Shown: positions 1 to 64,000 of the stretch, one piece after another
Position numbering within the stretch: the first letter of the stretch is position 1
How the letters are laid out: each line of letters begins with the position of its first letter
Assembly: GCA_034435055.1 (NCBI GenBank)
Contig: DAOTXS010000065.1
Span: 1 to 64,000 of the forward strand
Origin: Anaerolineae bacterium
GTDB lineage: Bacteria; Chloroflexota; Anaerolineae; UBA4142
Direction of reading: 5' to 3'
Length of the DNA: 64,000 bases
Made by a program: the position numbers and the translations under genes
Notes under the pieces: model-generated
The model's input: the letters and a program-made list of their open reading frames with translations, nothing else
What the model was told of the DNA's origin: nothing
Databases searched by the model: none

Positions 1-135
1 GGGGTCGTCCGCGTCCTCGCTTGCGTTTCGGCAGTAGCGGTGCAAGCACTGCCCATTGGTCATCGGTTAGTTCATGGCGACTCATACCCCCATTTTAGGC
101 AATTTCTCGATTTTTGAAATAGGCTCTAGACAAAG

Positions 136-176
136 ACGAAGGACGAACGACGAAAGATGTCATTCGTCCTTCGTCA
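136..176 (-). terminator. Perfect 13-bp inverted repeat (GACGAAGGACGAA / TTCGTCCTTCGTC) downstream of the 191..580 gene
   Basis: Stem arms at 136-148 and 164-176 read directly; only a weak T-tract follows on the minus strand. Confidence 0.3.
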
Positions 177-190
177 TCAATCATCCGTCA

Positions 191-580
191 TTACTTGAAT
201 TCCATCTCCAGGGCTTCTTTGATTTCGTTCAACGATAATCCTGCCAACCGACGCATCCGCGTCGTCGGTGTGTGTCCGTCAAAATCATAGTCGGACGAGG
301 CGTGGCGATGTACCCACACTTTGCCGACGCGCGCTTCGGTACCATTGTCATCGACACTGATGACGATGTTGAGATCATAAGAGATCTTGTCCTGTTTCCA
401 GGAAAGAATCCAGCGCATATTACTGCGGTCGATCTTGGGCTGGCTCGTTACTTTGCCTTTGCCCTTGAGATACGTTTGATTCGCTGCTTTGAGCAAATCG
501 ACAATGCCTTTACCCGATTCGCGTTTCACCTGTTCGATCACGCGGTTGATCCGTTCATTAGTTTCTGCCATCATCGCCAT
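191..580 (-). CDS. Hypothetical protein (129 aa), no recognisable family
   Basis: Intact ORF that overlaps the downstream end of the rhomboid gene by 10 nt in the same orientation; no motif recognised. Confidence 0.4.
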   Translation of the reverse strand: MAMMAETNERINRVIEQVKRESGKGIVDLLKAANQTYLKGKGKVTSQPKIDRSNMRWILSWKQDKISYDLNIVISVDDNGTEARVGKVWVHRHASSDYDFDGHTPTTRMRRLAGLSLNEIKEALEMEFK

Positions 581-1305
581 CCTTGAGGATAATCATCGAT
601 CAAATAATAAAACGATGAACGCCGCCGGCGCGCCCGTCCGATGAACGGCAGGATCAGCACTAGCCCGGTGATGAATCCGCCGATGTGTGCCCAAAATGCG
701 ATGCCGCCCGTCGCCGCCGCGGTGGTCGTCAATGAACCGATGCCATAGAAAAATTGCTGCACGAACCACCAACCGATCACAAAAATTGCCGGCAAATCAA
801 TCGTCGTGAAAAAGATAAAAATTGGCAACAAAATTCCGATGCGCGCCGTGGGGTACAAAATCAAATACGCGCCCAGCACGCCAGCAATCGCGCCGCTCGC
901 GCCAATTGTGGGAATGCGCGAAGGACCCATCACAAAAATTTGGACGAGTGCGGCGGCAATCCCGGCGAGCAAATAGAAAATCAAATAGCCCCAATGTCCC
1001 AACGTGTCTTCGATATTATCGCCGAACACGAACAGGAACAACATATTGCCGATGATGTGCGCCCACCCGCCGTGCAGAAATTGCGATGTGACAAGCGTGA
1101 GCCAGATGAACGGCGACACGTCGAATGGATTTGCCAGCGCGAGCAGAATGTTGCTTGGAATCACACCCCAGGTTGCGACGAGTCGTTCTAGCGCGCGGGT
1201 TGGCAACGATAGCTCAAACAGAAATGCAATCACGTTGATCGCGATGAGCGATAGATTGACCAGCGGAAATCGCCGAGACGGATTAGAATCGGAAATGGGA
1301 ATCAT
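571..1305 (-). CDS. Rhomboid family intramembrane serine protease
   Basis: Polytopic membrane protein carrying the GASGAIAG (GxSG) serine motif and a downstream HIGGF histidine helix, both typical of rhomboids. Confidence 0.8.
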
Positions 1306-1640
1306 TGTAAGCGGTCCAATTCTTGCCGCAATCGATTGATTTCCGCCGTCAATTCCTCTTCACGTTTTTGCATTTGTGCCTGCAAGTTTTCCAAGCGTTC
1401 TGTCAAATCGATAATAATTTCGACACCCGCGAGGTTCACGCCAAGTTCGTTCGTGAGCCGTTGAATTTTGCGCAAGCGTTCGATTTCTTTTTGCGAGTAC
1501 AACCGAATCTTGCCGGACGAGCGTGTCGGTTTTAGCAATCCCACGCGTTCGTAATAGCGCAACGTTTGCGGATGCACTTGAAGCAAGCGCGCCGCCACGC
1601 TGATCACAAAGATCGGTTCATCATCACGATGAAATTCCAT
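1302..1640 (-). CDS. hspR: MerR-family heat-shock transcriptional repressor HspR
   Basis: N-terminal MerR HTH ([13 protein letters not shown]...RLYS) with a C-terminal coiled coil; lies immediately downstream of a dnaJ-like gene, the classic cbpA/dnaJ-hspR arrangement. Confidence 0.75.
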
Positions 1641-1664
1641 TGGGTTGTTTATCTCCGTTCAATC

Positions 1665-1693
1665 GTAGGGATGACCCTCGTGGTCGCCCCTAC
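1665..1693. repeat. Palindromic repeat GTAGGGATGACC-CTCGTG-GTCGCCCCTAC (family copy 1)
   Basis: Near-perfect palindrome between the cbpA stop and the hspR start; the same motif recurs at 17380, 21785 and 36229. Confidence 0.7.
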
Positions 1694-1699
1694 CAATAT

Positions 1700-2608
1700 T
1701 TATCGTTTTCTCTTCTTTGCCAATTGCGAAAATATCTCGCGTTCTTCATGCGATAATTTTTCCGGCAGGACGACGCGCACCTTGGCGTACAAATCGCCGA
1801 ACACATTCGGTTCGTTCAAACGTGGCATTCCTTGCCCCGCTAAACGAAAGGTCTTGCCGCTTTGCGTCTCCGCCGGAATTTTCAGCGCGAGCGATCCTTT
1901 GAGCGTTGGGACATTCACTTCGCCACCGAGCAGCGCGATGTACAGATCGACCGGGATTTCGCAGCGCAGATCATCACCGTCGCGTTCAAAAATGGGATGC
2001 GGTGCAACTTGCACCCGCAAAAATAAATCGCCTGACGCGCCACCGCTGGAGCCGGCATAACCCTCGCCGGCGTACCGAATTTTCGAACCGGTTTTAACCC
2101 CCGCCGGAATTTTGATTTCCAAGCGCCGATTTTCTTTTTGTATGAGGCGTGTCGTTCCGCGGTACGCTTCCTCGAGCGTGATTTCGATGGGTTGTTCCAC
2201 GTCCTGTCCGCGTCGCGGACGCGCGCGCGCCGATTCGCCAAAGCCAAAGTTGCGGAAGAAATCAGAAAAGCCACCCAAGTCGCCAAAGATTTCGTTCAAG
2301 TCTTCGGCGTTGACGGTGCGATATTGCACGCCGCCGCCGCCCCACTGAAACGGACCCTGACCGCCCGCGCGTTGATATTGTTCGTACGCCTGCCAGTTTG
2401 CGCCGAGCGTGTCGTATTTCTTGCGCTTTTCCGAATCAGAGAGAACTTCGTACGCCTCGTTGACTTCTTTGAATTTCTCTTGCGCTTTCTTATCCGGGTT
2501 GACGTCCGGGTGCAGTTTGCGCGCCAAACGCCGATAAGCATTCTTGATCTCTTTTTCATCGGCGGTTTTGTTCACGCCCAAAATCTTGTAATAATCTTTG
2601 TATTCCAT
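1700..2608 (-). CDS. cbpA: DnaJ-domain co-chaperone, CbpA-like (J domain plus C-terminal substrate-binding domains, no zinc finger)
   Basis: [12 protein letters not shown]...HPDVN J-domain with the HPD motif at the N-terminus and a Gly-rich linker; no CxxCxGxG repeats. Start moved to the ATG at 2608, preceded by GGAG. The longer ORF reaches 2644. Confidence 0.8.
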
Positions 2609-2660
2609 TTTGGCTCCAAGCCAACGGCTCGTCATTTCTCGCAAAATGACACTGCGGAGA

Positions 2661-2689
2661 TTATACCACTCTCAATAAAGTATGTCAAC
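2661..2689 (-). promoter_or_regulatory. Consensus sigma70-type promoter for the cbpA-hspR operon (TTGACA-N17-TATAAT on the minus strand)
   Basis: On the plus strand, ATTATA at 2661-2666 and TGTCAA at 2684-2689, with exactly 17 nt between them. Confidence 0.6.
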
Positions 2690-2714
2690 TAAACTACATT
2701 AAAATTCGATAAAA

Positions 2715-2735
2715 CTTGATAAAATCATTATCAAG
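2715..2735. promoter_or_regulatory. HAIR-like inverted repeat CTTGATA-N7-TATCAAG (candidate HspR operator)
   Basis: Perfect 7-N7-7 palindrome lying between the two divergent promoters. It resembles the HspR-associated inverted repeat consensus CTTGAGT-N7-ACTCAAG. Confidence 0.55.
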
Positions 2736-2739
2736 TCTA

Positions 2740-2768
2740 TTGACAAATAAAAATTACAGTCGTATAAT
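2740..2768 (+). promoter_or_regulatory. Consensus sigma70-type promoter for the tandem hsp20 genes (TTGACA-N17-TATAAT)
   Basis: TTGACA at 2740-2745 and TATAAT at 2763-2768 with a 17-nt spacer. A 5'UTR hairpin (2769-2797) and GGGAGGA precede the ATG at 2820. Confidence 0.6.
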
Positions 2769-2819
2769 CCGAATCGAAAAATGACCGAGCGATTCGGTTG
2801 AAAAATCAGGGAGGAAAAT

Positions 2820-3266
2820 ATGAGCAGTCTAATTCGATGGGATCCGTTTGATCGATTGTCGCTCCGGAGCGCGATGGATCGACTTTTCGATGATTCATTC
2901 GTGCGTCCCGGTTTTGGCTGGTTCGCGCCGGCGAGCGCGGTGGAGTTGGCAATCGATATGTACGAAACCAAGGACGATGTTGTGGTCAAAGCGGCGTTAC
3001 CCGGCATCAAGCCGGAGGAGGTCGAGGTGACCATCACCGGCGATTCGTTGATGATTCGTGGCGAATCGACAGAAGAGAACCAAGTCAAGGAAGAGAATTA
3101 TCTTCGTAAAGAGCGCCGCTTTGGCTCGTTCTGTCGATCGATTACCCTGCCCAGCGGCATCAAAGCAGACAAAGCCGATGCGGTGTTCGAAAATGGTGTG
3201 CTGACTTTGAAAATTCCGAAAGCCGAAGAAACCAAGCCCAAAACCATCAAGGTGAAAACGAAATAA
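2820..3266 (+). CDS. Hsp20/alpha-crystallin family small heat shock protein
   Basis: Alpha-crystallin domain with the C-terminal IKV motif; sequence runs WDPFDRL...GVLTLKIPK. Confidence 0.9.
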   Translation: MSSLIRWDPFDRLSLRSAMDRLFDDSFVRPGFGWFAPASAVELAIDMYETKDDVVVKAALPGIKPEEVEVTITGDSLMIRGESTEENQVKEENYLRKERRFGSFCRSITLPSGIKADKADAVFENGVLTLKIPKAEETKPKTIKVKTK

Positions 3267-3285
3267 CGTCCGAACGTTCAAATGT

Positions 3286-3726
3286 TTGGAGGACACCATG
3301 AGCATTTCACGTTGGGAACCATTCAAGGAAATGATGACTCTGCGCCAAGCGATGGATCGATTATTCGAAGATTCGTTCGTGCGACCCTATCGCGGTGCTG
3401 AGGGCACGTACCTGCCGCTCGACATTTACACGACGAATGACGCCGTGATTATCCGTGCCGCCGTGCCAGGTGTTGCGCCGGACGATGTCGAAGTAATGGT
3501 GGAAGGAAGCACGGTAACGATTCGCGGTGAGACCAAAGCGCCGCAGGTTGACGGCAACTTTTTACTGCAAGAACGCCGCTATGGACCTTTCGCCCGTTCC
3601 ATCGATCTGGCGATCCCGGTGCAGGCGGATAAAGCCGAAGCCAAGTTTGAGAATGGCGTCTTGGTGCTGTCAATTCCGAAAGCAGAAGAAGTCAAGCCCA
3701 AAGTCATCAAAGTCAAGAGCGCGTAA
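3286..3726 (+). CDS. Hsp20/alpha-crystallin family small heat shock protein (second tandem copy)
   Basis: Paralog of the upstream gene (WEPFKEM...GVLVLSIPK). The start may be the ATG at 3298. Confidence 0.9.
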   Translation: MEDTMSISRWEPFKEMMTLRQAMDRLFEDSFVRPYRGAEGTYLPLDIYTTNDAVIIRAAVPGVAPDDVEVMVEGSTVTIRGETKAPQVDGNFLLQERRYGPFARSIDLAIPVQADKAEAKFENGVLVLSIPKAEEVKPKVIKVKSA

Positions 3727-3806
3727 ATTCTTTTTACCACAGAGAACGCAAAGAACACCACAAAAATTTTCCTGTGTGATTCTGCGTTGGCTGTGGCGGA
3801 AAAATC

Positions 3807-3846
3807 AAAACCCGAAGGACAAAAACCCTTCGGGTTTATTTTTTCT
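3807..3846 (+). terminator. Rho-independent terminator after the hsp20 pair
   Basis: AAACCCGAAGG...CCCTTCGGGTTT stem followed by ATTTTTTC. Confidence 0.75.
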
Positions 3847-3917
3847 ACATCCAAATTATCGTCCGCGAATCTGCGCGAATGATTGGATGGTTAGCGAAGA
3901 TTCGTGGATGAATAGTC

Positions 3918-4175
3918 CTACGCAAAATAATCAACCGCCGCAAGCCAGAAATCTGCGCTGGCTTTGGGTGTTGGCGTGGGCTGGGGCACCGGCGTTGGCG
4001 GCGCGGCAGTCGGCACTTCGATGGTGGGAGGTGGCGGCGCGCTGGGGGTTCCCACGCCGGTGAACACAATCACGGTTCCTAGCACCATACTCAACGCAAC
4101 AAGGGAATTCAAGCCGATGTTGGCGTACCACCGCCAGTCGCGGCGTTTCTTTTTGGGGTCGAATCGTTTAGGCAT
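3918..4175 (-). CDS. Hypothetical small membrane protein with a Pro-rich tail (85 aa)
   Basis: One predicted TM helix and a PPPPTIEVPTAAPPTPVPQPTPTP tail; weak call. Confidence 0.3.
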   Translation of the reverse strand: MPKRFDPKKKRRDWRWYANIGLNSLVALSMVLGTVIVFTGVGTPSAPPPPTIEVPTAAPPTPVPQPTPTPKASADFWLAAVDYFA

Positions 4176-4457
4176 TTGATATTTATCCTCCTAAAATGGC
4201 GGAGCAGATTATACCATAATCACGAACGTTGACAAAATTTGTTTTGCCGGGCAAATCAATTGCAGTTGCTAATCGCCAATCCACCAATTTAAATCCGCTA
4301 CAAAGACTTGCCTAAAGAATCAAAGTAGAGTATCATAGCGGCAGAACAACACAGTCTCAAAATATGATATTGTCAGCGAAAGGGGGGATGCGATCGATTA
4401 AACGCGGTGCTTCGTTCGACGCTTAAACCCAGATAGATTTCTCTTGGAGGAGAAGAA

Positions 4458-5636
4458 ATGAGAAAACTTTTATTGGTTGTCTTTGTCGCGCTGGCAATTT
4501 TCGTTGTAGCGTGCGCGGCGCCAACGCCAGAACCGACCAAAGCCCCGCCGCCCACGGTTGCACCGACAGCGGTTCCAACCAAACCACCTGAAGCAACCAA
4601 GCCACCCACGGTTGCACCGACGGCTGTGCCGCCAACTGCAACAAAACCACCTGCAACTACTGCACCGGCAAGTTCGGCTTCATCAGTCACCGCCGCACCT
4701 ACCGCGACGGTGCCCCCGGCTAAATGCGAAAAATTGCCCAATATGCCCACCGTCGCCGCGGGCGCGTTGGGTTCATCCACGAATCCAATCGTCATCACCT
4801 TTGTTCCGTCCGGCGACGTTCCAACAATCACCCGTGCCGGCACTGAAACTGCCGACTGTCTAGCCAAGATCACCGGCTTGTCGTACAAAATCGAAGTTGG
4901 CACCTCGTACGCCGTTTCAATCGAAGCAATGGGTGCCGGTAAAGCGCACGCCGGTTTCCTAGCGACCTTTGCGGCGATTCTCGCGCGTGAAAAGTACGGC
5001 ATCGAACCGGCGCTGGCTTCGATCCGTGCGTATACAACCAACGACCTCGATCCCGACAAAGCGCTCGCCGGTCAGATGACCGATTTTTACAAAGGTCAGT
5101 TCATCACCAAGAAAGGTTCCGGCATCAAGACGATTGCAGACTTGAAGGGTAAGACGTTTTGCGGTGCGGGCGCAACTTCCACCTCGGGCTGGATCATTCC
5201 AAGCATCAACTTGAAAGCGAACGGCATTGATCCAGATAAAGATTTAAAAAGTGTTACACAGGTAACGGGGTCTCACCCCGGTGTGGTCATCGCCGTGTAT
5301 AAAGGTGATTGCGATGCAGGCGCGACGTATGTGGATGCGCGAACGGATGCTTCTGTGTTGCGTACCTATCCCGATGTCAACAACGTGGTCGAACCATTCT
5401 TTGTCAGCATCCGCATTCCGAATGATGGTTTGCAATTCATCAAGGGCTTTGACCCGGCGCTCCGCAAAGCGACGATTGACGGCTTGCTCTCCATGATGGC
5501 TGATCCGGGCGGAAAAGCCGTGGTACGCCGCGCGTATTCGTACGATGCAATGAAAGAAGTACCCGCCACATATTACGACGAATTCCGCGACCTGTTGAAG
5601 AAAGCCGGCGTGGACGCGGCGTCGTTGGTTCGCTAA
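4458..5636 (+). CDS. phnD: Phosphonate/phosphite ABC transporter substrate-binding lipoprotein (PhnD family)
   Basis: Lipoprotein signal with VVAC lipobox and a Thr/Pro linker, followed by a PhnD-like periplasmic binding fold. GGAGGA RBS. Sits upstream of phnC and phnE. Confidence 0.75.
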   Translation: MRKLLLVVFVALAIFVVACAAPTPEPTKAPPPTVAPTAVPTKPPEATKPPTVAPTAVPPTATKPPATTAPASSASSVTAAPTATVPPAKCEKLPNMPTVAAGALGSSTNPIVITFVPSGDVPTITRAGTETADCLAKITGLSYKIEVGTSYAVSIEAMGAGKAHAGFLATFAAILAREKYGIEPALASIRAYTTNDLDPDKALAGQMTDFYKGQFITKKGSGIKTIADLKGKTFCGAGATSTSGWIIPSINLKANGIDPDKDLKSVTQVTGSHPGVVIAVYKGDCDAGATYVDARTDASVLRTYPDVNNVVEPFFVSIRIPNDGLQFIKGFDPALRKATIDGLLSMMADPGGKAVVRRAYSYDAMKEVPATYYDEFRDLLKKAGVDAASLVR

Positions 5637-5740
5637 CCCTGTTCGCGATGGGCAGTCGTTGTTCAATCAGAACCCTCGCGTGAATCAACCCGAAGGGTTG
5701 TTGGCTACCCAGCGACCCTTCGGGTCTCTTAAAGGACAAC

Positions 5741-6499
5741 ATGCTCAAAGTTGAGAATCTCACCAAAGTTTACCCCAATGGCACGGTCGCGCTCAAGGAT
5801 GTCAGTTTCCAAGTCAAGGATGGCGAATTTCTCGCTGTGATCGGTTTGAGCGGTTCAGGCAAGTCAACGTTGTTGCGTTGCATCAATCGCTTGATCGAAC
5901 CGACCGCCGGACGAATTTTGTGGAATGACGTTGAACTGACTGCGCTGTCGGCGGACGAGATGCGCAAAATGCGACGCCAGATGGGAATGGTGTTCCAGCA
6001 ATTCAATCTGGTCAAGCGTTCCTCGGTTATTACCAATGTCCTCTCCGGGCGTTTGGGTTATGTGTCTTCCTCTGCTAGTCTCATCAATTATTTTTCCCCT
6101 GCGGATCAAGAGCGCGCGCTCAACAACCTGGAGCGGATGGGTTTGCGCGACAAAGCGTACGTCCGCGCCGACTCACTTTCCGGCGGTCAACAACAACGCG
6201 TCGCGATTGCGCGCGCGTTGATGCAAGAGCCCAAACTGATGTTGGCGGACGAACCGGTCGCGTCGCTCGATCCGGTCTTGTCGCACTCGATCCTCAAATA
6301 TCTCGAACAACTGAACAAAGTGGACAAGATCACGGTCCTGTGCAGTCTGCATTTCTTGGACCTTGTTCATCGTTACGCCACCCAAGCCATCGCGCTAAAA
6401 GATGGACGCTTGGTGTTTCAAGGTCTGCCTCAACAAATCGACGACGCGCAGTTCAAAGCAATTTTTGGACAAGAAGCGGAACGCGTCACTATTCTCTGA
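5741..6499 (+). CDS. phnC: Phosphonate ABC transporter ATP-binding protein PhnC
   Basis: Walker A GLSGSGKST, ABC signature LSGGQQQR, Walker B and D-loop; PhnC-like overall. Confidence 0.85.
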   Translation: MLKVENLTKVYPNGTVALKDVSFQVKDGEFLAVIGLSGSGKSTLLRCINRLIEPTAGRILWNDVELTALSADEMRKMRRQMGMVFQQFNLVKRSSVITNVLSGRLGYVSSSASLINYFSPADQERALNNLERMGLRDKAYVRADSLSGGQQQRVAIARALMQEPKLMLADEPVASLDPVLSHSILKYLEQLNKVDKITVLCSLHFLDLVHRYATQAIALKDGRLVFQGLPQQIDDAQFKAIFGQEAERVTIL

Positions 6500-6537
6500 T
6501 TTTCGATTGAATCATCTAGTATCGCACAATCGAAAAC

Positions 6538-8526
6538 TTGAAACCTATGAATTCATCCTCTTCTCCCCTAAAGAATGTATCGCTTGCGACAATATTTTCC
6601 GCGCTCGTTCCCGGCGCGGGACAATTCTATCTGGACAAGCGCGGGCGCGGCGTCGGAATTTTTTCCGCGCTGGTGGTGCTTGCGTTTCTCATCCATTGGG
6701 CGCTCGATAATTTCAAGGTCGGTACGGTAACGGCCGGTGCGATAGTAACAAGCTGGCTCTACGTTCCGCTCGCGCTCTTTTGGTTGTGGAATGTGATAGA
6801 TGCTTACCGGCTTGGGCGGGGTGAACGTTCGCCCGCGTTAATTGCTTACCTGATGGCGGCGATCATTATCTATTCCATCGGTTGGCAAGTAACCGATGTT
6901 AATCTGGATCGCCTGGTCAATCGATTCCAAGATATTCAAGCCGTTTCGCGCGCGCTCTTCGCCCCCGACCTCTTTGCGCGCGATGAAAAAGGCAATTGGG
7001 GTCCCAGCGAAAATTTCGGCGAGATTATCGGCAAAATTGCCGACCGACCTGCGCCGGAATTTTTGGTAAACCTAGGCTTGTTTCGAAAAGAAGATGTTGT
7101 CCCCACGCCGATTCTCGGCAAGATGGCGGAAACGATTGCCATCGGTTTGATGGCAACACTCCTGTCAACGATCTTTGCACTCCCGCTCAGTTTTCTTGCC
7201 GCGCACAATATTATGGCGCGCCTTCCCGGCGGCACGCTGATCTATTACGTGATGCGCGCATTCTTGAACTTTGTTCGCTCGGTGGACACACTGATCTGGG
7301 CAGTCATTATGGTCGTGTGGGTGGGGCTGGGTTCATTTGCCGGCGTTCTCGCGCTGACGATTCACTCGATTGCCGCGTTGGGCAAATTGTATTCGGAAGA
7401 GATCGAGCATATTGACCCAGGTCCCATTGAAGCGATTACGGCAACTGGCGCGAATCTGCTCCAAGTTATTCGTTATGCGGTGATTCCGCAAATCATTCCG
7501 CCGTTTCTCGCCTTCACCTTGTTGCGTTGGGACATTAATATGCGGACGGCGACCGTTGTCGGTCTTGTTGCCGGCGGCGGCATCGGCTTTTTTGTAGTCG
7601 AGACGATTCAAAAAGGTGGCTATGAACAATACGCGGCGGCGTTGTGGGTCGTCGCTATCGTTATCATTCTGGTGGATTATATTAGCGCGCGGTGGCGCGA
7701 ACGAATTTTGATTGGCGACACCACTGTTGCCGTTGCTACACCCAAGCCATTCTATCGTTCGCCGCGCACGATGTTCTACATTTTGCTGGCGCTGGTATTG
7801 CTCGTTGCCAGTTATCAACTGTCCGGCATCGAGCCGCGCAAGATGTTTGAACCAGCACCCACCTTTGTCCGACTGGTAGGCGATTTCGTAACGATTGACC
7901 TGACGCCCGCGGTGTTGAACAACGTGATCAAGCAAATGCTGGTTACGTTGTTCCAAGCTTTGCTCGCGACGACGTTGGGTGGCATCGTCGCGATTCCGTT
8001 CAGTTTTCTTGCCGCGCGTAATTTGATGGGCGGCAATCTGCTCTCGCTCGTGATTTATTACGTAACGCGCGGCACGCTCAATGTCTTGCGTTCGATTGAG
8101 GCGTTACTCTACGTCTCCATCTTCCTGATCTGGGTTGGCGTGGGACCGTTTGCTGGAATGTTGGCGCTGGCGATCACCTCCTTCGCGCTGATCGGCAAAC
8201 TATTCTCGGAGGCAATCGAGAACATTGATCCAGGTCCGATGGAAGCCATCACAGCGACCGGGGCGACACCTTTGCAAACCATCGTCTATGCGATTTTGCC
8301 ACAAATCATTCCGCCGTTCGTCTCGTACTGGATTTATCAATGGGACATCAACGTGCGGATTTCGACGATTGTTGGTTTCGCCGGCGGCGGTGGCGTCGGT
8401 TTGTTGCTCAACAATTACTTTGGTGTTTTGCAATATCACAAAGCCGGCACCGTGGTTGCGATCATCGTGCTTGTCGTGACGATAATGGACTTTGCGAGCG
8501 CGAAGATTCGGGAAAAGATGGTGTAA
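6538..8526 (+). CDS. phnE: Phosphonate ABC transporter permease, fused duplicated PhnE, with an N-terminal TM2-like domain
   Basis: Two PhnE-type permease repeats, each carrying the EAA-like ...IDPGP(I/M)EAITATGA... loop. An N-terminal ~100 aa region has the PGAGQFYL...NVIDAYR motif. Confidence 0.8.
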   Translation: MKPMNSSSSPLKNVSLATIFSALVPGAGQFYLDKRGRGVGIFSALVVLAFLIHWALDNFKVGTVTAGAIVTSWLYVPLALFWLWNVIDAYRLGRGERSPALIAYLMAAIIIYSIGWQVTDVNLDRLVNRFQDIQAVSRALFAPDLFARDEKGNWGPSENFGEIIGKIADRPAPEFLVNLGLFRKEDVVPTPILGKMAETIAIGLMATLLSTIFALPLSFLAAHNIMARLPGGTLIYYVMRAFLNFVRSVDTLIWAVIMVVWVGLGSFAGVLALTIHSIAALGKLYSEEIEHIDPGPIEAITATGANLLQVIRYAVIPQIIPPFLAFTLLRWDINMRTATVVGLVAGGGIGFFVVETIQKGGYEQYAAALWVVAIVIILVDYISARWRERILIGDTTVAVATPKPFYRSPRTMFYILLALVLLVASYQLSGIEPRKMFEPAPTFVRLVGDFVTIDLTPAVLNNVIKQMLVTLFQALLATTLGGIVAIPFSFLAARNLMGGNLLSLVIYYVTRGTLNVLRSIEALLYVSIFLIWVGVGPFAGMLALAITSFALIGKLFSEAIENIDPGPMEAITATGATPLQTIVYAILPQIIPPFVSYWIYQWDINVRISTIVGFAGGGGVGLLLNNYFGVLQYHKAGTVVAIIVLVVTIMDFASAKIREKMV

Positions 8527-8546
8527 CGAGTTGTCATTTGGTGGCA

Positions 8547-8583
8547 GGGCATTCGTGTACGTTTGCGAATGCCCTTTTCTTTT
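8547..8583 (+). terminator. Rho-independent terminator after the phn operon
   Basis: GGGCATTCG...CGAATGCCC stem followed by TTTTCTTTT. Confidence 0.75.
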
Positions 8584-8773
8584 GGGGATTGGTTGGCAGT
8601 AAGAAAGTATTCGCTAACGGAATATCATGTATTTCTGGGACACGCAATTAAATTTTTTGCAATTCTTGTCTGATTGTGTTATAGTTATTGTGCAAACTTA
8701 TTCTTTGACCCGCGGGCTGCGGATATGAGTAACTGACTGATCGCTGATTCACTCTTTTCAATAGGAGAATACG

Positions 8774-10492
8774 GTGATCGACTATTGCTCGTGCGGCGAG
8801 TTTTTGATTTCCCAAGCGCCCGTCACCTGGGATGCGCTCTTGCGCGCCGGGGTGACGGGTGTTGTCTTTTTTGCAACAATTGCGAATAATCGAGTTGATT
8901 TTGAAGACGCAATCAAGCCGACCGATCCCAAGTCTTCGATGACGCGGAGCGAAAAACTGATTTTTTGGGGAGGCATATATTTTCTTGCTTTCTTATTTAG
9001 TGTTGTGGGTTGGTTCGTCCTTGCGTTCCTCGCATGGTACGTCAAGCGCATACCTGAACGGCGTTTGCCAATGACGAGTTTGTTGACCGGGAATCAAACA
9101 AAATTTTATGATTGGCTAAGTGATTTTTTGTGGAGTTGGCTAAAATCATCAATCTTTTGGACGCCTATCTTTGGGATTGGTGAGATGATAATTGGTGTGT
9201 TACTAGGATTCGTGCTTAGTTTCTTTGGATACCCCGCAACTGCTTTATTATTAAATCCTCTTTTTCTTGTAAGCGTGGCGTATATGACAGTTGTTATCGC
9301 CATTCTCTATTCACTCAGCAATACTATCTTCTTCAATTGGAAAGCACTATTTTGGCAAGCTGAACCGGCGGCTCGATTGCTTGTTGGGAATGAAAACTAT
9401 GACATAATGACCGACGAAGAAAAGGAAAATGTCAAGCGGAATGTTGTCGACTCGCAGGTGGGAATAAATAAGGCGACAATCGTTGTGGCTGGCGGTAAAA
9501 TTCAGACGCTCAATCCCCCGGCGGGTAATTTAGCCCGGTTTGGTGGGCCAGGCGTCTTGATTGTGCAGGAGGGGCATGCGGTTGTCCTTGAACGAGGCGG
9601 ACGTCGTTCGCGTATCGTCGGGACAGGTGTATGGCATTTAGGGATGTTCGAGCGGATTAACACGATTATTCCTCTGGCTCAACGCACTGTTAATATCGAA
9701 GTCGAAAACGTGGTCACGGAAGATCATGTGCTGGTCGACAAGATTAAACTCCTGGCGTTCACTCGTTTAGATCCCGGAGACAAATCGCACAAGAACGGAG
9801 ATTATCCCTTTGACGACAAGGTGATCAATGATTTGGTTTGGTCGCCCAAATTAGGACCTGAAGTTTATGATTGGTCGAGTGCGGTAAAAAGTGTTGCCGA
9901 TACGGCGATACGTGATATGGTCGCAAGATTGAAGCTCGATGAATTGATTCTCGCGTCAGGTCAAGCACGCGACACCTTGCGAACCAATCTCAAGGACGCA
10001 ATCAATCGCATTACCAAAGATAAACTGGGAGTAGCGGTCAGTAGTGTGGTCATTGGCGAAGTTGTTATCCCAGATGAGGCACGGCAAAAATTGCTTGAGC
10101 GTTGGCTTATGGATTGGGAAGCCCAAATCGCGCAGGTCAGAGCAACTGTAACTGTATCTCAGGCAGAAGCGGATAAACGAGCTCACATTGCGCGAGGCGA
10201 AGGTGAACGCGAATATCTGCGAAAACAAGGTGAAGGGAAAGCCCTAGCTGTGCGTGAAGAAAATTTGGCAAAAGCCGAAGGAGAATCTGAGATAATCCGT
10301 CAATTCTTGTTGGCGTTAGCCCAGTTGCCAATTAACGAAGAGCGCAAAGCCGATCTTGTCAAAACATTACTTCAAGGTGAGCAATACCGCGATGCGATGC
10401 GGATGTGGTCAAGCATGGGACGCTCTGCCCGAGGTGCAGGATTCCGAAACGTTGATGGTGGAGACAGCGGTACTGCGGCTACTGAACCATAA
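8774..10492 (+). CDS. Polytopic membrane protein with a C-terminal SPFH/band-7 (flotillin/stomatin-like) domain
   Basis: About four N-terminal TM helices. The SPFH core runs IVVAGGKIQTL...RTVNIEVENVVTEDHVLV, followed by a charged coiled coil (ARGEGEREYLRKQGEGKA). Lower GC than the flanks. The GTG start is uncertain; an internal ATG at MTRSEK... is an alternative. Confidence 0.65.
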   Translation: MIDYCSCGEFLISQAPVTWDALLRAGVTGVVFFATIANNRVDFEDAIKPTDPKSSMTRSEKLIFWGGIYFLAFLFSVVGWFVLAFLAWYVKRIPERRLPMTSLLTGNQTKFYDWLSDFLWSWLKSSIFWTPIFGIGEMIIGVLLGFVLSFFGYPATALLLNPLFLVSVAYMTVVIAILYSLSNTIFFNWKALFWQAEPAARLLVGNENYDIMTDEEKENVKRNVVDSQVGINKATIVVAGGKIQTLNPPAGNLARFGGPGVLIVQEGHAVVLERGGRRSRIVGTGVWHLGMFERINTIIPLAQRTVNIEVENVVTEDHVLVDKIKLLAFTRLDPGDKSHKNGDYPFDDKVINDLVWSPKLGPEVYDWSSAVKSVADTAIRDMVARLKLDELILASGQARDTLRTNLKDAINRITKDKLGVAVSSVVIGEVVIPDEARQKLLERWLMDWEAQIAQVRATVTVSQAEADKRAHIARGEGEREYLRKQGEGKALAVREENLAKAEGESEIIRQFLLALAQLPINEERKADLVKTLLQGEQYRDAMRMWSSMGRSARGAGFRNVDGGDSGTAATEP

Positions 10493-10529
10493 AGTATCCA
10501 ATCCCATTGTATTCTTTTGGGGAGGAACT

Positions 10530-11563
10530 ATGAGCATCATCAAAGATTGTCCCAATCGTGCCCAGTGCATTATTGATCTGTTATCGCGACGCGTTGAAGA
10601 AAGAAAAGGCGTTGCGTGGACCGCGCTTCTTTCCGAGGGTCAAAATCTTTGCAATGCCAGAAATGAAACGAGAGCTTTACAAAGTTTCGAACAGTCGCTC
10701 AAACTAAGTGATGATCTTGCCGCCGTGAATGACAAGGATGCTAATCGACTCAAGGCAACGGCGCTGACGTGTATTGGGGCTCTGGGTTTGTGTAAAAACG
10801 AAATCGGTAGCGCTATCGTACGTTTTCGTCAAAGCGCTAGTATTTTTAATGCCGATGGTGATCATTATGGTGAAGCCGTTGCTCTCTTTGCCCTAGCGCA
10901 AGCCTATGAGGCGCGGAAAGAGTGGCGCGAAGCGTTCCGAAATTACGAATGGAGTCAGCGCGCGCTATCACACATTAGCAGTGATTCTGCAACAATCTTT
11001 TTGCGCCAATTGGTCGAAAAGCACCACGGTGAAGCCATTAAGGAATGGGAAAAGATGCCCGAAGTCGTTCAAGCACCGCAGGGAACACTCGGCTTTCTTC
11101 CGATTTTCAACCGGATTCCGGCCGGCGACCCGCGTTCTATTTCTGAACAACCAACTGATTATGTAGAAACAGACCGTTTAATTATTGCCGACAAGCCGTA
11201 TTATGTCGTAAATAAAGATTCATCCCGGCTTCGTCTTACTTTCTCAATCGACAAAGCGTACATCGCTTTTCGTGTTGCTGGCGATAGTATGAATAATGCG
11301 GGAATTGACGACGGTGATTACGTAATTTTGAGAACGAATTCGGTGACAGGCTCCGAGCCGGTGCCAGAAATCGGTGATATTGTTGCGATTGTATTTCCGG
11401 ATGATAATGTTGTCACGCTTAAGCGATATCGCCGGAAAGGCACGCAAGTGGTTTTTGAACCCGATAGCACTAATCCCAGTCACAAGCCCTTTCAGTTTGA
11501 CAAAGCTAGCTCCGGTTTCCCTGGTAAGATTGTTGGAATTCATATAGCAACATTAAAGCCGCT

Positions 11564-11567
<4 letters not shown>
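10530..11567 (+). CDS. TPR-repeat protein fused to a C-terminal S24 (LexA/UmuD-like) self-cleaving peptidase domain; no HTH
   Basis: S24 motifs VAGDSMNNAGIDDGDYVIL (Ser nucleophile) and VTLKRYRRKGTQVVFEPDSTN (Lys base). The N-terminal ~200 aa are TPR-like helical repeats. Start moved to the ATG at 10530, preceded by GGAGGA. The tabulated ORF starts at 10356, inside the previous gene. Confidence 0.65.
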
Positions 11568-12448
<881 letters not shown>

Positions 12449-12497
12449 CTGCAACCTGCAACTTGAAACCTGTGACCTGAAACTTGGAGCTTGAATG
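12449..12497. repeat. Heptamer tandem repeat x7: CTGCAAC CTGCAAC TTGAAAC CTGTGAC CTGAAAC TTGGAGC TTGAATG
   Basis: Read directly. The final unit contains the ATG of the next gene. Confidence 0.8.
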
Positions 12498-13160
12498 TCC
12501 GATCCCCTCGCACTCGTTCTCGCATTTCTCTACGTCTCGATCATCCTCGCGCTTGGCGAAGGTTTGCGGCGCGGGCTAAAACTCAGCGTCGAGTTCACAC
12601 GCAAGTTTGTGCACATCGGCGTGGGAATGGTGTCGTTCTTGCTCGTCTGGCTTTTTCAAGCGTGGCAATGGGCAATCATTCCGCCGCTCGCGTTCATCGT
12701 CATCAATTACATTTCGTACCGCCGCCAGATTTTTGCCGGAATGGAAACCGGCGAACGCGGGCAACTGGGTACCGTTTACTTTCCAATTTCTTTTGCGATT
12801 CTGATTCCGTTGTTGTGGTCGATGCCCGCGTTGCTTGTTGCCAGTTTAATGCCGATGACGTGGGGCGATGCGTTCGCGGCGATCATCGGTAAACGATTTG
12901 GCGCGCGCAACTTTACGATGTTGGGACACACGCGGTCGATGGAAGGCTCGGCGACGATGTTTGTGTTCAGTTTCGTTGCGACGTTTCTTGCGCTCGTTGT
13001 CTTCGCCCAGCCGATTGTCACAAGTCTCGTACTCGCGCTGGTCGTTGCCATCGTCGCAACCATCGTCGAAGCGTTCTCGCCGTTTGGCATCGATAATCTC
13101 ACCGTGCCGTTGACATCGGCGATTGTGTTGATTTTGTTGAACGGCGTCATCGGCAAATAA
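12495..13160 (+). CDS. Integral membrane protein of the CTP-dependent dolichol kinase / phosphatidate cytidylyltransferase-like (DUF92) family
   Basis: About six TM helices and a GDAFAAIIGKRFG motif; the family assignment is tentative. Confidence 0.5.
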   Translation: MSDPLALVLAFLYVSIILALGEGLRRGLKLSVEFTRKFVHIGVGMVSFLLVWLFQAWQWAIIPPLAFIVINYISYRRQIFAGMETGERGQLGTVYFPISFAILIPLLWSMPALLVASLMPMTWGDAFAAIIGKRFGARNFTMLGHTRSMEGSATMFVFSFVATFLALVVFAQPIVTSLVLALVVAIVATIVEAFSPFGIDNLTVPLTSAIVLILLNGVIGK

Positions 13161-13196
13161 AAAAATCGCCAGCGCATCTCGCTGGCGATTTTACTT

Positions 13197-15707
13197 TTAT
13201 CCCGTCGTGATTGGCGCGGATGGCGTTTCGATTGGAATCGATTGCTCCGCCGACAGTCCTTCTTTTTTGCGAAACACAATTCCCTCGCGTTCGGCCGCAT
13301 CGATGACGACACAATCACCGGCTTGAAATTCCTTCTCCAACAATTTGCGCGACAACGGCGATTCGACTTTGCGTTGAAGTGTGCGACGCAACGGACGCGC
13401 GCCAAACTGCGGATCGAATCCTTCTTTTGCCAACCACTCGCGCGCGGCGTCGGTCATTTCGATTTCGATGTTGTGTTCCTTCAAGCGTTCTGCAATCTCT
13501 TGCATTTGCATATCGACGATGCTCTTGATTTGCTCGCGGTTGAGAACGTGAAAGATAATTACTTCGTCGATGCGATTCAGAAATTCCGGGCGGAAGGTTT
13601 GCTTGAGCGACTCTTCGATTTTTTCGTACCCCTTTTCCAATTTCTTGTCGCCCTGACCGTTGTGGGGTCGAAAGCCAAGTGTGCCGCCCTTTTGCGCAAA
13701 CTCTGTGCCGATGTTCGAGGTCATGATGATGACCGTGTTGCGGAAATCGACGATGTGTCCTTGCCCATCGGTCAAGCGTCCGTCTTCCAAAACCTGCAAC
13801 AACGTATTCCAAACTTCGGGATGCGCTTTTTCGATTTCATCGAACAGAATCACTTGATACGGTCGCCGCCGCACCGACTCGGTCAGTTGTCCGCCTTCTT
13901 CGTAACCGACGTAACCCGGCGGCGCGCCGATCAAACGCGAAACGGTGTGACGTTCGCGATACTCGCTCATGTCGACGCGGAAAAGTGCGTCCACATCGTC
14001 GAAGAGAAATTCTGCCAACGCTTGTGCGAGCGCGGTCTTGCCAACGCCGGTTGGGCCCAGGAAAATAAACGAACCGATGGGACGTTTGGGATCAGCCAGT
14101 CCGGAACGCGCGCGGCGAATTGCATCGCTGATCGCGTTGATCGCTTCATCCTGCCCAACGATGCGTTTGTGCAATTCGGTTTCCATCTGCAACAATTTTT
14201 CCGATTCGGTTTGCATCATTCGCGCGACCGGAATGCCCGTCCATTTGGCGATGATTTCGGCAATGTCGTTTTCATCGACGACTTCATCGAGGCCCTGTTC
14301 TTTTTGCCACGCCGCGCGTTTGGTTTCGTACTCGGCTTCGAGGGCAAGCCGCTCGGCGCGCGCTTGCGCCGCCGCTTCGTAATCGCGTTTGCTCCACGCG
14401 ATCTCTTCTTGCTTTTGCAAATCATTCAGCCGCGCCTTTTCCGCTTTCAATTCCGGGGGCATCGAAAAAATGGCGACACGCACTTTAGCCGCCGCCTCAT
14501 CGATCAGGTCGATGGCTTTGTCCGGCAAATAACGATTCGAAACGTACCGTTGCGAAAGTTTCGCCGCCGCGTCGATGGCGTCATCTTTGATCTTGACTTG
14601 ATGATGCTGTTCGTAGCGGTCGCGCAAGCCGTGCAACATTTGGATGGTCGCATCGACGTCCGGTTCTTCGACGAAGATTGGCGAAAAGCGGCGTTCCAGC
14701 GCGGCATCCTTTTCGATGTGGTTGCGGTACTCGTCGAGTGTCGTCGCACCGACGCATTGCAGTTCGCCGCGCGCGAGCGCCGGCTTGAGCATGTTCGATG
14801 CATCGATGGCACCCATCGCCGCGCCGGCGCCGACGACGGTGTGCAATTCGTCGATGAAGAGAATGATCTCGCCTTTCGCGTTGTGAATTTCATCAAGTGC
14901 CGCTTTGAGGCGTTCTTCAAATTCGCCGCGAAACCGCGAGCCGGCAACCATCGCACCCAGATCGAGCGCGACGACGCGTTTGCGCATCAACGGCTCCGGC
15001 ACGTCGCCGGCGATAATTTTTTGCGCCAGCCCTTCGACAATCGCCGTTTTGCCGACCCCCGGCTCGCCGATCAAGACCGGATTATTTTTCGTGCGGCGCG
15101 AAAGAATTTGAATCACGCGTTTGATTTCGTCATCGCGTCCGATCACCGGGTCAAGTTTGCCTTCCCGCGCGAGCGCGGTCAAATCGCGCGAATATTTTTC
15201 GAGTGCGCGGTACCTGCCTTCCGCGCCGGGATCGGTTACGCGATGCCCGCCGCGAATTTCCGGAATGATTTGCAGAATGCGTTCGCGTGTAAGCCCCAGC
15301 TCGCTCAAGATGCGCCCGGCGGGTCCCTCGCGGTCGGTTGATAGTCCCAGTAAAAGATGTTCGGTCGAAACGTACTCGTCTTTGAGCCGGGTTGCTTCTT
15401 CGTTCGCGGCGTCGACGATGCGTTTGACGCGCGGCGTGATATACACTTGCGCTTGGGAACCGCTGGCGTACGGCGTGTAATACCGCGCGGTGTTGCCTTG
15501 CAACGCTTCGTCGATCCGATGCCGCAACGCATCCGCATCGATGTTCGCGCGGTCGAGAATTGTTTGCACCGCGCCGCCGGTCTGTTCGATGAGCGCCATC
15601 AATAAATGTTCAGCATCGAGTTGGGTATGACGATACCGTTGAAGGATTTCGTGCGCGCGCGCGAACGCATCTTGCGCGCGTTCGGTAAATCGATCAAATC
15701 GCATCAT
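13197..15707 (-). CDS. clpB: ATP-dependent chaperone ClpB
   Basis: Clp N-domain, two AAA+ modules (GEPGVGKT; GPTGVGKT) and a long coiled-coil M-domain; 836 aa. Confidence 0.9.
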
Positions 15708-15727
15708 AGGTGGTTTCTCCGAGAATA

Positions 15728-15756
15728 ATTATACGCCCAAGCGGAAATTGCGTCAA
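15728..15756 (-). promoter_or_regulatory. Consensus-like promoter for clpB (TTGACG-N17-TATAAT on the minus strand)
   Basis: On the plus strand, ATTATA at 15728-15733 and CGTCAA at 15751-15756 with a 17-nt spacer. A GGAG RBS lies in the short leader. Confidence 0.55.
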
Positions 15757-15783
15757 TCGGATTTTGGGGTGATTCTCTCAAGT

Positions 15784-15865
15784 GTCATTGCGAGCGGAGC
15801 GAAGCAATCTTTCAAATGTCCTTTGTGAGATTGCTTCGTCGCTAAAAAACGCTCCTCGCAATGAC
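15784..15865. mobile_element. MITE-like nested-hairpin element, copy A (GTCATTGCGAGCGGAGCGAAGCAATC...AGATTGCTTCGTCGC...CGCTCCTCGCAATGAC)
   Basis: 82 bp with an outer stem GTCATTGCGAG/CTCGCAATGAC, an inner stem CGAAGCAATC/GATTGCTTCG and a variable loop. Almost identical to the copy at 27113-27191 and related to the one at 16411-16485. Confidence 0.75.
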
Positions 15866-15904
15866 AATTCTGATTTAATTGCAGATTTCGGATTTGTGTT
15901 TATA

Positions 15905-16405
15905 ATGCCAGCGATGGATAACCAAACAAAAGAACCTCTCGAAATCAGTGTCGGTCGCTTGTTGACCGAACAAAAGAAAACACTCGCGGTTGCCGAATCC
16001 TGCACCGGCGGCTTGATCACGCATCGCTTGACGAACGTGCCGGGGAGTTCGGCGTACGTCATCGTTTCCGTGATCGCGTACGCGTACCAAGCCAAGGTCG
16101 CGGCGTTGGGGGTGTCGTGGGACACGCTCAACAAATTCGGCGCGGTCAGCCCCGAAACTGTAACTGAAATGGCGCGCGGTGTCCGCGAACGATTTGCGGC
16201 GACGCTGGGTTTGGCGATTACCGGCATCGCGGGACCGGGCGGCGGGACGCCGGAAAAACCGGTTGGGCTGACATATATCGGACTGGCAACGCCGGCGCGC
16301 GTCATCGTCGAAAAATATATTTGGCAAGGCGACCGACGGCAAAACAAAGAGCAAAGCGCGGAAGCCGCGCTCAAAATGCTGTACGATTTTTTATCAAAAT
16401 CCTAA
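15905..16405 (+). CDS. CinA C-terminal domain protein (PncC-like nicotinamide-nucleotide amidohydrolase)
   Basis: LAVAESCTGGLI...GLTYIGLA is the CinA C-terminal domain signature. Start moved to the ATG at 15905. The tabulated ORF (15782) begins inside the MITE copy. Confidence 0.75.
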   Translation: MPAMDNQTKEPLEISVGRLLTEQKKTLAVAESCTGGLITHRLTNVPGSSAYVIVSVIAYAYQAKVAALGVSWDTLNKFGAVSPETVTEMARGVRERFAATLGLAITGIAGPGGGTPEKPVGLTYIGLATPARVIVEKYIWQGDRRQNKEQSAEAALKMLYDFLSKS

Positions 16406-16410
16406 GCGAT

Positions 16411-16485
16411 GTCATTTCGACGAGCGAAGGGAGGACGCGAAGCGTCTCACGTACTTGCTAGATTTCTCGCTTTGCTCGAAATGAC
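16411..16485. mobile_element. MITE-like hairpin element, diverged copy C (GTCATTTCGACGAGCGAAG...CTCGCTTTGCTCGAAATGAC)
   Basis: 75 bp sharing the GTCATT(G/T)CGA...TCG(C/A)AATGAC termini with copies A and B. Lies directly after the cinA-domain gene stop. Confidence 0.6.
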
Positions 16486-16517
16486 AGGTTGCAGGTAATT
16501 TTGAATATTCACAGGAG

Positions 16518-17366
16518 TTGATTTTGGATCTCTTTCAAGCCCTCATCCTCGGCATCGTTCAAGGACTAACCGAGTTTATCCCCATTTCCAGTTCCGCGCA
16601 TCTGATCGTCGTCCCGTGGCTGTTCGGGTGGCAAGACCCCGGACTCGCCTTCGATGTTGCGTTGCACCTCGGCACGCTCGTCGCGCTTCTCTGGTTTTTT
16701 GCATCTGATTGGATGCGTTTGATGCGCGCCGGCGTCACAAGTCTCGTCGAACGAAAAATCGGCGACGATGTGGATCGCCGGCTCGCGTGGCTGATTGTGA
16801 TCGGGTGTATTCCCGGCGCGTTGGTGGGCGTCCTCGCCGAAAGTAAAATCGAAGAGGTGTTTCATCAACCGAACGCGCCGCACAATTCTGTCCCAATGAT
16901 CGCGATGGGTATCGTCATCGCGTTGCTCGGCGCCGCGCTCTTCATCGCCGAGCGCACGGCGAGACATTTGCGCGAGCTGAATGCGCTTTCACTCCAAGAC
17001 GCGATCATCATCGGTATCGCGCAATCGTTCGCGCTCTTTCCCGGCGTCTCGCGTTCCGGCGCGACGATTACAGCTGGCTTGTTTCTGAATCTTACGCGCG
17101 AGACGGCGGCGCGGTTTTCGTTTCTGCTTTCGGCGCCGATCATCGCCGGCGCGGGCGCGAAAAGTGTTTTCGATTTGGTGCGCGACGGGATCGCGCAATC
17201 GGAATTGATTTTCTTTGGCGTCGGATTTTTCGCGGCGATGATTTCCGGGTATTTCTGCATCAAATTTCTTTTGCGCTTTTTACAACGCAACTCGACCGAT
17301 GTGTTTGTATATTATCGTTGGCTTTTGGCGGCGCTTGTGATTCTCGTCGCCGTGATGCGAGGGTAG
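16518..17366 (+). CDS. uppP: Undecaprenyl-diphosphate phosphatase UppP/BacA
   Basis: GLTEFIPISSSAHL and the downstream PGVSRSGATI motifs. Confidence 0.9.
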   Translation: MILDLFQALILGIVQGLTEFIPISSSAHLIVVPWLFGWQDPGLAFDVALHLGTLVALLWFFASDWMRLMRAGVTSLVERKIGDDVDRRLAWLIVIGCIPGALVGVLAESKIEEVFHQPNAPHNSVPMIAMGIVIALLGAALFIAERTARHLRELNALSLQDAIIIGIAQSFALFPGVSRSGATITAGLFLNLTRETAARFSFLLSAPIIAGAGAKSVFDLVRDGIAQSELIFFGVGFFAAMISGYFCIKFLLRFLQRNSTDVFVYYRWLLAALVILVAVMRG

Positions 17367-17367
17367 G

Positions 17368-18216
17368 GTGAATGTTTCTGTAGGGGCAACTCTCGTGGTT
17401 GCCCCGCAGGGGCGACCGCGAGGGTCGCCTCTACAATTATTATTCTTTCTCTTCCTCGTCGCGTGCAACGCGCTGCCCACGCCGCGCGTTGAACCCGTCC
17501 GCATCGAAATGACCGGCTCGGATTCAATGTATGCACTTGCGCGTTTGCTCGCCGAAACGTACACGCAACGCACGCCGAATGTGAAAATCGAAGTGCGCGC
17601 GACGAACTCGGAAGTAGGTTTGCGCGCGGCGCGTGAAATCTCCGGCACGATTGGTCTCGTCGCGCGCGAGATCAAGCCGGCGGAACTGGAATCGACCCAA
17701 GCCGTCGTCATCGCGCGCGATGGTGTGGCAATTGTCGCGAACAATCAAAACCCGATCAACGCGATCACGCGCGCGCAACTGGTCCAAGTCTTCGCCGGCG
17801 AAATTGCCGTGTGGCCCCTCGGTCCGATGACCGGCAAACCCATCGTCGTCGTCAGCCGCGAAGCCGGCTCCGGCACGCGCGATGCGTTTGAAACGATGGT
17901 GATACCGGGCAAGCGGGTTACGCGCACCGCGCTTGTGATGCCTAACGAAGCGGCAGTCGTCGATTTTGTTGCACGCAACGCCGACGCGATCGGCTACACA
18001 TCGATGGGCGCGTTGACGCCGGACATTCATTCACTCACCATCGACGATGTGCATCTTTCGCCGGAAACGGTCGAGAACAAATCGTACCCGTTCATCCGCG
18101 CGTTTGCATTCGTTGTTCCGCGCACCCCCAGCCCGGCAACGCAAGCATTCATCGATTTTGTGTTGAGCGCGGAAGGGCAGAGGATTGTGGGGGAGAAGTA
18201 CGGTCGAGTACGGTAG
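17368..18216 (+). CDS. PstS-family phosphate-binding periplasmic lipoprotein
   Basis: PBP type-2 fold similar to PstS, preceded by a LVAC lipobox. The true start is uncertain because the first 23 codons are encoded by the palindromic repeats. Confidence 0.65.
   Translation: MNVSVGATLVVAPQGRPRGSPLQLLFFLFLVACNALPTPRVEPVRIEMTGSDSMYALARLLAETYTQRTPNVKIEVRATNSEVGLRAAREISGTIGLVAREIKPAELESTQAVVIARDGVAIVANNQNPINAITRAQLVQVFAGEIAVWPLGPMTGKPIVVVSREAGSGTRDAFETMVIPGKRVTRTALVMPNEAAVVDFVARNADAIGYTSMGALTPDIHSLTIDDVHLSPETVENKSYPFIRAFAFVVPRTPSPATQAFIDFVLSAEGQRIVGEKYGRVR
17380..17435. repeat. Tandem pair of palindromic repeats GTAGGGGCAAC-TCTCGTG-GTTGCCCC / GCAGGGGCGACC-GCGAGG-GTCGCCTCTAC (family copy 2)
   Basis: Two adjacent hairpins between uppP and the next ORF. 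They translate in-frame as VGATLVVAPQGRPRGSPL at the N-terminus of the 17368 ORF. Confidence 0.7.
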
Positions 18217-18354
18217 CGGCGCCCCTGTGTATTCACCCATCTGGGCAACCACGCTTGGTTGCCACCTCAAAATTTTACCGCGATTTTACATCCCCCTAAT
18301 GACAAAATAATCAAAACGGTTTATGATGCCATCATCTAAACGGAGGATACGGTT

Positions 18355-19947
18355 ATGCAACTTTCGCGCCGCGATTTCCTAAAAGATATGGCATTTGCCG
18401 CCGCAATTGCCGGCTTGCCCAGCTGGATGACTGATCTTGACGAAGCGCCGCCGATGGAGATGTTATTGCTCAACGCCGGCGCGTACCCGTGGCAATGGAC
18501 ACCCTCCTCTGACATCGGGCAAGGCAATCCGATTATCACCACGCTCAATCGCATCGCGTTTGGTCCGCGTCCCGGTGACTTTGAGCGCGTCCAACAAATC
18601 GGCATCGATGCGTACATCGAAGAGCAACTTGCGCCGGAAAAAATCGACGACAGCACGCTCGATGCCCGGCTCGCTCAAAATTATCCCACGCTCAAAATGA
18701 GCGCGCTCGAGTTGTTTCAGAAATATCCGCAACCGGCGCCCGGTACCAAGCCCCAGCCATCGACAACGCCCCAGCAAGTTATACTCGAATTGCAAGAAGC
18801 GACGGTTCTGCGCGCGCTTTACAGCCAGCGCCAGCTGCAAGAAATGCTCGTCGATTTTTGGTCGAATCACTTTTCGATTTTCATTGGCAAGAATCAGGTC
18901 AAGTGGCTGAAGACGGTCGATGACCGCGAGGTGATTCGCAAAAATGCGTTCGGCAAATTCAAAGAGCTGTTGCTGGCAAGCGCGCAAAGCCCGGCGATGC
19001 TGGAATACCTCGACAATCAACTGAATGTCAAAGGCGTCGCCAACGAAAATTACGCGCGTGAAATAATGGAATTGCATTCGCTTGGCGTCGATGGCGGTTA
19101 CACGCAAAAAGATGTCGCCGAGTTGGCGCGCGCGTTGACCGGCTGGGGGTATAAAGCACCGCGCCGAATTGCAGGGGTGTTCAATCTCGATGGCGCGGGT
19201 TTATTCGAATTTGATCCGCGCGAACATGACAATGGAGCGAAGCGCATTTTGGGAATCGATTTGCCGGCGAACGGTGGCATCAACGACGGACTCAAGATGA
19301 TCGATGTGCTCGCGCATCATCCGTCGACCGCGCGCTTCATCGCCAGAAAATTGGTCACGCGCTTTGTCTCCGACACGCCGCCGGATGCGCTCGTGCAACG
19401 TGCCACCGAATCATTCTTGAAAACCGACGGCGATATTCGCCAAGTGCTGAGTGTGATTTTGCACTCGGACGAATTCAAAAATTCGTTCGCGCAAAAAATC
19501 AAACGACCGTTTGAACTTGTCGTCTCGGCGTTGCGCGCGGTTGATGCGCAATTGGAAGACGCGCGCGCGATTGCGCTGGCGCTGCGCGCGATGGGGCAGG
19601 GTTTGTTCCTGCTCACCACACCCGACGGTTATCCCGATACCGGCGCGGCGTGGATCAACACGAGTGCGTTGCTCGCACGTTGGAATTATGCGTTGCTCGT
19701 CGGCGCAAATCGCGTGCCGCGCGGCAAAATCGATTTTGCCGCCGCGCTGAAGAATTTGAAATCGCGCACGGTTGGTGAGGTGGTCGATTATTCGATCAAC
19801 GATCTTTTGCATCGCACGATTCCGGAAAAAGATCGGCAGAAATTGATCGATGCCTTCGGCGGCAAACCCGCCGCGAATTTCGATTTGGCGCGTGCGCCGG
19901 AACTCGTTGCGCTGATTCTTGCCTCGCCGCATTTTCAGTATCGGTAG
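18355..19947 (+). CDS. DUF1800 family protein with a Tat signal
   Basis: SRRDFLK twin-arginine signal; paired with DUF1501, as is common. Confidence 0.7.
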   Translation: MQLSRRDFLKDMAFAAAIAGLPSWMTDLDEAPPMEMLLLNAGAYPWQWTPSSDIGQGNPIITTLNRIAFGPRPGDFERVQQIGIDAYIEEQLAPEKIDDSTLDARLAQNYPTLKMSALELFQKYPQPAPGTKPQPSTTPQQVILELQEATVLRALYSQRQLQEMLVDFWSNHFSIFIGKNQVKWLKTVDDREVIRKNAFGKFKELLLASAQSPAMLEYLDNQLNVKGVANENYAREIMELHSLGVDGGYTQKDVAELARALTGWGYKAPRRIAGVFNLDGAGLFEFDPREHDNGAKRILGIDLPANGGINDGLKMIDVLAHHPSTARFIARKLVTRFVSDTPPDALVQRATESFLKTDGDIRQVLSVILHSDEFKNSFAQKIKRPFELVVSALRAVDAQLEDARAIALALRAMGQGLFLLTTPDGYPDTGAAWINTSALLARWNYALLVGANRVPRGKIDFAAALKNLKSRTVGEVVDYSINDLLHRTIPEKDRQKLIDAFGGKPAANFDLARAPELVALILASPHFQYR

Positions 19948-19955
19948 TTTGTCGA

Positions 19956-20016
19956 CTGGTCAATCAGTCAACTAGTCAATTTGCCAATCTTTCCTAGTTG
20001 ACCAATTGACTGATTG
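19956..20016. repeat. Imperfect inverted repeat built from GTCAAYY heptamer units (CTGGTCAATCAGTCAACTAG ... CTAGTTGACCAATTGACTGATTG)
   Basis: The arms at 19956-19975 and 19994-20016 are reverse complements apart from a TTGGTCAA insertion. Lies between DUF1800 and DUF1501. Confidence 0.55.
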
Positions 20017-20040
20017 CCTAATTGATTGTGGAGGATTTTG

Positions 20041-21378
20041 ATGAACGATACAACTACTCGTCGCGATCTACTTCGTCGCACCGGCGTTCTCGCACTCGGC
20101 GCGATGACGTTGCCGCCATGGATGCCGCGCGTCGCGCTCGCCGCCGAAGGCAAAACGCAAGGCGATATTCTCGTCTGCGTGTTTATGCGTGGCGCGGCGG
20201 ATGGGCTCAATCTTGTTGTCCCGCTCGGCGATAAAAATTATTTTGATGCGCGTCCCACCCTCGCGCTCGCCGAACCGAAAGCCGGCAAAGATGACGCCGC
20301 CATCGCGCTCGATAATTTCTTTGGCTTGCACCCGATGCTCAAGCCGTTCAAAGAAATTTTCGATGCTGGCTCGCTTGCCATCGTGCACGCGGTTGGCTCA
20401 CCCGATCCTACGCACTCGCATTTCGATGCGATGGATTTTATGGAACGCGGCACGCCCGGCGAAAAATCGATTCCGACCGGCTGGATTGGTCGGCATCTGC
20501 AAACGATGGCATCGAACAATCAATCGCCGTTTCGCGCTATTGGAATGGGGACATTATTGCAACAATCGTTGCGCGGGCCGGTGTCCGCCACCTCGCTTCA
20601 AAGCATCGCCGATTTCCATTTGCAAGGCGATCAGAAAAAGCTCCAGTCGTTTCAAACCGCGCTTGCCTCGCTTTACGCCGGCGATAGTTTCATCGAGGCG
20701 CAAGGTCAATTGACCTTGCAAACGATGCGCGACCTGATGAAAATTGCGTCGGATAAATACACGCCGTCGGGCGGCGCGGAATATCCCGACACATCGTTCG
20801 GCAAAGCGATGGCAAATGTTGCTCAGTTGATTAAAGCCCAGGTTGGACTCGAAGTGGCGTGCGTCGATTTGGGCGGCTGGGACACGCACGTGCAACAAGA
20901 CACACAAATGCCGCGTCTCATCGATGAGTTTGCAAAATCGTTGGCGGCGTTCCACGTGGATCTGCACGATCAGATGAAACGCATCACGCTTGTAACGATG
21001 ACGGAGTTTGGTCGGCGCGTGCAAGAGAACACCGGCAAAGGTACCGATCACGGTCACGGTAGTGTGATGTTTCTGATGGGCGGCGGGGTGAACGGCGGCA
21101 AAGTCTATGGCGATTTTCCCGGCTTGAACAAAGATAATTTGTATGGTCCCGGCGATTTGGCAATCACCACGGATTTTCGTGACGTGTTGGGCGAAATTGT
21201 TCAAAAGCGATTGGCGAATGCGAATCTCGCCAGCGTTTTTCCCAACTACCCCACGTTCAAATTTCGTGGCGTGTTCAAAGATTATAGCGTGGCGCAATCG
21301 ACGCCAACGCAAGCCGCGCAACCGCTCGTCCTCGAATTACCGTTCGGCATCAAGATTCCGTTGGGGGCTGGGAACTGA
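20041..21378 (+). CDS. DUF1501 (sulfatase-like) family protein with a Tat signal
   Basis: TRRDLLRRTG Tat motif. Start moved to the ATG at 20041, preceded by GGAGGA. Confidence 0.7.
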   Translation: MNDTTTRRDLLRRTGVLALGAMTLPPWMPRVALAAEGKTQGDILVCVFMRGAADGLNLVVPLGDKNYFDARPTLALAEPKAGKDDAAIALDNFFGLHPMLKPFKEIFDAGSLAIVHAVGSPDPTHSHFDAMDFMERGTPGEKSIPTGWIGRHLQTMASNNQSPFRAIGMGTLLQQSLRGPVSATSLQSIADFHLQGDQKKLQSFQTALASLYAGDSFIEAQGQLTLQTMRDLMKIASDKYTPSGGAEYPDTSFGKAMANVAQLIKAQVGLEVACVDLGGWDTHVQQDTQMPRLIDEFAKSLAAFHVDLHDQMKRITLVTMTEFGRRVQENTGKGTDHGHGSVMFLMGGGVNGGKVYGDFPGLNKDNLYGPGDLAITTDFRDVLGEIVQKRLANANLASVFPNYPTFKFRGVFKDYSVAQSTPTQAAQPLVLELPFGIKIPLGAGN

Positions 21379-21386
21379 AGAAATGC

Positions 21387-21420
21387 AAAACCGCTTTCGG
21401 CAAGAAAGCGGTTTTGTTTT
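21387..21420. terminator. Bidirectional rho-independent terminator between DUF1501 and rpsT
   Basis: AAAACCGCTTTC-GGCAA-GAAAGCGGTTTT stem flanked by A and T runs. Confidence 0.75.
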
Positions 21421-21712
21421 ACTTGGCGGCTTTGAGTTGATTGAATTTTTTCATCAAGCGCGCTTTGCGGCGCGCGGCGTTATTCTTTTTGATGACGCCT
21501 TTCGCGGCGGCTTTGTCCAACGCTCGAATGGCTTGCTTGACGGCTTGTTCCGTTTCATTCACCTTGCCTTCGGCGATCAACGCATTTGCGTCTTTGACTT
21601 CGGTGCGCGCAGTCATCCGCGCGACGCGATTGCGCATGTGTCGGCGTGTGCTTTGGCGCATCGCTTTGATGCCGGCGTGCTTTCGTCCAGTTTTCTTGGG
21701 TGCGTTTGCCAA
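21419..21712 (-). CDS. rpsT: 30S ribosomal protein S20
   Basis: 97 aa, basic, ANAPKKTGRKHAGIKAMRQSTRR..., typical of S20. Confidence 0.9.
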   Translation of the reverse strand: MANAPKKTGRKHAGIKAMRQSTRRHMRNRVARMTARTEVKDANALIAEGKVNETEQAVKQAIRALDKAAAKGVIKKNNAARRKARLMKKFNQLKAAK

Positions 21713-21784
21713 TTTAAAAATCCTCCCCGATGATTTCGCGGCGCATATTACATCAATTTACCGTTTTTGACAAATCGATTTTCC

Positions 21785-21814
21785 GGGGCGGGCAACCACG
21801 CGGGTTGCCCCTAC
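21785..21814. repeat. Palindromic repeat GGGGCGGGCAACC-ACGCGG-GTTGCCCCTAC (family copy 3)
   Basis: Lies between rpsT and murJ. Confidence 0.6.
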
Positions 21815-21839
21815 TGATTCTCGTGCTATAATACCCGGC

Positions 21840-23414
21840 GTGAATTTGGAATCTGCATTGCTGACACAACCACGCCGGCTTGCGCGCGCGGCGGCGATTG
21901 TGATGCTGTTCTTCGTCGTCAGCCGATTGCTCGGTCTCGTGCGCGATATTGTCATCAGCCATCAATTCGGCACGTCGCGCGAACTCGATGCGTACTTTGC
22001 CGCGTTCAACATTCCCGATTTCGTGTTCACCGTGCTGGCTGGCGGCGCGCTTGGCTCGGCATTTATCCCAACGTTCTCGGCGATTCTGGCGCAAAACGAT
22101 GCCGCGCGCGCGTGGCGGTTGGCGAGCGCAGTAATCCAACTTACATTTTGGTTGCTCACGGTGCTTTGTGTCGTCTTGGCAATTTTCGCTTCGCCGATTG
22201 TTACGCTCACCGTCGCGCGTGGATTTGCGCCAACCGAACAACACCTCACCGCCGATTTGATGCGCTGGATGCTCGTTACCCCCATCATCTTTGGTGTGAG
22301 CGGCATCGTGATGGGCATTCTCAATTCGCATCAACATTTCGTTTTGCCCGCGCTCGCGCCGGTGATGTATAATGTGGCTATCATCGCCGGTGCGCTCTGG
22401 CTCGCGCCCACGATGGGGGTGTACGGATTGGTGGTGGGCGTTGTCACGGGCGCGGTGTTGCATTTGCTTGTTCAAATGCCGTGGTTCTTGCAAAAGCAAT
22501 TTCAAGTTTCAGGTTTCAAGTTTCAGACGTGGGATTTGAAATTTGAGATTTCGCAAGACGTTCATCACGTTGTGCGCTTGATGCTCCCGCGCACGTTCGG
22601 GATCGCGGCGGTGCAAATCAATTTTCTGGTCAATACCATTCTCGCTTCGACGTTGCCGGCAGGACGAATCGCCGCATTAGCGTACGCGTGGCGATTGATG
22701 TTGTTGCCGGTGGGTGTGGTGGGGCAATCGTTAGCAACCGCGGTCTTTCCAACTTTTTCAGCGCAGACCGCCCGCGATGAACGCGACGAATTTCGCAGTA
22801 CGCTTTCGATGGCGTTGCGCACAACGTTGTATCTGACGATGCCGGCGGCAGTCGGTTTGTTCGTGCTGGGCGCGCCGCTCGTCGCATTGCTCTTTCAGCG
22901 TGGCGAGTTTGACGCACAATCGACATCCGAAACTGCCTTCGCGTTGCAATTTTTTGCGCTGGCGTTATTCGCACATTCGAGTCTCGAAATTGTCACGCGC
23001 GCGTTTTACGCATTGCACGACACTTTGACGCCGGTAGCGATTGGCATCGGCGCGATGATTCTCAACATTGTGTTGAGTGTCATGTTGCTTGCGCCGCTCG
23101 CACACGGCGGGCTTGCGCTGGCAAACTCGATGGCGACGATTCTGGAATTGGTCATCTTGCTCGCAATTCTCCGCCGCCGACTTGGCGATATCGACGCGCG
23201 GCGCATCGCATTATCGACTGTGCGCATCAGCGTCGCGTCGATTGTGATGGGCGTAGTGATTGCGTGGTTGGCGCACGCGCTCGCGTCGTTCGGTGCAATC
23301 GTTGTGGCAATCGTCGGCGCGATGATCGGCGCGGTAATTTATTTTGTCGTAACGCTGTTGTTGCGTTCGGAAGAAATCACATTTGTGTTGCAGAGAATAA
23401 AACGTAGAACATAG
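21840..23414 (+). CDS. murJ: Lipid II flippase MurJ (MviN)
   Basis: 14-TM MOP-family protein with the N-terminal block [22 protein letters not shown]...AFNIPD. GTG start. Confidence 0.85.
22497..22553 (+). repeat. Heptamer tandem repeats inside the murJ coding sequence (TTTCAAG TTTCAGG TTTCAAG TTTCAGA ... GATTTGA AATTTGA GATTTCG)
   Basis: Read directly. They encode [19 protein letters not shown] in a predicted loop region. Confidence 0.75.
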
Positions 23415-23428
23415 AATTTGGAGATACG

Positions 23429-24502
23429 ATGCTCGACAAACTTGCACTCGTCGAAAAACATTACGAAGAATTACACAACTTGATGGCAGACCCGGCGGTC
23501 AGCAGTAATCCCACGCGCTTGCGCGAAATCACGCGCGAGATCAGCGGTTTGGAAGAAACAGTTGCCAAGTATCGTGAATACAAATTGACGCGCGATGCGC
23601 TGGAGAAAACGCAGACACTCGCGCGCGAAGAAGCGGACGACGAGTTGCGCGCGATGGCAAAAGAAGAAGCCGCCAAACTTGAAGCGGACGAAAGCCGATT
23701 GTTGCAAGAGTTGCGCGTTTTGCTTTTGCCCAAAGACCCGCGCGACGACAAGGATGTGTTCGTCGAAATCCGCGCGGGCACCGGTGGGGACGAAGCCGCG
23801 CTCTTCGCCGCCGATTTGTATCGGATGTACACGCGTTATGCCGAAGACAAAGGATGGAAAGTAGAACTTGTTGATGAGAATCGGACCGGGCTAAAAGGAT
23901 TCAAAGAAGTCGTCTTTGAAATTCGCGGCAAAGGCGCATTCTCGCGGATGAAATACGAAAGCGGCGTGCATCGCGTTCAGCGTGTGCCGATCACTGAAGC
24001 GCAAGGACGCGTCCACACATCGACGGCGACGGTGGCGGTACTTGCCGAAGTGGACGAAGTTGAAGTGGACATCAAGCCAGATGATTTGAAGATTGATATC
24101 TTTCACGCGTCGGGGCACGGCGGGCAGAACGTGCAAAAAGTGGCGACGGCGGTGCGCATCACGCATTTGCCCACCGGACTCGTGGTTACGTGCCAGGATC
24201 AGCGTTCGCAATTGCAAAATAAAATTCGCGCGATGGGAGTGTTGCGCGCGCGGCTGTACGAAATCGAAATTGAAAAACGCGAACGCGAGGTAACCGAGTC
24301 GCGGCGGTTGCAAGTGGGATCGGGTGAACGCGCGGAAAAAATTCGCACATACAACTTTCCGCAAGACCGGATGACCGATCATCGGATTGGAATGTCGTTA
24401 CACAATTTGCCGAAAATTATGGACGGCGATATTGACGCGATTATCGACGCGCTGATTCTGGAAGATCAATCGGCAAAGCTCAAAGCGGCGGGTGTGGGAT
24501 AA
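23429..24502 (+). CDS. prfA: Peptide chain release factor 1
   Basis: GGQ motif ([13 protein letters not shown]), RF1-type domain order and length (357 aa); followed by prmC. Confidence 0.9.
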
Positions 24503-24508
24503 AGTGTA

Positions 24509-25345
24509 ATGCGGCAACGCGCCGGCATTTTGATCTTCATCGTGGCGATGTTGGTGTTGAGCGTGTGTACTTTGGCGGTGCGTCTCAGCCCTGTGCCGCA
24601 AATTCTTGCACCGATTTCTGCATTCGTTTCTACGCCAACGCCTACGCCACGTTTCACGGACAACGATGTCCGCGTCGTCGCCATCGTCGCAACGTACGAA
24701 GCGCAAGTTTTCCCAGAGCCGTTGAAATCGCAAGCGTACACCGCGATTGCGTGGACGATGCGCAATCGGATCGAGATCGGATTTGGCGGCGCGGTGCGTT
24801 ACACCGATGAACGCGTGACGAGTCGTTACGCCTCATATTCTGAACACAAAAATGATTTGCCCGACCCGCGCGCCATCGAAATCGCGCGGCAGGTGTTGAG
24901 CGCGGAAACGAATGTCGATGATCCGACGCGCGGCGCGCGCCACTTTGTCGATCATTCGTACTGGACGGGGACGAACGAGCAAACCGGCGCGTTGGTCAAG
25001 GTGCGCGGCAAATTCAGTGATGTCGATGTGCAACGCTTGATCGAGGATGGAAAATTTTTGATGACGATTGAATGGCAAACGCCAACCGACCATCCGCGCG
25101 GTCAACTTTTTTACGGATTGTATTTTTTCGACTACTGGCCTCCCGTTACACCCATCGTCACCGCCACGTTCACGCCAACGCGCCGCCCCACAGCAACGAT
25201 CACACGGACATCAACGCGCACGCTCACGTCCACCCGCACCTTGACTCCAACCCGAACCATAACGACTACGCCAACGCTGACGGCTACGCCGACAATCAGT
25301 GTAACGCCAACGATGCCGGCGACCGTTGAAATCAAGATTCAGTGA
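24509..25345 (+). CDS. Secreted/anchored cell-wall hydrolase, SleB/CwlJ-like (Hydrolase_2) domain, with a Thr-rich C-terminal tail
   Basis: N-terminal TM/signal; AIAWTMRNRIE...RYASY core resembles SleB-type hydrolases; C-terminal TPT/TRT low-complexity repeats. Moderate confidence. Confidence 0.5.
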   Translation: MRQRAGILIFIVAMLVLSVCTLAVRLSPVPQILAPISAFVSTPTPTPRFTDNDVRVVAIVATYEAQVFPEPLKSQAYTAIAWTMRNRIEIGFGGAVRYTDERVTSRYASYSEHKNDLPDPRAIEIARQVLSAETNVDDPTRGARHFVDHSYWTGTNEQTGALVKVRGKFSDVDVQRLIEDGKFLMTIEWQTPTDHPRGQLFYGLYFFDYWPPVTPIVTATFTPTRRPTATITRTSTRTLTSTRTLTPTRTITTTPTLTATPTISVTPTMPATVEIKIQ

Positions 25346-26274
25346 TGCCGCAACCGACGATTCAAGATGTTTTGCTCGATGCCGTCCGCGCGCTCGGCGC
25401 AACGATGGCGTATCACGACGCGCGACTGCAAGCAGAACTTTTACTTGCACACGCGCTTGAAACTTCGCGGTCGATGATGCTTGCGCGCTTGAATGAATCG
25501 ATTGCGCCCGATGTGGCGGCGCGATACGCGGCATCCGTCGCGCGACGCGCGCAACACGAACCGCTCGCGTACATCATCGGCCATCAAGAATTTTATGGAC
25601 TCGATTTCATCGTCGACCGGCGCGTGTTGATCCCGCGCCACGAAACGGAAACGCTCGTCCAACTCGCGCTGGAACGCGTGCAAAAAATTTTATCGCCGGT
25701 GATTGTCGATGTTGGCACCGGGTCGGGTGCGCTCGCGTTGACGCTGGCGCATCATTTGCCCCGCGCGCGCGTATTCGCGCTCGATCAATCGCGCGATGCG
25801 TTGGACGTGGCGCGACTGAACGCAAAACGCTTGAACGTGGAATCGCGCGTTGAATTTTTGCTATCCGATTTACTCGATGCCTTGGGTGATGCGTTTGATC
25901 TTTTGGTCGCCAATCTGCCGTACATTCCTTCGACGCGTTTTGATCAACTGCCGCGCGAAATCCGTGCATTTGAGCCGCGCGCCGCGCTCGACGGCGGCGA
26001 AGATGGTCTTGTCGTGATGCGGCGTCTGCTTGCGCAATTGGAATCGCACGCCAAGCGAAACGCGGTCGCGTTGTTGGAAATTTCGGAAGAGCAGGGCAAC
26101 GCTGCCATCGAAATGGCGCGGCGCATTTTGCCGGGTGCGGTGGTTACGTTGCACCCAGATTTGGAAAGATTAGATCGCGTGATGGAAATCAAAATGCTGA
26201 CGGAAGGCAGAGACTCGGTCTTCCGTCCCCGTCTTCGGTCGGGTTATGAGAACCCAACTTCTTCCCACAACTGA
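25342..26274 (+). CDS. prmC: Release factor glutamine methyltransferase PrmC (HemK)
   Basis: SAM motif VDVGTGSGALAL and the NPPY-type motif VANLPYI. Start overlaps the previous stop (GTGATG). Confidence 0.85.
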   Translation: MMPQPTIQDVLLDAVRALGATMAYHDARLQAELLLAHALETSRSMMLARLNESIAPDVAARYAASVARRAQHEPLAYIIGHQEFYGLDFIVDRRVLIPRHETETLVQLALERVQKILSPVIVDVGTGSGALALTLAHHLPRARVFALDQSRDALDVARLNAKRLNVESRVEFLLSDLLDALGDAFDLLVANLPYIPSTRFDQLPREIRAFEPRAALDGGEDGLVVMRRLLAQLESHAKRNAVALLEISEEQGNAAIEMARRILPGAVVTLHPDLERLDRVMEIKMLTEGRDSVFRPRLRSGYENPTSSHN

Positions 26275-26890
26275 TACTCAGGCGTTTGCCCACGCCGTCC
26301 GACTTTTGCGCGCCGGCAAAGTGATTGCATTTCCAACCGACACGGTTTACGGCATCGGCGCGGACGGTTTCAACGAACGTGCGATCGAGCAATTGTTCGT
26401 CGTCAAGGAACGCGAGCGCGGCAAGGCAATTCCGTATTTGTTGTCCGATACCAAAGATTTGGCGAAGGTGGCGCGTGAAATTCCGCGCGCCGCGCAGATG
26501 CTCGCGGAAAAATTTTTCCCGGGCGGACTGACGCTCGTTGTGCCGGCGTCGCCGCGCGTGCCAAAAATCCTGATTGCCGGCGGCGATACGATTGCGGTGC
26601 GCGTGCCCAATCATCCCACAACGCGTGCGCTGATCGATGCGTTGGGCGCGCCGCTCGCGGCGACGAGCGCAAATATCTCCGGCGGCGAAAATCCGGCGAA
26701 CGCGCGTGATGTGCTCAAACAACTCGACGGGCGCATTCCACTTATTCTCGATGGCGGTGCGACGCGCGGCAACATTCCGTCCACCGTTGTCGATGTCTCG
26801 ACCGATCCGCCGAAGGTGTTGCGGGTAGGAGTAATTACGGTCGAGGAAATTGAAAAAGTAGTTGGACAAGTTGCATCGTTTGATGGTTGA
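26246..26890 (+). CDS. tsaC: L-threonylcarbamoyladenylate synthase (YrdC/Sua5 domain), TsaC-type
   Basis: VIAFPTDTVYGIGAD YrdC signature; single-domain (214 aa); follows prfA and prmC as in many bacteria. Confidence 0.8.
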   Translation: MRTQLLPTTDTQAFAHAVRLLRAGKVIAFPTDTVYGIGADGFNERAIEQLFVVKERERGKAIPYLLSDTKDLAKVAREIPRAAQMLAEKFFPGGLTLVVPASPRVPKILIAGGDTIAVRVPNHPTTRALIDALGAPLAATSANISGGENPANARDVLKQLDGRIPLILDGGATRGNIPSTVVDVSTDPPKVLRVGVITVEEIEKVVGQVASFDG

Positions 26891-26942
26891 ATGGTTTCGT
26901 TGGCTATCAAATGTATCTATGCAACAGTGCAACTGACGAACT

Positions 26943-28133
26943 ATGCTAATCGGAATCGATGCCAGCCGCGCGACGAGCGCGACACCCACCGGCACAGAAA
27001 CTTATTCACGCGAACTGATTCGCGCGCTCCTCGCGCTTGATCGCAAGAATCAGTATCGATTGTATTTGCAAAGCGATGCGCCGCGCGATTTTTTTGCACC
27101 TTTGCAGTCAATGTCATTGCGAGCGGAGCGAAGCAATCTCTCAAACAACTTGAAAGATTGCTTCGTCGCAAATGACGCTCCTCGCAATGACAAGCGTGAT
27201 AATTTTGAATTGCGAATTCTAAAGCTCCCCCGCCTTTGGACTCACCTTCGCCTCTCGTTTGAAATGCTCACACGCGCGCCGGATGTCTTGTGGGTTCCGG
27301 CGCACGTTCTGCCGCCCATTCATCCGCGCCGCTCGATTGTAACGGTGCACGACCTGGGATATTTGCATTTCCCGCGCGCGCATCCGCCGCTACAACGACT
27401 GTATCACACGTGGTCAACGCGGTGGAACGCGCGCGCCGCCGCGCACATCTTCGCCGATTCCGAGGCGACGCGCGATGACTTGATGCAATTGTTGAACGTG
27501 CCGCTGGAAAAAATTACCATTGTGTATCCGGCGTACGATGCGGAATTGTACAAACCGGTGCGCGATATTGCGCTAATCGAAAACGTGCGCGCGAAATATC
27601 GCGTAGGCGAAGACTATATCCTCAGCATCGGCACAATTCATCCGCGCAAAAACTATGCGCGGTTGATTGAGGCATTTAGCAAATTGCGAATGGCAAATTG
27701 CAAATTGATGATCGTTGGCAAACGCGGTTGGTGGTACCAAGAGACGTTTGACATTGTGCCGCGTTTGGGCTTAGAGTCGAAAGTACAGTTTCTCGATTAT
27801 GTCCCGGTTTCCGATTTGCCTGCGCTCATCAGCGGCGCGCGCTTGCTCGCGTTTCCCAGTTTGCACGAAGGATTTGGTTTGCCGGTGTTGGAAGCGCACG
27901 CGTGCGGTACGCCGGTTGTTTGCTCGATGGTGTCGTCGTTGCCGGAAGCCGCCGGCGATGCCGCGCTCTTTTTCGACCCGCTCGACGTTGACGCGATTGC
28001 CGGCGCGATGAATCGTGTCTTGACGGACGAGGCGTTGCGCGCAAAATTGATCGAGCGGGGTTTTGATAATCTCAAACGCTTTGCGTGGCAAGCCAGCGCG
28101 CGTCAAGTGCTGGATGTGATTCAAAAACTATGA
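26943..28133 (+). CDS. GT4 family glycosyltransferase carrying an in-frame ~79 bp repeat-element insertion
   Basis: GT4 fold with EX7E-type C-terminal motifs (FPSLHEGFGLPVLEAHACGTPVV). Residues SMSLRAERSNLSNNLKDCFVANDAPRN are encoded by the MITE copy at 27113-27191. Confidence 0.8.
   Translation: MLIGIDASRATSATPTGTETYSRELIRALLALDRKNQYRLYLQSDAPRDFFAPLQSMSLRAERSNLSNNLKDCFVANDAPRNDKRDNFELRILKLPRLWTHLRLSFEMLTRAPDVLWVPAHVLPPIHPRRSIVTVHDLGYLHFPRAHPPLQRLYHTWSTRWNARAAAHIFADSEATRDDLMQLLNVPLEKITIVYPAYDAELYKPVRDIALIENVRAKYRVGEDYILSIGTIHPRKNYARLIEAFSKLRMANCKLMIVGKRGWWYQETFDIVPRLGLESKVQFLDYVPVSDLPALISGARLLAFPSLHEGFGLPVLEAHACGTPVVCSMVSSLPEAAGDAALFFDPLDVDAIAGAMNRVLTDEALRAKLIERGFDNLKRFAWQASARQVLDVIQKL
27113..27191. 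mobile_element. MITE-like nested-hairpin element, copy B, inserted in-frame within the GT4 gene
   Basis: 79 bp. Shares the 26-nt 5' arm and both 3' stem arms with copy A (15784-15865) and differs in the loop and the AAATGA spacer. 79 is not a multiple of 3, yet the frame continues, which implies indel compensation. Confidence 0.75.
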
Positions 28134-29656
28134 AACACTTTTTGTTGCCGGTCCTTTTGTTTCTACTATTTATATTGTCAAGCCCGGTGCGAGCGCAAGG
28201 CGTGAACATCGATCCGCGCGTTCTCGCCGATACCGCCGATGGCAAGGTGGGTCGATTTCTCGTCGTCATGAAATCGCAAACGCAAACGCGCGCGCTGGTT
28301 GCATTGACATCTGATCGCGCGGCGCGCGGTCGCTTGGTGTTCGACGCGCTCAGGCGAAACGCCGACGCGACGCAATCGAATGTGCGGGCGCAGTTAAATG
28401 CGCTGAACGTCAAGCATCGCGCGTACTGGATCGTGAATGTCATCGCGGTGGAAGGTAGGCGTGATGCCGTCGATGCGCTGGCGGCGCGCGCGGATGTTTT
28501 AGCGATTGAATCGGATCGTGAATTTCGCGTGCCGCTGGAACCGCCAGCGTCCGTGCCCGCCGCGCCGAATGCTGTCGAATGGAATGTGAGCAAGATCGGC
28601 GCGCCGCCGGTGTGGAACGCGGGTTTCACCGGGCAAGGCATCGTGTACGCGAATGCAGACACTGGCGTGCAGTGGGATCATCCCGCGTTGATTTCACATT
28701 ATCGCGGTTGGGATGGCGCGATGGCGGATCACAATTACAATTGGTGGGATGCGATTCATTCCGGCAACAATCCGTGTAATTCCAACAATCCTTCCATTCC
28801 CTTGCCGGCTTCCGGCTCGCCGGCGCCGTGCGATCCGTACGGGCATGGCACGCACACGTTAGGCATTGGCATCGGCGATGACGGCGCCGGCAATCAGGTG
28901 GGAGTTGCGCCCGGCGCAAAATGGATTTCCTGTCGCAATATGAATAGTTTGGGGTACGGCACGCCAAGCACGTATTTGGAATGTTTTCAATTCTTTCTCG
29001 CGCCCACGGATTTGAACGGCAACAATCCCGATCCGACGAAACGCCCGGATGTCGTTGGCAATTCGTACGGCTGTCCGCCAAGCGAAGGATGTGCCGCCAA
29101 TAGTTTGCTCGTGGCGATGGATAACTTGCGCGCCGCCGGTATTTTTATGGCAGTGTCAGCCGGCAATGCCGGTCCCAGTTGTTCATCGATCAATGATCCG
29201 CCGGCAATCTACGATTCTGCGATCACGATTGGCGCGACGGACGGCAACGATGCTATCGCCGTGTTCAGCAGTCGCGGTTCGGTAACCATTGATGGAAGTA
29301 ATCGACGCAAGCCGGATTTGGTTGCGCCGGGTGTTGGCGTTCGTTCGAGCTATCCGACGAATGTGTATGTCGGAATTTCCGGCACATCGATGGCGGCACC
29401 GCACGTTGCCGGCGCGGTGGCGTTGTTGTGGTCGGCGTTCCCGGCATTGCGCGGAAATGTTGATGCAACCGAAACGTTGCTGGAGCAAACAGCGGTGCGG
29501 TTGGTGACATCGCAAACGTGCGGCGGCGACGCGGCATTTCAATATCCGAACAACGTTTTTGGTTATGGACGCATCGATGTCTGGGCGGCGTACGATTATC
29601 AATCTCCGCCCCGCGGATTCAAATATCGTTTTCCAATGATCAGCCACAATCCGTAA
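28130..29656 (+). CDS. Secreted S8 family (subtilisin-like) serine peptidase with an N-terminal propeptide
   Basis: Signal peptide; catalytic motifs DTGV (Asp), HGTHT (His) and GTSMAAPHVAG (Ser). Start ATG at 28130 overlaps the GT4 stop (ATGA). Confidence 0.85.
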   Translation: MKHFLLPVLLFLLFILSSPVRAQGVNIDPRVLADTADGKVGRFLVVMKSQTQTRALVALTSDRAARGRLVFDALRRNADATQSNVRAQLNALNVKHRAYWIVNVIAVEGRRDAVDALAARADVLAIESDREFRVPLEPPASVPAAPNAVEWNVSKIGAPPVWNAGFTGQGIVYANADTGVQWDHPALISHYRGWDGAMADHNYNWWDAIHSGNNPCNSNNPSIPLPASGSPAPCDPYGHGTHTLGIGIGDDGAGNQVGVAPGAKWISCRNMNSLGYGTPSTYLECFQFFLAPTDLNGNNPDPTKRPDVVGNSYGCPPSEGCAANSLLVAMDNLRAAGIFMAVSAGNAGPSCSSINDPPAIYDSAITIGATDGNDAIAVFSSRGSVTIDGSNRRKPDLVAPGVGVRSSYPTNVYVGISGTSMAAPHVAGAVALLWSAFPALRGNVDATETLLEQTAVRLVTSQTCGGDAAFQYPNNVFGYGRIDVWAAYDYQSPPRGFKYRFPMISHNP

Positions 29657-29749
29657 AATTAACTTACCTTGCGTTAATCTCTGTCTCATCGATGCGCGTT
29701 ACGATTGGGCGGAGATTTTGTTTTGCAGTGTTGCCGTCAATCTTTTGAT

Positions 29750-29782
29750 CCGCGAATCACGCGAAATTCGCGGATTATTTTT
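29750..29782 (+). terminator. Rho-independent terminator after the S8 peptidase gene
   Basis: CCGCGAAT-CACGCGAA-ATTCGCGG stem followed by ATTATTTTT. Confidence 0.7.
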
Positions 29783-29818
29783 GAGGTTTGGCAAAGCAAA
29801 AAAATCGAAGGAGACTTT

Positions 29819-31090
29819 ATGTTCCGACCCAAACGCCTTCTCTTTGCGTCGATGATTCTTCTGTTACTCGCGGCATGCGTATCACCCGCGCCGACCCCGG
29901 CGCCGACCGCCCCGCCACCAACCAGCACGCCGAATCCGGAATTCGATTCCGCGCGCGCGTACGAGCACAATCGATTCTTGGCGGAAACGATTGGTACGCG
30001 CGTGGCAGGCACAGACGCCGCAACGCGCGCCGGCGATTACATCGCGCAAGAATTTATCAAGTACGGTTACGTCATCGAAAGGCAAGCGTTCACGTTCGAG
30101 GGCTGGGAAGATCGCGGCACGCAAGTGCAATTGATCGTGCCGGAAACGCGAACGCTCAACGCACGTCCGATTCAGTACAGTCCCGCCGGCAAAGTTGAAG
30201 CCGAAGTGGTGGCGGTAGGTGGTTTGGGCGAAGCCGGCGATTTTGCGCGTGTGAATGTCAAAGGCAAAATCGCGCTCGTGCAACGTGGGACGATTCCGTT
30301 TTCCGATAAAGCACTCAACGCGCAGAACGCCGGCGCGCTCGCGGCAATCGTTTACAACAACGCGCCGGATAATTTTCAAGGCATGTTGCGCGAACGGCCA
30401 TCGATTCCGGTTTTGGCGTTGAGCGGACGGGACGGACAAGCGATTATCGATTGGCTGGCGAAAGGTGCGGTGAAAATCAAAATCGAGAGCGATGCCGGAA
30501 TTATGCAACGTACCGGACGCAACATCATCGCGACGAAACGCGGCGCAAGTAACCGCGTCATCGTCTTGGGCGCGCATTACGATTCGGTTGAACTCGGCAA
30601 AGGCGCGAATGATAACGGGTCGGGAACTGCGGTCCTGCTCGAACTTGCGCGTGTGCTGGGACAAAAATCGCGCGCGGCGACGCTTGTCTTCGTCGCGTTC
30701 GATGCGGAGGAACTGGGACTGATCGGCTCGCGGCATTACGTTGCTGGATTGAACGACGACGCGCGCCAGAAAATCATCGCGATGTTGAACTTTGATATGC
30801 TCGGCGGCGGAAGCGGCGGGCTGGGGCTGGGCGGCGACGGCGACGTGGGACGCGCGGCGCGTGACGCGGCGGAAGCGTTGAAAATTCCCGCGCGCAATTT
30901 CCGCCTGGGGAGTAATGCAAGTAGTGACCACGCGCCATTTCAGAACGCCGGCATCGATACGGTTTTCTTCTCGCGCGATTACGATTTGCTTCACACGCCG
31001 CAAGACACATTCGATCAGATACGTGAGCAATTTCTGGCGGAAGCCGGACGCGTGGCGGTGAAGGCGGTAGAGGGGCTGGAGGTGTGGTGA
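29819..31090 (+). CDS. M28 family aminopeptidase lipoprotein with a PA domain
   Basis: LLLAAC lipobox; PA domain (GKIALVQRG); zinc ligands in HYDSVELGKGANDNGSG and FDAEELG. AAGGAG RBS at 29808. Confidence 0.8.
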   Translation: MFRPKRLLFASMILLLLAACVSPAPTPAPTAPPPTSTPNPEFDSARAYEHNRFLAETIGTRVAGTDAATRAGDYIAQEFIKYGYVIERQAFTFEGWEDRGTQVQLIVPETRTLNARPIQYSPAGKVEAEVVAVGGLGEAGDFARVNVKGKIALVQRGTIPFSDKALNAQNAGALAAIVYNNAPDNFQGMLRERPSIPVLALSGRDGQAIIDWLAKGAVKIKIESDAGIMQRTGRNIIATKRGASNRVIVLGAHYDSVELGKGANDNGSGTAVLLELARVLGQKSRAATLVFVAFDAEELGLIGSRHYVAGLNDDARQKIIAMLNFDMLGGGSGGLGLGGDGDVGRAARDAAEALKIPARNFRLGSNASSDHAPFQNAGIDTVFFSRDYDLLHTPQDTFDQIREQFLAEAGRVAVKAVEGLEVW

Positions 31091-31100
31091 ATGGGAAGTT

Positions 31101-31148
31101 GGGTGATTGGATGATTAGGTGATTGGGTGATAAGGTGATTGGGGATTT
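31101..31148. repeat. Octamer tandem repeat x6 (GGGTGATT GGATGATT AGGTGATT GGGTGATA AGGTGATT GGGGATTT)
   Basis: Read directly; intergenic, immediately upstream of the STAND promoter. Confidence 0.75.
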
Positions 31149-31177
31149 TTGATTTGCGATTGACTGCGTGATATAAT
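31149..31177 (+). promoter_or_regulatory. Candidate promoter TTGATT-N17-TATAAT for the STAND NTPase gene
   Basis: TTGATT at 31149-31154 and TATAAT at 31172-31177 with a 17-nt spacer. Confidence 0.45.
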
Positions 31178-31220
31178 CAGGTTGAGCAAGCGTGCGTGAT
31201 TCTGCGTCGTGGAGGCAAAG

Positions 31221-33311
31221 ATGCCCGACCTGACTCAAACCTTCTTTGATATTCCACTTTGGTTGTGGTCGATTGGCGTTGTCGCAATCATTTTCATTGC
31301 GATTGTGATTGCGCGCAAAATGGAATTTGAGGGCGTCAATATCACCGCGACGCCGCCGTTTTTCCAATTCCGTTTCAAGCGTAAATCCGCGCGTGAGCAG
31401 ACCCGTCAGGTTTCTGCAAACCCGATGGGTTTTTCTGCCTCCGGCGAGCGAAGCGTCGTCGTGGCGGGCGATAATCGCGGGCAGATTTTTACTGGTGATA
31501 TTCATTTGCCGCCCGCATCACCGCCGCCAGAACCTAAACCACACACGCCTGCACAACAAGTCGAAATCTATATTCAGCGTGGCATTGAAGACAAAGTGCG
31601 CGCCCGGCTTTTGCAAACCGGCGTTGCCGCCATCGTTGGTATTCACGCGCCGGGCGGCGTGGGCAAAACCGAACTGGCGAAATATGTCTCCCGCAGTTTG
31701 CGCGACCAATTTGGCGAGCCGGTTTGGGTGAATTTAGGCGATAAAACGCCGGAACAAATCATCGGCGATTTTGCGCTTGCCGTTGGCGCACAACTTTCCC
31801 CTAATGCAAATTACGCCCAGCGCCGCGACGAACTCCACGCGTATTTACAGCGACACAAATTCCTCATCATTCTTGACGACGCGCGCGAACCCAACCGCGC
31901 CGCGCTCGCCGATTTTCTTCCACCATCTCCCCCGTGCGCCGCAATGGTAACCAGCCGGATTCACGAACTGACGCATGCGATTGCGGTGAATGCGCGTTTT
32001 GATTTGGGCAATATGACTGACCCGCAGGCGCGTGAACTGCTGACCGCCGCACTTGGCGCGGAACGTGTGAACGCAGAAAGTGACGCGGTTCAACGGCTCA
32101 TTGCGCGCGTCAAAGCCAATCCGCTGGCTTTGGATATTGCCGCGCGGCGAATCTATGCATACCGCGAGCGCAAAAATCCGGTGGCTTTTTTCTTGGAAAA
32201 ATTGGAACAACGCTTGGACGAACTACATGCCGGCGACGATCCACGTTTGAATTGGGAAGCGGTGATGGATTTGAGTTACAATGATTTGACCCCCGCCGAC
32301 CAAAAGCGTTTCCGTGCGCTCGCCGTTTTTTCGGCTCAAGGATTTACCGTACCCGCCGCGCAATTAGTTTGGAACGATAACGCTGATGCGGTGCGCCAAG
32401 CCATTGCGCGCCTGCACAATTTCTCTTTGCTCAAAATGCTCGATACGCTGGACGAACGCTATCGTTTGCACGATTTGTTGGACGAGTACGCGATGAAAAA
32501 ATTGCGCGCGCACGGTGAAGAAAATGAAGCGAATGACCGTCACGCGCAATATCTCGCCCAATTGTTTGACGAACATTACACAGATGATCCCAGCACTGCG
32601 CCGGAAATCGTACCCGAATTGGAAAACTTGCGCGCGGCGGTTAGATGGGCGCGCACAACGCAGAATGGTAAACGTTTGGCAGAACTGGCAACCAAATCGC
32701 GTAACTGGATGGTCGTCCTAAATTGGTATACCGAGTGGTCCACGTGGTTAACTGATGCGTTGCGTATAGGCAAAGACTATGACCGGCAATTAGAAGCGAA
32801 CGTGCGAAAAGCGATGGGCGACGTGCAACAGTTTCGCAAAGAAATGGACGCCGCGCTGGAAAGTTACGCGCACGCGTTGGAGTTGTTCCGCGCCGTCGGC
32901 TCAAAATTGGGCGAAGCGAACGTGCGAAAAGCGATGGGCGACGTGCAACAGTTTCGCAAAGAAATGGACGCCGCGCTGGAAAGTTACGCGCACGCGTTGG
33001 AGTTGTTCCGCGCCGTCGGCGACCGCTTGGGCGAAGCGAACGTGCTGGCGGCACAATGTCGATTACTTGTCCAAGCCGGTGAATTGGCGCAAGCCGAAAA
33101 GAATCTTGTCCAAGTCATCGCGATACGCCGCGAGATTGGAGATTTATACAGCGAAGGTGCTGATTATGGCAATTTTGCGCTTGTGTTACTGAATGTCGGC
33201 GAAAAAGCAAAAGCGAAATCCTACGTTCTCAAAGCGAAACAAGTCTTTGAGCAAATCGGTGAGCCATACTATTTGCAATGGGTTGAACGTGTGATTGCCG
33301 CGTGTGATTAG
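31221..33311 (+). CDS. Membrane-anchored STAND NTPase: N-terminal TM helix, NB-ARC-type P-loop NTPase, C-terminal TPR-like repeats
   Basis: One TM helix (LWLWSIGVVAIIFIAIVIA); Walker A GIHAPGGVGKTELA; Walker B FLIILDDA; 40-aa helical repeats at the C-terminus. Start ATG at 31221 after GGAGG. The tabulated ORF begins at the GTG at 31209. Confidence 0.7.
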   Translation: MPDLTQTFFDIPLWLWSIGVVAIIFIAIVIARKMEFEGVNITATPPFFQFRFKRKSAREQTRQVSANPMGFSASGERSVVVAGDNRGQIFTGDIHLPPASPPPEPKPHTPAQQVEIYIQRGIEDKVRARLLQTGVAAIVGIHAPGGVGKTELAKYVSRSLRDQFGEPVWVNLGDKTPEQIIGDFALAVGAQLSPNANYAQRRDELHAYLQRHKFLIILDDAREPNRAALADFLPPSPPCAAMVTSRIHELTHAIAVNARFDLGNMTDPQARELLTAALGAERVNAESDAVQRLIARVKANPLALDIAARRIYAYRERKNPVAFFLEKLEQRLDELHAGDDPRLNWEAVMDLSYNDLTPADQKRFRALAVFSAQGFTVPAAQLVWNDNADAVRQAIARLHNFSLLKMLDTLDERYRLHDLLDEYAMKKLRAHGEENEANDRHAQYLAQLFDEHYTDDPSTAPEIVPELENLRAAVRWARTTQNGKRLAELATKSRNWMVVLNWYTEWSTWLTDALRIGKDYDRQLEANVRKAMGDVQQFRKEMDAALESYAHALELFRAVGSKLGEANVRKAMGDVQQFRKEMDAALESYAHALELFRAVGDRLGEANVLAAQCRLLVQAGELAQAEKNLVQVIAIRREIGDLYSEGADYGNFALVLLNVGEKAKAKSYVLKAKQVFEQIGEPYYLQWVERVIAACD
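32793..33032 (+). repeat. Tandem duplication of a 120 bp unit (40 aa TPR-like repeat), perfect over ~108 bp
   Basis: 32793-32900 and 32913-33020 are identical nucleotide for nucleotide, encoding EANVRKAMGDVQQFRKEMDAALESYAHALELFRAVG twice. Confidence 0.85.
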
Positions 33312-33318
33312 CGCGTTT

Positions 33319-33356
33319 AGACCTGACAGATTCCGAAACCTGTCAGGTCTTTGCTT
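33319..33356 (+). terminator. Perfect 11-bp inverted repeat AGACCTGACAG-N10-CTGTCAGGTCT followed by TTGCTTTGCC (weak terminator after the STAND gene)
   Basis: Read directly. The T-tract is poor, so function is uncertain. Confidence 0.4.
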
Positions 33357-33562
33357 TGCCGCCGATTGGAAGCCGATTATATCCGCAACCTGCTTGAGCG
33401 GGTTTGTACCTGTGTTAGCCCCCAAATTTGATTCGGGGGGCGATGTGGAACTCTTTGCCCTAGTGCATCGTCTAATAGGCGAATAGAAATTCTGCAGCGG
33501 TCTTTGGTCGGAGCTTGTCCTGAGCGTAGACGAAGGATCGCACCTGCCCAAGGAGTTTCCAA

Positions 33563-36232
33563 ATGAAAACCAACTTGACGCCATCGGTTAAAACCGACGG
33601 CTATCACCCCCAACCAAACCCGCGTCGCGGGTTTCGAGAATTGCTACCCGTTCGTTTTTCCTCTGGACACCTTTGGCGCAACGACTGGCGTCGCATTTTC
33701 ATCGTTGCTTTCGCGGTTTTCGTATCTTTCGCGGCATTCGCGTTCCAAACGCCTTTGCCCGCCGCCGCGGACGGACTTGTCATCGTCCAATGTCCGCCCA
33801 TCGTCATTCCGCTTGGCACGCTGGAGCCCATCCGCCCGCCCATTGAAATTCAACCGGCAATTCCGCCCATCACCCCGCGTCCCATCGTGCCGCCGTTGCC
33901 GCCGGTTCGCCGCGATTGCTCCACGTACCTCGCCGTCAAGAATCACAACGTCAACGTAACGATCGATAACCAAATCGCGCGCACCCGCGTCGATCAGACG
34001 TTTATCAACGACAGCACCTACGCGCTCGAAGGCACGTACATCTTTCCGCTCCCAGACGACGCCGCGATCAGTGAGTTTGCAATGTGGGTCGATGGCAAAA
34101 AGTTGGAAGGGCAGGTGCTGGACAAGAATCAAGCGCGCCGCATTTACGAAGACATCGTCCGCAGTCAACGCGACCCGGCTCTGCTGGAGTACGTTGGACG
34201 CAACGCGTTTCAAGCGCGCATCTTTCCAATTCCACCCAAAACCGAAAAGCGCGTCGAGATCGAATACTCGCAGGTCTTGAAATTGGAACAGGGTCTCGTT
34301 CGCTACGTCTATCCGCTCAACACCGAAAAATTTTCGCCCAAGCCGCTCGCCAACGTCTCGGTGAACGTGTCGATCAAATCGAACGCCGCACTCAAAGCGA
34401 TCTACTCGCCGTCGCACAACGTCGGCGTCGCGCGGAGCGGCGATTACGCGGCGAAGGTTGGCTACGAAGACAAGAACGTGCGCCCCGACCGCGACTTTGT
34501 GCTGTACTATTCAGTTACCCAAGACGAAATTGGGTTGAATCTGGTGAGTTACAAACAAGCGGGCGAAGATGGCTTTTTTGTGATGCTCGTCGCGCCACAA
34601 GTCGAAATCGATAAATCGCGCGTGATCGATAAAGATGTGATTCTCGTCCTCGATGTTTCCGGCTCGATGCAAGGATCGAAAATCGCGCAGGCGAAGAACG
34701 CGCTGTACTATGTGCTCGACCGCTTGAATCCGAACGATCGCTTCAACATCATCACGTTCAGCACCGGGACTCGCGCGTACGCCACGGCGTTGCGCCCGGC
34801 ATCGATGCGCGACGACGGACGCAACTTTGTCTCGCGCATCGTGGCGGAAGGATCGACCGACATCAATCGCGCATTGCTCGAAGCGATGAATAGCGTGGAC
34901 CCTTCGACTTCGCTCAGGGCAGGCGTCGAACGCCCGACCATCGTCATCTTTTTGACCGATGGTTTGCCGACAACCGGCGAAACGAATACGCAAAAAATAA
35001 TTGCGAATGTTACGAACGCCGCGCCGAAAAACGTGCGCCTCTTTGCCTTTGGCGTCGGCGATGATGTGAACACGATTCTGCTCGACACGCTCGCCGAAAA
35101 AATTCGTGGCGCGAGCGGCTACGTCCGCCCCACCGAAAAAATCGATGAGATTGTGTCCGCGTTTTACGCCAAAGTTTCCACGCCAGTTCTGTCCGACATT
35201 TCGATTGATTGGGGCGGCATTGCGGTGAACGATGTGTATCCGTATCCTCTGCCGGATTTGTTTGCCGGGACGCAACTGGTTGTTACCGGGCGTTATCGCA
35301 CCGGCGGCGCGGCGACAATCACGTTGAAAGGAACGATCAACGGTGTGCCGCAAACGTTTCGCTATTCCGATGTATCGTTCCGAAATTCTGGCGGCGATGA
35401 TTCGATTCCGCGTTTGTGGGCGCAACGCAAGATTGGTTACTTGATGAATGAGATTCGTCTGCGCGGCGAGAATCGCGAGATCATCAACGAAATCGTTGCG
35501 CTTGCAATTCGGTACGGCATCGTAACGCCGTACACCTCGTTCCTCGTCGATGAACGGTCGGATGTGCTGACGCAAACCGGGCGCGAGAACGCGGCGAAGC
35601 AAGCGCAGGCGACTGCCGCGCCGCCGCTGCCGCAATCTGGCGCCGCGGCAGTTGATCGCAGCCAGTTCGAAAGTCAGATGCGGAGTTCCGCCGCCGCCGC
35701 GCCCGCGCCGACCAAAGCGCCCGCGCCCGTCGCGCCCGGGCAATCCGCGCCGTCGGATGCGTACCGCGACGCGCTCGCGTTGCAATATGTTGGCGACAAG
35801 ACGTTTATTTCGCGCAGTGGTGTGTGGATCGATACGCAATTTGATCCGGCAAAAATGAAGACGACGCAAATCGAATTTGGCAGCGACGCGTACTTTGCGC
35901 TCGTCGCCAATCATCCGCTTGCCGGCAAGTACGTTGCGCTGGGTTCGCGCGTGATCTTTCTGCTCAACGGCGTTGCGTACGAAATTACCGACGGCGGCAC
36001 CGGCGCAACTTCGGCGAGCATCATTCCAACGGCGATCCCGGGTTCGCCGACGCCGGTAGCGCGCGCGTTGCCGGGAACGACTTTGTCGTCTTCGCGCGCG
36101 AATGTGCCGGGTTCGTCGTCATCGCAATCGACGGGCGGGAATGTTGCGTTGCCGGTTTGCGGCGGAAGCGTTTTGAGTTTCGCGATGTTGTTTGGTTTGA
36201 TCGGCTGGTCGATGTTGCGACAAAAATCGTAG
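33563..36232 (+). CDS. VIT domain + von Willebrand factor type A (vWA) domain protein with a C-terminal membrane anchor
   Basis: N-terminal signal/TM; VIT-like region (NVTIDNQIARTRVDQTF...); vWA MIDAS motif DVSGSM with DG/TDG downstream; Pro/Ala-rich linker; C-terminal hydrophobic segment. AAGGAG RBS. Confidence 0.75.
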   Translation: MKTNLTPSVKTDGYHPQPNPRRGFRELLPVRFSSGHLWRNDWRRIFIVAFAVFVSFAAFAFQTPLPAAADGLVIVQCPPIVIPLGTLEPIRPPIEIQPAIPPITPRPIVPPLPPVRRDCSTYLAVKNHNVNVTIDNQIARTRVDQTFINDSTYALEGTYIFPLPDDAAISEFAMWVDGKKLEGQVLDKNQARRIYEDIVRSQRDPALLEYVGRNAFQARIFPIPPKTEKRVEIEYSQVLKLEQGLVRYVYPLNTEKFSPKPLANVSVNVSIKSNAALKAIYSPSHNVGVARSGDYAAKVGYEDKNVRPDRDFVLYYSVTQDEIGLNLVSYKQAGEDGFFVMLVAPQVEIDKSRVIDKDVILVLDVSGSMQGSKIAQAKNALYYVLDRLNPNDRFNIITFSTGTRAYATALRPASMRDDGRNFVSRIVAEGSTDINRALLEAMNSVDPSTSLRAGVERPTIVIFLTDGLPTTGETNTQKIIANVTNAAPKNVRLFAFGVGDDVNTILLDTLAEKIRGASGYVRPTEKIDEIVSAFYAKVSTPVLSDISIDWGGIAVNDVYPYPLPDLFAGTQLVVTGRYRTGGAATITLKGTINGVPQTFRYSDVSFRNSGGDDSIPRLWAQRKIGYLMNEIRLRGENREIINEIVALAIRYGIVTPYTSFLVDERSDVLTQTGRENAAKQAQATAAPPLPQSGAAAVDRSQFESQMRSSAAAAPAPTKAPAPVAPGQSAPSDAYRDALALQYVGDKTFISRSGVWIDTQFDPAKMKTTQIEFGSDAYFALVANHPLAGKYVALGSRVIFLLNGVAYEITDGGTGATSASIIPTAIPGSPTPVARALPGTTLSSSRANVPGSSSSQSTGGNVALPVCGGSVLSFAMLFGLIGWSMLRQKS

Positions 36233-36296
36233 GGGCACGCCTCGTGCGTGCCCACATGTCGGGGGCGACCACGAGGGTCGCCCCTACGTTTTTTGC
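36229..36296 (+). terminator. Double palindromic repeat (GTAGGGGCACGC-CTCGTG-CGTGCCC / GGGGCGACC-ACGAGG-GTCGCCCCTAC, family copy 4) followed by GTTTTTTG, acting as a terminator
   Basis: Overlaps the TAG stop of the vWA gene; a T-tract follows directly. Confidence 0.7.
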
Positions 36297-36323
36297 CAAT
36301 CCGCACATCGTCGGTTATAATCG
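36295..36323 (+). promoter_or_regulatory. Candidate promoter TTGCCA-N17-TATAAT for the dsbA-like gene
   Basis: TTGCCA at 36295-36300 and TATAAT at 36318-36323; AAGGAG RBS before the ATG at 36348. Confidence 0.5.
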
Positions 36324-36347
36324 CTCCATCTCAACAAGGAGCGCAAA

Positions 36348-37085
36348 ATGGAAACAAACGAAACGAACGCCGCGCCAGCGTCGATTGAGACGGAGGTCGC
36401 GGCGATTCGCGCAAAACGTCGGCGCAAGTTTAATCCGTGGTGGATCATCGCGCCGGTGTTGTTGGTGGTGGGCGTTGCGATTGGTTATTTTGGTCGTCCA
36501 CTTTTGAATCCCGGTCAAACCGCGTCCGGCAAACCCGATGTGATCGATTTGCTAATTTCGCAGACCAAGCATTTCAAAGGCAACGCGAATGCGCCGATCA
36601 CGATGCTTGAATTCAGCGATTTTCAATGTCCGTTCTGCGCGCGATTTGCGACTGGCGTGGAGCGTCAGATCGAAGAAGCTTTTGTCAAGACCGGCATCGT
36701 GCGATTTGGCTATCAGCATTTTGCGTTTCTTGGCGAGGAATCCGGCTGGGCGGCGGAAGCGAGCGAGTGTGCCGGCGAGCAAAACAAGTTTTGGGAGTAT
36801 CACGATTTGCTGTTCGCGCGGCACGGTGGAGAAAATCTAGGCGCGTTTGCTAAAGATAAATTGAAGGGCTTTGCTATCGAATTGAAATTAGATGTGACAA
36901 AGTTCAACACCTGCCTTGATTCCGGCAAGTTTGCCGCGGAGATTCAATCACAGGGCGAGTTCCTGGGATCGTTGGGTATTCAAAGCACGCCGACGTTCTT
37001 GATCAATCGCCAAGTGGTTCCCGGTGCGTTACCCTTCGAGGAATTCAAAAAAGTGATCGAAGCGGAACAGGGCAAGCAGAAATAA
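36348..37085 (+). CDS. DsbA-family thiol:disulfide oxidoreductase (membrane-anchored)
   Basis: N-terminal TM helix and the CPFC active site in FSDFQCPFCARF. Confidence 0.75.
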   Translation: METNETNAAPASIETEVAAIRAKRRRKFNPWWIIAPVLLVVGVAIGYFGRPLLNPGQTASGKPDVIDLLISQTKHFKGNANAPITMLEFSDFQCPFCARFATGVERQIEEAFVKTGIVRFGYQHFAFLGEESGWAAEASECAGEQNKFWEYHDLLFARHGGENLGAFAKDKLKGFAIELKLDVTKFNTCLDSGKFAAEIQSQGEFLGSLGIQSTPTFLINRQVVPGALPFEEFKKVIEAEQGKQK

Positions 37086-37115
37086 GGTAGGAGCGCGGTC
37101 ATCGCGCCCCTTTGT

Positions 37116-38420
37116 TTACCGAATCACTTTGTGAATCAACAACGGCAATGTCGGTTCACTGTCGCTAAATTCGTACGCCGCGCGCAAACGATCTTCTGCC
37201 GCATCACAACTCCGATGATCGCTGGCGTGAATTGTGGCGAGTGGTTCACCGCGTTTGATGCGCGCGCCGACTTTGTGGTGGAACACAACCCCAACGCAAT
37301 GATCGATAGGCGCACCTTTTTTCGCGCGACCACCCCCCAGATCGACGACGATCAAGCCGACCTCTTCCGCGTCGATGCCGGCGATAACGCCGTTGCGCGG
37401 CGCGACGACCTCGCGGATCACTTCGGCACGCGGGAGAAGCGAATAATCATCGATGACGCGGCGCGCGCCGCCTTGCCCGGCAATCCAATCGCCGAATTTT
37501 TTCAACGCGCGTCCATCGTCGATTGCTGCTTGGAGTTTTTGGCGCGCATCAAGTTCGTCAGTCGCCGCGTTGGCGAGCAACAACAACAGTTCGCCGACGG
37601 CAAGACAATGCTCGGTGAAATCTTCGGGACCTTTGCCGCGCAACGTTTCAATCGCCTCGATCACTTCAAGCGCGTTGCCCACCGCGTTGCCGAGCGGTTG
37701 ATTCATATCGCTGATGATCGCACCGACCTTGCGATCACACCCGCGTCCGATTTTGACCATCAACTCGGCGAGCGCGAGCGCGTCGGCTTCGGTCTTCATA
37801 AACGCGCCGCGCCCCACTTTGACATCGAGCGCGATGATGTGTGCGCCGGCGGCGATCTTTTTGCTCATGATCGAACTGGCGATGAGCGGCAAACAACCCA
37901 CCGTCGCGGTTACGTCGCGCAACGCGTACAACTTGCCGTCCGCTGGCGCGAGGTCGTGCGTCTGGCCGTTGACGACGATGCCGTGTGTTTTCAACTGCGC
38001 GATGAATTCTTCGGTACTCAAATCGCATCGATAGCCGGGAATCGATTCGAGTTTATCGAGCGTGCCGCCGGAAAAACCCAAGCCGCGCCCGGACATTTTG
38101 CCAACCGGTAATCCCAGCGATGCCACAAGCGGCGCGACGACGAGCGTCGTCTTATCGCCGACGCCGCCGCTGGAATGTTTATCGAGCACTTGCGGCGCGA
38201 CGGACGAGAGGTCCATCACCGTGCCGGAATGTGCCATTGCCATTGTCAGCGCAGTGGTTTCAGTTTCGTTCATTCCGCGCAAGTAAACTGCCATTGCCCA
38301 CGCGGCGGCTTGATAATCCGGAATCTCGCCGCTGGTCAAACCTTGCACGAAAAATTCTATTTCGTCGTGTGAGAGTTCGTACCCGTCGCGCTTCTTTGCG
38401 ATGATATCGACCGCTCGCAT
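37116..38420 (-). CDS. Thymidine / pyrimidine-nucleoside phosphorylase
   Basis: Full-length match to the glycosyl transferase family 3 signature (DKHSSGGVGDKTTLVVAPL; SGRGLGFSGGTLDKLE). Confidence 0.85.
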   Translation of the reverse strand: MRAVDIIAKKRDGYELSHDEIEFFVQGLTSGEIPDYQAAAWAMAVYLRGMNETETTALTMAMAHSGTVMDLSSVAPQVLDKHSSGGVGDKTTLVVAPLVASLGLPVGKMSGRGLGFSGGTLDKLESIPGYRCDLSTEEFIAQLKTHGIVVNGQTHDLAPADGKLYALRDVTATVGCLPLIASSIMSKKIAAGAHIIALDVKVGRGAFMKTEADALALAELMVKIGRGCDRKVGAIISDMNQPLGNAVGNALEVIEAIETLRGKGPEDFTEHCLAVGELLLLLANAATDELDARQKLQAAIDDGRALKKFGDWIAGQGGARRVIDDYSLLPRAEVIREVVAPRNGVIAGIDAEEVGLIVVDLGGGRAKKGAPIDHCVGVVFHHKVGARIKRGEPLATIHASDHRSCDAAEDRLRAAYEFSDSEPTLPLLIHKVIR

Positions 38421-38457
38421 ATCAACTCCAATTTTAGATCATCGATTGTTGGGTTTA

Positions 38458-38492
38458 AATCGAAAATCTAAAATCATAAATCTTAAATCTCA
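38458..38492. repeat. Heptamer tandem repeat x5 (AAATCGA AAATCTA AAATCAT AAATCTT AAATCTC)
   Basis: Read directly; lies between the phosphorylase gene and the sugar transferase gene. Confidence 0.75.
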
Positions 38493-39917
38493 GTACGCTC
38501 CTCGTGCAAACATCACCGCCGGGATTGTGCGCAACAAAATCCAAATGTCCAGCCACGCCGACCAATTCTCGATGTAATAAATGTCGAGCATTGCTTGTTC
38601 GTCGAACGTCAGATCACTGCGGCCGCTTACTTGGGACAACCCGGTGATGCCGGGCGCAACGTCCAGCCGACGCTTGTGCCATTCCTGATACTGTTCCACT
38701 TCTTCGGGCGTGGCGGGACGCGGTCCCACCAAACTCATTTCACCTTTGATGACATTCCACAATTGCGGTAATTCATCGAGACTTGTTTTTCTCAGCCAGC
38801 GCCCAATCCGCGTGCGGCGCGGGTCGTTCCGAATTTTGAACAACGGTCCGATGGCTTCGTTCAAGCCGTTCAGTTTTTCTTGCTCCTCGTCCGCGCCTGC
38901 GTACATCGAGCGAAATTTGTGCGCGATGAATTTGCGACCGTTTTTGCCCAAACGCGGTTGCGAAAAAATGATCGGGCCTGGCGAATCGAAACGAATCAGG
39001 ATGGCGGCGATGATCATCACCGGCGCAAAGACGATGCCCAACGCAAATGTGCCGGCCAAATCGATGAACCGTTTGACGATGGCGTCGAGCAGACTCATTC
39101 GCGTTTCGCGCACGCTGATCAACGGGATGCCGCCAACGTCGTCGATGGCGATATGACTGAGTGAGAGTTGAAACATATCTGGGACGATTTTGGCGGTGAT
39201 GCCGGCGAGTTGGCACAGATTCAAAATGCGGATGATTTTTTCACGCGCGAGCCACGGCAGGGCGATGATCACTTCATCGACGGGGAGTTCGCGGAGCAAG
39301 CGTGGTAAATTATCGGTACTGCCCAACGCTTTAAAGCGACCAATGTCAGTGGTGCCGCGTTCGGGATCATCATCGACAAATCCTTCGACGTGGTAGGCGA
39401 GATCGGCGCGTGCGACGATGTTCCGCATCAACGCGCGTCCCACTTCCCCCGCGCCGACGATCAGTACGTGATCGGCGCCGATGCCGCGTTTGCGCAAGTG
39501 CGCTGTGATTTCGCGTTGCAAAATGCGTGCGGCGGTCAGCAGAAAAATCATCAGCAACGCGGCATAAACATAGACCGACCGCGCGTAAACGGTTGGGCGC
39601 AGAAAGAAGGTAAATGCCATGGTGATCAATGTCGTGGTCGTCGTGGCGTTGATGATCTTGTAAAATTCTTCTGGAAATGTTTGACCGCGCGTAAGTGAAT
39701 AGAATCCTTCCATTCGCAGAATCGCAATGGTGAGAATGGTCATTGCAACCGAGAGCGGCAAGTACGCGGTGTACGGATGATCGAATGCGCCCTCGCTCCC
39801 CGGCGGAATCAATCCCAGTTCGTAGCGCAAATAGTACGCCAGAGCGACGGCAAGATTGATCAGCGCGGCGTCGATAAGCACACGCACGAGTAACCACTTG
39901 CGATTACGCTGAAACAT
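38490..39917 (-). CDS. Polyprenyl glycosylphosphotransferase (WbaP/EpsL-type priming sugar transferase)
   Basis: N-terminal TM helices, a central Rossmann-like domain and the C-terminal bacterial sugar transferase block DELPQLWNVIKGEMSLVGPRP. Start moved to the ATG at 39917; the ORF extends to 40052. Confidence 0.85.
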   Translation of the reverse strand: MFQRNRKWLLVRVLIDAALINLAVALAYYLRYELGLIPPGSEGAFDHPYTAYLPLSVAMTILTIAILRMEGFYSLTRGQTFPEEFYKIINATTTTTLITMAFTFFLRPTVYARSVYVYAALLMIFLLTAARILQREITAHLRKRGIGADHVLIVGAGEVGRALMRNIVARADLAYHVEGFVDDDPERGTTDIGRFKALGSTDNLPRLLRELPVDEVIIALPWLAREKIIRILNLCQLAGITAKIVPDMFQLSLSHIAIDDVGGIPLISVRETRMSLLDAIVKRFIDLAGTFALGIVFAPVMIIAAILIRFDSPGPIIFSQPRLGKNGRKFIAHKFRSMYAGADEEQEKLNGLNEAIGPLFKIRNDPRRTRIGRWLRKTSLDELPQLWNVIKGEMSLVGPRPATPEEVEQYQEWHKRRLDVAPGITGLSQVSGRSDLTFDEQAMLDIYYIENWSAWLDIWILLRTIPAVMFARGAY

Positions 39918-41070
39918 TTTTCGCTCCGCGTCGCTGTTCTGCGAGAATGGTTCGATACAATGCCATTGTTTCCTGTCCGGCTCGTGCCCACGAAAAATTT
40001 TTGGCTTGGGCGATGCCGCGCGCAGACATTTGCTCGCGCAACGATGGATCATTCAGCACGCGAATCATCGCCTCCGCGAGCGCGGCTTGATCGTCCGGCG
40101 CAACCTGAATTGCCGCCTCGCCCACAACTTCTGGCAATGACGCTGCGTTCGATGAAATGACCGGCGTGCCGCACGCCATCGCTTCAAGCGGCGGCAACCC
40201 GAAACCTTCATACAGCGATGGATAGACAAATACTTCGGCGGCGCGATACCACGCCGGCAATTCGGCTGGTGGAACATAGCCGGGAAAGATCACGTCGCTT
40301 GCGCAATTTTCCTGCGCGATCGTTTGATCAACCTCGGTATACTTCCACCCGCGCGCGCCGATCAGCACGAGTTTGTGCGGCAAGTGTGCGGCGCGCTTGG
40401 CTTGCGCGAACGCGCGAATCAGGTGCGCGATATTTTTGCGCGGCTCGATTGTTCCAACGTGCAAGATCATCTTCGCCGGCATTTTGGCGCGCGCCGCCGC
40501 ATCGCTCTGATTTTGGGTCGGCGCAAAGGATGAATCGACGCCGCAGTAAATCACCTTCACGTGGTCTGGGCGCGCGCCAAACAGTTTCACCAAATCGCGC
40601 TTGGTGCTTTCCGAAATCGCAATCAGTCGCTTTGCGCGACGGACGGCATTTTTCACCGCCCACATCAAATACATTCGATTCAGTCGATTGAACGATTGCG
40701 GAAAACGCGCGAAACTCAAATCGTAAATCGTCGCAAGCCACGGAATCGAAATCGCCAAAGGACCCGCAAAGGCAAGCGCGTGGAGTACATCGATTTTTTC
40801 GTACCGCAAAGCAATCGGCTGAATGATTTGTTCCCAAAAAATTCGTGCCACGGGGTTGTGCGTGGGCAAGCGCGATGGCGCAATCGTCAGATGCTTGAAT
40901 GATTCGCGCGCGCGCGGTTCGCTCAGAAAGGCGGTGTACATCAGGTCGGACGAAGGAATTAGATTTTGCAAGAGGTGATAAATGTACCAGTTGATCCCCG
41001 CGCTCCGATAATTCCCTGCCAAGTTGAGGAGGTGCGCGTTGAGTCCGATACGGTGTGCGTCGTTGCTCAC
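39904..41070 (-). CDS. GT4 family glycosyltransferase
   Basis: GT4 C-terminal motif [22 protein letters not shown]. Overlaps the downstream sugar transferase by 14 nt. Confidence 0.8.
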
Positions 41071-41094
41071 GTTGCTATTATACCACTAGTCGAT

Positions 41095-42195
41095 TTACAG
41101 ACCAAGCATCGCGCGATACACACGCACCGTTTCCTCCGCGATGTGTGCGTGCGTGAATTGTGCCAGCACACGCGCGCGCCCGCGTTTGCCTAATTCGATG
41201 CGTCGGGCAGAATCGTTTTGCAACTGCGCCAAATGGTTGGACAATGCAACAACCTCACCCTCTGGAAAAATCAAACCGGCATCGCCGATGACGTTAGGAA
41301 TTTCGCCGCACGTCGAACCGATGACTGGAATTTCGCATGCCATTGCTTCGATCAGCACGCGCCCAAATTGCTCCTTCCAATTCGCGCGCGAACGCGATGG
41401 CAAAACAAACACATCGAGCGAATGAAAAAATGTTGGCATTTGCGTTGATGGAATCGGCGCATTGAAATGAACACGCGACGCGATGCCAAGTTGATGCGCG
41501 CGTGTTTGCAAATTGGTTTTGTGCGGTCCGCTTCCCAGCAATGTCAAGTTCCATTCGCCGTTTAGTTTCGCAACGGCATCGAGCAAAACGTCGATGCCTT
41601 TTTCCGAGACCAAACGCCCGGCATAACCGATGTGAAAGATCGGCGGAATAATTTTTGCCGCTGGCGCAAAGTTTTCCGCGTCGACGCCGAATTGCGGAAT
41701 GACACTCGCTTTGCCGCGATAATTTTTGGCGCACAAAACATCGATTGCATCGGCGTTGCCGGCAATCGCATAATCGGCGCGGCGCAAGACGTGTGCTTCC
41801 ATCCACGAAAACGGCGGCGGGTATCGACGCAAAATGTTTTGCCACGTGAAGAAAAGTGTTTTCGCATTCACGCGCCGCGCCGCACGCATCGCCCAAAACG
41901 TGGCGAGGTTGTACGGCTCTTCGTCGATATGCACAATGTCCGGGCGAATGCGTTGGAGAATCGATGAAAAAGTTGGATAATAATGAAAATGGAATTGCCC
42001 ATTGAAACGCATCGGCGCGACGAGGAGCGCATAGCCGTTGGGGTGGGCGTGCTCCAACGGAATCACGCCACGTTCGTCGCGCCAGAACGGCGGGACAACG
42101 ACGGTGAGTTGAATGTCCGGGTGCTTGGCAATTTCCTCTAGTTTGGTTTGATATGCTCCAACGATACACGCTTTGCTTAACATGACGACGCGCAT
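41095..42195 (-). CDS. GT4 family glycosyltransferase
   Basis: LPSRSRANWKEQFGRVLIEAMACEIPVIGS motif. Start moved to the ATG at 42195 (MRVVMLSK); the ORF extends to 42252. Confidence 0.8.
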   Translation of the reverse strand: MRVVMLSKACIVGAYQTKLEEIAKHPDIQLTVVVPPFWRDERGVIPLEHAHPNGYALLVAPMRFNGQFHFHYYPTFSSILQRIRPDIVHIDEEPYNLATFWAMRAARRVNAKTLFFTWQNILRRYPPPFSWMEAHVLRRADYAIAGNADAIDVLCAKNYRGKASVIPQFGVDAENFAPAAKIIPPIFHIGYAGRLVSEKGIDVLLDAVAKLNGEWNLTLLGSGPHKTNLQTRAHQLGIASRVHFNAPIPSTQMPTFFHSLDVFVLPSRSRANWKEQFGRVLIEAMACEIPVIGSTCGEIPNVIGDAGLIFPEGEVVALSNHLAQLQNDSARRIELGKRGRARVLAQFTHAHIAEETVRVYRAMLGL

Positions 42196-42388
42196 ACTGC
42201 CATTATATTCTCTTTGGTGATAAGCGCAAAGCATTCGGCAATCATTTTGCAAAAAATCGCTCCGCAGATTACGCCGCTTTCGCAGAAAATTAAATCTGTG
42301 TAATCGGCAAAATCTGCGGATAAAATATTCCAGATGATTTCTAACATTTGCGCGTTCTGAAATCCTGTGCTAAAATGCACGCTGTCGA

Positions 42389-42459
42389 TGGGGCGTGGTG
42401 CAGTGGTAGCACACCAGACTTTGGATCTGTGGACCGAGGTTCGAATCCTTGCGCCCCAG
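42389..42459 (+). tRNA. tRNA-Gln (anticodon UUG), CCA not encoded
   Basis: Cloverleaf folded by hand. Acceptor UGGGGCG/CGCCCCA with U1:A72 and a G73 discriminator, as in tRNA-Gln. D stem GUGC/GCAC. Anticodon loop CUUUGGA. T arm CGAGG-UUCGAAU-CCUUG. One non-canonical pair at the base of the anticodon stem. Confidence 0.7.
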
Positions 42460-42460
42460 T

Positions 42461-42496
42461 CAATCAATGAGCCAATGAGCCAATAAACCAATGTGC
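42461..42496. repeat. Octamer tandem repeat x4 (CAATGAGC CAATGAGC CAATAAAC CAATGTGC) immediately 3' of the tRNA
   Basis: Read directly. Confidence 0.75.
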
Positions 42497-42551
42497 CAAA
42501 AGGCATGCGGGTTGGTTCATTGGCTCGTTGGTCAATTGGCTCATTCGGAAA

Positions 42552-44888
42552 ATGTTTCGCAACCTGATTCGTTCAAACTTGCTTCTTGCGGCAATCATAC
42601 TTCTCGCCGCGTTCTTCCGTTTGTTTCGCCTCGATTCACTTCCCCCGGGTTTTCAATTCGATCAGGCGTATTATGTTTTTGACGTCATTCGCCTCTTGCA
42701 AGGTGAATTCCATATTTTCTTTGCCGTGCCCGGTGGCACCGAGCCGCTCTATCCTTATCTTGCGATACCCGCCGTTGCCATCTTTGGCGATCAAGCATTT
42801 GGCTTGCGGCTGACCGGCGCAATCATCGGCATCTTGACGATTCCGGCGATGTACTGGTTCGCCAAAACATTTTTCCATTCATCGCGCCTCGGGTTGTTGT
42901 CTGCGTTTTTGGCATCGACTTCCCTGTGGCACGTTTTCTTCAATCGGTACGGCGAGCGCGTTTCGCTTCTGGTCTTGCTCGTCCTTTTGATATTCCAATT
43001 CTTTTGGCGCGCAATATCGACGTTGCACCGACGCGATTTTGGGTTGACCGGCGTTTTCGTTGCGCTCGCGCTGTACACTTATCCCGGCTCGCGCGTTTTG
43101 CCGATTGCGTTGATCGTTTTGACCGGCTACGTGACGTTGATCGACCGCAAAAACGCGCTGGCGTACTTGCGCGGTTTGATCACGACCGGCGTTGTCGCGC
43201 TGATTATTTTCGCGCCGCTCGGCATCTACTATCTTCAGCACCCCGACCAATTTGCGTCGCATTCGGTTGAGGTTTCGATTTTCGTGCCGCACGGCGATGT
43301 TCCCGCCGATGTTGGCGCGGCGCTCGCCCACAATACTCTCCGCATCGCGGGAATGTTTTTCATTGCGGGCGATGGCGGCGTTTTGCGCAACACATTGCCG
43401 GGTCGCCCGGTCTTCGATCCGTTGCTTGGCGCACTGTTTGTCGCCGGCGTGATCGTTTGGCTCGCGGCACTCTTCTTGCCGCGCGGCGATGCCTTCAATC
43501 GACGGCGCGCGGTTTTCATCGGGGTGTGGCTCGGCGCGATTCTATCGATTTCACTCATCACCGATGATGCGCCGAACTTTGTCCGCACTTTGCCGGCGAT
43601 GCCGGCGGTGATGGTTTTGGCGGCGTGGGGCGCGTCAACTCTTTGGGAAAGGTTACGTTCGCCGTGGTTGCGGAAAATTGGAACCAGCGCGCTAGTCCTT
43701 GTTCTTTTGTTCAGCGCGGTATCAAGTTATCGAGATTATTTCATTGCCTTTGCCGAAGACCCGGCGACGTACTATACCTTTGACACAGACAAAGTTGAAA
43801 TCGCCGATTGGATCAATCGCCACGCGTCAACGCATCAAATTTTTCTTGCGCCGCTCCTGCAAGAGAACGGCACGATTTCACTTCTCACGCGGCTCGCATC
43901 GTTGAAATCGTTTGACAGCCGCGACACGATTGTCTTGCCGAGCAATGTCGCCGGCAAAGATGCCATTTTTGTTTTTCCCTGGGAACAAGAAAGACGCGTT
44001 CAAACGATGGCAACGCGGCTCGGTTTGCTTGGGGAACGTCAAGACCTTTTCGGAACAAACGGCGGTAAACTTATTCTGCTTTATCGCGTTCCCGCGCAAA
44101 ACTTACCGAATCCCCAATCGCCAATCTCGACTCTCGCGCGCGGCGGTGAATTTCTTCAGCCACAAAAAATCGCTCGCGAAAAATTTGGCGATGCGATCGA
44201 ATTGCTGGGGTACTCGGTGAATGCGGCGGACGCGGCGAAACGCAATCTCGAAGTAACCTTGTTCATTCATGCGCATGCGCCGATGACCGAGGAGTACACT
44301 TTTTCGTTGAAGGTGCGGGACGCGAAAGATCGGGTGTGGGGCCAGGAAGACAAATGGGCGGGGAACAACAGTTATGCGACGACGGCGTGGACGCCGGGCG
44401 ATGTGATCGTCGAAAAGTTTTATCCCGGCTTGAACGCGTGCGCGCCCGCCGGGGATTATTGGATCACAGTGGAAGTGTATGATCCAAAGACGTTGCAGGC
44501 GTTGGGCGAGCCGGCGTCACTCGGCAGTTGGCGCGCCGACGCCTCGCCGAGCAATCGTTTGGAAGATTTGGAACCGGCGCGCACGCTCGCTCAATCGCTC
44601 AGTCCGCAGTTGTGGTTGATCGGTTACTCGCTGTCGTCAGACGTGCTCGAGCCGGGCGGACATTTTTCACTTGCGTTATTTTGGCGCGGCGTTGGAAATG
44701 GGAGCGCGGAAAAAATCAACGTGCACTTGCAAAGCACCTCGCTGATTGAAACCATCGTGCAGATTCCGGTCGAGGGGCGTGGTTTGTGTTCGCACTTTGA
44801 TTTCCAAGCCCCGCCGAATCTACCTGTCGGCAATTCGTCAATTTGGGTGAACGAATTCAAATTGGCTGATGTGATGATTGCAAAGTAG
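42552..44888 (+). CDS. PMT/ArnT-like (GT39/GT83-type) polytopic membrane glycosyltransferase with a C-terminal extracytoplasmic domain
   Basis: About 12 TM helices; the N-terminal block RLDSLPPGFQFDQAYYVFDVIRL resembles lipid-linked sugar transferases of COG1807. Start taken at the ATG at 42552. Confidence 0.65.
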   Translation: MFRNLIRSNLLLAAIILLAAFFRLFRLDSLPPGFQFDQAYYVFDVIRLLQGEFHIFFAVPGGTEPLYPYLAIPAVAIFGDQAFGLRLTGAIIGILTIPAMYWFAKTFFHSSRLGLLSAFLASTSLWHVFFNRYGERVSLLVLLVLLIFQFFWRAISTLHRRDFGLTGVFVALALYTYPGSRVLPIALIVLTGYVTLIDRKNALAYLRGLITTGVVALIIFAPLGIYYLQHPDQFASHSVEVSIFVPHGDVPADVGAALAHNTLRIAGMFFIAGDGGVLRNTLPGRPVFDPLLGALFVAGVIVWLAALFLPRGDAFNRRRAVFIGVWLGAILSISLITDDAPNFVRTLPAMPAVMVLAAWGASTLWERLRSPWLRKIGTSALVLVLLFSAVSSYRDYFIAFAEDPATYYTFDTDKVEIADWINRHASTHQIFLAPLLQENGTISLLTRLASLKSFDSRDTIVLPSNVAGKDAIFVFPWEQERRVQTMATRLGLLGERQDLFGTNGGKLILLYRVPAQNLPNPQSPISTLARGGEFLQPQKIAREKFGDAIELLGYSVNAADAAKRNLEVTLFIHAHAPMTEEYTFSLKVRDAKDRVWGQEDKWAGNNSYATTAWTPGDVIVEKFYPGLNACAPAGDYWITVEVYDPKTLQALGEPASLGSWRADASPSNRLEDLEPARTLAQSLSPQLWLIGYSLSSDVLEPGGHFSLALFWRGVGNGSAEKINVHLQSTSLIETIVQIPVEGRGLCSHFDFQAPPNLPVGNSSIWVNEFKLADVMIAK

Positions 44889-44890
44889 AA

Positions 44891-47257
44891 ATGATAAACT
44901 GGGTTTCTCGGAGATTGCATCGCAAAAATATCGAACGAACCATATTCGTGGCGATTTTGCTCGTCGCGGGCGTGTTTCGTTTTTATCGCATCGATCAAGT
45001 GCCGCCGGGTTTACACTTTGACGAAGCGTTCAATCTGTTCGATATCTTGCGATTGTTGGAAGGGCAGTTTGCGATTTTCTTTCCCGCCAACTTTGGACGC
45101 GAATCGCTGTACTTTTATCTCTCGATGGTTGGCACCGCGATCTTTGGCGCGCACGCACTTGCGTTGCGCCTCACGTCAGCGATCATCGGCACGGTGACGG
45201 TCGGCTTGGCGTACGGTTTTGCGCGCGCGGTTTTTCGTTCGTCGTTAATGGGCGCGTTGACCGCTTTTCTGATGGCGATTTCCGTTTGGCACATTTATTA
45301 CAGCCGACTGGGTTTGCGCGTGATCCTTTGCGTGCCGCTCGCGATGCTCACGCTTTGGTTTTTCTGGCGCGCGCTTTCGCTCGCCTCCGCCAAAGATGAC
45401 GGGAAACGCGAGTGGATTTTCGCTGGCATTTGCGTCGCGTTAGCGGTCTACACGTACACCGCCGGACGATTGCTTCCGGTGATTCTGATTTCGTTGACCA
45501 TCGTTGCGATTTTGACCGACCGCGCGCGTTGGCGATATTACGTGCGCGGTTTATTCATCACCGGCATCGTTGCGTTCATCGTTTTTATTCCGCTGGGTGT
45601 TTACTTTATCATGAACCCGCGCGATTTCGTGGAACACGGTTCGAATCTTTCGATCTGGGATCCGCGCGTGAATCGAGGCGATTTGTTCGGAACGATGTAC
45701 GAAAATCTGATCGCCGTGTTGGGGATGTTCGTCGCGCTTGGCGACAAGGAAGCGTTTCGCAACGTGCCGGACAATCCGGTGTTCGATCCAATCATCGGCG
45801 TGTTTTTTGTGATCGGTTGTTTGGTTATGATCCGCGCGCTTGTCTCGTCTCGGTCATCGATCGATGATCGACGCCGCGCCGCGTTTCTTGTGGTGAGTAG
45901 TATCGTTTTGATCGCGCCGTCGATTCTGTCCGATGCACCGCCGAATTTCACGCGCACGTTGCCCGCCACATCGACGCTGATGATGATTCCGGCGTGGGGT
46001 ATCGCGATTGTGTGGCATCGCTTCCGGCATCACGCGATGCCGTTGGCGGTCGGCGCGATTTTGCTGGCGAGCGCGACGCTTTCGTTCAAAACTTATTTCT
46101 TCGACTTTGCAAATTCACCGGCGCTGTACTATGCGTTCGACGTGCGGATGTTCGATGTTGCCGGCTGGATCAATCGCAATGCGCACGCCAATCAGATTTA
46201 TCTTGCGCCGTTGTGGTATCAACAAGGCACGCTCGCGTTGTTGACGCGCACGACCCCGTTGAAATCATTTGAAAGTCGGGATACGATTGTCCTGCCGCGC
46301 GCGTTGGGCAAAGATGCATTATACGCATTTCCGATGGAACAGGAGAGAAAAGCGACGACGCTGGGTCAGCGATTAGGTGCGCTCGCCACGCGGGAAATCG
46401 TCAGCGGCTCGACCGGCGAATCGATCCTGATCGTTTATCGCGTCCCCGCGCAAAACTTACCGCATCTCGAATCGCCAATCTCGACTCTCGCGCGCGGCGG
46501 CGAATTTCTTCAGCCACAAAAAATCGCCCGCGAAAAACTTGGCGATGCGATCGAATTGCTGGGGTACTCGGTGAATGCGGCGGACGCGGCGAAACGCAAT
46601 CTCGAAGTAACCTTGTTCATTCACGCGCTTGCGTCGATGACGGAGGAGTACACTTTTTCATTGAAGGTGTGGGATGCGAAAGATCGGGTGTGGGGACAGG
46701 AAGACAAATGGGCGGGGAACAATAGTTATGCGACGACGGCGTGGTCGCCCGGCGATGTCATTGTCGAAAAGTTTTATCCCGGTTTGAACGCGTGCGCGCC
46801 CGCCGGGGACTATCGGATCACGGTGGAAGCGTACAATCCGCAAACGTCGGCGGTGTTGGGTCTGATCGATTTGGGTGCGACGCGCGCCGACGCCGCGCCG
46901 GGAAATTTGTACGATCATCTGGAGCCGGCACAACAAATCGATGTACAGGTTGCGCCACAAGCACGCTTGCTGGGTTACACGTTGACGCCGGGCGATGTGA
47001 AAATCGGTGATGAATTTTCACTCGCGCTCTTTTGGCGCGGCGTTGGCGATGGAAAACAAACGGGGAACGCTATCGTCAAATTGCGCGATGCGGCTGGACG
47101 CGATTTTACTTTGGTGGAAAAAACGATTACACTGCCGATTGAAAGTCGCGGGTTGTGTACGTTCTTTGATTTGCAAATGCCCCCGAACGCCGCGCCGGGT
47201 CAAGGTTCGATTTTTGTGAATGATGCCAAGTTGTCAACGCTGAAGGTTGTGAGGTAA
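44891..47257 (+). CDS. PMT/ArnT-like polytopic membrane glycosyltransferase, tandem paralog
   Basis: Same architecture as the upstream gene (RIDQVPPGLHFDEAFNLFDILRL). The C-terminal ~130 aa are almost identical to the upstream paralog. Confidence 0.65.
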   Translation: MINWVSRRLHRKNIERTIFVAILLVAGVFRFYRIDQVPPGLHFDEAFNLFDILRLLEGQFAIFFPANFGRESLYFYLSMVGTAIFGAHALALRLTSAIIGTVTVGLAYGFARAVFRSSLMGALTAFLMAISVWHIYYSRLGLRVILCVPLAMLTLWFFWRALSLASAKDDGKREWIFAGICVALAVYTYTAGRLLPVILISLTIVAILTDRARWRYYVRGLFITGIVAFIVFIPLGVYFIMNPRDFVEHGSNLSIWDPRVNRGDLFGTMYENLIAVLGMFVALGDKEAFRNVPDNPVFDPIIGVFFVIGCLVMIRALVSSRSSIDDRRRAAFLVVSSIVLIAPSILSDAPPNFTRTLPATSTLMMIPAWGIAIVWHRFRHHAMPLAVGAILLASATLSFKTYFFDFANSPALYYAFDVRMFDVAGWINRNAHANQIYLAPLWYQQGTLALLTRTTPLKSFESRDTIVLPRALGKDALYAFPMEQERKATTLGQRLGALATREIVSGSTGESILIVYRVPAQNLPHLESPISTLARGGEFLQPQKIAREKLGDAIELLGYSVNAADAAKRNLEVTLFIHALASMTEEYTFSLKVWDAKDRVWGQEDKWAGNNSYATTAWSPGDVIVEKFYPGLNACAPAGDYRITVEAYNPQTSAVLGLIDLGATRADAAPGNLYDHLEPAQQIDVQVAPQARLLGYTLTPGDVKIGDEFSLALFWRGVGDGKQTGNAIVKLRDAAGRDFTLVEKTITLPIESRGLCTFFDLQMPPNAAPGQGSIFVNDAKLSTLKVVR

Positions 47258-47263
47258 ACGCCG

Positions 47264-48643
47264 ATGAAACTCGCCGCCATCGTGCTTGCCGCGGGGCAAG
47301 GCACGCGGATGAAATCTAAATTGCCCAAAGTGTTGCATCCGGTCGCCGGCAAACCAATGGCACAATGGGCGCTCGATGCCGTGCGCGCGGTCGGGGTGGA
47401 ACAAATCGCGTTGGTCGTTGGTCACGGCGGCGACCAATTGCGAACGTCATTGACCAATCACCAATCACTAATCACTAATCTCCAATTCGTCGAGCAGGTG
47501 GAACAACGTGGTACCGGGCACGCGGTCTTGCAAGCGCGCGACGCGTTGCGCGGAAAATCGGATGCGGTGCTCGTCACGTACGGCGATATGCCGTTGCTGA
47601 AATCCGAGACGTTGAAAAAACTTGTCGATTTACACGCCGCGTCGCGCGCGACGATTACGATGCTCACGCTGATTTCCGATGACCCGATGTCGTTTGGGCG
47701 CATCGTACGCGACGAACATCGACGCGTCGTTGCGATTGTGGAAGAGGATGTGGCGACGCCGGAACAATTATCGATCAAAGAACTGAACTGTGGCGTGTAC
47801 TGTTTTGATGCCGATTGGTTGTGGAATCATTTATCCCAATTGCAGCCGGCAGGAAAAAAGCACGAGTATTATCTCACCGACTTGATTGCGCTGGCGGTGA
47901 AAGAAAATTGCACAATTGAAGCCATCGTCTCGCGCGATGTGAGTGAAATGCTCGGCGTAAACACGCGCGTCCAACTGGCGCAAGCCGAAAAAATTATGCG
48001 CGAGCGAATCAATCAATCGTTGATGTTAGCCGGCGTAACACTCATCGACCCGGCGACGACGTACATCGACGCGGGCGTCGAAATCGGTGCGGATACGGTT
48101 ATCGAACCGAATACGCATTTGCGCGGCAAGACGAAAATCGGAGCGGATTGTCGCGTTGGTCCGAACACGATCATCCGCGATTCGCAAATCGGCGACGGGT
48201 GCGAAATCGTTTCGTCGGACATTACGCAAGCCATCGTCGAAGAGCGCGTGCAAATCGGACCGTTTGCGCGTTTGCGTCCGGGCGCGCATCTCGCGCGCGG
48301 TGTCAGAATCGGCAATTATGGCGAAGTGAAAAATTCGTACATCGGCGAAGAATCACACATTGGGCATTTTAGTTACATCGGCGATACACAAATGGGCAAG
48401 CGGGTGAACATTGGCGCGGGAACGATCACGTGCAATTTCGACGGCAAGCGGAAAAACCAAACCGTCATCGGCGACGATGTGTTTATCGGCAGCGACACGA
48501 TGCTCGTCGCGCCGGTGAAGATCGGCGACCGCGCGCGCACCGGCGCGGGATCGGTGGTGACCAAAGATGTGCCGCCGGATTCGCTCGCGGTTGGACAGCC
48601 CGCGCGCGTAATTCGCAAACTTGCGAATGGAGATAATCAATGA
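47264..48643 (+). CDS. glmU: Bifunctional GlmU (UDP-N-acetylglucosamine pyrophosphorylase / glucosamine-1-phosphate N-acetyltransferase)
   Basis: LAAGQGTRMKS nucleotidyltransferase motif at the N-terminus; C-terminal left-handed beta-helix hexapeptide repeats. Confidence 0.9.
   Translation: MKLAAIVLAAGQGTRMKSKLPKVLHPVAGKPMAQWALDAVRAVGVEQIALVVGHGGDQLRTSLTNHQSLITNLQFVEQVEQRGTGHAVLQARDALRGKSDAVLVTYGDMPLLKSETLKKLVDLHAASRATITMLTLISDDPMSFGRIVRDEHRRVVAIVEEDVATPEQLSIKELNCGVYCFDADWLWNHLSQLQPAGKKHEYYLTDLIALAVKENCTIEAIVSRDVSEMLGVNTRVQLAQAEKIMRERINQSLMLAGVTLIDPATTYIDAGVEIGADTVIEPNTHLRGKTKIGADCRVGPNTIIRDSQIGDGCEIVSSDITQAIVEERVQIGPFARLRPGAHLARGVRIGNYGEVKNSYIGEESHIGHFSYIGDTQMGKRVNIGAGTITCNFDGKRKNQTVIGDDVFIGSDTMLVAPVKIGDRARTGAGSVVTKDVPPDSLAVGQPARVIRKLANGDNQ
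47453..47487 (+). repeat. Heptamer tandem repeat inside the glmU coding sequence (ACCAATC ACCAATC ACTAATC ACTAATC TCCAATT)
   Basis: Read directly. Encodes TNHQSLITNLQF at a position where GlmU homologs have a shorter loop. Confidence 0.7.
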
Positions 48644-49038
48644 AGATTGATCTGGGCAAACTTGTTGCGGAAGCGAAACGCGCGCGCAAAAATGCGTACG
48701 CGCCGTATTCAAAATACAAGGTGGGCGCGGCGGTGCTGGCGAAATCGGGAAAAATTTATTCGGGTTGTAACGTTGAAAACGCGGCGTATCCGAGCGGCTT
48801 GTGCGCGGAACGCGTCGCGATTTTCAAGGCGGTGTCGGAAGGCGAACGCGAATTGAACGCGGTGGTCGTTGTCACGTCGAATCTGGGATCGCCGTGCGGC
48901 GCGTGCCGTCAAGTGTTTTCGGAATTTGCCGGCGACAAGGCAATCGTCGTTTTGGCGCAGGCGCGCGGGAATCGGCGCAAGAAATTTTCGATGCAACAGA
49001 TTTTGCCGGATCGTTTCAAGCGCGAACATTTGCGGTGA
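48640..49038 (+). CDS. cdd: Cytidine deaminase
   Basis: Zinc-binding motifs CAERVAI and PCGACRQV. Start overlaps the glmU stop (ATGA). Confidence 0.85.
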   Translation: MKIDLGKLVAEAKRARKNAYAPYSKYKVGAAVLAKSGKIYSGCNVENAAYPSGLCAERVAIFKAVSEGERELNAVVVVTSNLGSPCGACRQVFSEFAGDKAIVVLAQARGNRRKKFSMQQILPDRFKREHLR

Positions 49039-49044
49039 TATGAG

Positions 49045-49076
49045 GAGACCCGTTTTCTTTTTGGAAAACGGGTCTC
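49045..49076 (+). terminator. Perfect 13-bp hairpin GAGACCCGTTTTC-TTTTTG-GAAAACGGGTCTC after cdd
   Basis: Read directly; lies immediately upstream of the recO -10 box. Confidence 0.6.
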
Positions 49077-49095
49077 TCGTGGTATAATGCGCGGC

Positions 49096-49884
49096 ATGCG
49101 CGAACGACTCTATCGCGTCCAAGCCATTGTGTTGCGCCGCACCGATCACGGCGAAGCGGATCGCTTGTTGACGCTGTTCACGCCGGAGCGTGGTAAAATT
49201 CGCGCGAATGCAAAAGGCGCGCGCAAACCGTCGAGCCGGAAAAGCGGACACGTCGAGTTGTTCACGCACGTCGATTTGATGTTGGCAAAGGGTCAGCAAA
49301 TCGATGTGGTAACACAAGCCGACACAATCGATGCGTTCATCGCGCTGCGCGACAATCTTGATCGCGTGTCGTACGCGTACTATTTGCTTGAACTCGTCGA
49401 TAAGTTTTCCGAAGAGGAAACCGAGAATCACCCGGTGTTCGATTTGCTCTTGCGCGCGCTTGGCTGGCTGGGCGATCAAGCGACGAAGCCGGATTTGCTT
49501 GCGCGATTTTTCGAGTTGCGCTTGTTGCAGTACGTCGGTTATCGACCGCAGTTGTTCAGTTGTGTCAATTGCGGCAAAATCATCGAGCCAATCGAAAATT
49601 ATTTCAGCGCGGAAGCCGGCGGCGTCCTTGATCCGGATTGCGTGGCAACCCAGCGCGAGAAGATTGCCGGACACGCGCGCGACGCGCAAGTGATTTCGTT
49701 GAACGCGCTCAAGGTGTTGCGCTATTTGCAGACGCGTGAATGGGAAACAGTGCGAGTTTTGAATTTGAATGCGGATGTACTAAGCGAAGTGGAAATTTTG
49801 CTTCAACGATACATTGGGCATCATTTGGAACGAAACTTGAAAAGCATCGAGTTTTTGCGAGAGTTGAAATCGACAAAAGGGTAG
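49096..49884 (+). CDS. recO: DNA repair protein RecO
   Basis: RecO N-terminal OB fold (LYRVQAIVLRRTDHGEADRLLTLFT) and a C-terminal Cys4 motif (CVNCGK...). TATAAT at 49083-49088 lies 7 nt upstream of the ATG at 49096, so the transcript is probably leaderless. An alternative ATG is at 49087. Confidence 0.8.
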   Translation: MRERLYRVQAIVLRRTDHGEADRLLTLFTPERGKIRANAKGARKPSSRKSGHVELFTHVDLMLAKGQQIDVVTQADTIDAFIALRDNLDRVSYAYYLLELVDKFSEEETENHPVFDLLLRALGWLGDQATKPDLLARFFELRLLQYVGYRPQLFSCVNCGKIIEPIENYFSAEAGGVLDPDCVATQREKIAGHARDAQVISLNALKVLRYLQTREWETVRVLNLNADVLSEVEILLQRYIGHHLERNLKSIEFLRELKSTKG

Positions 49885-49889
49885 GCATT

Positions 49890-51269
49890 ATGCCAGACAT
49901 GGAAACCATCGTCTCGTTGTGCAAGCGGCGCGGCTTTGTCTTTCAAGGGTCGGAAATTTACGGCGGCATCGGCGGTTTTTGGGATTACGGTCCGCTCGGC
50001 GTCGAGTTGAAAAATAATATCAAGCGCGCGTGGTGGAAAGCGATGGTGCAAGATCGCGACGACATCGTCGGCATCGATGCGGCGATCATTATGAATCCGA
50101 ATGCCTGGGTCGCCAGCGGTCACGTCGAAACCTTTACCGATCCGCTCGTCGAGTGCAAAAATTGCCACAAGCGTTTCCGCGAAGATCAAATTCCCGGCGA
50201 CGCGTGTCCGAATTGCGGCAACAAGAACACAATGACCGAGCCGCGTCAATTCAATGTGATGTTCAAAACGCACGTCGGTCCGGTGGAAGACGATGCGGCG
50301 GTTGCGTACTTGCGTCCCGAAACGGCGCAGGGCATCTTTGTCAATTTTGAAAATGTGCGCGAATCGATGCGCAAGAAAATTCCATTCGGCATCGCGCAAA
50401 TCGGCAAAGCGTTTCGCAACGAGATTATCACTGGCAATTTTATTTTCCGCGACCGCGAGTTTGAGCAGATGGAAATGGAATTCTTCATCAAGCCGGGTAC
50501 GGAAGACGAGTGGCACGACCAATGGCGCGATTGGCGACTGGCGTGGTGGAAGAAAACTTTCCACATCAGCGACAATAATATTCGCATCAAAGTGATTCGC
50601 AAAGATCGTACGTATATCATCGGTCCCGATCCTGATGACGTCAAAACCGAAAAGCCGCCGCACTATTCCAAAGGCAATTACGACATCGAGTATCGTTTTC
50701 CGATGGGGTGGAACGAAATCGAAGGGATTGCCAGTCGGACGGACTGGGATTTAGGCGCGCATCAAAAATTGAGCGGCAAGAGTTTGGCGTACTTTGACGA
50801 CGAAACCAAGGAGAGTTACATCCCCTACGTCGTCGAGCCGTCCATGGGCGTGGATCGCGCGGTGCTCGTCGCGTTGTTCGAGAATTACAAAGAAGAGCAG
50901 GTGCGGAACGAAAAGCGGGTCGTACTTCAGTTACCCAAGACACTTGCGCCGATCAAGGTCGCAGTTCTGCCGCTGGCGCGCAATCGTCCGGAAATCGTCG
51001 CGATCGCGCAGAAACTTGTGGCGGATTTGAAACCGCATATGATGGCGATGTACGACGACAGTGCGAGCATCGGTCGTCTGTATCGCCGGCAAGACGAAAT
51101 CGGCACGCCGTTCTGCGTGACGGTCGATCATCAATCCGCAATTCCCGGCGATGAAAAGTACGATGGCAGAGTAACCATCCGTGATCGTGATTCGATGGAG
51201 CAGATTCGGGTTTCACTTGACCAAGTCAAGAGTATGTTAGTTAGTCGATTAGGCACATGGTTGCTGTAA
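49890..51269 (+). CDS. glyQS: Glycine--tRNA ligase (homodimeric GlyQS type)
   Basis: Class II aaRS motifs (FVFQGSEIYGG; GIAQIGKAFRNEI) and a C-terminal anticodon-binding domain. Start moved to the ATG at 49890. Confidence 0.9.
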   Translation: MPDMETIVSLCKRRGFVFQGSEIYGGIGGFWDYGPLGVELKNNIKRAWWKAMVQDRDDIVGIDAAIIMNPNAWVASGHVETFTDPLVECKNCHKRFREDQIPGDACPNCGNKNTMTEPRQFNVMFKTHVGPVEDDAAVAYLRPETAQGIFVNFENVRESMRKKIPFGIAQIGKAFRNEIITGNFIFRDREFEQMEMEFFIKPGTEDEWHDQWRDWRLAWWKKTFHISDNNIRIKVIRKDRTYIIGPDPDDVKTEKPPHYSKGNYDIEYRFPMGWNEIEGIASRTDWDLGAHQKLSGKSLAYFDDETKESYIPYVVEPSMGVDRAVLVALFENYKEEQVRNEKRVVLQLPKTLAPIKVAVLPLARNRPEIVAIAQKLVADLKPHMMAMYDDSASIGRLYRRQDEIGTPFCVTVDHQSAIPGDEKYDGRVTIRDRDSMEQIRVSLDQVKSMLVSRLGTWLL

Positions 51270-52132
51270 TGAACAATGCTTCTTGGTTTATCATTCTCCT
51301 AAAACGCATCAAGCGATTCCTGCATAAAGGCTACTTGTCTGCTGTAGATGTGCTGGCGCGACCCCAAAAAACTAGAATATTTGGGGCGCAGGTAGACCTT
51401 GTTCCGCCGCTTCGATTGATGGATGATGGACCAGTTGATTATGTAAGTTTCAAGCAAAATGGAGAGGAATACTTTGATATCTTTGTGCGTCTCTGCCATC
51501 TTCAGCGCACAGATCGTGTTCTTGATGTCGGATGCGGGATCGGTAGAAAAACACTGCCACTCTTAACTTATCTTGATCCTCAACTCGGCAGTTACATTGG
51601 AATAGATGCTTTCAAGTCTCATGTCGATTGGTGCCAACAAAAGATCCAGCCGCGCTATCCTAATTTCCATTTTCATTACGTGGATGTTTGGAGTCAACGG
51701 TACAACCCTGCGGGTACAATTAAGGCGGTCGATTACATTTTCCCATTTAGAGATGGCGAATTTGATTTTGTGATTGCAGCCTCTGTGTTTACCCATATGT
51801 TTATGACTGACGTCCGTCATTATATGTCAGAGATTCAGCGGATACTCGCGCTAGGTGGACGAGGAATGATCTCGTTCTTTTTGCTTAATTCAAAATCGGA
51901 ACGATTAATTGGCGAAGGCAAGTCGACCGTACCACTCATTTATTCTGTTGAACCGGGCTGCAAGGCTGACAACCCTAATCGATTGGAAAGTGCTGTGGGG
52001 CATAGCGAAGATGAGATTCTCGAAATGTGTGCGAGATATGGAATCAAAACTCGAATCTATTATGGCGCGTGGTGCGGTCGTCAGGAATTTCTGACATATC
52101 AAGATGTGCTTTCTCTGGAAAAGATAAAGTAA
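51269..52132 (+). CDS. Class I SAM-dependent methyltransferase
   Basis: Motif I VLDVGCGIGRKT. Conspicuously lower GC than the neighbours. ATG overlaps the glyQS stop (TAATG). Confidence 0.6.
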   Translation: MNNASWFIILLKRIKRFLHKGYLSAVDVLARPQKTRIFGAQVDLVPPLRLMDDGPVDYVSFKQNGEEYFDIFVRLCHLQRTDRVLDVGCGIGRKTLPLLTYLDPQLGSYIGIDAFKSHVDWCQQKIQPRYPNFHFHYVDVWSQRYNPAGTIKAVDYIFPFRDGEFDFVIAASVFTHMFMTDVRHYMSEIQRILALGGRGMISFFLLNSKSERLIGEGKSTVPLIYSVEPGCKADNPNRLESAVGHSEDEILEMCARYGIKTRIYYGAWCGRQEFLTYQDVLSLEKIK

Positions 52133-52207
52133 GAAAACTGCGCCGCAACCAACGATGCTTGCCCAAATGCGCTGGATATATTTTTTAATCACATAGGAGG
52201 ATTCGAC

Positions 52208-54976
52208 ATGGCTGTCAAAAAAGTCGCCGTGAAGAAAGCGGCAACCAAAAAGACACCCCCGCAGAAATGGGTGTATTTGTTTTCAGAAGGCAATAAAGAC
52301 ATGCGCGATTTGCTTGGTGGCAAAGGCGCCGGTCTTGCCGAAATGACGAACGCGAAATTGCCCGTTCCCCCCGGCTTTACTATTACCACCGAAGCGTGCA
52401 ATACCTACACAGCGCTCGGTAAAAAGTTCCCGCCTAAAATGTGGGAACAAGTTCTCGCATCGATGAAAAAGGTCGAAGCGCAGACGGGCAAAAAGTTTGG
52501 TGATCCCAAAAATCCTTTGCTTGTCTCCGTTCGTTCGGGCGCCAAATTCTCGATGCCGGGCATGATGGACACGGTGCTCAATCTCGGCTTGAATGCCGAG
52601 ACGTTGAAAGGGATCGCCGCGTTGACTGGCAATGAACGTTTTGCATACGACGCGTACCGCCGCTTTATCCAAATGTTTGGGCGCATTGTGATGGGCGTTG
52701 AGGCGAAAAAGTGGGACGCGATCTTTGACGGTGTGAAGGAAAAATACCACGCCAAGCAAGACACCGACCTCGACACAAAAGCGCTGCAAGAGGTCGTTAA
52801 GCAATACAAAGAATTATACAAAAAAGAAATCGGCGAGGAATTTCCGGAAGACCCGTACAAACAACTCGAACTGGCGATTCAAGCGGTGTTCGGTTCGTGG
52901 ATGGGCAAACGTGCGGTCGATTATCGCCGCATCAACAAGATTCCGGACAATCTCGGCACGGCGGTCAACGTCTGTACGATGGTGTTCGGCAATCAAGGTG
53001 ATGATTCCGGCACTGGCGTCGCGTTCACGCGCGATCCCGGCACCGGCGAAAATGAATTGTTCGGCGAATATCTCGTCAACGCGCAAGGCGAGGATGTGGT
53101 TGCCGGGATTCGTACGCCGATGAAGATTGCGGAACTGAAAGACAAGAATCCCAGGGTTTATAATGAATTCCGCAAACTCGCGCGGCAAATGGAAAAGCAT
53201 TACCGCGAGATGCAAGATTTGGAATTCACGGTCGAGCGCGGCAAGTTGTGGATGTTGCAAACGCGCACCGGCAAGCGCACCGCGCGCGCGGCAGTTCGCA
53301 TCGCCGTGCAAATGGTGAACGAAAAACTGATCACCAAAGAAGAAGCGATTCAACGCGTCGAGCCGAATCACATCGTTCAATTGTTGATGCCGCAGTTCGA
53401 TTTCAAAGCGAAAGAAGACGCCGCCCAAGCCGGCAACTTGCTCGCCAAAGGTTTGAACGCCTCGCCGGGCGCGGCAACCGGGTTAGCGATTTTCGATCCG
53501 GACACCGCCGAAAAACTCGGCAAAGAAGGCAAAGCAGTCATTCTCGTTCGTTACGAGACGTCGCCGGAAGATGTGCACGGGATGTACGCCTCGAAAGGTA
53601 TCTTGACGCAACACGGCGGCGCGACTTCACACGCGGCAGTCGTCGCGCGCGGCGCGGGCCTCCCGTGCGTCGCCGGGTGCGAAACGATTCGCGTCGATGA
53701 AGAAAAGAAATTATTCACCGTCGGCGGCAAGACCGTCAAGGAAGGCGATTCGATTTCTATCGACGGTGGCACTGGTGAAGTGTTTGCCGGCGAAATCAAA
53801 ACCGTTCTGCCGGATTTCGATAAAGATACAGATTTGCAAACGCTCCTGGGTTGGGCGGATGAGATTCGCTTGAAGCAATCGCGCAAGGGAATCGCAAATT
53901 CGCCGGCGGTTGGTTTGCAAGTGTGGGCAAATGGCGATTATCCGCGCGACGCGCGAATGGCGCGCAAGTTCGGCGCGCAAGGCATCGGCTTGTGCCGTAC
54001 CGAGCATATGTTTTTTGAAACCGATCGCTTGCCTATCGTCCAAAAAATGATTTTGGCGAAGAGCGATGCCGAGCGCCAAAAATATCTCGATCAACTGTTG
54101 CCGATTCAACGCGAAGATTTCATCGGCATCTTGGAAGCGATGGAAGGATTGCCGGTCGTGATTCGCTTGATCGATCCGCCGCTCCACGAATTCTTGCCAT
54201 CGTACGAAGAGTTGTTGGTCAAGGTAACCGAGTTGCGGATTCGCGGGAACGACCCGGCAAAATTGAAAGAAACCGAAGAGATGTTGAAGACCGTCGCCGG
54301 AATGAAAGAGGCGAACCCGATGCTTGGGTTGCGCGGTTGTCGCTTGGGCATCACAATGCCACAGATCACGCAGATGCAAACGCGTGCGATTTTGGAGGCG
54401 GCGTGCATCCTCAAGAAACGCGGCGTCGATGTGCATCCGGAAATCATGATTCCGCTCGTGGGTCACGTGAACGAGTTGAAGCATCAACGCGAGGTGCTTG
54501 AGCCGGTTGCGAAAAAGGTGATGGAAGAACAAGGGGTCGAGGTCGAGTACAAATTCGGCACGATGATCGAAATTCCGCGCGGCGCAATTACGGCGGCGCA
54601 AATTGCCGAGTACGCGCAGTTCTTCTCCTTCGGCACGAACGACCTCACGCAAACTGCGATGGGGGTTAGCCGCGACGACGCAGAGAAGGCATTCTTGTTG
54701 AAATACGTGGAAGACAAGATTTTGCCGGCGAACCCATTCCAGGAACTTGACCGTGAAGGTGTGGGGATGTTGATGCGTTGGGCAGTCGAGCAGGGACGCA
54801 AGACTAAACCGGGACTGAAGATTGGTATCTGCGGTGAACACGGCGGCGATCCGTCGTCCATCGAATTCTGCCATGAGATCGGTCTGCACTATGTGAGTTG
54901 CTCGCCGTTCCGTGTGCCGGTGGCACGACTGGCGGCGGCGCAAGCGGCGCTCGCTAAAGTTGTGAAGGACAAATAG
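52208..54976 (+). CDS. ppdK: Pyruvate, phosphate dikinase
   Basis: Full-length PPDK (KWVYLFSEGNKDMRDLLGGKGAGLAEM; catalytic His region GGATSHAAVVARG; C-terminal PEP-utilising domain), with a Lys-rich N-terminal extension of about 19 aa. Confidence 0.9.
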   Translation: MAVKKVAVKKAATKKTPPQKWVYLFSEGNKDMRDLLGGKGAGLAEMTNAKLPVPPGFTITTEACNTYTALGKKFPPKMWEQVLASMKKVEAQTGKKFGDPKNPLLVSVRSGAKFSMPGMMDTVLNLGLNAETLKGIAALTGNERFAYDAYRRFIQMFGRIVMGVEAKKWDAIFDGVKEKYHAKQDTDLDTKALQEVVKQYKELYKKEIGEEFPEDPYKQLELAIQAVFGSWMGKRAVDYRRINKIPDNLGTAVNVCTMVFGNQGDDSGTGVAFTRDPGTGENELFGEYLVNAQGEDVVAGIRTPMKIAELKDKNPRVYNEFRKLARQMEKHYREMQDLEFTVERGKLWMLQTRTGKRTARAAVRIAVQMVNEKLITKEEAIQRVEPNHIVQLLMPQFDFKAKEDAAQAGNLLAKGLNASPGAATGLAIFDPDTAEKLGKEGKAVILVRYETSPEDVHGMYASKGILTQHGGATSHAAVVARGAGLPCVAGCETIRVDEEKKLFTVGGKTVKEGDSISIDGGTGEVFAGEIKTVLPDFDKDTDLQTLLGWADEIRLKQSRKGIANSPAVGLQVWANGDYPRDARMARKFGAQGIGLCRTEHMFFETDRLPIVQKMILAKSDAERQKYLDQLLPIQREDFIGILEAMEGLPVVIRLIDPPLHEFLPSYEELLVKVTELRIRGNDPAKLKETEEMLKTVAGMKEANPMLGLRGCRLGITMPQITQMQTRAILEAACILKKRGVDVHPEIMIPLVGHVNELKHQREVLEPVAKKVMEEQGVEVEYKFGTMIEIPRGAITAAQIAEYAQFFSFGTNDLTQTAMGVSRDDAEKAFLLKYVEDKILPANPFQELDREGVGMLMRWAVEQGRKTKPGLKIGICGEHGGDPSSIEFCHEIGLHYVSCSPFRVPVARLAAAQAALAKVVKDK

Positions 54977-54998
54977 TCGAATAGTCAGTTAGTCAAGT

Positions 54999-55035
54999 GG
55001 TCGGATAGTCGCGTGAATGACTATCCGACTTTTTC
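54999..55035 (+). terminator. Rho-independent terminator after ppdK (GGTCGGATAGTC...GACTATCCGAC TTTTTC)
   Basis: 11-bp stem plus a T-tract, preceded by TAGTC direct repeats. Confidence 0.7.
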
Positions 55036-55099
55036 ATATCATTGTTTAACAAAACATTCGATTGGTTCAGATATAATAGCAAGCAGGAGGGAAAACTAA

Positions 55100-55585
55100 A
55101 TGCCTAAAATCGTGCCGTGCTTGTGGTTCGATCATCAAGCGGAAGAAGCGGTCAATTTATACATCTCGCTGTTCAAGAACTCGAAAATCTTGAACGTCGC
55201 GCGTTATGACGAAGACAGCGCAAAAGTCGCCGGCAAACCAGCGGGATCGGTGCTGACTGTGACCTTTCTGCTTGATGGACAGGAATTCATGGCATTGAAC
55301 GGCGGTCCCGAATTCAAATTCACCGAAGCTGTTTCGTTCGTCGTGAATTGCGAGACGCAAGTAGAAGTGGATCACTTTTGGAACACGCTCACTGCCGATG
55401 GCGGTGAAGAGAGTATGTGCGGTTGGCTCAAAGACAAGTACGGTTTGTCGTGGCAAATTGTGCCGACGGTGTTAGATGAGATGTTGTCCGACCCTGACCC
55501 GGCAAAAGCGCAACGCGTGATGCAAGCGATGTTGCAAATGAAAAAGATCGAGATTGCCGGTTTGCGGCGGGCGTACGAAGGATAA
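55100..55585 (+). CDS. VOC (glyoxalase/bleomycin-resistance) family protein, PhnB-like
   Basis: [11 protein letters not shown]... and ...[16 protein letters not shown] match the PhnB-like 3-demethylubiquinone-9 3-methyltransferase-domain subfamily. Confidence 0.7.
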
Positions 55586-55593
55586 TGATTTGT

Positions 55594-55625
55594 AGGGGTG
55601 AGGTTACCTCGCCCCTTTTGTTTTT
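55594..55625 (+). terminator. Hairpin AGGGGTGAGG-TTA-CCTCGCCCCT followed by TTTGTTTTT
   Basis: Loosely related to the GTAGGGG palindromic family; lies after the VOC gene. Confidence 0.55.
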
Positions 55626-55638
55626 GATCCATCAAAAA

Positions 55639-55667
55639 TTGCGCGAACTCTGTCTGCGTGTTATAAT
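55639..55667 (+). promoter_or_regulatory. Candidate promoter TTGCGC-N17-TATAAT
   Basis: TATAAT at 55662-55667; AAGGAGAG RBS before the ATG at 55714. Confidence 0.45.
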
Positions 55668-55713
55668 TTTTGTATGCGACGTTATCGATAATACACAAGG
55701 AGAGACAGTTCGA

Positions 55714-56361
55714 ATGCACTTGAAGGGATTGAAAATTTTCTTCGTGCTTGCCGCTGTTCTTGCGGTAGGCGCGCTGGCTTGCCAAACCACCGATCAATTC
55801 ATCGCCTTGGCGACGGCGACACGCACGCGCACGCCGCGTCCGACTCTCACGCCGCTTCCGATCAACACCGATACGCCGACACCTTCGCCAACGTTGCGCG
55901 CCACCGCAACTTTTACGCCGACGTTACGACCGCCGACGGCGCGCCCGGCAACCGCCAAGCCGCCGACCGCGCCACCCAAGCCGATTGTTCAACAACCAAC
56001 CGTTTCGAATATGGAGTTCCACGTCAACCCGCCGACGTGTTCGCACTCCGGGATGACCTTTATCAAAGGCACCGTCTATCTCAACAAGAATGATCCAAGC
56101 CAAAGATACGAAGGTGCCATTGTGGCTTTGGGTCCACCCGATGGCTCAACCATTTATGCCGTAGTCAAATCCGAGTGGGACGGCACGTACACGCATATTC
56201 TGGGCGATCCCGGTCAAGCCCGCCCCGGCAATTGGGGAGTGTGGCTTGTAACTCCGTCAATGGTGCGCAAATCCGATATCGGCGGCCCGATTGTCACCAA
56301 CGGTTTGGGACCCGACGATCCGAAAGCGTGCTGGGCAGGGAGCGTTGATTTTTGGAAATAA
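55714..56361 (+). CDS. Hypothetical lipoprotein with a Thr/Pro-rich linker
   Basis: ALAC lipobox, a TPTPSPT-type linker and a C-terminal globular region of unknown family. Confidence 0.5.
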   Translation: MHLKGLKIFFVLAAVLAVGALACQTTDQFIALATATRTRTPRPTLTPLPINTDTPTPSPTLRATATFTPTLRPPTARPATAKPPTAPPKPIVQQPTVSNMEFHVNPPTCSHSGMTFIKGTVYLNKNDPSQRYEGAIVALGPPDGSTIYAVVKSEWDGTYTHILGDPGQARPGNWGVWLVTPSMVRKSDIGGPIVTNGLGPDDPKACWAGSVDFWK

Positions 56362-56377
56362 TCGGGGAGGTTCAAAG

Positions 56378-56914
56378 ATGAAACTCCGTCATCCATTTGA
56401 ATGGCTCGCGGAAAAAATGCAGACGCGCGTGTTCATCGTGATGGTTCCTGCCGCGCTCTTGGCAATGGCAATCGAGCAAATCACCGGCGCGCCGTTGCGG
56501 ACGAGCGTTGCGCCGTCCGGCATCGTCTCGTTCGAGTTTGCGGGTACGCTCGCAAACGCGCAAGCGATGGTGCAATCGTGGGGCGCGTTGGGTCAAGTGT
56601 ATGCCGGCCTGAATCTGGGATTCGATTTTGTATTCATCCTCACGTACGTCATCGCCATCGGTTTGGGGTGTGTTATCGTCGCGCGCGCCGGATTTCTTCC
56701 GGCAGTCGGCATCGTTCTGGCGTGGGCGATGTTCGCTGCCGGTCTGCTCGACGGCATCGAAAATTACAACTTGATTCAAATCTTGCTTGGCGCGGGACAA
56801 GAATTGAACGCGGTGCTGGCGTTGTGGTGCGCGATTCCTAAATTTGCGATGGTCGGTTTGGGGCTGGCGTACTTTATCATCGGCGGCGCAGTCAAATTAT
56901 TGGCGCGTCGCTAA
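56378..56914 (+). CDS. Hypothetical integral membrane protein
   Basis: About five TM helices; start taken at the ATG at 56378, after GGGAGG. Confidence 0.45.
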   Translation: MKLRHPFEWLAEKMQTRVFIVMVPAALLAMAIEQITGAPLRTSVAPSGIVSFEFAGTLANAQAMVQSWGALGQVYAGLNLGFDFVFILTYVIAIGLGCVIVARAGFLPAVGIVLAWAMFAAGLLDGIENYNLIQILLGAGQELNAVLALWCAIPKFAMVGLGLAYFIIGGAVKLLARR

Positions 56915-56980
56915 CTTATCGTCGCAAGAAAAATGACACCGCCCCGGTCTCGTCGAGTTGGAGATCGGGGCGGTAATTTT

Positions 56981-57904
56981 TCACACGGCTTTTGGTGCGA
57001 GGGTTGCTTTTGGTTGCGCGGTTTGTGTGGACGCTTCACCCAGAACGCGGTCGCGGACTTGCGGGATAAGCAACAAGATGACAATCGCCAGACCAAAGAG
57101 TGTGCCGTACAGATAATCGAGCGTAGTCGAGCGAATGAAATGTGTTGCTAAACTTGCGCCCGCCGTCGCCAGCCCAGCGATGATGCCCACGTACAAGCCG
57201 CCGGCTTTGCGCCCGCCGAGTTGATAGATTGCGACGAGTAGCATCAAGCACGTAATCCACAACGTGAGGAACGACAACCACAGCACGTTAATGCCCGGCG
57301 CAAAAAGCGGTCGTTGCGGATGACCGATGTAGATGCGGAATGCCGCGTGCCCGTTCGCAAAATTTTCTGCCGCCGCCACGCCAAGCATCAAGAACACCAA
57401 CCCGTTTGCAACCTTGCTCATCCAATCCGATTTCTCGGCGAGAAGAATCGCAAAGTACGGAATCAAACCAATCGCCATGATGAGGAGCGCGGGCGGAAAC
57501 CCGGCGCCGGTGCCCATAAAGTTGAGCCAGGGAATCAGCATAAACGCGCCACCCGCCGATGGCATCGCCAGCGCGAGTAACGCCGCGCCACGCGCCCACA
57601 CTTGTCCTTTGTACAACGGCAAAGCCACCGCGAACAACGCAAAGCCGCCGATGAACGAAAGCACTGCCCATAACGGGAACAACAAACCAATCGACCACGG
57701 CACGACGCGAATGACTGCCGCGTTCGTCTTGGCTTCAGGCGTGCCTTGCTTTTCAAAATTTTCGATGCGCGCGAGTTGATTCTTGACAATGGGGTTGAGC
57801 GTGTAATCGACGATCAGAGGGACTGCCGTAGTCATGAGGATGCCGGCGATCACCACCAGCACAACGACAAAAAGGCGTACTTGTTTCGATGTGTTTGGGG
57901 ACAT
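56981..57904 (-). CDS. Hypothetical integral membrane protein
   Basis: About eight TM helices; start at the ATG at 57904 with an AAGGAG RBS. Confidence 0.5.
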   Translation of the reverse strand: MSPNTSKQVRLFVVVLVVIAGILMTTAVPLIVDYTLNPIVKNQLARIENFEKQGTPEAKTNAAVIRVVPWSIGLLFPLWAVLSFIGGFALFAVALPLYKGQVWARGAALLALAMPSAGGAFMLIPWLNFMGTGAGFPPALLIMAIGLIPYFAILLAEKSDWMSKVANGLVFLMLGVAAAENFANGHAAFRIYIGHPQRPLFAPGINVLWLSFLTLWITCLMLLVAIYQLGGRKAGGLYVGIIAGLATAGASLATHFIRSTTLDYLYGTLFGLAIVILLLIPQVRDRVLGEASTQTAQPKATLAPKAV

Positions 57905-58039
57905 TGCATTTGCTCCTTGCAAAATCATCATTGATTTGTGTCGAAAGACGGGTTTTACCCGCCAGCGTAAAATTTGCTTTTATTCAACCTCCCGGATAAA
58001 ATTTCGATAGCATTCTACAATGTGAACCGCCGACACTCT

Positions 58040-58053
58040 TTGACATTTGTCAA
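58040..58053. promoter_or_regulatory. FNR/CRP-type palindrome TTGAC-ATTT-GTCAA upstream of the crp/fnr gene
   Basis: Perfect 5-N4-5 palindrome 15 nt upstream of the ATG. It resembles the FNR box TTGAT-N4-ATCAA. Confidence 0.45.
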
Positions 58054-58067
58054 GAACAGGGAATTGC

Positions 58068-58739
58068 ATGGATGAGTTGATCCGCCAACTTGAGAAAGCC
58101 GAAGTCTTGGGAAAATTACCCGAGCCCGTCCGAATCGAACTGGCAAAACTTGCCATTCGGCGCGAGATTCCGCGTGGCGAGTTTTTGTGTCATCAAGGTT
58201 ACGTGTGGCAAAATGCCTTGTTCGTTGCGTCGGGACGAATGCGCTGGACGATGCTTTCCGCCGGCGGACAGGAACACACGCTCTTTGTTCTGGAACCCGG
58301 CTCGGTTTTTTGGGCACATTCCCTTTTCGATGACGAACCGATGCCGGCGTCACTTGCGGCGATAAAAAATTCCGTTGTCTATGTCTGGCATCGTGACGTC
58401 ATCCTGCCGATTTTGTACCGCAATCCCGAAGCAATGTGGGAAATCAATCGCACGCTGGTTCGCACAATGCGCCGCGCGCGCGAAATTATCTATGGACTAG
58501 CGTTTCACCCGGTCGCGGGTCGCGTTGCAAAATTGTTATTGCAAGAGTCGCGCCAAGATTCCAAAATCGTCGAACGCGATTGGAGTCTCGACGAACTGGC
58601 GACGATGGTTGCGTCCACACCCGAAGTCGTCTGCCGCGTCCTGCATCAATTTGCCGATGAAGGATTGCTTGGCATCACGCGCACGCGCATCACCTTGCAT
58701 GACCGCGAAGGTTTGGAACGAGTTGTGAAAATGGATTAA
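58068..58739 (+). CDS. Crp/Fnr family transcriptional regulator
   Basis: cNMP-binding beta-roll followed by a C-terminal HTH (LDELATMVASTPEVVCRVL). Confidence 0.85.
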   Translation: MDELIRQLEKAEVLGKLPEPVRIELAKLAIRREIPRGEFLCHQGYVWQNALFVASGRMRWTMLSAGGQEHTLFVLEPGSVFWAHSLFDDEPMPASLAAIKNSVVYVWHRDVILPILYRNPEAMWEINRTLVRTMRRAREIIYGLAFHPVAGRVAKLLLQESRQDSKIVERDWSLDELATMVASTPEVVCRVLHQFADEGLLGITRTRITLHDREGLERVVKMD

Positions 58740-58746
58740 TCGCCGG

Positions 58747-59601
58747 TTACATCGTGCTGAACGCGATGAGCAACATCGCGCCGAGCATATACACGGATGC
58801 GTACTTGAACAGTCCCAGGTTCAATCGTTCAGATGGTCGCGCGATGAGAATCCCCGCCAGAATTAGCAGACCCAAACCAAGTACGAACAAGAATCGCAGC
58901 AACCCCCACTCCATTTCAATTCCGATTGCCGCGCCAATCATCGTCACCGCTGCCGCGATGGAGGACACGGCAATCAACATTCGCGTGGTCGCCACGCCGT
59001 ACCACGCTGGAAATGTCGGCACGCCCGCGCGCCGATAATCGTCGGCGTGGCGAATGTTGAAGGTCATAATGTGCGTCGGAATCCAGAACAAGACCGCCAG
59101 CGCAAGTAGAATTCCAACCCCATCGATTCCGCCAATTCCAAGCGCGCGCCCGGCAAGTGCCGGCATTCCGCCGGACAATCCGCCGATAATGATCGAGTAC
59201 GGCGTGCGGCGCTTGAGCCAAACGGTGTAAACGATCACGTCGAAGAACAAGCCGGCAAAGACAACCGCGCCGTAAAGTGGACTCATCGCGTATGCCCAAC
59301 TCACGCCAACGCCAGCAAGTAACAGTCCGAGCAGTAATGCTTCGACCGCCGAAATTTTTCCGGCGGGCAGAGGACGATGGCACGTTCGCTTCATCATTCC
59401 ATCAATGTCGCGGTCGTACACCATATTGAGGACGGTGCTTCCGCTGATCGCCAGAAATAAACTTGCGATGAGCGCGAATACGGTTTCCCAGGTTGTTACT
59501 GGACAACGCGCGCTCAGGTACGCCGCGACGCCGGTGATGAGCAACAACCCGGTTTGCAAACTCTTGATGAGGGTCCAGTACGCGCGCACGCGTTGGTTCA
59601 T
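58747..59601 (-). CDS. ctaB: Protoheme IX farnesyltransferase (heme O synthase)
   Basis: UbiA-family motifs NMVYDRDIDGMM...; nine TM helices. Start at the ATG at 59601. Confidence 0.85.
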   Translation of the reverse strand: MNQRVRAYWTLIKSLQTGLLLITGVAAYLSARCPVTTWETVFALIASLFLAISGSTVLNMVYDRDIDGMMKRTCHRPLPAGKISAVEALLLGLLLAGVGVSWAYAMSPLYGAVVFAGLFFDVIVYTVWLKRRTPYSIIIGGLSGGMPALAGRALGIGGIDGVGILLALAVLFWIPTHIMTFNIRHADDYRRAGVPTFPAWYGVATTRMLIAVSSIAAAVTMIGAAIGIEMEWGLLRFLFVLGLGLLILAGILIARPSERLNLGLFKYASVYMLGAMLLIAFSTM

Positions 59602-59683
59602 CTCCACTCCTCCGCTCGGAAAAATTAGTCCGCTTGGCAATCACACGATACCGCAAGATGGGCTGATTGGTCTTTGCCAAAAG

Positions 59684-60076
59684 TCAAATTGATTTTAGAA
59701 ATCGAGGTAGCCAACGCGGCACGCGTGCTTGGTACTCGCGGTACGCATCGCCGTAGCGTTTTTCAAGTTGGGGTTCTTCAACGAAAACGACAAACAGATG
59801 AAAGCCGATTGCAATCACAAACGCGAACGCGAGCAAGCCGGCGGAACCAAGAACAAGCGCGGTTCCGCATAACAATGAATTTCCCCCGATGTAAAGTGGA
59901 TTGCGAACCCAGCGGTACGGTCCGTTCGCAACGAGTGTGTGGGGCGGATCGCCGGGTGTGCCGGTGCCGCTGCCAAAATGCACGAACGAGACTTGCGCGC
60001 TCGCGACTAATCCGATTGCGCTAACGATAATGAGCCAACCCAGCCAGCGCAAATCGATGAGCAAGCGCACCGGCAT
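59684..60076 (-). CDS. Isoprenylcysteine carboxyl / phospholipid methyltransferase (ICMT/PEMT) family membrane protein
   Basis: C-terminal GPYRWVRNPLYIGG...EEPQLEKRYGDAYREYQ motif block. Start uncertain: the ATG at 60076 is used, and an upstream non-ATG start is possible. Confidence 0.5.
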   Translation of the reverse strand: MPVRLLIDLRWLGWLIIVSAIGLVASAQVSFVHFGSGTGTPGDPPHTLVANGPYRWVRNPLYIGGNSLLCGTALVLGSAGLLAFAFVIAIGFHLFVVFVEEPQLEKRYGDAYREYQARVPRWLPRFLKSI

Positions 60077-60183
60077 TTGCGCGTCGATTGCCGCGGTGAG
60101 CGGCGCGCCGAACCAGATACCGGCAAGTGTTGCGAGTGCGACGCCGCCCACAATGCGAAAAACCGAAAGAACGGAGCGAATGT

Positions 60184-60975
60184 TCACGACTTGTACCAAT
60201 GGTGTAACAATCGGCGGGTTGCCGGCAAAAGTAAAATGACGACAAGTGTAATGCTCAACAGTGGCGATAACGTGAACAACGAAAATCGGCGTACTTCCAA
60301 TGTGCTGGCGACTGCAAGTGGGGTGCCGCCCACAACTGCCATCAGCCCCGCGCCGATACCCAGGATACGTGACCATTCCCGCCGGCTCAGCAACGCAAAG
60401 ATAAAGACTGCCCACGCCGCGCTTCCCCACCAGTTGATTTGTTGGGTCATCACGTACAATCCGTTGACGAAATCCTGTCCCAGCGAAGCAACATATTTGG
60501 CAATCGGCGCGACGCCGTTCATAAAGGACAACACGTACGCCAAGCCCGCAACGAATGCCAGGATTGCGATGCGTGAATCTATTTTGCGAACAATGAACAA
60601 ACCAAGCCACAGAAATAGACTTGGAACGAAAATGACAACCGTGAGCGGAAATACTTTGGCGTCCATCGCCGGCACCATCGGAAAAAAGCCAGCGAGCAAA
60701 CTAAACGTACAGGCGACAAGCCCCAGCATCCACGCCCATTTTTCGCGGCAGAGAAAACCGTACAGCGCGACGAGCCACAACACGCCGCTCGTAATCGACA
60801 GGTACCCAAGCACCGGAAACACGAGCCGCACCGACCAGGATTCGTGAACGCGATTGAGATTCACCATCATGTTGATCAGCGGATTGTAGATTTGCGGAAA
60901 AACATAGAGCGCGCTCAATCCAACCATCGCGCCAATGACGGCGAGCGCGGCGCCCAATCGAAAATTGTCTTGCAT
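60184..60975 (-). CDS. Hypothetical integral membrane protein
   Basis: About eight TM helices; ATG at 60975 with a GGAGG RBS. Confidence 0.45.
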   Translation of the reverse strand: MQDNFRLGAALAVIGAMVGLSALYVFPQIYNPLINMMVNLNRVHESWSVRLVFPVLGYLSITSGVLWLVALYGFLCREKWAWMLGLVACTFSLLAGFFPMVPAMDAKVFPLTVVIFVPSLFLWLGLFIVRKIDSRIAILAFVAGLAYVLSFMNGVAPIAKYVASLGQDFVNGLYVMTQQINWWGSAAWAVFIFALLSRREWSRILGIGAGLMAVVGGTPLAVASTLEVRRFSLFTLSPLLSITLVVILLLPATRRLLHHWYKS

Positions 60976-61209
60976 CTTTGCCTCCAATTCATTCGGATAA
61001 ATATCGACGCCTTTCAAATGCCGCCGGCATCTGAAAGGCGTTCTTCACCCTCAGTGAGCAGAAACCCCTTCGTCGTCTGCCCATTTTCTACCAGACAGAA
61101 TAACACCCCCAGACCAAAATGTCTTTGATAAATATCAAATTTACTTTTCCCTATCTTGACAATCTAACCAACTTGTTGCAATATACCGCCGCATAAAATA
61201 TGCGGCGGT

Positions 61210-63099
61210 ATGCCGCAAAATTCGAACGGCAGTTTGGGAATCGATATGTCAGTTGTGGATGACGTCAAATCGAAAATCGACATTGTTGATGTCATCGGAC
61301 AATACGTGACATTAAAAAAGGCAGGGCGCAATTTCAAGGCGCTCTGTCCATTTCACAACGAAAAAACTCCCTCGTTCATCGTCTTTCCCGATCAAGGCAC
61401 GTGGCATTGTTTTGGTTCGTGCGCAACCGGCGGCGACGTGTTCTCGTTCTTGATGAAGCGCGAGAACATCGATTTTGGCGAGGCGTTGCGGCGATTGGCG
61501 CAGCGCGCCGGCGTCGAACTGATCCGCGAAGGACCTGGGGAAGATGCGGAACGCAAACGCTTGCGCGAATTGCTTGCGACCGCCGCCGCACATTACCATT
61601 ACTTGCTCAAAAATCATCCCGCCGCGCAAGCCGCGCGTGAGTACATTGTCAAACGCCATCTCAAGCCGGACACGGTCGAGCTGTTTGAACTGGGATTCGC
61701 GCTGGACGATTGGCACGCGATGGAAACGTTTCTTGTGGGCAAGGGTTTTTCTGTGCGCGACATCGAAGCGGCGGGGCTGAGTGTTCAACGCGAAGGCGGC
61801 GGTCATTACGACCGGTTTCGCGGACGCTTGATGTTTCCGATTCGCAATCGGAATAGCGAAGTGATTGGGTTTGGCGCACGGACATTGACCGGCGAAGAAC
61901 CCAAGTATTTAAACTCGCCGCAGACGCCTCTCTTTGATAAGAGCGGTACACTCTACGGACTCGATCTGGCAAAAGACGCGATTCGCCAGCAGAATCTCGC
62001 CATCATCGTCGAAGGGTATATGGATGTAATCGGCGCGCATCAAGGCGGATTCAAAAATGTTGTCGCGTCGCTGGGCACCGCGCTCACCGAAAAACAACTA
62101 GGTCTTTTGAAACGCCTGACCAATCGGTACGCGCTCGCGCTCGACCCGGATGCCGCCGGCGAAGAAGCGACCAAGCGCGGTTTGGAAGTTGCGCGCGCGG
62201 CGGCAGACCACAAGAATGCTCCTGTTCCAATGGGAATTGGGACGATCTTGATGGCGAGACGAATTGACGCCGAGTTGCTTGCAATTCCAATGCCGCCCGG
62301 CAAAGATCCAGACGAGTTGATCTATGATGCGCCATCTCGTTGGCGGGAACTTGTTGAAAACGCTGTGCCTTTAGTTGATTTTTTCTTTGATGCCTTAACT
62401 CAAGATTTGGACTTGAAGAATAAATCAACCGACAAGCCGATTGCTCTCAAGCGGCTGGTGCCAATCATTGAAGAATTGAGTGAAGCATCCGAACGCTCGC
62501 ATTACCAACAGAAACTGGCGCGACTAGTTGGAATGCCTGAAAAAGCACTCGAAGAGCAAATTGTTGCACAGCGTCAGCTGCCGCGTATTTCAATGCGTCA
62601 GGGGAAAAACTTGCCTTCAGCTCCGCCGCCTGCCGCCTCGAAACTGGAAGAATATGTGTTGGCGCTTGCGCTCCACACGCCAGAACATTTAGCGAGAATT
62701 GGCTTTCTGGAAGCCGAAGATTTTAGTGAAGCCGATAGCCGCGCGTTGTTTGTTGCCCTGCGCGAATTTTGGAAGCCGGCAGAATGGTTCGACCGCGAAG
62801 CGTTTCGCGCGACGCTTGACGAAACGCTTGCCGCGTTGTACGACCGCTTGATCGAACGAGACGCGCCGGACTTGGATGAACTGGGACTTGGACGCGAGAT
62901 CGAAGGCGCGGCGCATCGGTTGCGCTTGCAACACGACAAGACGGAATTGGAGCAGATCGAAGTATTACTGCGCGACAAGGATGATGAACGCGCGCAGGAA
63001 GATATTTTACGTTTGCAAACACGCGTCAGTTTTTTGCTCAAACGCTTGATGGATAGTCAAAAGGCATTGAGTTCTCGAATGGCTCAGAGTCGTCTATAA
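61210..63099 (+). CDS. dnaG: DNA primase DnaG
   Basis: Zinc-finger CPFHNEKTPSF...HCFGC, TOPRIM (EGYMDV) and a C-terminal helicase-interaction domain. An alternative start at 61246 lies after the hairpin at 61186-61208. Confidence 0.9.
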   Translation: MPQNSNGSLGIDMSVVDDVKSKIDIVDVIGQYVTLKKAGRNFKALCPFHNEKTPSFIVFPDQGTWHCFGSCATGGDVFSFLMKRENIDFGEALRRLAQRAGVELIREGPGEDAERKRLRELLATAAAHYHYLLKNHPAAQAAREYIVKRHLKPDTVELFELGFALDDWHAMETFLVGKGFSVRDIEAAGLSVQREGGGHYDRFRGRLMFPIRNRNSEVIGFGARTLTGEEPKYLNSPQTPLFDKSGTLYGLDLAKDAIRQQNLAIIVEGYMDVIGAHQGGFKNVVASLGTALTEKQLGLLKRLTNRYALALDPDAAGEEATKRGLEVARAAADHKNAPVPMGIGTILMARRIDAELLAIPMPPGKDPDELIYDAPSRWRELVENAVPLVDFFFDALTQDLDLKNKSTDKPIALKRLVPIIEELSEASERSHYQQKLARLVGMPEKALEEQIVAQRQLPRISMRQGKNLPSAPPPAASKLEEYVLALALHTPEHLARIGFLEAEDFSEADSRALFVALREFWKPAEWFDREAFRATLDETLAALYDRLIERDAPDLDELGLGREIEGAAHRLRLQHDKTELEQIEVLLRDKDDERAQEDILRLQTRVSFLLKRLMDSQKALSSRMAQSRL

Positions 63100-63102
63100 A
63101 AA

Positions 63103-64000
63103 ATGACGAGATCCACAAACGCAAAATCCAAAACTAAAAAGCGCATGCTAAAAAAAGTCGAACGCAAACATTCCAAAGTGCTCGCGCTTGCCGGCGTGCA
63201 CGACGATGCCGCGTGGGCGCGCGCGGCAGATTTGCCGGATCAAGACGCCGCGCTCGATGCGCTCGTGCGCAAAGCCGGCGCGCGCAAAAGACTCACGCTC
63301 GAACAAATCCGCGAGGTTTTTCCGGAGATCGAAGAAGACCCGGAACAAATTCTGGATTTGCGTCGATTGTTGGCGGAGATGAAGATCAAGATCGTCAACA
63401 ATCATCTGGCGATCCCGCGCGATAAAGCCGACGAGCCGGTGATCGAGAGCGACGAACCGATATTGGATTTGGAAATTCCCACCGAAGTGGGCAGTGATCC
63501 GGTGCGGATGTACTTGCGCGAAATCGGACGCGTGCCGTTGTTGAACGGTCCGGAAGAATCCAAATTGTCGGAGATGGTGCGCAAGGGCGAACTGGCGCAA
63601 CAAAATTTGAGCAAGCCGACCGCCAACGCTAAACTGAAATCGAAATGGAAAGCGGCGGTCGATGCGGCGGTAACCGCGCGCTTGAAACTTGCCGAGGCAA
63701 ATCTGCGACTCGTCGTCAGCGTCGCCAAACGTTACATCGGGCGCGGAATGTCGTTTCTCGATTTGATTCAGGAAGGCAACATTGGTTTGCTGCGCGCGGT
63801 CGAGCGTTTCGATTACTCGAAAGGATTCAAGTTCTCGACGTACGCGACGTGGTGGATTCGCCAAGCGATCACGCGCGCGATTGCTGATCAAGCGCGCACG
63901 ATTCGCATCCCGGTGCATATGGTCGAGACGATCAATCGATTGATTCGCATTTCGCGCCGGCTGACCCAGGAATTTGGCCGCGAACCAACGTCGGAGGAAA
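63103..64000 (+). CDS. rpoD: RNA polymerase sigma factor RpoD (5' portion; continues past the window end)
   Basis: Regions 1.2/2 [56 protein letters not shown]. Follows dnaG in the classic operon. No stop codon within the window. Confidence 0.85.

Follow-up and report, generated by a model that had tools for sequence, protein, structure and literature searches.

The window, a 64,000-nucleotide stretch of an Anaerolineae contig, contains between phnE and psuG two adjacent genes on the same strand, which code respectively for a polytopic membrane protein with an SPFH (Band 7) domain and for a protein combining TPR repeats with a peptidase S24 domain (Table 1). The phn operon terminator that the initial annotation had placed upstream of the pair is borne out by a hairpin at 8546-8575, with a 12-pair stem (AGGGCATTCG...CGAATGCCCT) followed by the T tail TTTTCTTTT; an Rfam search over 8480-8960 returned no riboswitch or other family, the sole match being sub-threshold and falling on this hairpin. 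The leader around the promoter candidate is AT-rich (41% GC). At the other end, the TGA of the S24 gene (11565-11567) does overlap the psuG start, as initially described, within the string GTGATG. The called S24 and psuG genes show a 4-nt overlap in three related loci (L003, L006, and L010), the tblastn matches of the two genes overlap likewise in a fourth (L015), and the stop/start overlap is conserved in several genera. No terminator was found between the S24 gene and psuG, and psuG is probably co-transcribed with the pair; it is a housekeeping neighbor that lies outside the function of the module, and the immediate neighbors in the window are non-defense genes.

Table 1. Features of the SPFH/TPR-S24 module and its boundaries (window coordinates; aa, residues of the respective protein)
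Feature	Position	Strand	Details
Intrinsic terminator, left boundary of the module	8546..8585	+	Closes the upstream phosphonate ABC transporter operon
Sigma-70-like promoter candidate	8657..8685	+	TTGCAA-17-TATAGT, extended TG, 9/12 consensus matches
Gene 1, polytopic membrane SPFH (Band 7) protein	8774..10492	+	572 aa; GTG 8774, SD AGGAG
Membrane anchor, three hydrophobic helices	8945..9331	+	aa 58-91, 126-152, 153-186
SPFH domain	9473..10066	+	aa 234-431; AF2 strands/helices; contains family-specific motif FGGPGVLIVQEGHAVVLERGG
Coiled-coil helix and C-terminal tail	10073..10489	+	AF2 helix of 83 residues, aa 434-516; tail aa 517-572, ...QYRDAMRMWSSMGRSARG...
Gene 2, TPR + peptidase S24 protein	10530..11567	+	345 aa; ATG 10530 behind GGGGAGGA
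TPR-like helical repeat domain, eight helices	10557..11054	+	aa 10-175; AF2, block pLDDT mostly 80-94
S24 (LexA/CI C-terminal) domain	11085..11564	+	Ser253 (GDSM, codon 11286-11288), Lys298 (TLKR, codon 11421-11423)
Predicted self-cleavage site Ala198-Gly199	11121..11126	+	Within LPIFNRIPAGDP; IPA/G
psuG, pseudouridine-5'-phosphate glycosidase	11564..12448	+	Pfam Indigoidine_A 3.4e-126

The GC content of the segment 8590-11567 is 46.8%, whereas the window averages 54.0% (standard deviation 2.1% over same-size windows); among windows of that size it is the lowest in GC of the 64 kb and the most deviant in tetranucleotide use. The initial annotation was thus right about a low-GC segment but not about its surroundings, the flanks having a GC content of 52.7% and 55.0% rather than ~60%. 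Codon third positions follow the same trend, with a GC3 of 0.464 in the SPFH gene and 0.428 in the S24 gene and of 0.62-0.69 in phnE, psuG, the next ORF, and clpB; indeed, a GC3 deficit of ~10-30 points marks the pair in every host examined. Further, the phnE/psuG slot holds the pair in Anaerolineae genomes in which the S24 protein shares only 41-70% identity with that of the window. Since the slot, the S24 stop/psuG start overlap, and the GC3 deficit are all common to such divergent genomes, a recent insertion is unsupported, and we reject the initial term island in the sense of a recent acquisition. Of the usual marks of such islands only the compositional deviation is present, whereas an empty site in relatives, a tRNA (none in positions 1-20 kb), an integrase or mobility gene (none found at the module), and direct repeats (no flanking repeats found around the module) are lacking.

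The first gene belongs to the SPFH superfamily, having its fold, a long coiled coil, and a predicted N-terminal membrane anchor. Its product matches Pfam Band_7 (PF01145) with 54.3 bits (cut-off 23.6; 2.3e-14), and Foldseek searches recover erlin, HflK/C, QmcA, prohibitin, stomatin, and flotillin at E-values of 3e-10 to 1e-4, the target-normalised TM-scores being 0.65-0.83 where the hit is an SPFH core domain alone and 0.32-0.58 where it is a complete cage subunit. The AF2 model (mean pLDDT 72.3) has block pLDDT values of ~74-91 over most of the SPFH domain, one block being at 61, and this domain contains invariant columns in the homolog alignment (alignment A2). While the SPFH assignment of the initial annotation is thereby confirmed, hydropathy and AF2 predict three TM segments in the conserved part of the protein, not about four: Kyte-Doolittle peaks are centered at aa 69-82, 135-151, and 164-178, the AF2 helices of the anchor span aa 58-91, 109-150, and 162-204, and a basic loop with an amphipathic helix (aa 92-125) lies between TM1 and TM2. 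The distribution of K/R residues, read by the positive-inside rule, points to an N-out topology with a cytoplasmic SPFH domain. The homologs (n=39) come from Chloroflexota/Anaerolineae wherever they are named, and most of them begin at the equivalent of an alternative start, ATG 8939 (Met56); this could be the start of gene 1, as most homologs lack residues 1-55 of the 572-aa ORF (alignment A2) and residues 1-54 are modeled as disordered (pLDDT <50).

The second gene most likely starts at ATG 10530, and a 403-aa ORF overlapping gene 1 is unlikely in comparison with this start behind GGGGAGGA. Its product is predicted to be soluble, with no TM segment (maximum KD19 1.27), and it matches Pfam Peptidase_S24 (PF00717) with 46.8 bits (cut-off 23.3; 2.7e-12), TPR_12/TPR_2 weakly and below the cut-offs, and no Pfam HTH or LexA_DNA_bind model. 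The N-terminal domain, for which Foldseek matches MamA, Hop TPR2A, and the KLC TPR, stands where LexA and CI have their DNA-binding domain. The NCBIfam LexA equivalog TIGR00498 covers only the C-terminal part, at 55.3 bits against a cut-off of 110.95. On these grounds, viz., the absence of an HTH, the 175-residue TPR N-terminus, and the sub-threshold TIGR00498 score, we reject a LexA/CI-type repressor. The S24 domain itself retrieves LexA (3k2z, 1.6e-6; E. coli LexA, 7b5g) and superimposes on the lambda CI C-terminal domain (1kca) with a TMt of 0.70 and an rmsd of 3.4; its profile also matches 16 PDB LexA sequences with the GDSM and Lys motifs aligned. Ser253 and Lys298 are invariant in 17 homologs (alignment A1), as are, down to 40% identity, I196, P197, A198, G199, and P201 around the cleavage site, for which we take LPLVGRVAAGEP to be the counterpart in E. 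coli LexA. The Ala-Gly site is also kept in remote S24 relatives, and a family-specific insertion of ~25 residues separates it from the catalytic core. Pfam, AF2/Foldseek, and these residues all agree with the initial description of a TPR protein with an intact S24 domain and no HTH, and the conservation of Ala198-Gly199, Ser253, and Lys298 indicates that the complete self-cleavage apparatus is kept and predicts that the protein is competent for autoproteolysis.

That the two genes form a unit, as was initially supposed, is corroborated by their neighborhoods across genomes. An SPFH gene followed by a TPR-S24 gene on the same strand occurs in at least 12 distinct loci including that of the window (the others being L003, L006, L009, L010, L012/L017, L015, L018, L022, L028, and L030, with a truncated copy in L023), of which some sit outside the phnE-psuG slot; the S24 proteins of these pair loci are 24-99% identical to that of the window. 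The distribution of the family is narrow and patchy, with only 15 loci among 185,579 species genomes, all of them in Chloroflexota. A remote four-gene version, present in three distinct loci, codes for a KAP NTPase, a 538-aa SPFH-like protein, a 408-aa TM-SPFH protein, and a TPR-S24 protein; in hhalign comparisons with the SPFH family of the window the 408-aa protein reaches a probability of 98.3% (E 2e-14) and the 538-aa protein one of 93%. The two components are also found fused as a single TM-SPFH-S24 chain in two Rosetta-stone proteins, P0149 (621 aa) and P0140 (770 aa), which keep the cleavage site as IAAG. The former, a stand-alone gene, resembles gene 1 in its N-terminal half (E 4e-15) and gene 2 in its C-terminal half (37% identity, E 1e-22). 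In seven other species, the TPR-S24 gene downstream of the SPFH gene is replaced by one coding for a TPR-linker-TM-SPFH2 protein, whose TPR is homologous to the N-terminal domain of the TPR-S24 proteins (hhalign 97.3%, E 2e-11). The recurrent loci, the remote KAP operon, the fusions, and the TPR homology with the alternative partners together make a strong case for a functional link between the SPFH and TPR-S24 genes. Pairwise identities of the SPFH and S24 proteins across loci are only moderately correlated (r = 0.69), the window SPFH protein being an outlier. The type of the SPFH tail follows the type of the partner's TPR and not its C-terminal domain, with L028 discriminating between the two; we propose that the C-terminal tail of the SPFH protein might be the docking site for the partner TPR domain, the basis for this being a qualitative co-variation that might also reflect common descent.

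Several variants of the module and relatives of its components feature domains known from immunity. In a sibling strain of 96% nucleotide identity, an extra TM-SPFH-CAP12/TIR gene is inserted at the S24/psuG junction, and its TIR domain (P0066) matches the PADLOC model PDC-S35 (5.5e-70). Other loci have a TIR_2 protein between the SPFH and S24 genes (L006), with matches to the Ago-associated TIR and ThsB in PADLOC, SLOG and TIR-EAD8-CHAT proteins adjoining the SPFH gene (L021), or an added STAND NTPase (L022); the KAP NTPase of the remote version matches PDC-S20, QatA, and PifA in PADLOC. Among the S24 relatives, one is fused to TIR (P0019) and another to TRADD-N and EAD7 (P0124). Within PADLOC-DB 2.0, no model is matched by the window SPFH protein, the KAP-type SPFH-like proteins, or P0024, and no defense model by the S24 protein, whose only match is to a TPR (E 0.01). 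The module also diverges fast, with SPFH proteins 37-47% identical where ClpB is 80-85% identical. The recruitment of TIR, CAP12-TIR, STAND, SLOG, CHAT/EAD8, and KAP NTPase components by the variants makes an accessory conflict-type role plausible for the pair. In the vWA-MoxR (VMAP ternary) systems described by Kaur et al. (2020, PMC7159879), which were found mostly in multicellular bacteria, chloroflexi among them, Band7-like domains are counted among the scaffolding domains that vWA proteins carry in their effector position.

Given these observations, we favor, with a probability of roughly one half, the reading of the pair as a conflict/defense-type module of a type undescribed in the literature searched, namely an SPFH assembly bearing an autoproteolytic switch that is docked through TPR repeats. 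Both its evolutionary behavior and the domains it has recruited suggest that it might play a conflict role of the anti-phage or abortive-infection type in filamentous Anaerolineae. The SPFH protein would oligomerize into a ring or dome at the cytoplasmic side of the membrane, and the TPR domain would dock the S24 protein onto the SPFH C-terminal tails, with the S24 domains dimerizing in the manner of LexA C-terminal domains. A trigger, perhaps a RecA-ssDNA filament or some other signal of infection or envelope stress, might then bring the cleavage loop into the active site; the ensuing cleavage at Ala198-Gly199 would part the S24 domain from its TPR anchor and irreversibly change the state of the SPFH assembly. 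In the expanded variants, this could release or activate TIR NADase-type effectors; the two-gene form has no recognizable enzymatic effector, and we conjecture that its output would be a membrane perturbation via the polytopic anchor. PMC7101444 offers IrvR as a precedent for RecA-independent autocleavage in a LexA-like protein. According to the initial annotation, no described system is known to combine SPFH and S24 components, and we likewise found no description of one in the literature searched.

The stable synteny with housekeeping genes and the conserved psuG overlap, for their part, fit a resident cellular function better than a mobile defense system, and we tentatively entertain the possibility, to which we give a rather low likelihood, of a housekeeping module of Anaerolineae for membrane-protein quality control or envelope stress, comparable to stomatin-NfeD/STOPP or HflK/C-FtsH, with the S24 peptidase, held in place by its TPR domain, processing the SPFH tail or clients in trans and so regulating the assembly of membrane microdomains. 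An SPFH protein with a partner protease is a classic theme of the superfamily, the best structural matches being the HflK/C-FtsH and QmcA-YbbJ cages, and the Pyrococcus STOPP protease PH1510, which has a Ser-Lys dyad and cuts its operon partner, the stomatin PH1511, at the C-terminus, provides a precedent. The persistence of the pair between phnE and psuG-clpB in many genera, its probable co-transcription with psuG, and a second SPFH paralog as a partner in many loci, which recalls the HflK/HflC heteromers, would also accord with quality control. However, the strictly conserved LexA-type Ala-Gly loop favors self-cleavage over trans-processing, and the SPFH tails have no conserved Ala-Gly (alignment A2, tail comparison). 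Nor would such a function lead one to expect the immune-type genes recruited by the variants or the S24 fusions to TIR or TRADD-N/EAD7. The narrow and patchy distribution, the fast divergence, and a gene content that varies between 96%-identical strains also speak against it.

A doubtful alternative is an SOS output device independent of phages, in which the TPR-S24 protein would be a RecA*-cleaved LexA paralog devoid of DNA binding and its TPR would keep the SPFH protein inactive until DNA damage leads to cleavage and an altered membrane physiology, e.g., growth arrest or dormancy. The S24 domain is indeed nearest to genuine LexA repressors in sequence and fold, its cleavage-loop sequence is LexA-like, and most characterized S24 autoproteases respond to RecA* according to PMC7101444. 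Against this stand the score below the LexA equivalog cut-off (55 vs 110.95 bits), the family-specific insertion after the cleavage site, and the immune-type accessory domains, which suit invader sensing better. Since phage infection itself can generate RecA*, this alternative overlaps with the conflict module in its trigger. As for a fortuitous adjacency of two unrelated low-GC accessory genes that share a variable slot and have no joint function, the content of the phnE-psuG slot does vary among relatives and the SPFH and S24 similarity patterns partly differ across loci; yet the single-chain fusions and the conserved gene order, which extends to other genomic contexts, effectively refute it, and with the same pairing in the remote KAP-type operon and a TPR domain common to the alternative SPFH2 partners its probability is negligible.

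In comparison with known systems, the pair resembles the SPFH-NfeD operons (E. coli QmcA-YbbJ; Pyrococcus PH1511/PH1510) in that the gene for a coiled-coil SPFH protein, anchored in the membrane and facing the cytoplasm, adjoins that of a dedicated partner, which in the long (STOPP) form of NfeD is a Ser-Lys-dyad serine peptidase; QmcA-YbbJ (8z5g) is among the top structural matches of gene 1. The partner here, however, combines a TPR adaptor with a LexA-type S24 autoprotease domain of clan SF whose predicted self-cleavage loop is intact; no NfeD/OB-fold or ClpP-like domain was detected in Pfam and no NfeD in NCBIfam, and we reject an SPFH-NfeD operon; the three TM helices of the SPFH protein, as opposed to a hairpin or single TM, and the immune-type domains of the variants set the pair apart as well. 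With HflK/HflC-FtsH, a complex that regulates a protease, it shares a subunit with an SPFH fold and long coiled coil (9cz2, 7vhq, 7wi3) and, in many related loci, two SPFH paralogs; it differs in that FtsH is unlinked, the SPFH domain is predicted to face the cytoplasm rather than the periplasm, and the protease is a small, soluble autoprotease instead of an AAA+ machine. LexA, lambda CI, and UmuD have in common with gene 2 the C-terminal fold, the Ser-Lys dyad, the Ala-Gly cleavage loop, and presumably a one-shot switch that parts an N-terminal functional domain from a dimerizing C-terminal domain. Gene 2, in contrast, has a TPR N-terminus in place of a winged-helix or HTH DNA-binding domain, lies below the LexA equivalog cut-off, bears an insertion after the cleavage site, and would act with a membrane scaffold rather than an operator.

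The multidomain conflict systems of multicellular bacteria (Kaur, Burroughs, Iyer, and Aravind, 2020, PMC7159879; 2021, PMC8195603) differ in their vWA-MoxR or GTPase core, which is absent here, and neither S24/LexA-type peptidases nor the SPFH + S24 pairing are mentioned in PMC7159879 and PMC8195603. Nevertheless, the variants and relatives of the present pair draw on the domain repertoire of these systems and of TIR-based defense (Thoeris ThsB, Pycsar/CBASS CAP12-type TIR, PDC-S35), including TIR, CAP12-TIR, CHAT, EAD7/EAD8, TRADD-N, STAND, SLOG, KAP NTPase, WD40, and TPR, and the host is likewise a filamentous lineage, in this case of the Chloroflexota. In these conflict systems too, autoproteolysis, via FIIND/ZU5, has been proposed as a route of effector release (PMC7159879; PMC8195603).

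Two genes encoded between phnE and psuG constitute the module under study. Gene 1, which displays a TM-SPFH architecture, is a member of the SPFH superfamily by sequence and by fold, its structural model retrieving the cage-forming SPFH proteins erlin, HflK/C, QmcA, prohibitin, stomatin, and flotillin in Foldseek searches. The initial annotation had described it as a polytopic SPFH protein with about four TM helices; the SPFH domain and the membrane helices are indeed present, but the conserved protein contains three hydrophobic helices (centers at aa 69-82, 135-151, and 164-178) rather than four. A basic loop follows TM1, which under the positive-inside rule would place the rest of the protein in the cytoplasm. 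The start of gene 1 is uncertain, because residues 1-54 are modeled as disordered and the first residue of most homologs corresponds to Met56 (ATG 8939).

Gene 2 is a member of the peptidase family S24, likewise by sequence and fold. We adopt the 345-aa form, as its ATG behind GGGGAGGA agrees with the N-termini of all homologs; these also disfavor a 403-aa reading from TTG 10356 that overlaps gene 1. In the AF2 model (pLDDT 79.7), eight helices (aa 10-175) resemble TPR domains (viz., MamA, Hop TPR2A, and KLC), and a β-rich C-terminal domain resembles LexA and the C-terminal domain of lambda CI. Pfam recovers Peptidase_S24 above threshold and TPR only as weak matches below its cut-offs, while the NCBIfam LexA model aligns to the C-terminal part alone, below cut-off. 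Neither Pfam nor NCBIfam finds a DNA-binding domain in gene 2, whose place, judging from the alignments and the model, is occupied by the TPR domain; it also contains no TM segment. Given this lack of a DNA-binding domain and the score below the equivalog cut-off, the protein is not a LexA/CI repressor. The motifs IPAG.P (Ala198-Gly199), GDSM (Ser253), and TLKR (Lys298) are invariant in 17 homologs (to 40% identity), and the latter two line up with LexA in a PDB profile search. Gene 2 thus retains all parts of a LexA-type apparatus for self-cleavage. Thus, Pfam, the AF2/Foldseek fold, and the 17-homolog alignment all bear out the earlier description of a TPR-S24 protein with intact Ser/Lys motifs and no HTH. 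Cleavage in trans of the SPFH tail (the C-terminal region of gene 1 after the coiled coil) at a LexA-type Ala-Gly was also considered and is not supported, as the RGAGF of the window tail is not conserved among homologs.

Coordinates of the module, its surroundings, and related loci (L, loci from related genomes or metagenomes)
Feature	Position	Strand	Remarks
Gene 1, SPFH protein	8774-10492	+	572 aa from GTG 8774, good AGGAG Shine-Dalgarno
SPFH domain	aa 234-431 of gene 1		Pfam Band_7, 54 bits
83-residue helix	aa 434-516 of gene 1		followed by partly disordered tail
Gene 2, TPR + S24	10530-11567	+	345 aa, ATG 10530 behind GGGGAGGA
Strong intrinsic terminator	8546-8575 plus T tract		ends upstream phosphonate ABC transporter genes
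Sigma-70-like site	8657-8685		within 41% GC leader
Extra-gene junction	L001 1100-1122 and 2826-2850; L009 10789-12112; window 11555-11590		
Giant TM-WD40-SPFH proteins	L020 6176-9643; L025 3305-6535; L028 4079-7648		TPR-domain partner after each
Remote KAP four-gene operon	L059/L060 1812-7155; L061/L062 1656-7116; L033 379-5712		

The two genes are encoded adjacently on the same strand in at least 12 distinct loci, which upholds the co-occurrence expected from the sequence; these include loci outside the phnE-psuG slot (L012/L017 and L018), where the pair lies among TetR and ABC-2 genes, with a PhdYeFM antitoxin directly 5' of the SPFH gene in L012 (5796-6023). An exhaustive S24 profile search over 1.84 billion representatives yielded 59 clusters at E ≤ 1e-30, and among its best matches are single-chain TM-SPFH-S24 proteins, viz., P0149 (621 aa) and P0140 (770 aa). 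The former is a stand-alone gene without a partner gene (L066 342-2207), in which gene 1 aligns to the N-terminal half (E 4e-15) and gene 2 (37% identity, E 1e-22) to the C-terminal half, which contains an IAAG site; P0140 has a second, degenerate S24-like repeat. High-GC metagenomic S24 matches (L038, L052-L056, and others) were set aside on raw ORF sizes and order alone, as they resemble ordinary LexA/UmuD-type genes beside large ImuB/DnaE2-sized ORFs. A mirror-tree test of SPFH versus S24 (r=0.69) is only moderately informative. More remotely, an operon found at three distinct loci, of which we found no description in the literature searched, encodes, in this order, a KAP NTPase, an SPFH-like protein of 538-599 aa, a TM-SPFH protein of 408-~410 aa, and TPR-S24. 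Its 408-aa TM protein matches the window SPFH family in hhalign with a probability of 98.3% (E 2e-14), including the characteristic motif GGPGVL...VV.E, and its 538-aa protein does so at 93%.

In seven other species, the gene directly 3' of the TM-SPFH gene codes not for TPR-S24 but for a protein of 450-500 aa whose TPR-like N-terminus is joined by a Pro-rich linker to TM helices and a second SPFH domain. By hhalign, the TPR of this SPFH2 partner is a homolog of the one in TPR-S24 (97.3%, E 2e-11). Two types of SPFH tail can be distinguished: tail A (...QYRDAMRMWSSMGRS...) accompanies the window-type TPR, and tail B (...IRYxEALEK...KTFIVGD...) accompanies the L029-type TPR. Locus L028 is informative in that it couples tail B with an L029-type TPR, yet the C-terminal domain of its partner is S24. 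This qualitative co-variation, which shared ancestry could mimic, fits recognition of the SPFH tail by the TPR domain, which looks like an adaptor. SPFH cages of known structure have their C-termini gathered at the apex.

The AT-richness of 8590-11567 noted initially is confirmed: GC is 46.8% there, whereas the window averages 54.0% (sd 2.1%, equal-length windows), and no other stretch of this length within the 64 kb is lower in GC or departs further in its tetranucleotide frequencies. However, the ~60% GC attributed to the flanks was too high, the 3-kb flanks measuring 52.7% and 55.0%. Third codon positions carry the difference, GC3 being 0.464 in gene 1 and 0.428 in gene 2 versus 0.62-0.69 in phnE, psuG, the next ORF, and clpB. 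A second, milder dip (~48% GC; 49740-54976) contains genes for a class II aminoacyl-tRNA synthetase, a methyltransferase, and the start of pyruvate phosphate dikinase, and its 50-53 kb portion was dismissed as holding ordinary housekeeping genes. Both boundaries of the module are as first described: the phn-side terminator is present upstream, and the gene 2 stop overlaps the psuG start (GTGATG, 11564-11569), with no terminator found between gene 2 and psuG. An Rfam search of the AT-rich leader matched no family; a riboswitch or regulatory RNA was rejected there, the sole match being sub-threshold and on the terminator hairpin. Farther 3' of psuG, 12495-13160 codes for a 221-aa polytopic membrane protein without a Pfam match, whose homologs keep this position in several relatives (e.g., 235 aa in L001 and 216 aa in L006).

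The interpretation of this segment as a recently acquired island does not survive comparison with relatives. All named homologs are from Chloroflexota, mostly Anaerolineae MAGs, and the order phnE-SPFH-TPR-S24-psuG-clpB (the last on the minus strand) recurs in L003/4/5/31, L006/19, L015, and L030, genomes in which the S24 protein is 41-70% and ClpB 80-85% identical to those of the window; L010 has the same order with another upstream gene. Gene calls for S24 and psuG share 4 nt in L003, L006, and L010, and the tblastn matches of these two genes overlap in the same manner in L015. Further, GC3 of the module is ~10-30 points below that of its flanks in every relative examined, whatever the host GC (window 8774-11567 and the homologous genes of L001, L003, L006, L010, L012, and L021). 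No tRNA was found in the first 20 kb of the window and no repeats flank the module. The shared synteny and GC3 deficit thus indicate that low GC is a persistent property of the module rather than a sign of recent arrival; it might stem from weak codon selection or from repeated exchange of alleles drawn from a shared pool of AT-richer genes. A prophage or viral origin was likewise rejected, as a search of IMG/VR recovered no relative of the SPFH protein and only generic S24 matches. The module diverges much faster than the neighboring genes. The window SPFH is at most 50% identical to every ortholog outside its own close strain cluster (a comparison leaving out L009, at 93%). The window S24 is 70% identical to that of L030, and the SPFH proteins of L003 and L030 are 71% identical, suggesting from these identities that the window SPFH gene may have been replaced, or diverged fast, independently of its S24 partner.

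Several variants of the module have recruited immune-type domains. In a strain ~96% nucleotide-identical to the window (L009 and L001), an extra 1.7-kb gene at the junction of the S24 stop and psuG start codes for a TM-SPFH protein with a C-terminal CAP12/Pycsar-type TIR domain that matches PADLOC candidate model PDC-S35 at 5.5e-70. On both sides of this gene lie imperfect copies, ~20 bp long, of the S24/psuG junction, as though it had been inserted into the gene order of the window; from the sequences, this looks like a recent gene gain with the window junction being ancestral. In L006, a TIR_2 protein is encoded between the SPFH and S24 genes. In the phnE-psuG slot of L021 (a Ca. Aquidulcis MAG; 3501-9503), the SPFH gene is present and the TPR-S24 gene absent, and 5' of the former are genes for a 209-aa protein, a prokaryotic SLOG (LSDAT) protein, and a 957-aa TIR-EAD8-CHAT protein. 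L022 has an additional STAND NTPase, and L020, L025, and L028 encode giant proteins (1076-1189 aa) that combine a TM region at the N-terminus and WD40 repeats with an SPFH domain of the window family at the C-terminus. The window S24 subfamily itself includes fusions such as TIR-S24 (P0019), TPR-coiled coil-S24-TRADD-N-EAD7 (P0124), and trypsin-pentapeptide repeats-S24x2 (P0112), suggesting that bacterial death-domain or TIR systems make wider use of LexA-type autoproteolysis as a switch. The KAP NTPase of the remote operon matches PADLOC candidate model PDC-S20, QatA, and PifA. This domain vocabulary is that of the conflict systems of multicellular bacteria, including chloroflexi (Kaur et al., PMC7159879). 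As a separate observation, the module lies near toxin-antitoxin or defense-like genes in L010 and L012; in L010 (1-3253) these comprise a HEPN and nucleotidyltransferase pair and an SLFN_AlbA_2/HATPase_c_4 protein.

These analyses establish how the two proteins are built, that their genes are coupled, that the residues for catalysis and cleavage are conserved, that a TPR adaptor is shared, and that immune-type domains have been recruited; all functional readings draw on sequences, structure predictions, and gene neighborhoods from uncultured organisms. As the most likely mechanism, to which we assign a probability of roughly 0.5, we propose that an SPFH ring or dome would assemble on the cytoplasmic face of the membrane, with TPR docking placing S24 proteins onto its C-terminal tails. 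A trigger, RecA* (the RecA-ssDNA filament) or another infection or stress cue, would then induce self-cleavage at Ala198-Gly199 and thereby an irreversible change of the SPFH assembly, whose output might be membrane perturbation in the two-gene form and activation of TIR effectors in the expanded forms. IrvR furnishes a precedent for RecA-independent autocleavage of a LexA-like protein (PMC7101444). A bolder reading, which we consider possible but less likely than not, would place this mechanism in an unrecognized class of bacterial immune or cell-fate system, with an SPFH cage on the inner membrane face as signaling platform and a TPR-docked or fused LexA-type autoprotease as irreversible trigger; here, self-cleavage would open or remodel the cage, permeabilizing the membrane or unleashing TIR NADases.

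A housekeeping quality-control module akin to stomatin-STOPP or HflK/C-FtsH is favored by a synteny that is stable and by probable co-transcription with psuG, but the recruited immune-type domains, the narrow and patchy distribution, and the self-cleavage loop make this rather unlikely. Less probable still is a purely SOS-driven membrane output, which would share its trigger with the mechanism proposed here. That the two genes are adjacent by chance is effectively excluded by the SPFH-S24 fusion proteins.

SPFH proteins are universal, and their bacterial functions are poorly defined beyond partnering with proteases (HflK/C-FtsH, stomatin-NfeD); the S24 domain is a textbook autoproteolytic switch that, to our knowledge, is almost always studied within DNA-binding repressors. 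A conserved SPFH-S24 module would extend both paradigms, the S24 switch being re-targeted from an operator to a membrane scaffold via a TPR adaptor or direct fusion. We know of essentially no experimental exploration of Chloroflexota immunity, and from the recurrent recruitment of TIR, CAP12-TIR, CHAT/EAD, TRADD-N, STAND, and KAP NTPase domains it seems that filamentous Chloroflexota have a new family of defense or programmed-death systems. The system is small, with two genes, or one when fused, and makes testable predictions, viz., that the S24 protein is cleaved at Ala198-Gly199, that its TPR domain binds the SPFH tail, and that toxicity depends on a trigger. If true, it would be a prokaryotic counterpart of the FIIND/ZU5-type autoproteolytic licensing in animal inflammasomes and give SPFH scaffolds a direct immune role; an SPFH cage acting as an immune signaling platform gated by autoproteolysis, which we regard as conceivable though somewhat doubtful, would represent a new category of mechanism.

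PADLOC gives no match to either core protein, whether for a single model or at the system level, and an NCBIfam scan of both gave no equivalog match. The view that no described system combines SPFH and S24 stands, as the searchable literature contained no description of this combination; previous surveys of conflict systems (PMC7159879, 2020; PMC8195603, 2021) name Band7 solely among scaffolding domains, and S24 appears in neither. The pair is also not an SPFH-NfeD operon, since the partner is not NfeD. The closest systems in terms of working are probably those pairing an SPFH scaffold with a dedicated partner peptidase, from which the window pair differs in that its peptidase is a predicted self-cleaving switch, borne on a TPR adaptor and set in an immune-like evolutionary context.

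Follow-up and report, generated by a model that had tools for sequence, protein, structure and literature searches.

The open reading frame at 10530..11567 of the window (the whole 64,000-nucleotide stretch of an Anaerolineae bacterium contig that we analysed) encodes a protein, here called TPR-S24, in which a helical TPR-like domain precedes a LexA/UmuD-type S24 peptidase domain. Its genomic partner encodes a membrane-anchored SPFH protein. TPR-S24 falls outside every catalogued defence system and is neither LexA nor an NfeD/STOPP protease. Its features suggest a proteolytic switch of the SOS style, as yet undescribed, with proteins and not DNA as its targets. In our preferred reading, to which we give a probability of about 0.5, TPR-S24 would be a TPR adaptor that cleaves itself and controls a module scaffolded by SPFH and reminiscent of defence or stress systems.

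The reading frame is a real, conserved gene and no chance ORF, and its ATG lies 37 nt past the stop codon of the upstream gene. Searching 5.8 billion clustered proteins, we found approximately 18 full-length homologues (345-360 aa, 40-92% identity), and those named by organism are proteins of Chloroflexi/Chloroflexota MAGs. Two alignments were analysed, one of 17 close homologues and one of 79 wider relatives including the window protein. When 1.84 billion representatives were searched with a profile, 59 matched at E<=1e-30 and 1,273 matched at the looser threshold of E<=1e-10; among the matches listed (150), all 78 representatives of 320-420 aa matched Peptidase_S24. A metagenome scan with the 17-homologue alignment added two further full-length loci only. 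On viral contigs we found S24-domain matches only and no full-length TPR-S24 relative, thus the family is not phage-borne.

By every criterion that a sequence can test, TPR-S24 belongs to peptidase family S24. An earlier note on this DNA had assigned a LexA-type S24 peptidase domain, and the assignment was borne out by Pfam (Peptidase_S24, PF00717, residues 192-326, E=1.9e-12, 47.3 bits against a cut-off of 23.3) and by LexA structures in both sequence and fold. The PDB sequence matches are LexA catalytic domains, and in a Foldseek search of the PDB the C-terminal half matched LexA (3k2z, 7b5g) and lambda cI (1kca). An AlphaFold2 (AF2) model calculated from the alignment of the 17 relatives (pLDDT 79.7) contains eight helices (residues 10-175, pLDDT 85-92) that a linker of low confidence connects to a beta domain. 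The structural matches of the N-terminal half were MamA, consensus TPRs (CTPR), Hop TPR2A (TM 0.65), kinesin light chain (KLC), RapI and SycD, with a TM-score of 0.76 for T-MOD. In the window protein itself, Pfam TPR_12 aligned to residues 92-144 with E=1.8e-5 and 25.3 bits, under the cut-off of 30.1, and TPR_2, TPR_7 and TPR_1 were also sub-threshold in this region. TPR_12 was matched by 16 of the 17 relatives at E<=1e-3 (best 1.2e-7) and TPR_2 by 13 of them; in the wider set, among the matches listed (79 with the window protein), there were 26 TPR_12 matches, the best with E=1.5e-21. The model, the Foldseek matches and the profiles of the relatives thus agree with the claim of the note that helical TPR-like repeats stand in place of the DNA-binding domain. 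Hydropathy analysis revealed no TM segment in the protein.

This design can be compared with LexA, UmuD and lambda cI (MEROPS S24). LexA, UmuD and phage cI are the textbook examples of regulated self-cleavage, and to our knowledge all characterised repressors of this family act on DNA. TPR-S24 shares with them the S24 fold, the Ser-Lys dyad, an Ala-Gly bond in a strand-loop N-terminal of the core, and the division by that bond of an N-terminal functional module from the C-terminal core. It differs in that an 8-helix TPR domain sits where the winged HTH would be, that its clade has approximately 20 extra residues between the AG and the Ser, and that its genomic partner is an SPFH membrane protein and not SOS genes. 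It also remains under the cut-off for LexA: the NCBIfam LexA equivalog (TIGR00498) aligns to the C-terminal part only, with 55.3 bits against a cut-off of 110.95. That the protein represses transcription like LexA, through a DNA-binding domain so divergent as to be cryptic, is essentially excluded. Such a protein would accord with the LexA names given to relatives by an automatic pipeline and with an S24 domain that is closest to LexA; against it stand, besides the equivalog score, the HTH searches and the N-terminal fold. No HTH family matched the window protein at E<=10 in Pfam, and neither HTH families nor LexA_DNA_bind were matched in the 17 close or the 79 wider relatives. Profiles and fold both identify the N-terminal region as an 8-helix TPR solenoid, with a near-neutral pI of 5.7-7.7, which answers the question of a divergent HTH that the note had raised. 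Furthermore, no GAAC-N4-GTTC SOS box lies near the cassette and matches in the window are fewer than chance, for a Gram-positive-type motif that may not apply to Anaerolineae.

The catalytic residues and the predicted cleavage site are conserved. The catalytic Ser253 (GDSMN) and Lys298 (TLKRY), whose conservation the note had read from the single sequence, are both invariant in the 17 homologues, as are Ala198 and Gly199, and the dyad survives careful alignment. In the 79 wider relatives, Ala198 and the Ser are invariant, and Gly199 and the Lys occur in at least 90%. The invariant residues of the N-terminal region in the 17 homologues are A49, D62, L63, C81, C88, W132 and W173. Alignment to LexA, by which the note had hoped to find the cleavage-site loop, places the predicted site at Ala198-Gly199 within IPAGDP, a LexA-type motif that the note had not mentioned. 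T. maritima LexA aligns to the family profile at its cleavage-site strand and at its catalytic core, and the profile consensus fragment "lPifgkiPAGdP" pairs with "IPLIGEIRAGEK" of T. maritima LexA, in which the residues matching IPAGDP are RAG. Between the strand and the core, the family has approximately 19 residues more than T. maritima LexA. The median distance from AG to Ser is 56 residues in the clade, compared to 32-40 in HTH-S24 matches. A regular expression recovered the AG/Ser/Lys triad in 108 of the 124 clade representatives that have a G-x-S-M motif.

Table 1 Features of the SPFH/TPR-S24 region of the window, and the gene neighbourhoods of TPR-S24 loci.
Feature	Position or loci	Strand	Basis or detail
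Intrinsic-terminator-like hairpin past phnE, upstream boundary of the cassette	8546..8575	+	12-bp stem plus T-run; GC drop
Sigma-70-like promoter candidate, TTGCAA-17-TATAGT with TG extension	8656..8685	+	Consensus scan only
Partner gene, membrane-anchored SPFH/Band-7 protein	8774 or 8939..10492	+	Pfam, hydropathy, AF2, Foldseek
Shine-Dalgarno GGGAGG of the TPR-S24 gene	10520..10525	+	Direct sequence reading
TPR-S24 gene	10530..11567	+	345 aa plus stop; ORF translation
TPR-like helical repeat domain, aa 10-175, eight helices	10557..11054	+	AF2, Foldseek, TPR_12 in relatives
S24 (LexA/UmuD-type) peptidase domain, aa 189-345, including cleavage-site strand and loop	11094..11564	+	Pfam, LexA structures
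Ala198-Gly199 in IPAGDP, predicted self-cleavage site	11121..11126	+	Conservation; T. maritima LexA alignment
Codon of nucleophile Ser253 (GDSM)	11286..11288	+	Invariant residue
Codon of general base Lys298 (TLKR)	11421..11423	+	Invariant in the 17 close homologues
psuG-like gene (Indigoidine_A family)	11564..12448	+	Start overlaps S24 stop (GTGA/TGATG)
Bidirectional terminator-like hairpin ending the + unit and convergent clpB	13162..13192	.	13-bp stem, T-runs on both strands
Context A: phnDCE / SPFH-S24 / psuG ... clpB	window, L001-3, L004-6, L012, L095, L096, L131		
Context B: TetR/ABC, optional Phd, then SPFH-S24	L009, L014, L015		
Context C: KAP NTPase, two SPFH-like genes, S24	L007/8, L010/11, L097-99		
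Context D: glycosyltransferase, two SPFH genes, S24, PfkB kinase	L016		

The partner gene has two candidate starts, GTG 8774 (572 aa, with AGGAG 7 nt upstream) and ATG 8939 (517 aa), the latter being the start that the SPFH orthologues use. Its product matches Pfam Band_7 (E=2e-14) and has 3 N-terminal TM helices by hydropathy. In the AF2 model, the TM helices and an SPFH domain are accompanied by a helix of 83 residues and a disordered tail, and Foldseek relates the model to erlin, HflK/C-FtsH, prohibitin, QmcA-YbbJ, stomatin and flotillin at E ~1e-9. As judged by tblastn and called-gene tables, an SPFH-like gene lies immediately upstream of TPR-S24 at every locus with a readable flank. This adjacency spans four unrelated neighbourhoods (contexts A to D, Table 1) with S24 identities of 30-70%. 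Part of the synteny reflects relatedness, since the close relatives all belong to one order, Anaerolineales.

We propose that SPFH and TPR-S24 form a horizontally acquired two-gene cassette. Over ~8500-11560 its GC content is 44-49%, against 53% in phnE and 58-59% in psuG, and it changes abruptly at either end. At the upstream hairpin GC falls from 53% to 44-47%, and the downstream step coincides exactly with the S24/psuG junction. Rfam gave chance-level matches only between 8300 and 13300. The neighbours in the window are housekeeping genes (phn transporter, psuG, clpB) and do not make up a classical defence island. No terminator was seen ahead of psuG, which is probably co-transcribed with TPR-S24; that it belongs to the SPFH/TPR-S24 module is doubtful.

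The position of psuG nevertheless raises a further explanation, in which the peptidase is tied to pseudouridine/nucleotide catabolism via this translationally coupled gene. The S24 stop codon overlaps the psuG start in the window and in L001, L004, L095/96 and L131, locus L130 retains psuG behind an SPFH/TPR-SPFH pair, and in L016 the PfkB kinase directly after S24 has a pseudouridine kinase as its best match. We consider this explanation very unlikely: the PsuK-like score is far under the cut-off, the TetR/ABC and KAP contexts are without psuG, the GC step falls at the junction itself, and in L128 an SPFH-TIR gene parts S24 from psuG. Outside context A and L130, the cassette is not followed by this gene. 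Missing from three of the four contexts and with a GC step at its start, psuG was rejected as a core component.

Cage-forming SPFH proteins that are encoded, and presumably work, with a protease are also found in stomatin-STOPP/NfeD (QmcA-YbbJ) and HflK/C-FtsH, and STOPP too uses a Ser-Lys dyad. TPR-S24 could accordingly be a trans-acting processing protease, docked through its TPR domain, that cuts the SPFH partner or a TIR protein. It would then be a functional analogue of STOPP/NfeD beside archaeal stomatin, or of FtsH held by HflK/C. The recurrence of SPFH-protease partnerships, the strict SPFH adjacency and the structural matches of the partner to QmcA-YbbJ and HflK/C-FtsH speak for such a role, as does the intermolecular cleavage known for UmuD. 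However, the protein has an invariant LexA-type Ala-Gly of its own at a conserved distance from the Ser, whereas the C-terminal tails of the SPFH orthologues are variable and contain no conserved Ala-Gly or other motif. The peptidase here is S24 and not ClpP-like S49 or AAA+ FtsH, and Pfam found no NfeD or S49 domain. In comparison with STOPP/NfeD, TPR-S24 lacks both the NfeD OB domain and a TM segment, it has its own predicted cleavage site, and its docking would be by TPR. Where SPFH and S24 are fused, the AG site lies within the linker of the same chain. We therefore regard a trans-acting protease as quite unlikely. The SPFH C-terminal tail was dropped as a candidate docking site for the TPR domain, given the variable tails and an SPFH-TIR variant in L128 that has a TIR domain there and is without the C-terminal helices first considered for this role.

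The clade contains domain fusions that link the same parts covalently. Three proteins (P0107, P0194 and P0098) consist of an SPFH domain of the same type as in the window (E ~1e-13), approximately 60 disordered residues, the motif "EIAAGK" and S24, with no TPR. In L130, SPFH and psuG are separated by a gene for a 464-aa protein whose N-terminal domain shares homology with the TPR domain of the window protein (hhalign probability 86%, E=4.7e-6); a TM segment and then a weak SPFH match follow. All three pairwise fusions of TPR, S24 and SPFH exist, and no other computational result argues as strongly for joint action of the three. The TPR domain may be the non-covalent equivalent of the covalent SPFH-S24 link. 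Further architectures of the clade include TPR, coiled coil, S24, TRADD-N and EAD7 (P0082); TPR, S24 and CHAT (P0184); and trypsin, pentapeptide and two S24 domains (P0070). We counted these CHAT, trypsin and TRADD-N/EAD7 fusions as support for the preferred reading. In P0019, a ThsB-like TIR is fused to an S24 domain that is 50% identical to that of the window and has the same AG site. The note had predicted protein-protein contacts rather than DNA sensing for the N-terminal domain. We likewise infer that this domain may work via protein contacts and not DNA binding, a role that is strengthened by the SPFH neighbour and by the SPFH-S24, TPR-SPFH and TIR-S24 fusions.

We suggest the following mechanism for a self-cleaving TPR adaptor. 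TPR-S24 would be a cytoplasmic two-domain protein with four TPR-like hairpins, a flexible linker and a LexA/UmuD-type S24 domain, and a dedicated partner of the membrane-anchored, cage-forming SPFH protein. The S24 domain would carry its own substrate, the Ala198-Gly199 bond, beside the Ser253/Lys298 dyad, and the logic of LexA would be directed at a protein. As long as TPR-S24 is intact, its TPR domain may bind the SPFH protein, tethering a presumably dimeric S24 module to the SPFH assembly and holding it in a resting state; in TIR-bearing variants, the target of the tether would be the TIR effector instead. Self-cleavage at the Ala-Gly bond would be permitted by a signal of stress or infection, which may be RecA* or a membrane/pH cue. 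We assume S24 dimerisation and any response to RecA* by analogy with LexA and UmuD. Cleavage would part the TPR adaptor from the S24 core and so change the state of the SPFH(-TIR) assembly. The cleavage itself, the binding of SPFH or TIR, the direction of regulation and the trigger are each predicted in this scheme, and a role in defence is conjectural.

Several loci connect the cassette to TIR domains. A TIR gene is placed between SPFH and S24 in L004-6, and in locus L124 a TIR gene with a TPR tail, which keeps an S-x-Y-C-x-x-E motif, lies 18 nt upstream of the 30%-identical relative P0066. The loci L128/129 encode an S24 protein that is 92% identical to that of the window, and the psuG-clpB flank is 95.8% identical in DNA. 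Between S24 and psuG they contain an additional gene for a protein with TM, SPFH and CAP12/Pycsar-type TIR domains (PF10137, E=2.5e-37). The L128 contig opens with 66 nt that match the 3' end of the window SPFH gene and the spacer. As judged from these alignments, the difference between L128/129 and the window is a strain-level gain or loss inside the cassette. In distant relatives, the KAP partner resembles QatA (E=8e-24, far under the QatA cut-off). The window's own cassette contains no TIR or other recognisable effector. In PADLOC-DB v2, no defence model matched the S24, SPFH, psuG or membrane protein; the S24 protein matched a TPR model only (E=0.01), and the ThsB, Aga-TIR and SAVED-TIR models were matched only by the TIR proteins of relatives. 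Neither NCBIfam nor PADLOC has a model that describes a TPR-S24 protein, and we found no description of TPR-S24, SPFH+S24 or TIR-S24 in full-text searches of the literature.

These links raise the tentative possibility that SPFH and TPR-S24, with or without TIR, KAP or CHAT, constitute an unrecognised immune/abortive-infection family, in which the SOS-type S24 switch would act on a protein in place of a DNA operator. Intact TPR-S24 would then keep the SPFH cage, and the TIR NADase where present, inactive, and autoproteolysis triggered by infection or damage, for example by RecA*, would free the SPFH cage/TIR. More broadly, long-spacer S24 could be a portable cleavable-linker module that arms many effectors. 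The opposite view is a housekeeping membrane-stress/quality-control pair with no conflict role, in which membrane proteins would be organised by the SPFH cage and TPR-S24 would be an accessory factor, with self-cleavage doing no more than setting its turnover. This is consistent with a window cassette that has no effector and sits amid housekeeping genes with clpB nearby, and with the lack of PADLOC matches and of relatives on viral contigs. It is harder to reconcile with the recurrent TIR insertions and fusions, the clade links to CHAT, EAD7/TRADD-N and KAP, the gain or loss of a gene between strains whose flanks are 96% identical, and the atypical GC of a cassette found at several different genomic locations. 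We regard the housekeeping role as unlikely.

The adaptor reading shares its logic with ImmR/ImmA, CapH/CapP and DdrO/IrrE, in which a regulator is proteolysed in response to a stress signal and a defence or stress output is thereby released. In those systems, a separate metallopeptidase cuts an HTH repressor and the effect is on transcription, whereas TPR-S24 is predicted to cleave itself and has no DNA-binding domain; any control would therefore be post-translational. Relatives carry ThsB-like or CAP12/Pycsar-type TIR domains, as in Thoeris ThsB, CBASS Cap12 and Pycsar PycTIR, but the window cassette differs from these TIR effector systems in having no ThsA, cyclase, STAND NTPase or TIR. With QatABCD, the family shares the occurrence of distant relatives in KAP-NTPase operons with a QatA-like KAP; the other Qat components are absent, however, and the window has no KAP gene. 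The CHAT, trypsin and EAD7/TRADD-N domains of relatives are shared with the conflict systems of multicellular bacteria, and the hosts are filamentous Chloroflexota. The EAD and TRADD-N domains were defined, and Band7-like domains listed as conflict-system scaffolds, in two studies that mention neither S24 nor LexA (Kaur et al. 2020, PMC7159879; 2021, PMC8195603).

If the adaptor reading is true, the S24 switch would be a general, portable post-translational trigger, combined with TPR, SPFH, TIR, CHAT and death-like adaptors. The functions of bacterial SPFH cages are still poorly understood, and TPR-S24 would give them a new kind of proteolytic partner with a possible role in immunity. The JGI automatic annotation names relatives "SOS-response transcriptional repressor LexA". 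This label is wrong and misleading, and dozens of metagenomic proteins that bear it are misannotated.

The GC content of the SPFH and TPR-S24 cassette is 44-49% (window 8500-11560), with abrupt steps to 53% at phnE and 58-59% at psuG. This compositional break suggests that the cassette was acquired horizontally. The SPFH gene in the window has two candidate starts. GTG 8774 is preceded by AGGAG 7 nt upstream and gives a 572-aa product, whereas ATG 8939 gives a 517-aa product and lacks an obvious Shine-Dalgarno sequence, but its equivalent is the position used by most orthologues.

Genes resembling those of pseudouridine catabolism are repeatedly present directly 3' of the cassette. In the window and in other loci sharing the phnDCE/SPFH-S24/psuG neighbourhood, psuG overlaps the stop codon of the S24 gene. 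In the relative's locus L016, a PfkB kinase gene begins 1 nt past S24; the top NCBIfam match of its product is pseudouridine kinase (E=1.7e-51), below the cut-off of that model. psuG also follows the SPFH/TPR-SPFH gene pair of a further locus, L130. The recurrence may reflect either an insertion hotspot or a true link. A strain variant (L128/L129), whose flanks are 95.8% identical to the window, carries an extra gene between S24 and psuG encoding a TM-SPFH-CAP12/Pycsar-type TIR protein. The contig of this TIR-bearing strain ends within an apparent first SPFH copy.

Downstream of psuG in the window lies a gene for a membrane protein with zero matches in an NCBIfam search. Because it shares 78-84% identity with its counterparts in two related loci (L004 and L012), this protein is, at the level of sequence, far better conserved than the cassette. 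The hairpin that follows is likely to be a bidirectional terminator.

Coordinates of genes and features around the cassette and in related loci
Feature	Locus	Position	Remarks
psuG	window	11564-12448	3' of cassette
PfkB kinase gene	L016	7775-8689	3' of cassette
psuG	L130	8375-9301	3' of SPFH/TPR-SPFH pair
TIR gene	L128	1139-2806	
TIR gene	L129	1113-2780	
Membrane protein gene	window	12495-13160	polytopic, 221 aa; after psuG
Hairpin	window	13162-13192	perfect 13-bp stem, T-runs on both strands; between convergent membrane-protein gene and clpB
KAP NTPase operon with terminal TPR-S24	L007/L008	1812-7155	
KAP NTPase operon with terminal TPR-S24	L010/L011	1656-7116	
KAP NTPase operon with terminal TPR-S24	L098		

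Among distant relatives, TPR-S24 is the last gene of a four-gene operon, after a KAP NTPase and two SPFH-like proteins. The NTPase is QatA-like (E=8e-24, below the QatA cut-off). The region 5' of the SPFH/TPR-SPFH pair in L130 (1-5004) contains genes for a CHAT/AAA_16 protein, for a STAND-like AAA_16+TPR protein of 924 aa and for a radical-SAM enzyme, together with an ORF of 42 aa. In gene content it resembles a conflict-system island that includes a peptide-modification module.

Within the TPR domain, C81 and C88 (LTCIGALGLC, aa 81-88, window 10770-10793) share one helix and are invariant in 17 close relatives; C81 is also retained in the TPR-SPFH fusion of L130. The pair may have a redox or metal-related role. 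Four related proteins (P0020, P0064, P0098 and P0070) contain two or three S24 domains in tandem. Their upstream copies have lost the catalytic lysine, with TLRR or TLQR replacing TLKR, and the last copy is intact. In JGI/IMG, the HTH-less relatives P0001, P0007, P0013, P0016, P0017 and others are labelled 'SOS-response transcriptional repressor LexA', and the name 'phage repressor protein C with HTH' is given to some relatives. This naming is a systematic misannotation.

Follow-up and report, generated by a model that had tools for sequence, protein, structure and literature searches.

The GT4 locus and its hairpin element

The window, i.e. the whole 64-kb stretch of Chloroflexota DNA that was analysed, encodes a glycosyltransferase of family GT4 whose reading frame harbors a nested hairpin (Table 1). 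The class assignment of the protein is based on its GT-B fold, on the presence of both the Glyco_transf_4 and the Glycos_transf_1 domain and on the conserved C-terminal E-x7-E region, which is kept as the invariant pair E309...E317 in the ortholog alignment. In fact the protein conforms at all 63 invariant alignment columns listed, and a Foldseek search with its structural model retrieved MshA, WaaG, and BshA. The gene order Sua5/TsaC, GT4, and S8 peptidase is conserved among the orthologs.

Table 1. Features of the GT4 gene, of the inserted element and of the further repeat copies in the window
Feature	Position	Strand	Remarks
GT4 (GT-B fold) glycosyltransferase, 396 aa	26943..28133	+	Pfam Glycos_transf_1 3e-34, Glyco_transf_4 9e-12
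Whole inserted element with tag bases	27112..27192	+	T-GTCATTGCGAG...CTCGCAATGAC-A; 81 nt, 27 codons' worth
5′ arm	27112..27138	+	TGTC tag, ATTGC, GAGCGGAGCGAA, GCAAT, C
Spacer TCTCAAACAACTTGAAA	27139..27155	+	self-complementary ends lengthen the inner stem
3′ arm, inverted orientation	27156..27192	+	GATTGCTTCG, TCGCAAATGACGCTC, CTCGCAATGAC, A; encodes ...DAPRND
Copy A, intergenic dimer of the same subfamily	15783..15866	+	between divergent clpB-like and cinA-like genes
Copy C, degenerate dimer of a sister subfamily	16410..16486	+	GTCATTTCGA...CTCGAAATGAC; nhmmer E = 0.003

The inserted element is an inverted dimer in which two tagged arms are separated by a 17-nt spacer. An arm consists of a YGTC tag, ATTGC, a variable core, GCAAT, and a C, and as the 3′ arm is longer than the 5′ arm the element is a heterodimer. 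Without the tag bases the nested hairpin comprises 79 nt (27113–27191); it folds with -26.3 kcal/mol as DNA (z -7.4) and with -41.2 kcal/mol as RNA (z -8.3), and the RNA of copy A likewise forms a nested hairpin (-38.3 kcal/mol, z -6.6). The initial annotation had described the 79-bp element as a copy of a repeat at 15784–15865, and we agree: copy A, which occupies this interval without its tag bases, is near-identical and can be aligned with the element over the full length, with an identical 5′ arm and matching 3′ stem arms, outer as well as inner. The differences are confined to the spacer and an extra 3′ segment, and the mean column identity is 89% with the flanks counted in. The window contains exactly two instances of the 26-nt 5′ arm GTCATTGCGAGCGGAGCGAAGCAATC, at 15784 and 27113, and in 100 shuffles there were zero matches to it at ≤3 mismatches.

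Read from the GTG at position 15782, copy A encodes MSLRAERSNLSN..., which had been regarded as a spurious N-terminal extension of the cinA-like gene. This view is correct, because the CinA domain begins at Met 15905. The search for further copies within the window yielded a third, degenerate one (copy C; 16411–16485 without tag bases), which begins 6 nt past the stop codon of the cinA-like gene, has uppP/bacA downstream and folds as DNA with -18.8 kcal/mol (z -3.6). All three window copies have T-GTC...GAC-A ends. Weak nhmmer matches at about 23104–23167 and at 52565–52635 were rejected as copies on inspection. In the window and 18 repeat-bearing loci no Rfam family was found at gathering score, and weak miRNA-type hairpins appeared at the E-value threshold only. 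The third copy, together with the spread across phyla and phages, the Ssn link, and the repeated hits on the GT4 loop described below, goes beyond the initial annotation.

A probable lengthening of a loop of the glycosyltransferase

As had been proposed, the insert lies in frame: the 396-aa ORF runs without a stop through the element and gives ...SMSLRAERSNLSNNLKDCFVANDAPRNDKRDNFELRILKLPRLW. The insert corresponds to residues 57–83, and in the AF2 model of the protein (mean pLDDT 89.4, pTM 0.87) the pLDDT drops below 50 at these residues only, the model being confident on both sides. Most orthologs have 2–10 residues at this place, in agreement with the earlier claim that a normally short N-terminal loop has been lengthened, and 114 of the 120 aligned orthologs are without a hairpin insert in the loop. 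Some orthologs carry a longer, unrelated sequence in the same loop, including unrelated heptamer-repeat expansions. The segment 'VIANAERPV' in the same region of one ortholog (P0061) turned out, at the DNA level, not to be a repeat arm.

Six other GT4 orthologs have hairpin inserts in this loop, which differ in frame, orientation, insertion point, and subfamily. The GT4 inserts have cores of 79, 80, 86, 101, 75, and 81 nt, which are thus not all multiples of three. Five further GT4 orthologs from diverged genomes have intact ORFs despite such inserts. The nearest relatives of every carrier (74–82% identity) are without the insert, and the sequences point to at least three independent insertions of hairpins into the GT4 loop. 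An ortholog with an empty site (L128) reads DFFAPDVSRIPHHELRVIPFPRLW; the insertion boundaries are approximate, as even the closest ortholog with an empty site shares only ∼81% identity outside the loop.

The insertions are not restricted to this enzyme. Members of the ATTGCGAG subfamily are also present in frame in uvrA (L041), in guaA (L035), where the GATase domain spans the insert, and in a phage portal gene (L238). All intragenic copies observed are free of stop codons and keep the frame.

A family of YGTC-tagged arms

As judged by sequence, the element is a member of the [C/T]GTC-tagged REP-like repeats, its closest described relatives being CGTC-tagged REPs and Ssn-related motifs. The family was collected from genome and viral collections with the search pattern GTCATTGCGAG-N40-70-CTCGCAATGAC. 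The hosts among the matches listed are Alpha-, Gamma-, and Deltaproteobacteria, Bacteroidota, Chloroflexota, Patescibacteria, Planctomycetota, and Cyanobacteria, and among the matches listed from the viral collection the ATTGCGAG subfamily is also present in phages. In the plasmid collection the repeat was found in 3 records only. The inner blocks GAAGCAATC and GATTGCTTC are conserved though they lie outside the search pattern. Position -1 is a C in 50 and a T in 26 copies (Y in 76/80), and position +1 is a G in 59 and an A in 18 copies (R in 77/80); therefore, the tag reads CGTC or TGTC. Pairing beyond the tag pair is barely above the shuffled-flank control. The base after GCAAT is a conserved C; from there on the sequence is CCAG in Alphaproteobacteria and CTC or CTT in the window as well as in numerous other phyla. 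The spacer is variable in sequence and length: the inner stem blocks of the GT4 copy are 17 nt apart, and the distance is ∼10–35 nt across the family.

The stem of an arm comprises 5 bp (ATTGC/GCAAT) and the core 12–22 nt. Single arms fold with -2.7 to -3.7 kcal/mol, which is no better than shuffles, as compared to -9.0 kcal/mol for NTS. The arms are found singly, as dimers, and in 41-nt tandem arrays, an organization that is REP-like. No longer autonomous element with the same ends was seen at the examined loci. Pfam and NCBIfam contained no family for the encoded peptides, a search of the protein database with the peptides gave a single weak match, and a full-text literature search revealed nothing relevant for the arm sequences or the encoded peptides.

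Association with Ssn-type GIY-YIG nucleases

At one locus (L239) elements of the ATTGCGAG type lie on both sides of an ORF for a 98-aa GIY-YIG protein (Pfam PF01541 at 9.5e-15), which is 45% identical (E = 1e-28) to the NTS-flanked SsnA ortholog of N. gonorrhoeae. Among 80 metagenomic loci that encode relatives of this protein (55–78% identity), the exact 11-mer ATTGCGAG is found ≤350 nt from the Ssn-like gene in 59. When one mismatch is allowed, arms flank the gene on both sides in 53 of the 80 loci and on at least one side in 71. In addition, dimers of like construction, with stems particular to each lineage, flank the Ssn-like genes of Spirosoma, Planktothrix, and Azospirillum. The link surfaced through tblastn searches with real Ssn-like proteins; an initial GIY-YIG regular expression had returned nothing, and scans of viral contigs for an arm together with 'YVYI' yielded chance matches only.

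SsnA cleaves ssDNA beside NTS; for cutting, the base triplet ahead of the palindrome is important, and for binding the C directly after it, and the characterized Ssn members bind such hairpins on ssDNA and cut beside them (PMC11893778). In the GT4 copy and in copy A, each arm has a GTC before the palindrome and a C directly after it, and the same bases are found throughout the family. Chenal et al. 2025 (Nat Commun 16:2388) describe cleavage and an influence on transformation but no transposition (PMC11893778). The published SRM pattern HGTCWYN(0-2)YYVSBRHN(0-5)WNVSBRGN(0-2)RNCYNB matches NTS but has no match in the window and fails on the family consensus; the arms miss the pattern because a G stands where Y is required.

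Comparison with known repeats

A close framework is the CGTC REP superfamily (Di Nocera, De Gregorio and Rocco 2013, BMC Genomics 14:522), which includes the Neisseria dRS3/NTS repeats (PMC3733652). These repeats carry a terminal unpaired tag that may also read TGTC or CCTC, a stem that opens with AT and a tail that starts with C (consensus CCA), and the element here shares all of these features. CGTC REPs (20–100-nt spacers) are likewise mainly inverted dimers, commonly heterodimers, with the tags outermost, and such dimers can also be folded arm by arm or as a single long hairpin. They are mostly intergenic, without an adjoining transposase gene having been found, yet dimers do occur within genes, frequently uvrA/B/C, where they encode 20–30 aa (PMC3733652); the in-frame GT4 copy gives 26–27 aa. 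In contrast, CGTC REPs have a stem of 8–9 bp and a loop of 4–5 nt, whereas the arms described here with their short stem and long core depart from this rule and are, taken singly, not stable hairpins. Moreover, the five phyla covered in PMC3733652 do not comprise Chloroflexi, Patescibacteria, Planctomycetes, and Cyanobacteria, in all four of which, as well as in phages, the ATTGCGAG subfamily is present, and the subfamily peptides (VIAS..KQS.., ..LAMT) are absent from the table of intragenic repeats in that report.

The Neisseria NTS/SRM repeats consist of CGTC, ATTCCCGC, a loop, GCGGGAAT, and C (PMC11893778), which corresponds to the order YGTC, AT-stem, loop, stem, and C in our arms. Another common feature is the presence of the repeat on both sides of a gene for a single-domain GIY-YIG protein of ∼95 aa, as in NTS/SsnA. 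NTS/SRM-type repeats reach hundreds of dispersed copies in some genomes (PMC11893778). The element differs from them in that its arms escape the published pattern and the window is without an ssn gene. In-frame genic copies, as present for the ATTGCGAG subfamily, are unreported in PMC11893778.

The likeness to the Rickettsia palindromic elements that had been noted before is supported as well, since RPE-4 and RPE-6 are CGTC-tagged repeats of the same superfamily (PMC3733652). RPEs lie in frame in unrelated housekeeping genes and add a peptide that is compatible with the fold (PMC10969869, PMC3733652), and the same would hold for the element here. The R. conorii dimers encode ...SFLRKQES...SRFRRND, and the same frame logic is seen in SLRAERSN...APRND here. 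On the other hand, the Rickettsia stem reads ATTCC... and RPEs are confined to Rickettsia, whereas the ATTGCGAG subfamily crosses phyla. RPE-1 type elements (∼150 bp) are not tagged REPs and are unlike the element described here.

GTAG REPs and REPINs are doublets mobilized by RAYT proteins, which are IS200/IS605-like Y1 transposases. As in this system, the units here are short and palindromic, their inverted doublets form long hairpins, clusters occur, target duplications are absent, and one cognate gene is flanked by the repeats, with an ssDNA-hairpin mechanism presumed. Unlike in this system the tag is YGTC, and the gene between the repeats codes for a GIY-YIG nuclease instead of an HUH/Y1 transposase. 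REPs typically form families specific to a lineage, whereas ATTGCGAG is nearly constant in sequence across phyla. Bacterial MITEs (Correia, Nezha, ERIC; PMC10969869) are also small, non-coding, and dispersed, have inverted-repeat ends and occasionally lie in frame within genes, but they differ by their target-site duplication, by a parent IS with matching ends, and in that the arms of our element behave independently.

Origin and fate of the insert

Taken together, we suggest with a probability of roughly three in four that a tagged REP-like inverted dimer has inserted in frame in a tolerant loop of the GT4 gene. The copy would have entered, without target duplication, the N-terminal Rossmann-like domain in the loop that joins strands 2 and 3. 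The gene would have stayed open because five of the six arm frames are free of stop codons and the insert is a whole number of codons long. If translated as the intact frame suggests, the protein most likely carries an extra disordered stretch of ∼27 residues. An Ssn-type nuclease or another enzyme acting on ssDNA hairpins would spread the repeat, and the source genome would presumably encode such an enzyme. Under this explanation the extra residues would be a tolerated passenger and not a functional module of the GT4 enzyme.

The initial annotation had called the element MITE-like and had seen a possible target duplication in the flanking DAPRD/DAPRN. A classical MITE, i.e. a deletion derivative of an IS with DDE transposase that brings terminal inverted repeats and a target-site duplication, would account for the 11–13-bp terminal inverted repeats and for a small, dispersed element without coding capacity of its own. 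We nevertheless regard it as very unlikely, as direct-repeat flanks are entirely absent from 114 of 124 copies, the arms also occur singly or in tandem, and the family brackets genes for GIY-YIG nucleases, not for transposases. An all-against-all BLASTP comparison of the ORFs within 1.5 kb of the 124 copies revealed no enriched protein family and no enriched transposase; this is to be expected of an enzyme that acts in trans but provides no positive support. Five repeat-dense loci are ordinary phage genomes (portal, capsid, terminase) without a transposase. As to the supposed duplication, it is the 3′ arm of the element itself (GACGCTCCTCGCAATGAC, in part shared by copy A) that codes for 'DAPRN', and the upstream DAPRD belongs to a window-specific cluster at 27069–27085, with 10 substitutions and a distance of 27 nt to the insert: a 97% identical ortholog with the same insert (P0001) reads RENVARDFF instead of QSDAPRDFF. 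No nearby template that would suggest template switching was found for this cluster. The converse idea, that the 26–27 residues are ancestral or their likeness to copy A convergent, so that no insertion took place, can draw on the variable length of the loop and on the other extra sequences in several orthologs. It is hardly conceivable, given that the nearest relatives of each carrier are among the 114 orthologs without the insert, that the DNA matches intergenic copies in the window and in unrelated phyla with a 5′ arm identical to that of copy A, and that the carriers differ among themselves in how the hairpin is placed.

The gene could also be a young pseudogene caused by an inactivating insertion, or the insert an assembly artefact, which we consider quite improbable. 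A dN/dS of 0.54 between the two insert-bearing alleles and the substitution cluster upstream can be cited in its favor, although the ratio, calculated from 24 differences only, is uninformative, and the mRNA hairpin of -41 kcal/mol could hinder translation. The GT4 ORF is intact at 396 aa; the conformity at the listed invariant columns and the confident model on either side of the insert also speak against a pseudogene. The same allele recurs in a second, independent assembly (L121, GCA_964553815.1), which argues against an artefact, and the five further GT4 orthologs, as well as uvrA and guaA from other phyla, keep intact ORFs, which argues that such inserts persist under selection. Finally, the element might act at the nucleic acid level, as an Ssn site that limits recombination near a cell-envelope gene, as an mRNA hairpin with an influence on translation or stability, or as an insert that is bypassed. 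NTS repeats cluster around particular genes and lower transformation in an SsnA-dependent manner, and a role in limiting the recombination of incoming DNA was proposed for these clusters in Neisseria (PMC11893778); REPs of the CGTC type are mainly transcribed and sited at the 3′ ends of genes (PMC3733652). The same GT4 loop has, in addition, been hit repeatedly. Such a function appears unlikely to us, as the intragenic copies are all stop-free and in frame, which is needed only if they are translated, and as tblastn revealed no Ssn homolog in the 64-kb window. The recurrence at the GT4 loop is explained by tolerance, because unrelated heptamer-repeat expansions share the loop.

Beyond the preferred explanation of a REP-like dimer in a tolerant loop, we tentatively consider a wider one, which we regard as possible although rather doubtful: the ATTGCGAG repeat might be a single, currently active phage-borne element that spreads across phyla with its own clade of Ssn-type nucleases, which would then be the mobilizing enzymes so far lacking for CGTC-type REPs. 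As its arms are open in nearly all frames, it would time and again donate loops of ∼27 residues to proteins, with preferred sites such as the GT4 loop. If true, proteins far beyond Rickettsia could gain loops by a general route that is defined by sequence. To our knowledge, in-frame palindromic repeats have so far been treated mainly as a curiosity of Rickettsia, and we know of no Ssn protein that has been demonstrated to move a repeat. Here one defined subfamily is inserted in frame in Chloroflexota, Gammaproteobacteria, and a phage, and a single enzyme loop is hit repeatedly. For a subfamily that escapes the published search patterns, the results connect a class of repeats, still without a known partner enzyme in 2013, with the recently described Ssn ssDNA nucleases, and they offer a concrete pair of nuclease and repeat for studies of mobility. 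For genome annotation, such repeats give rise to spurious ORFs, to N-terminal extensions as in the cinA-like gene, and to odd protein segments.

The repeat in the window and in the GT4 gene

Only two sites in the window, 15784 and 27113, carry the 26-nt arm GTCATTGCGAGCGGAGCGAAGCAATC, and with up to three mismatches allowed no match arose in 100 shuffles. As the initial annotation had stated, the 79-bp element in the GT4 glycosyltransferase gene (GT4 copy) is a copy of the intergenic repeat (copy A); the 5′ arms are identical, and the 3′ stem arms, outer as well as inner, match. Each copy forms a nested hairpin with a stability far above that of shuffled controls (RNA folds of the two copies −41.2 and −38.3 kcal/mol, z −8.3 and −6.6; DNA fold of the GT4 copy −26.3 kcal/mol, z −7.4). 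A third copy that had not been listed before (copy C) begins 6 nt past the stop codon of the cinA-like gene, upstream of uppP/bacA; in its sister subfamily ATTTC/GAAAT replaces ATTGC/GCAAT in all four motifs. The N-terminus "MSLRAERSNLSN" of the long cinA ORF was rejected as an artefact, in agreement with the earlier view that copy A yields a spurious extension of this ORF: the CinA domain starts at Met 15905. The sole Rfam match in the window is a tRNA gene at 42389–42459 (65.3 bits).

Positions of the GT4 gene, the repeat copies in the window, in-frame copies in other genes and tandem arm arrays
Feature	Locus	Position	Strand	Remarks
GT4 glycosyltransferase ORF	window	26943–28133	+	intact, 396 aa; Pfam and fold
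GT4 copy	window	27113–27191	+	within the GT4 ORF, stop-free read-through
Copy A	window	15784–15865		between divergent clpB-like and cinA-like genes
Copy C	window	16411–16485		degenerate, sister subfamily GTCATTTCGA...CTCGAAATGAC, inner GATTTCTC
In-frame copy, uvrA	L041			
In-frame copy, guaA	L035			GATase domain match spans insert
In-frame copy, phage portal gene	L238	941–1015		Pfam SPP1_portal 3.4e-20; adds VIASVAKQSQGIATSPRFIGAPRND
In-frame copy, unnamed protein	L090			
Tandem arm arrays	L244	692–893, 3350–3580, 5503–5672		low-GC viral contig
Tandem arm arrays	L167	6429–6600, 8521–8750		low-GC viral contig

The hairpin in the GT4 gene is an insertion in a tolerant loop. GT4 orthologs lie in the conserved order Sua5/TsaC, GT4, S8 peptidase, and the predicted model has MshA, WaaG and BshA as structural matches. 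Among the best 120 homologs, 114 lack a hairpin insert between the conserved DFF and NFEIRxxPFPRLW blocks, which in most cases are separated by 2–10 residues and in a few by longer unrelated sequence. In locus L128, whose GT4 gene is the closest ortholog with an empty site (81% identical when the loop is left aside), the sequence is DFFAPDVSRIPHHELRVIPFPRLW; L121, from an independent assembly, holds a 97%-identical allele with the identical element. The AlphaFold2 prediction, based on 59 orthologs (mean pLDDT 89.4, pTM 0.87), falls below a pLDDT of 50 only at residues 57–83, that is, at the insert, which follows strand 37–42 and helix 48–51 and precedes strand 88–92 in the N-terminal Rossmann-like domain; a disordered loop is thus predicted. 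The protein conforms at all 63 listed invariant alignment columns, and the insert would be translated and harmless to the enzyme.

Two details of the initial annotation did not stand. The label MITE fails, as direct-repeat flanks are lacking in 114 of 124 copies of the family. A target duplication DAPRD/DAPRN fails as well, since the 3′ arm of the element itself codes for "DAPRN" and, upstream, the allele of L121 has RENVARDFF in place of QSDAPRDFF. The two alleles differ at 24 nucleotides, 10 of them packed into 17 nt (window 27069–27085, L121 259–275; QSDAPR versus RENVAR) some 27 nt ahead of the insert. The L121 version of this cluster looks ancestral; a nearby template for a template switch was sought and none was found.

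Recurrence and reading frame

Dimers occur in six other GT4 orthologs, always in this loop and never at another place in the protein. One (P0001) shares the window's allele, three (P0102, P0083, P0080) are read in the frame VIAS...KQSP...LLAMT immediately downstream of the DFF..P block, and two (P0028, P0027) carry the ATTTC sister subfamily in mutually opposite orientations. The carriers are dispersed among relatives without insert, and we count at least three independent insertions, probably four or five. A target preference for this loop may be an alternative to tolerance. Heptamer-repeat expansions, a second and unrelated cause of length variation, occupy the same loop in many orthologs, and therefore a uniquely tolerant loop suffices to account for the recurrence. 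Such heptanucleotides are found, for example, in L122 at about 190–225 (CGAAATC, four times) and in the proteins P0022, P0031 and P0041, and read ELRIANYELR, SRITNYELR, LQSPISNLQ and similar.

Further in-frame insertions, which the initial annotation had proposed to search for, were found in other loci, and such copies are typical of the ATTGCGAG repeat family as a whole, to which the GT4 copy and copy A belong. The two arms are stop-free in five of six arm frames. Of 256 distinct copies, about half are open in any given whole-element frame, against 34–39% of shuffles, and 103 reach the maximum of four open frames.

Structure and spread of the family

The family was searched with its two terminal 11-mers only, spaced by 40–70 nt. 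Among the matches listed from a species-level genome collection, the hosts are Alpha-, Gamma- and Deltaproteobacteria, Bacteroidota, Chloroflexota, Patescibacteria, Planctomycetota and Cyanobacteria; further matches were listed from IMG/VR viral contigs. The inner blocks GAAGCAATC and GATTGCTTC are conserved though outside the search pattern, and the variable parts are the spacer and one segment per arm, the latter often swapped for a small GC-rich hairpin. In 80 oriented copies the element is preceded by C or T in 76 cases and followed by G or A in 77, which places its true ends at YGTC...GACR.

Arms are found singly and as tandem arrays with a 41-nt period, which shows that the arm is an independent, amplifiable unit. 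In the arrays of L244 and L167, three to four units of a single 5′ arm and an 11-nt linker precede a complete dimer; L167 codes for structural and packaging proteins of a phage. Portal, capsid, terminase and baseplate genes identify five repeat-dense loci as genuine phage genomes. In the phage contigs L180 (e.g. 10722–10986) and L161 further C-rich/G-rich inverted flanks (ccccctt...aagggg) enclose the repeats, with partial arms stacked beside complete arms, an arrangement that could represent nested insertions or longer local variants.

Comparison with known repeats

The core idea of the initial annotation, an in-frame palindromic insertion resembling the Rickettsia palindromic elements (RPE), is upheld: RPE-4, RPE-6 and the Neisseria dRS3 are classed as CGTC-tagged REPs (Di Nocera et al. 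2013, PMC3733652), with which the ATTGCGAG repeat has in common the YGTC tag, the AT-starting stem, the C-starting tail, inverted dimers and folding per arm or as a single long hairpin. Intragenic CGTC REP dimers encode 20–30 residues, frequently in uvrA/B/C, and no transposase associated with these REPs was found in that study (Di Nocera et al. 2013). Nevertheless, the single ATTGCGAG arm, unstable on its own, has a 5-bp stem and a 12–22-nt core, whereas published CGTC REPs have 8–9 bp and a 4–5-nt loop, and the published search pattern of Ssn-related motifs does not fit the arms. Because both rules fail, the ATTGCGAG repeat is set apart from plain members; we found no description of this subfamily or its encoded peptides in the literature.

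SsnA, a small nuclease consisting of a single GIY-YIG domain, binds the Neisseria repeat NTS (CGTCATTCCCGCGMAVGCGGGAATCYRG) in single-stranded DNA and cuts it, and ssn genes in various phyla are bracketed by Ssn-related motifs (Chenal et al. 2025, PMC11893778). For cutting, the three bases that precede the NTS palindrome are important, and for binding the C that directly follows it (PMC11893778); both features are conserved in ATTGCGAG arms.

A candidate cognate nuclease

A tblastn search with an Ssn-like query gave genuine homologs on plasmids and on chromosome-sized records of the collection searched; in Spirosoma, Planktothrix, Azospirillum and Neisseria gonorrhoeae, dimers or repeats of similar build, with lineage-specific stems, flank the gene. 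A comparison of these proteins with every locus retrieved for the ATTGCGAG repeat yielded a single match, a 98-aa ORF in L239 (Pfam GIY-YIG 9.5e-15; 45% identity to the gonococcal SsnA ortholog, 100% to a Flavobacterium beibuense protein). It is flanked by a dimer and a single arm on one side and two dimers on the other, all of ATTGCGAG type. We next examined 80 metagenomic loci with genes for relatives of this protein (55–78% identity). The exact 11-mer GTCATTGCGAG lies within 350 nt of the gene in 59 of them, against a chance expectation of about 0.0005 per such region; with one mismatch allowed, arms are present on both sides in 53 and on at least one side in 71, the nearest typically 8–120 nt away. 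This excess argues for a clade of Ssn-type nucleases as the cognate gene of the family to which the GT4-gene repeat belongs.

Directly shown are the repeat family, the lack of target duplication at its ends, the insertion with its frame kept open, the predicted loop disorder and the association of the family with Ssn-like genes. Published work describes hairpin-specific cleavage of single-stranded DNA by Ssn proteins (PMC11893778). Copies may move via a hairpin intermediate in single-stranded form, processed by an Ssn-type nuclease or some other enzyme, and phages might ferry the repeat between hosts. No Ssn-like nuclease gene is present in the 64-kb window; the genome would encode such a nuclease elsewhere. 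On a Planktothrix agardhii plasmid (L250, about 900–1130) an Ssn-like GIY-YIG gene and its flanking repeats lie amid defence genes, with an MmeI-type restriction-modification gene on one side and the DISARM helicase gene drmA on the other.
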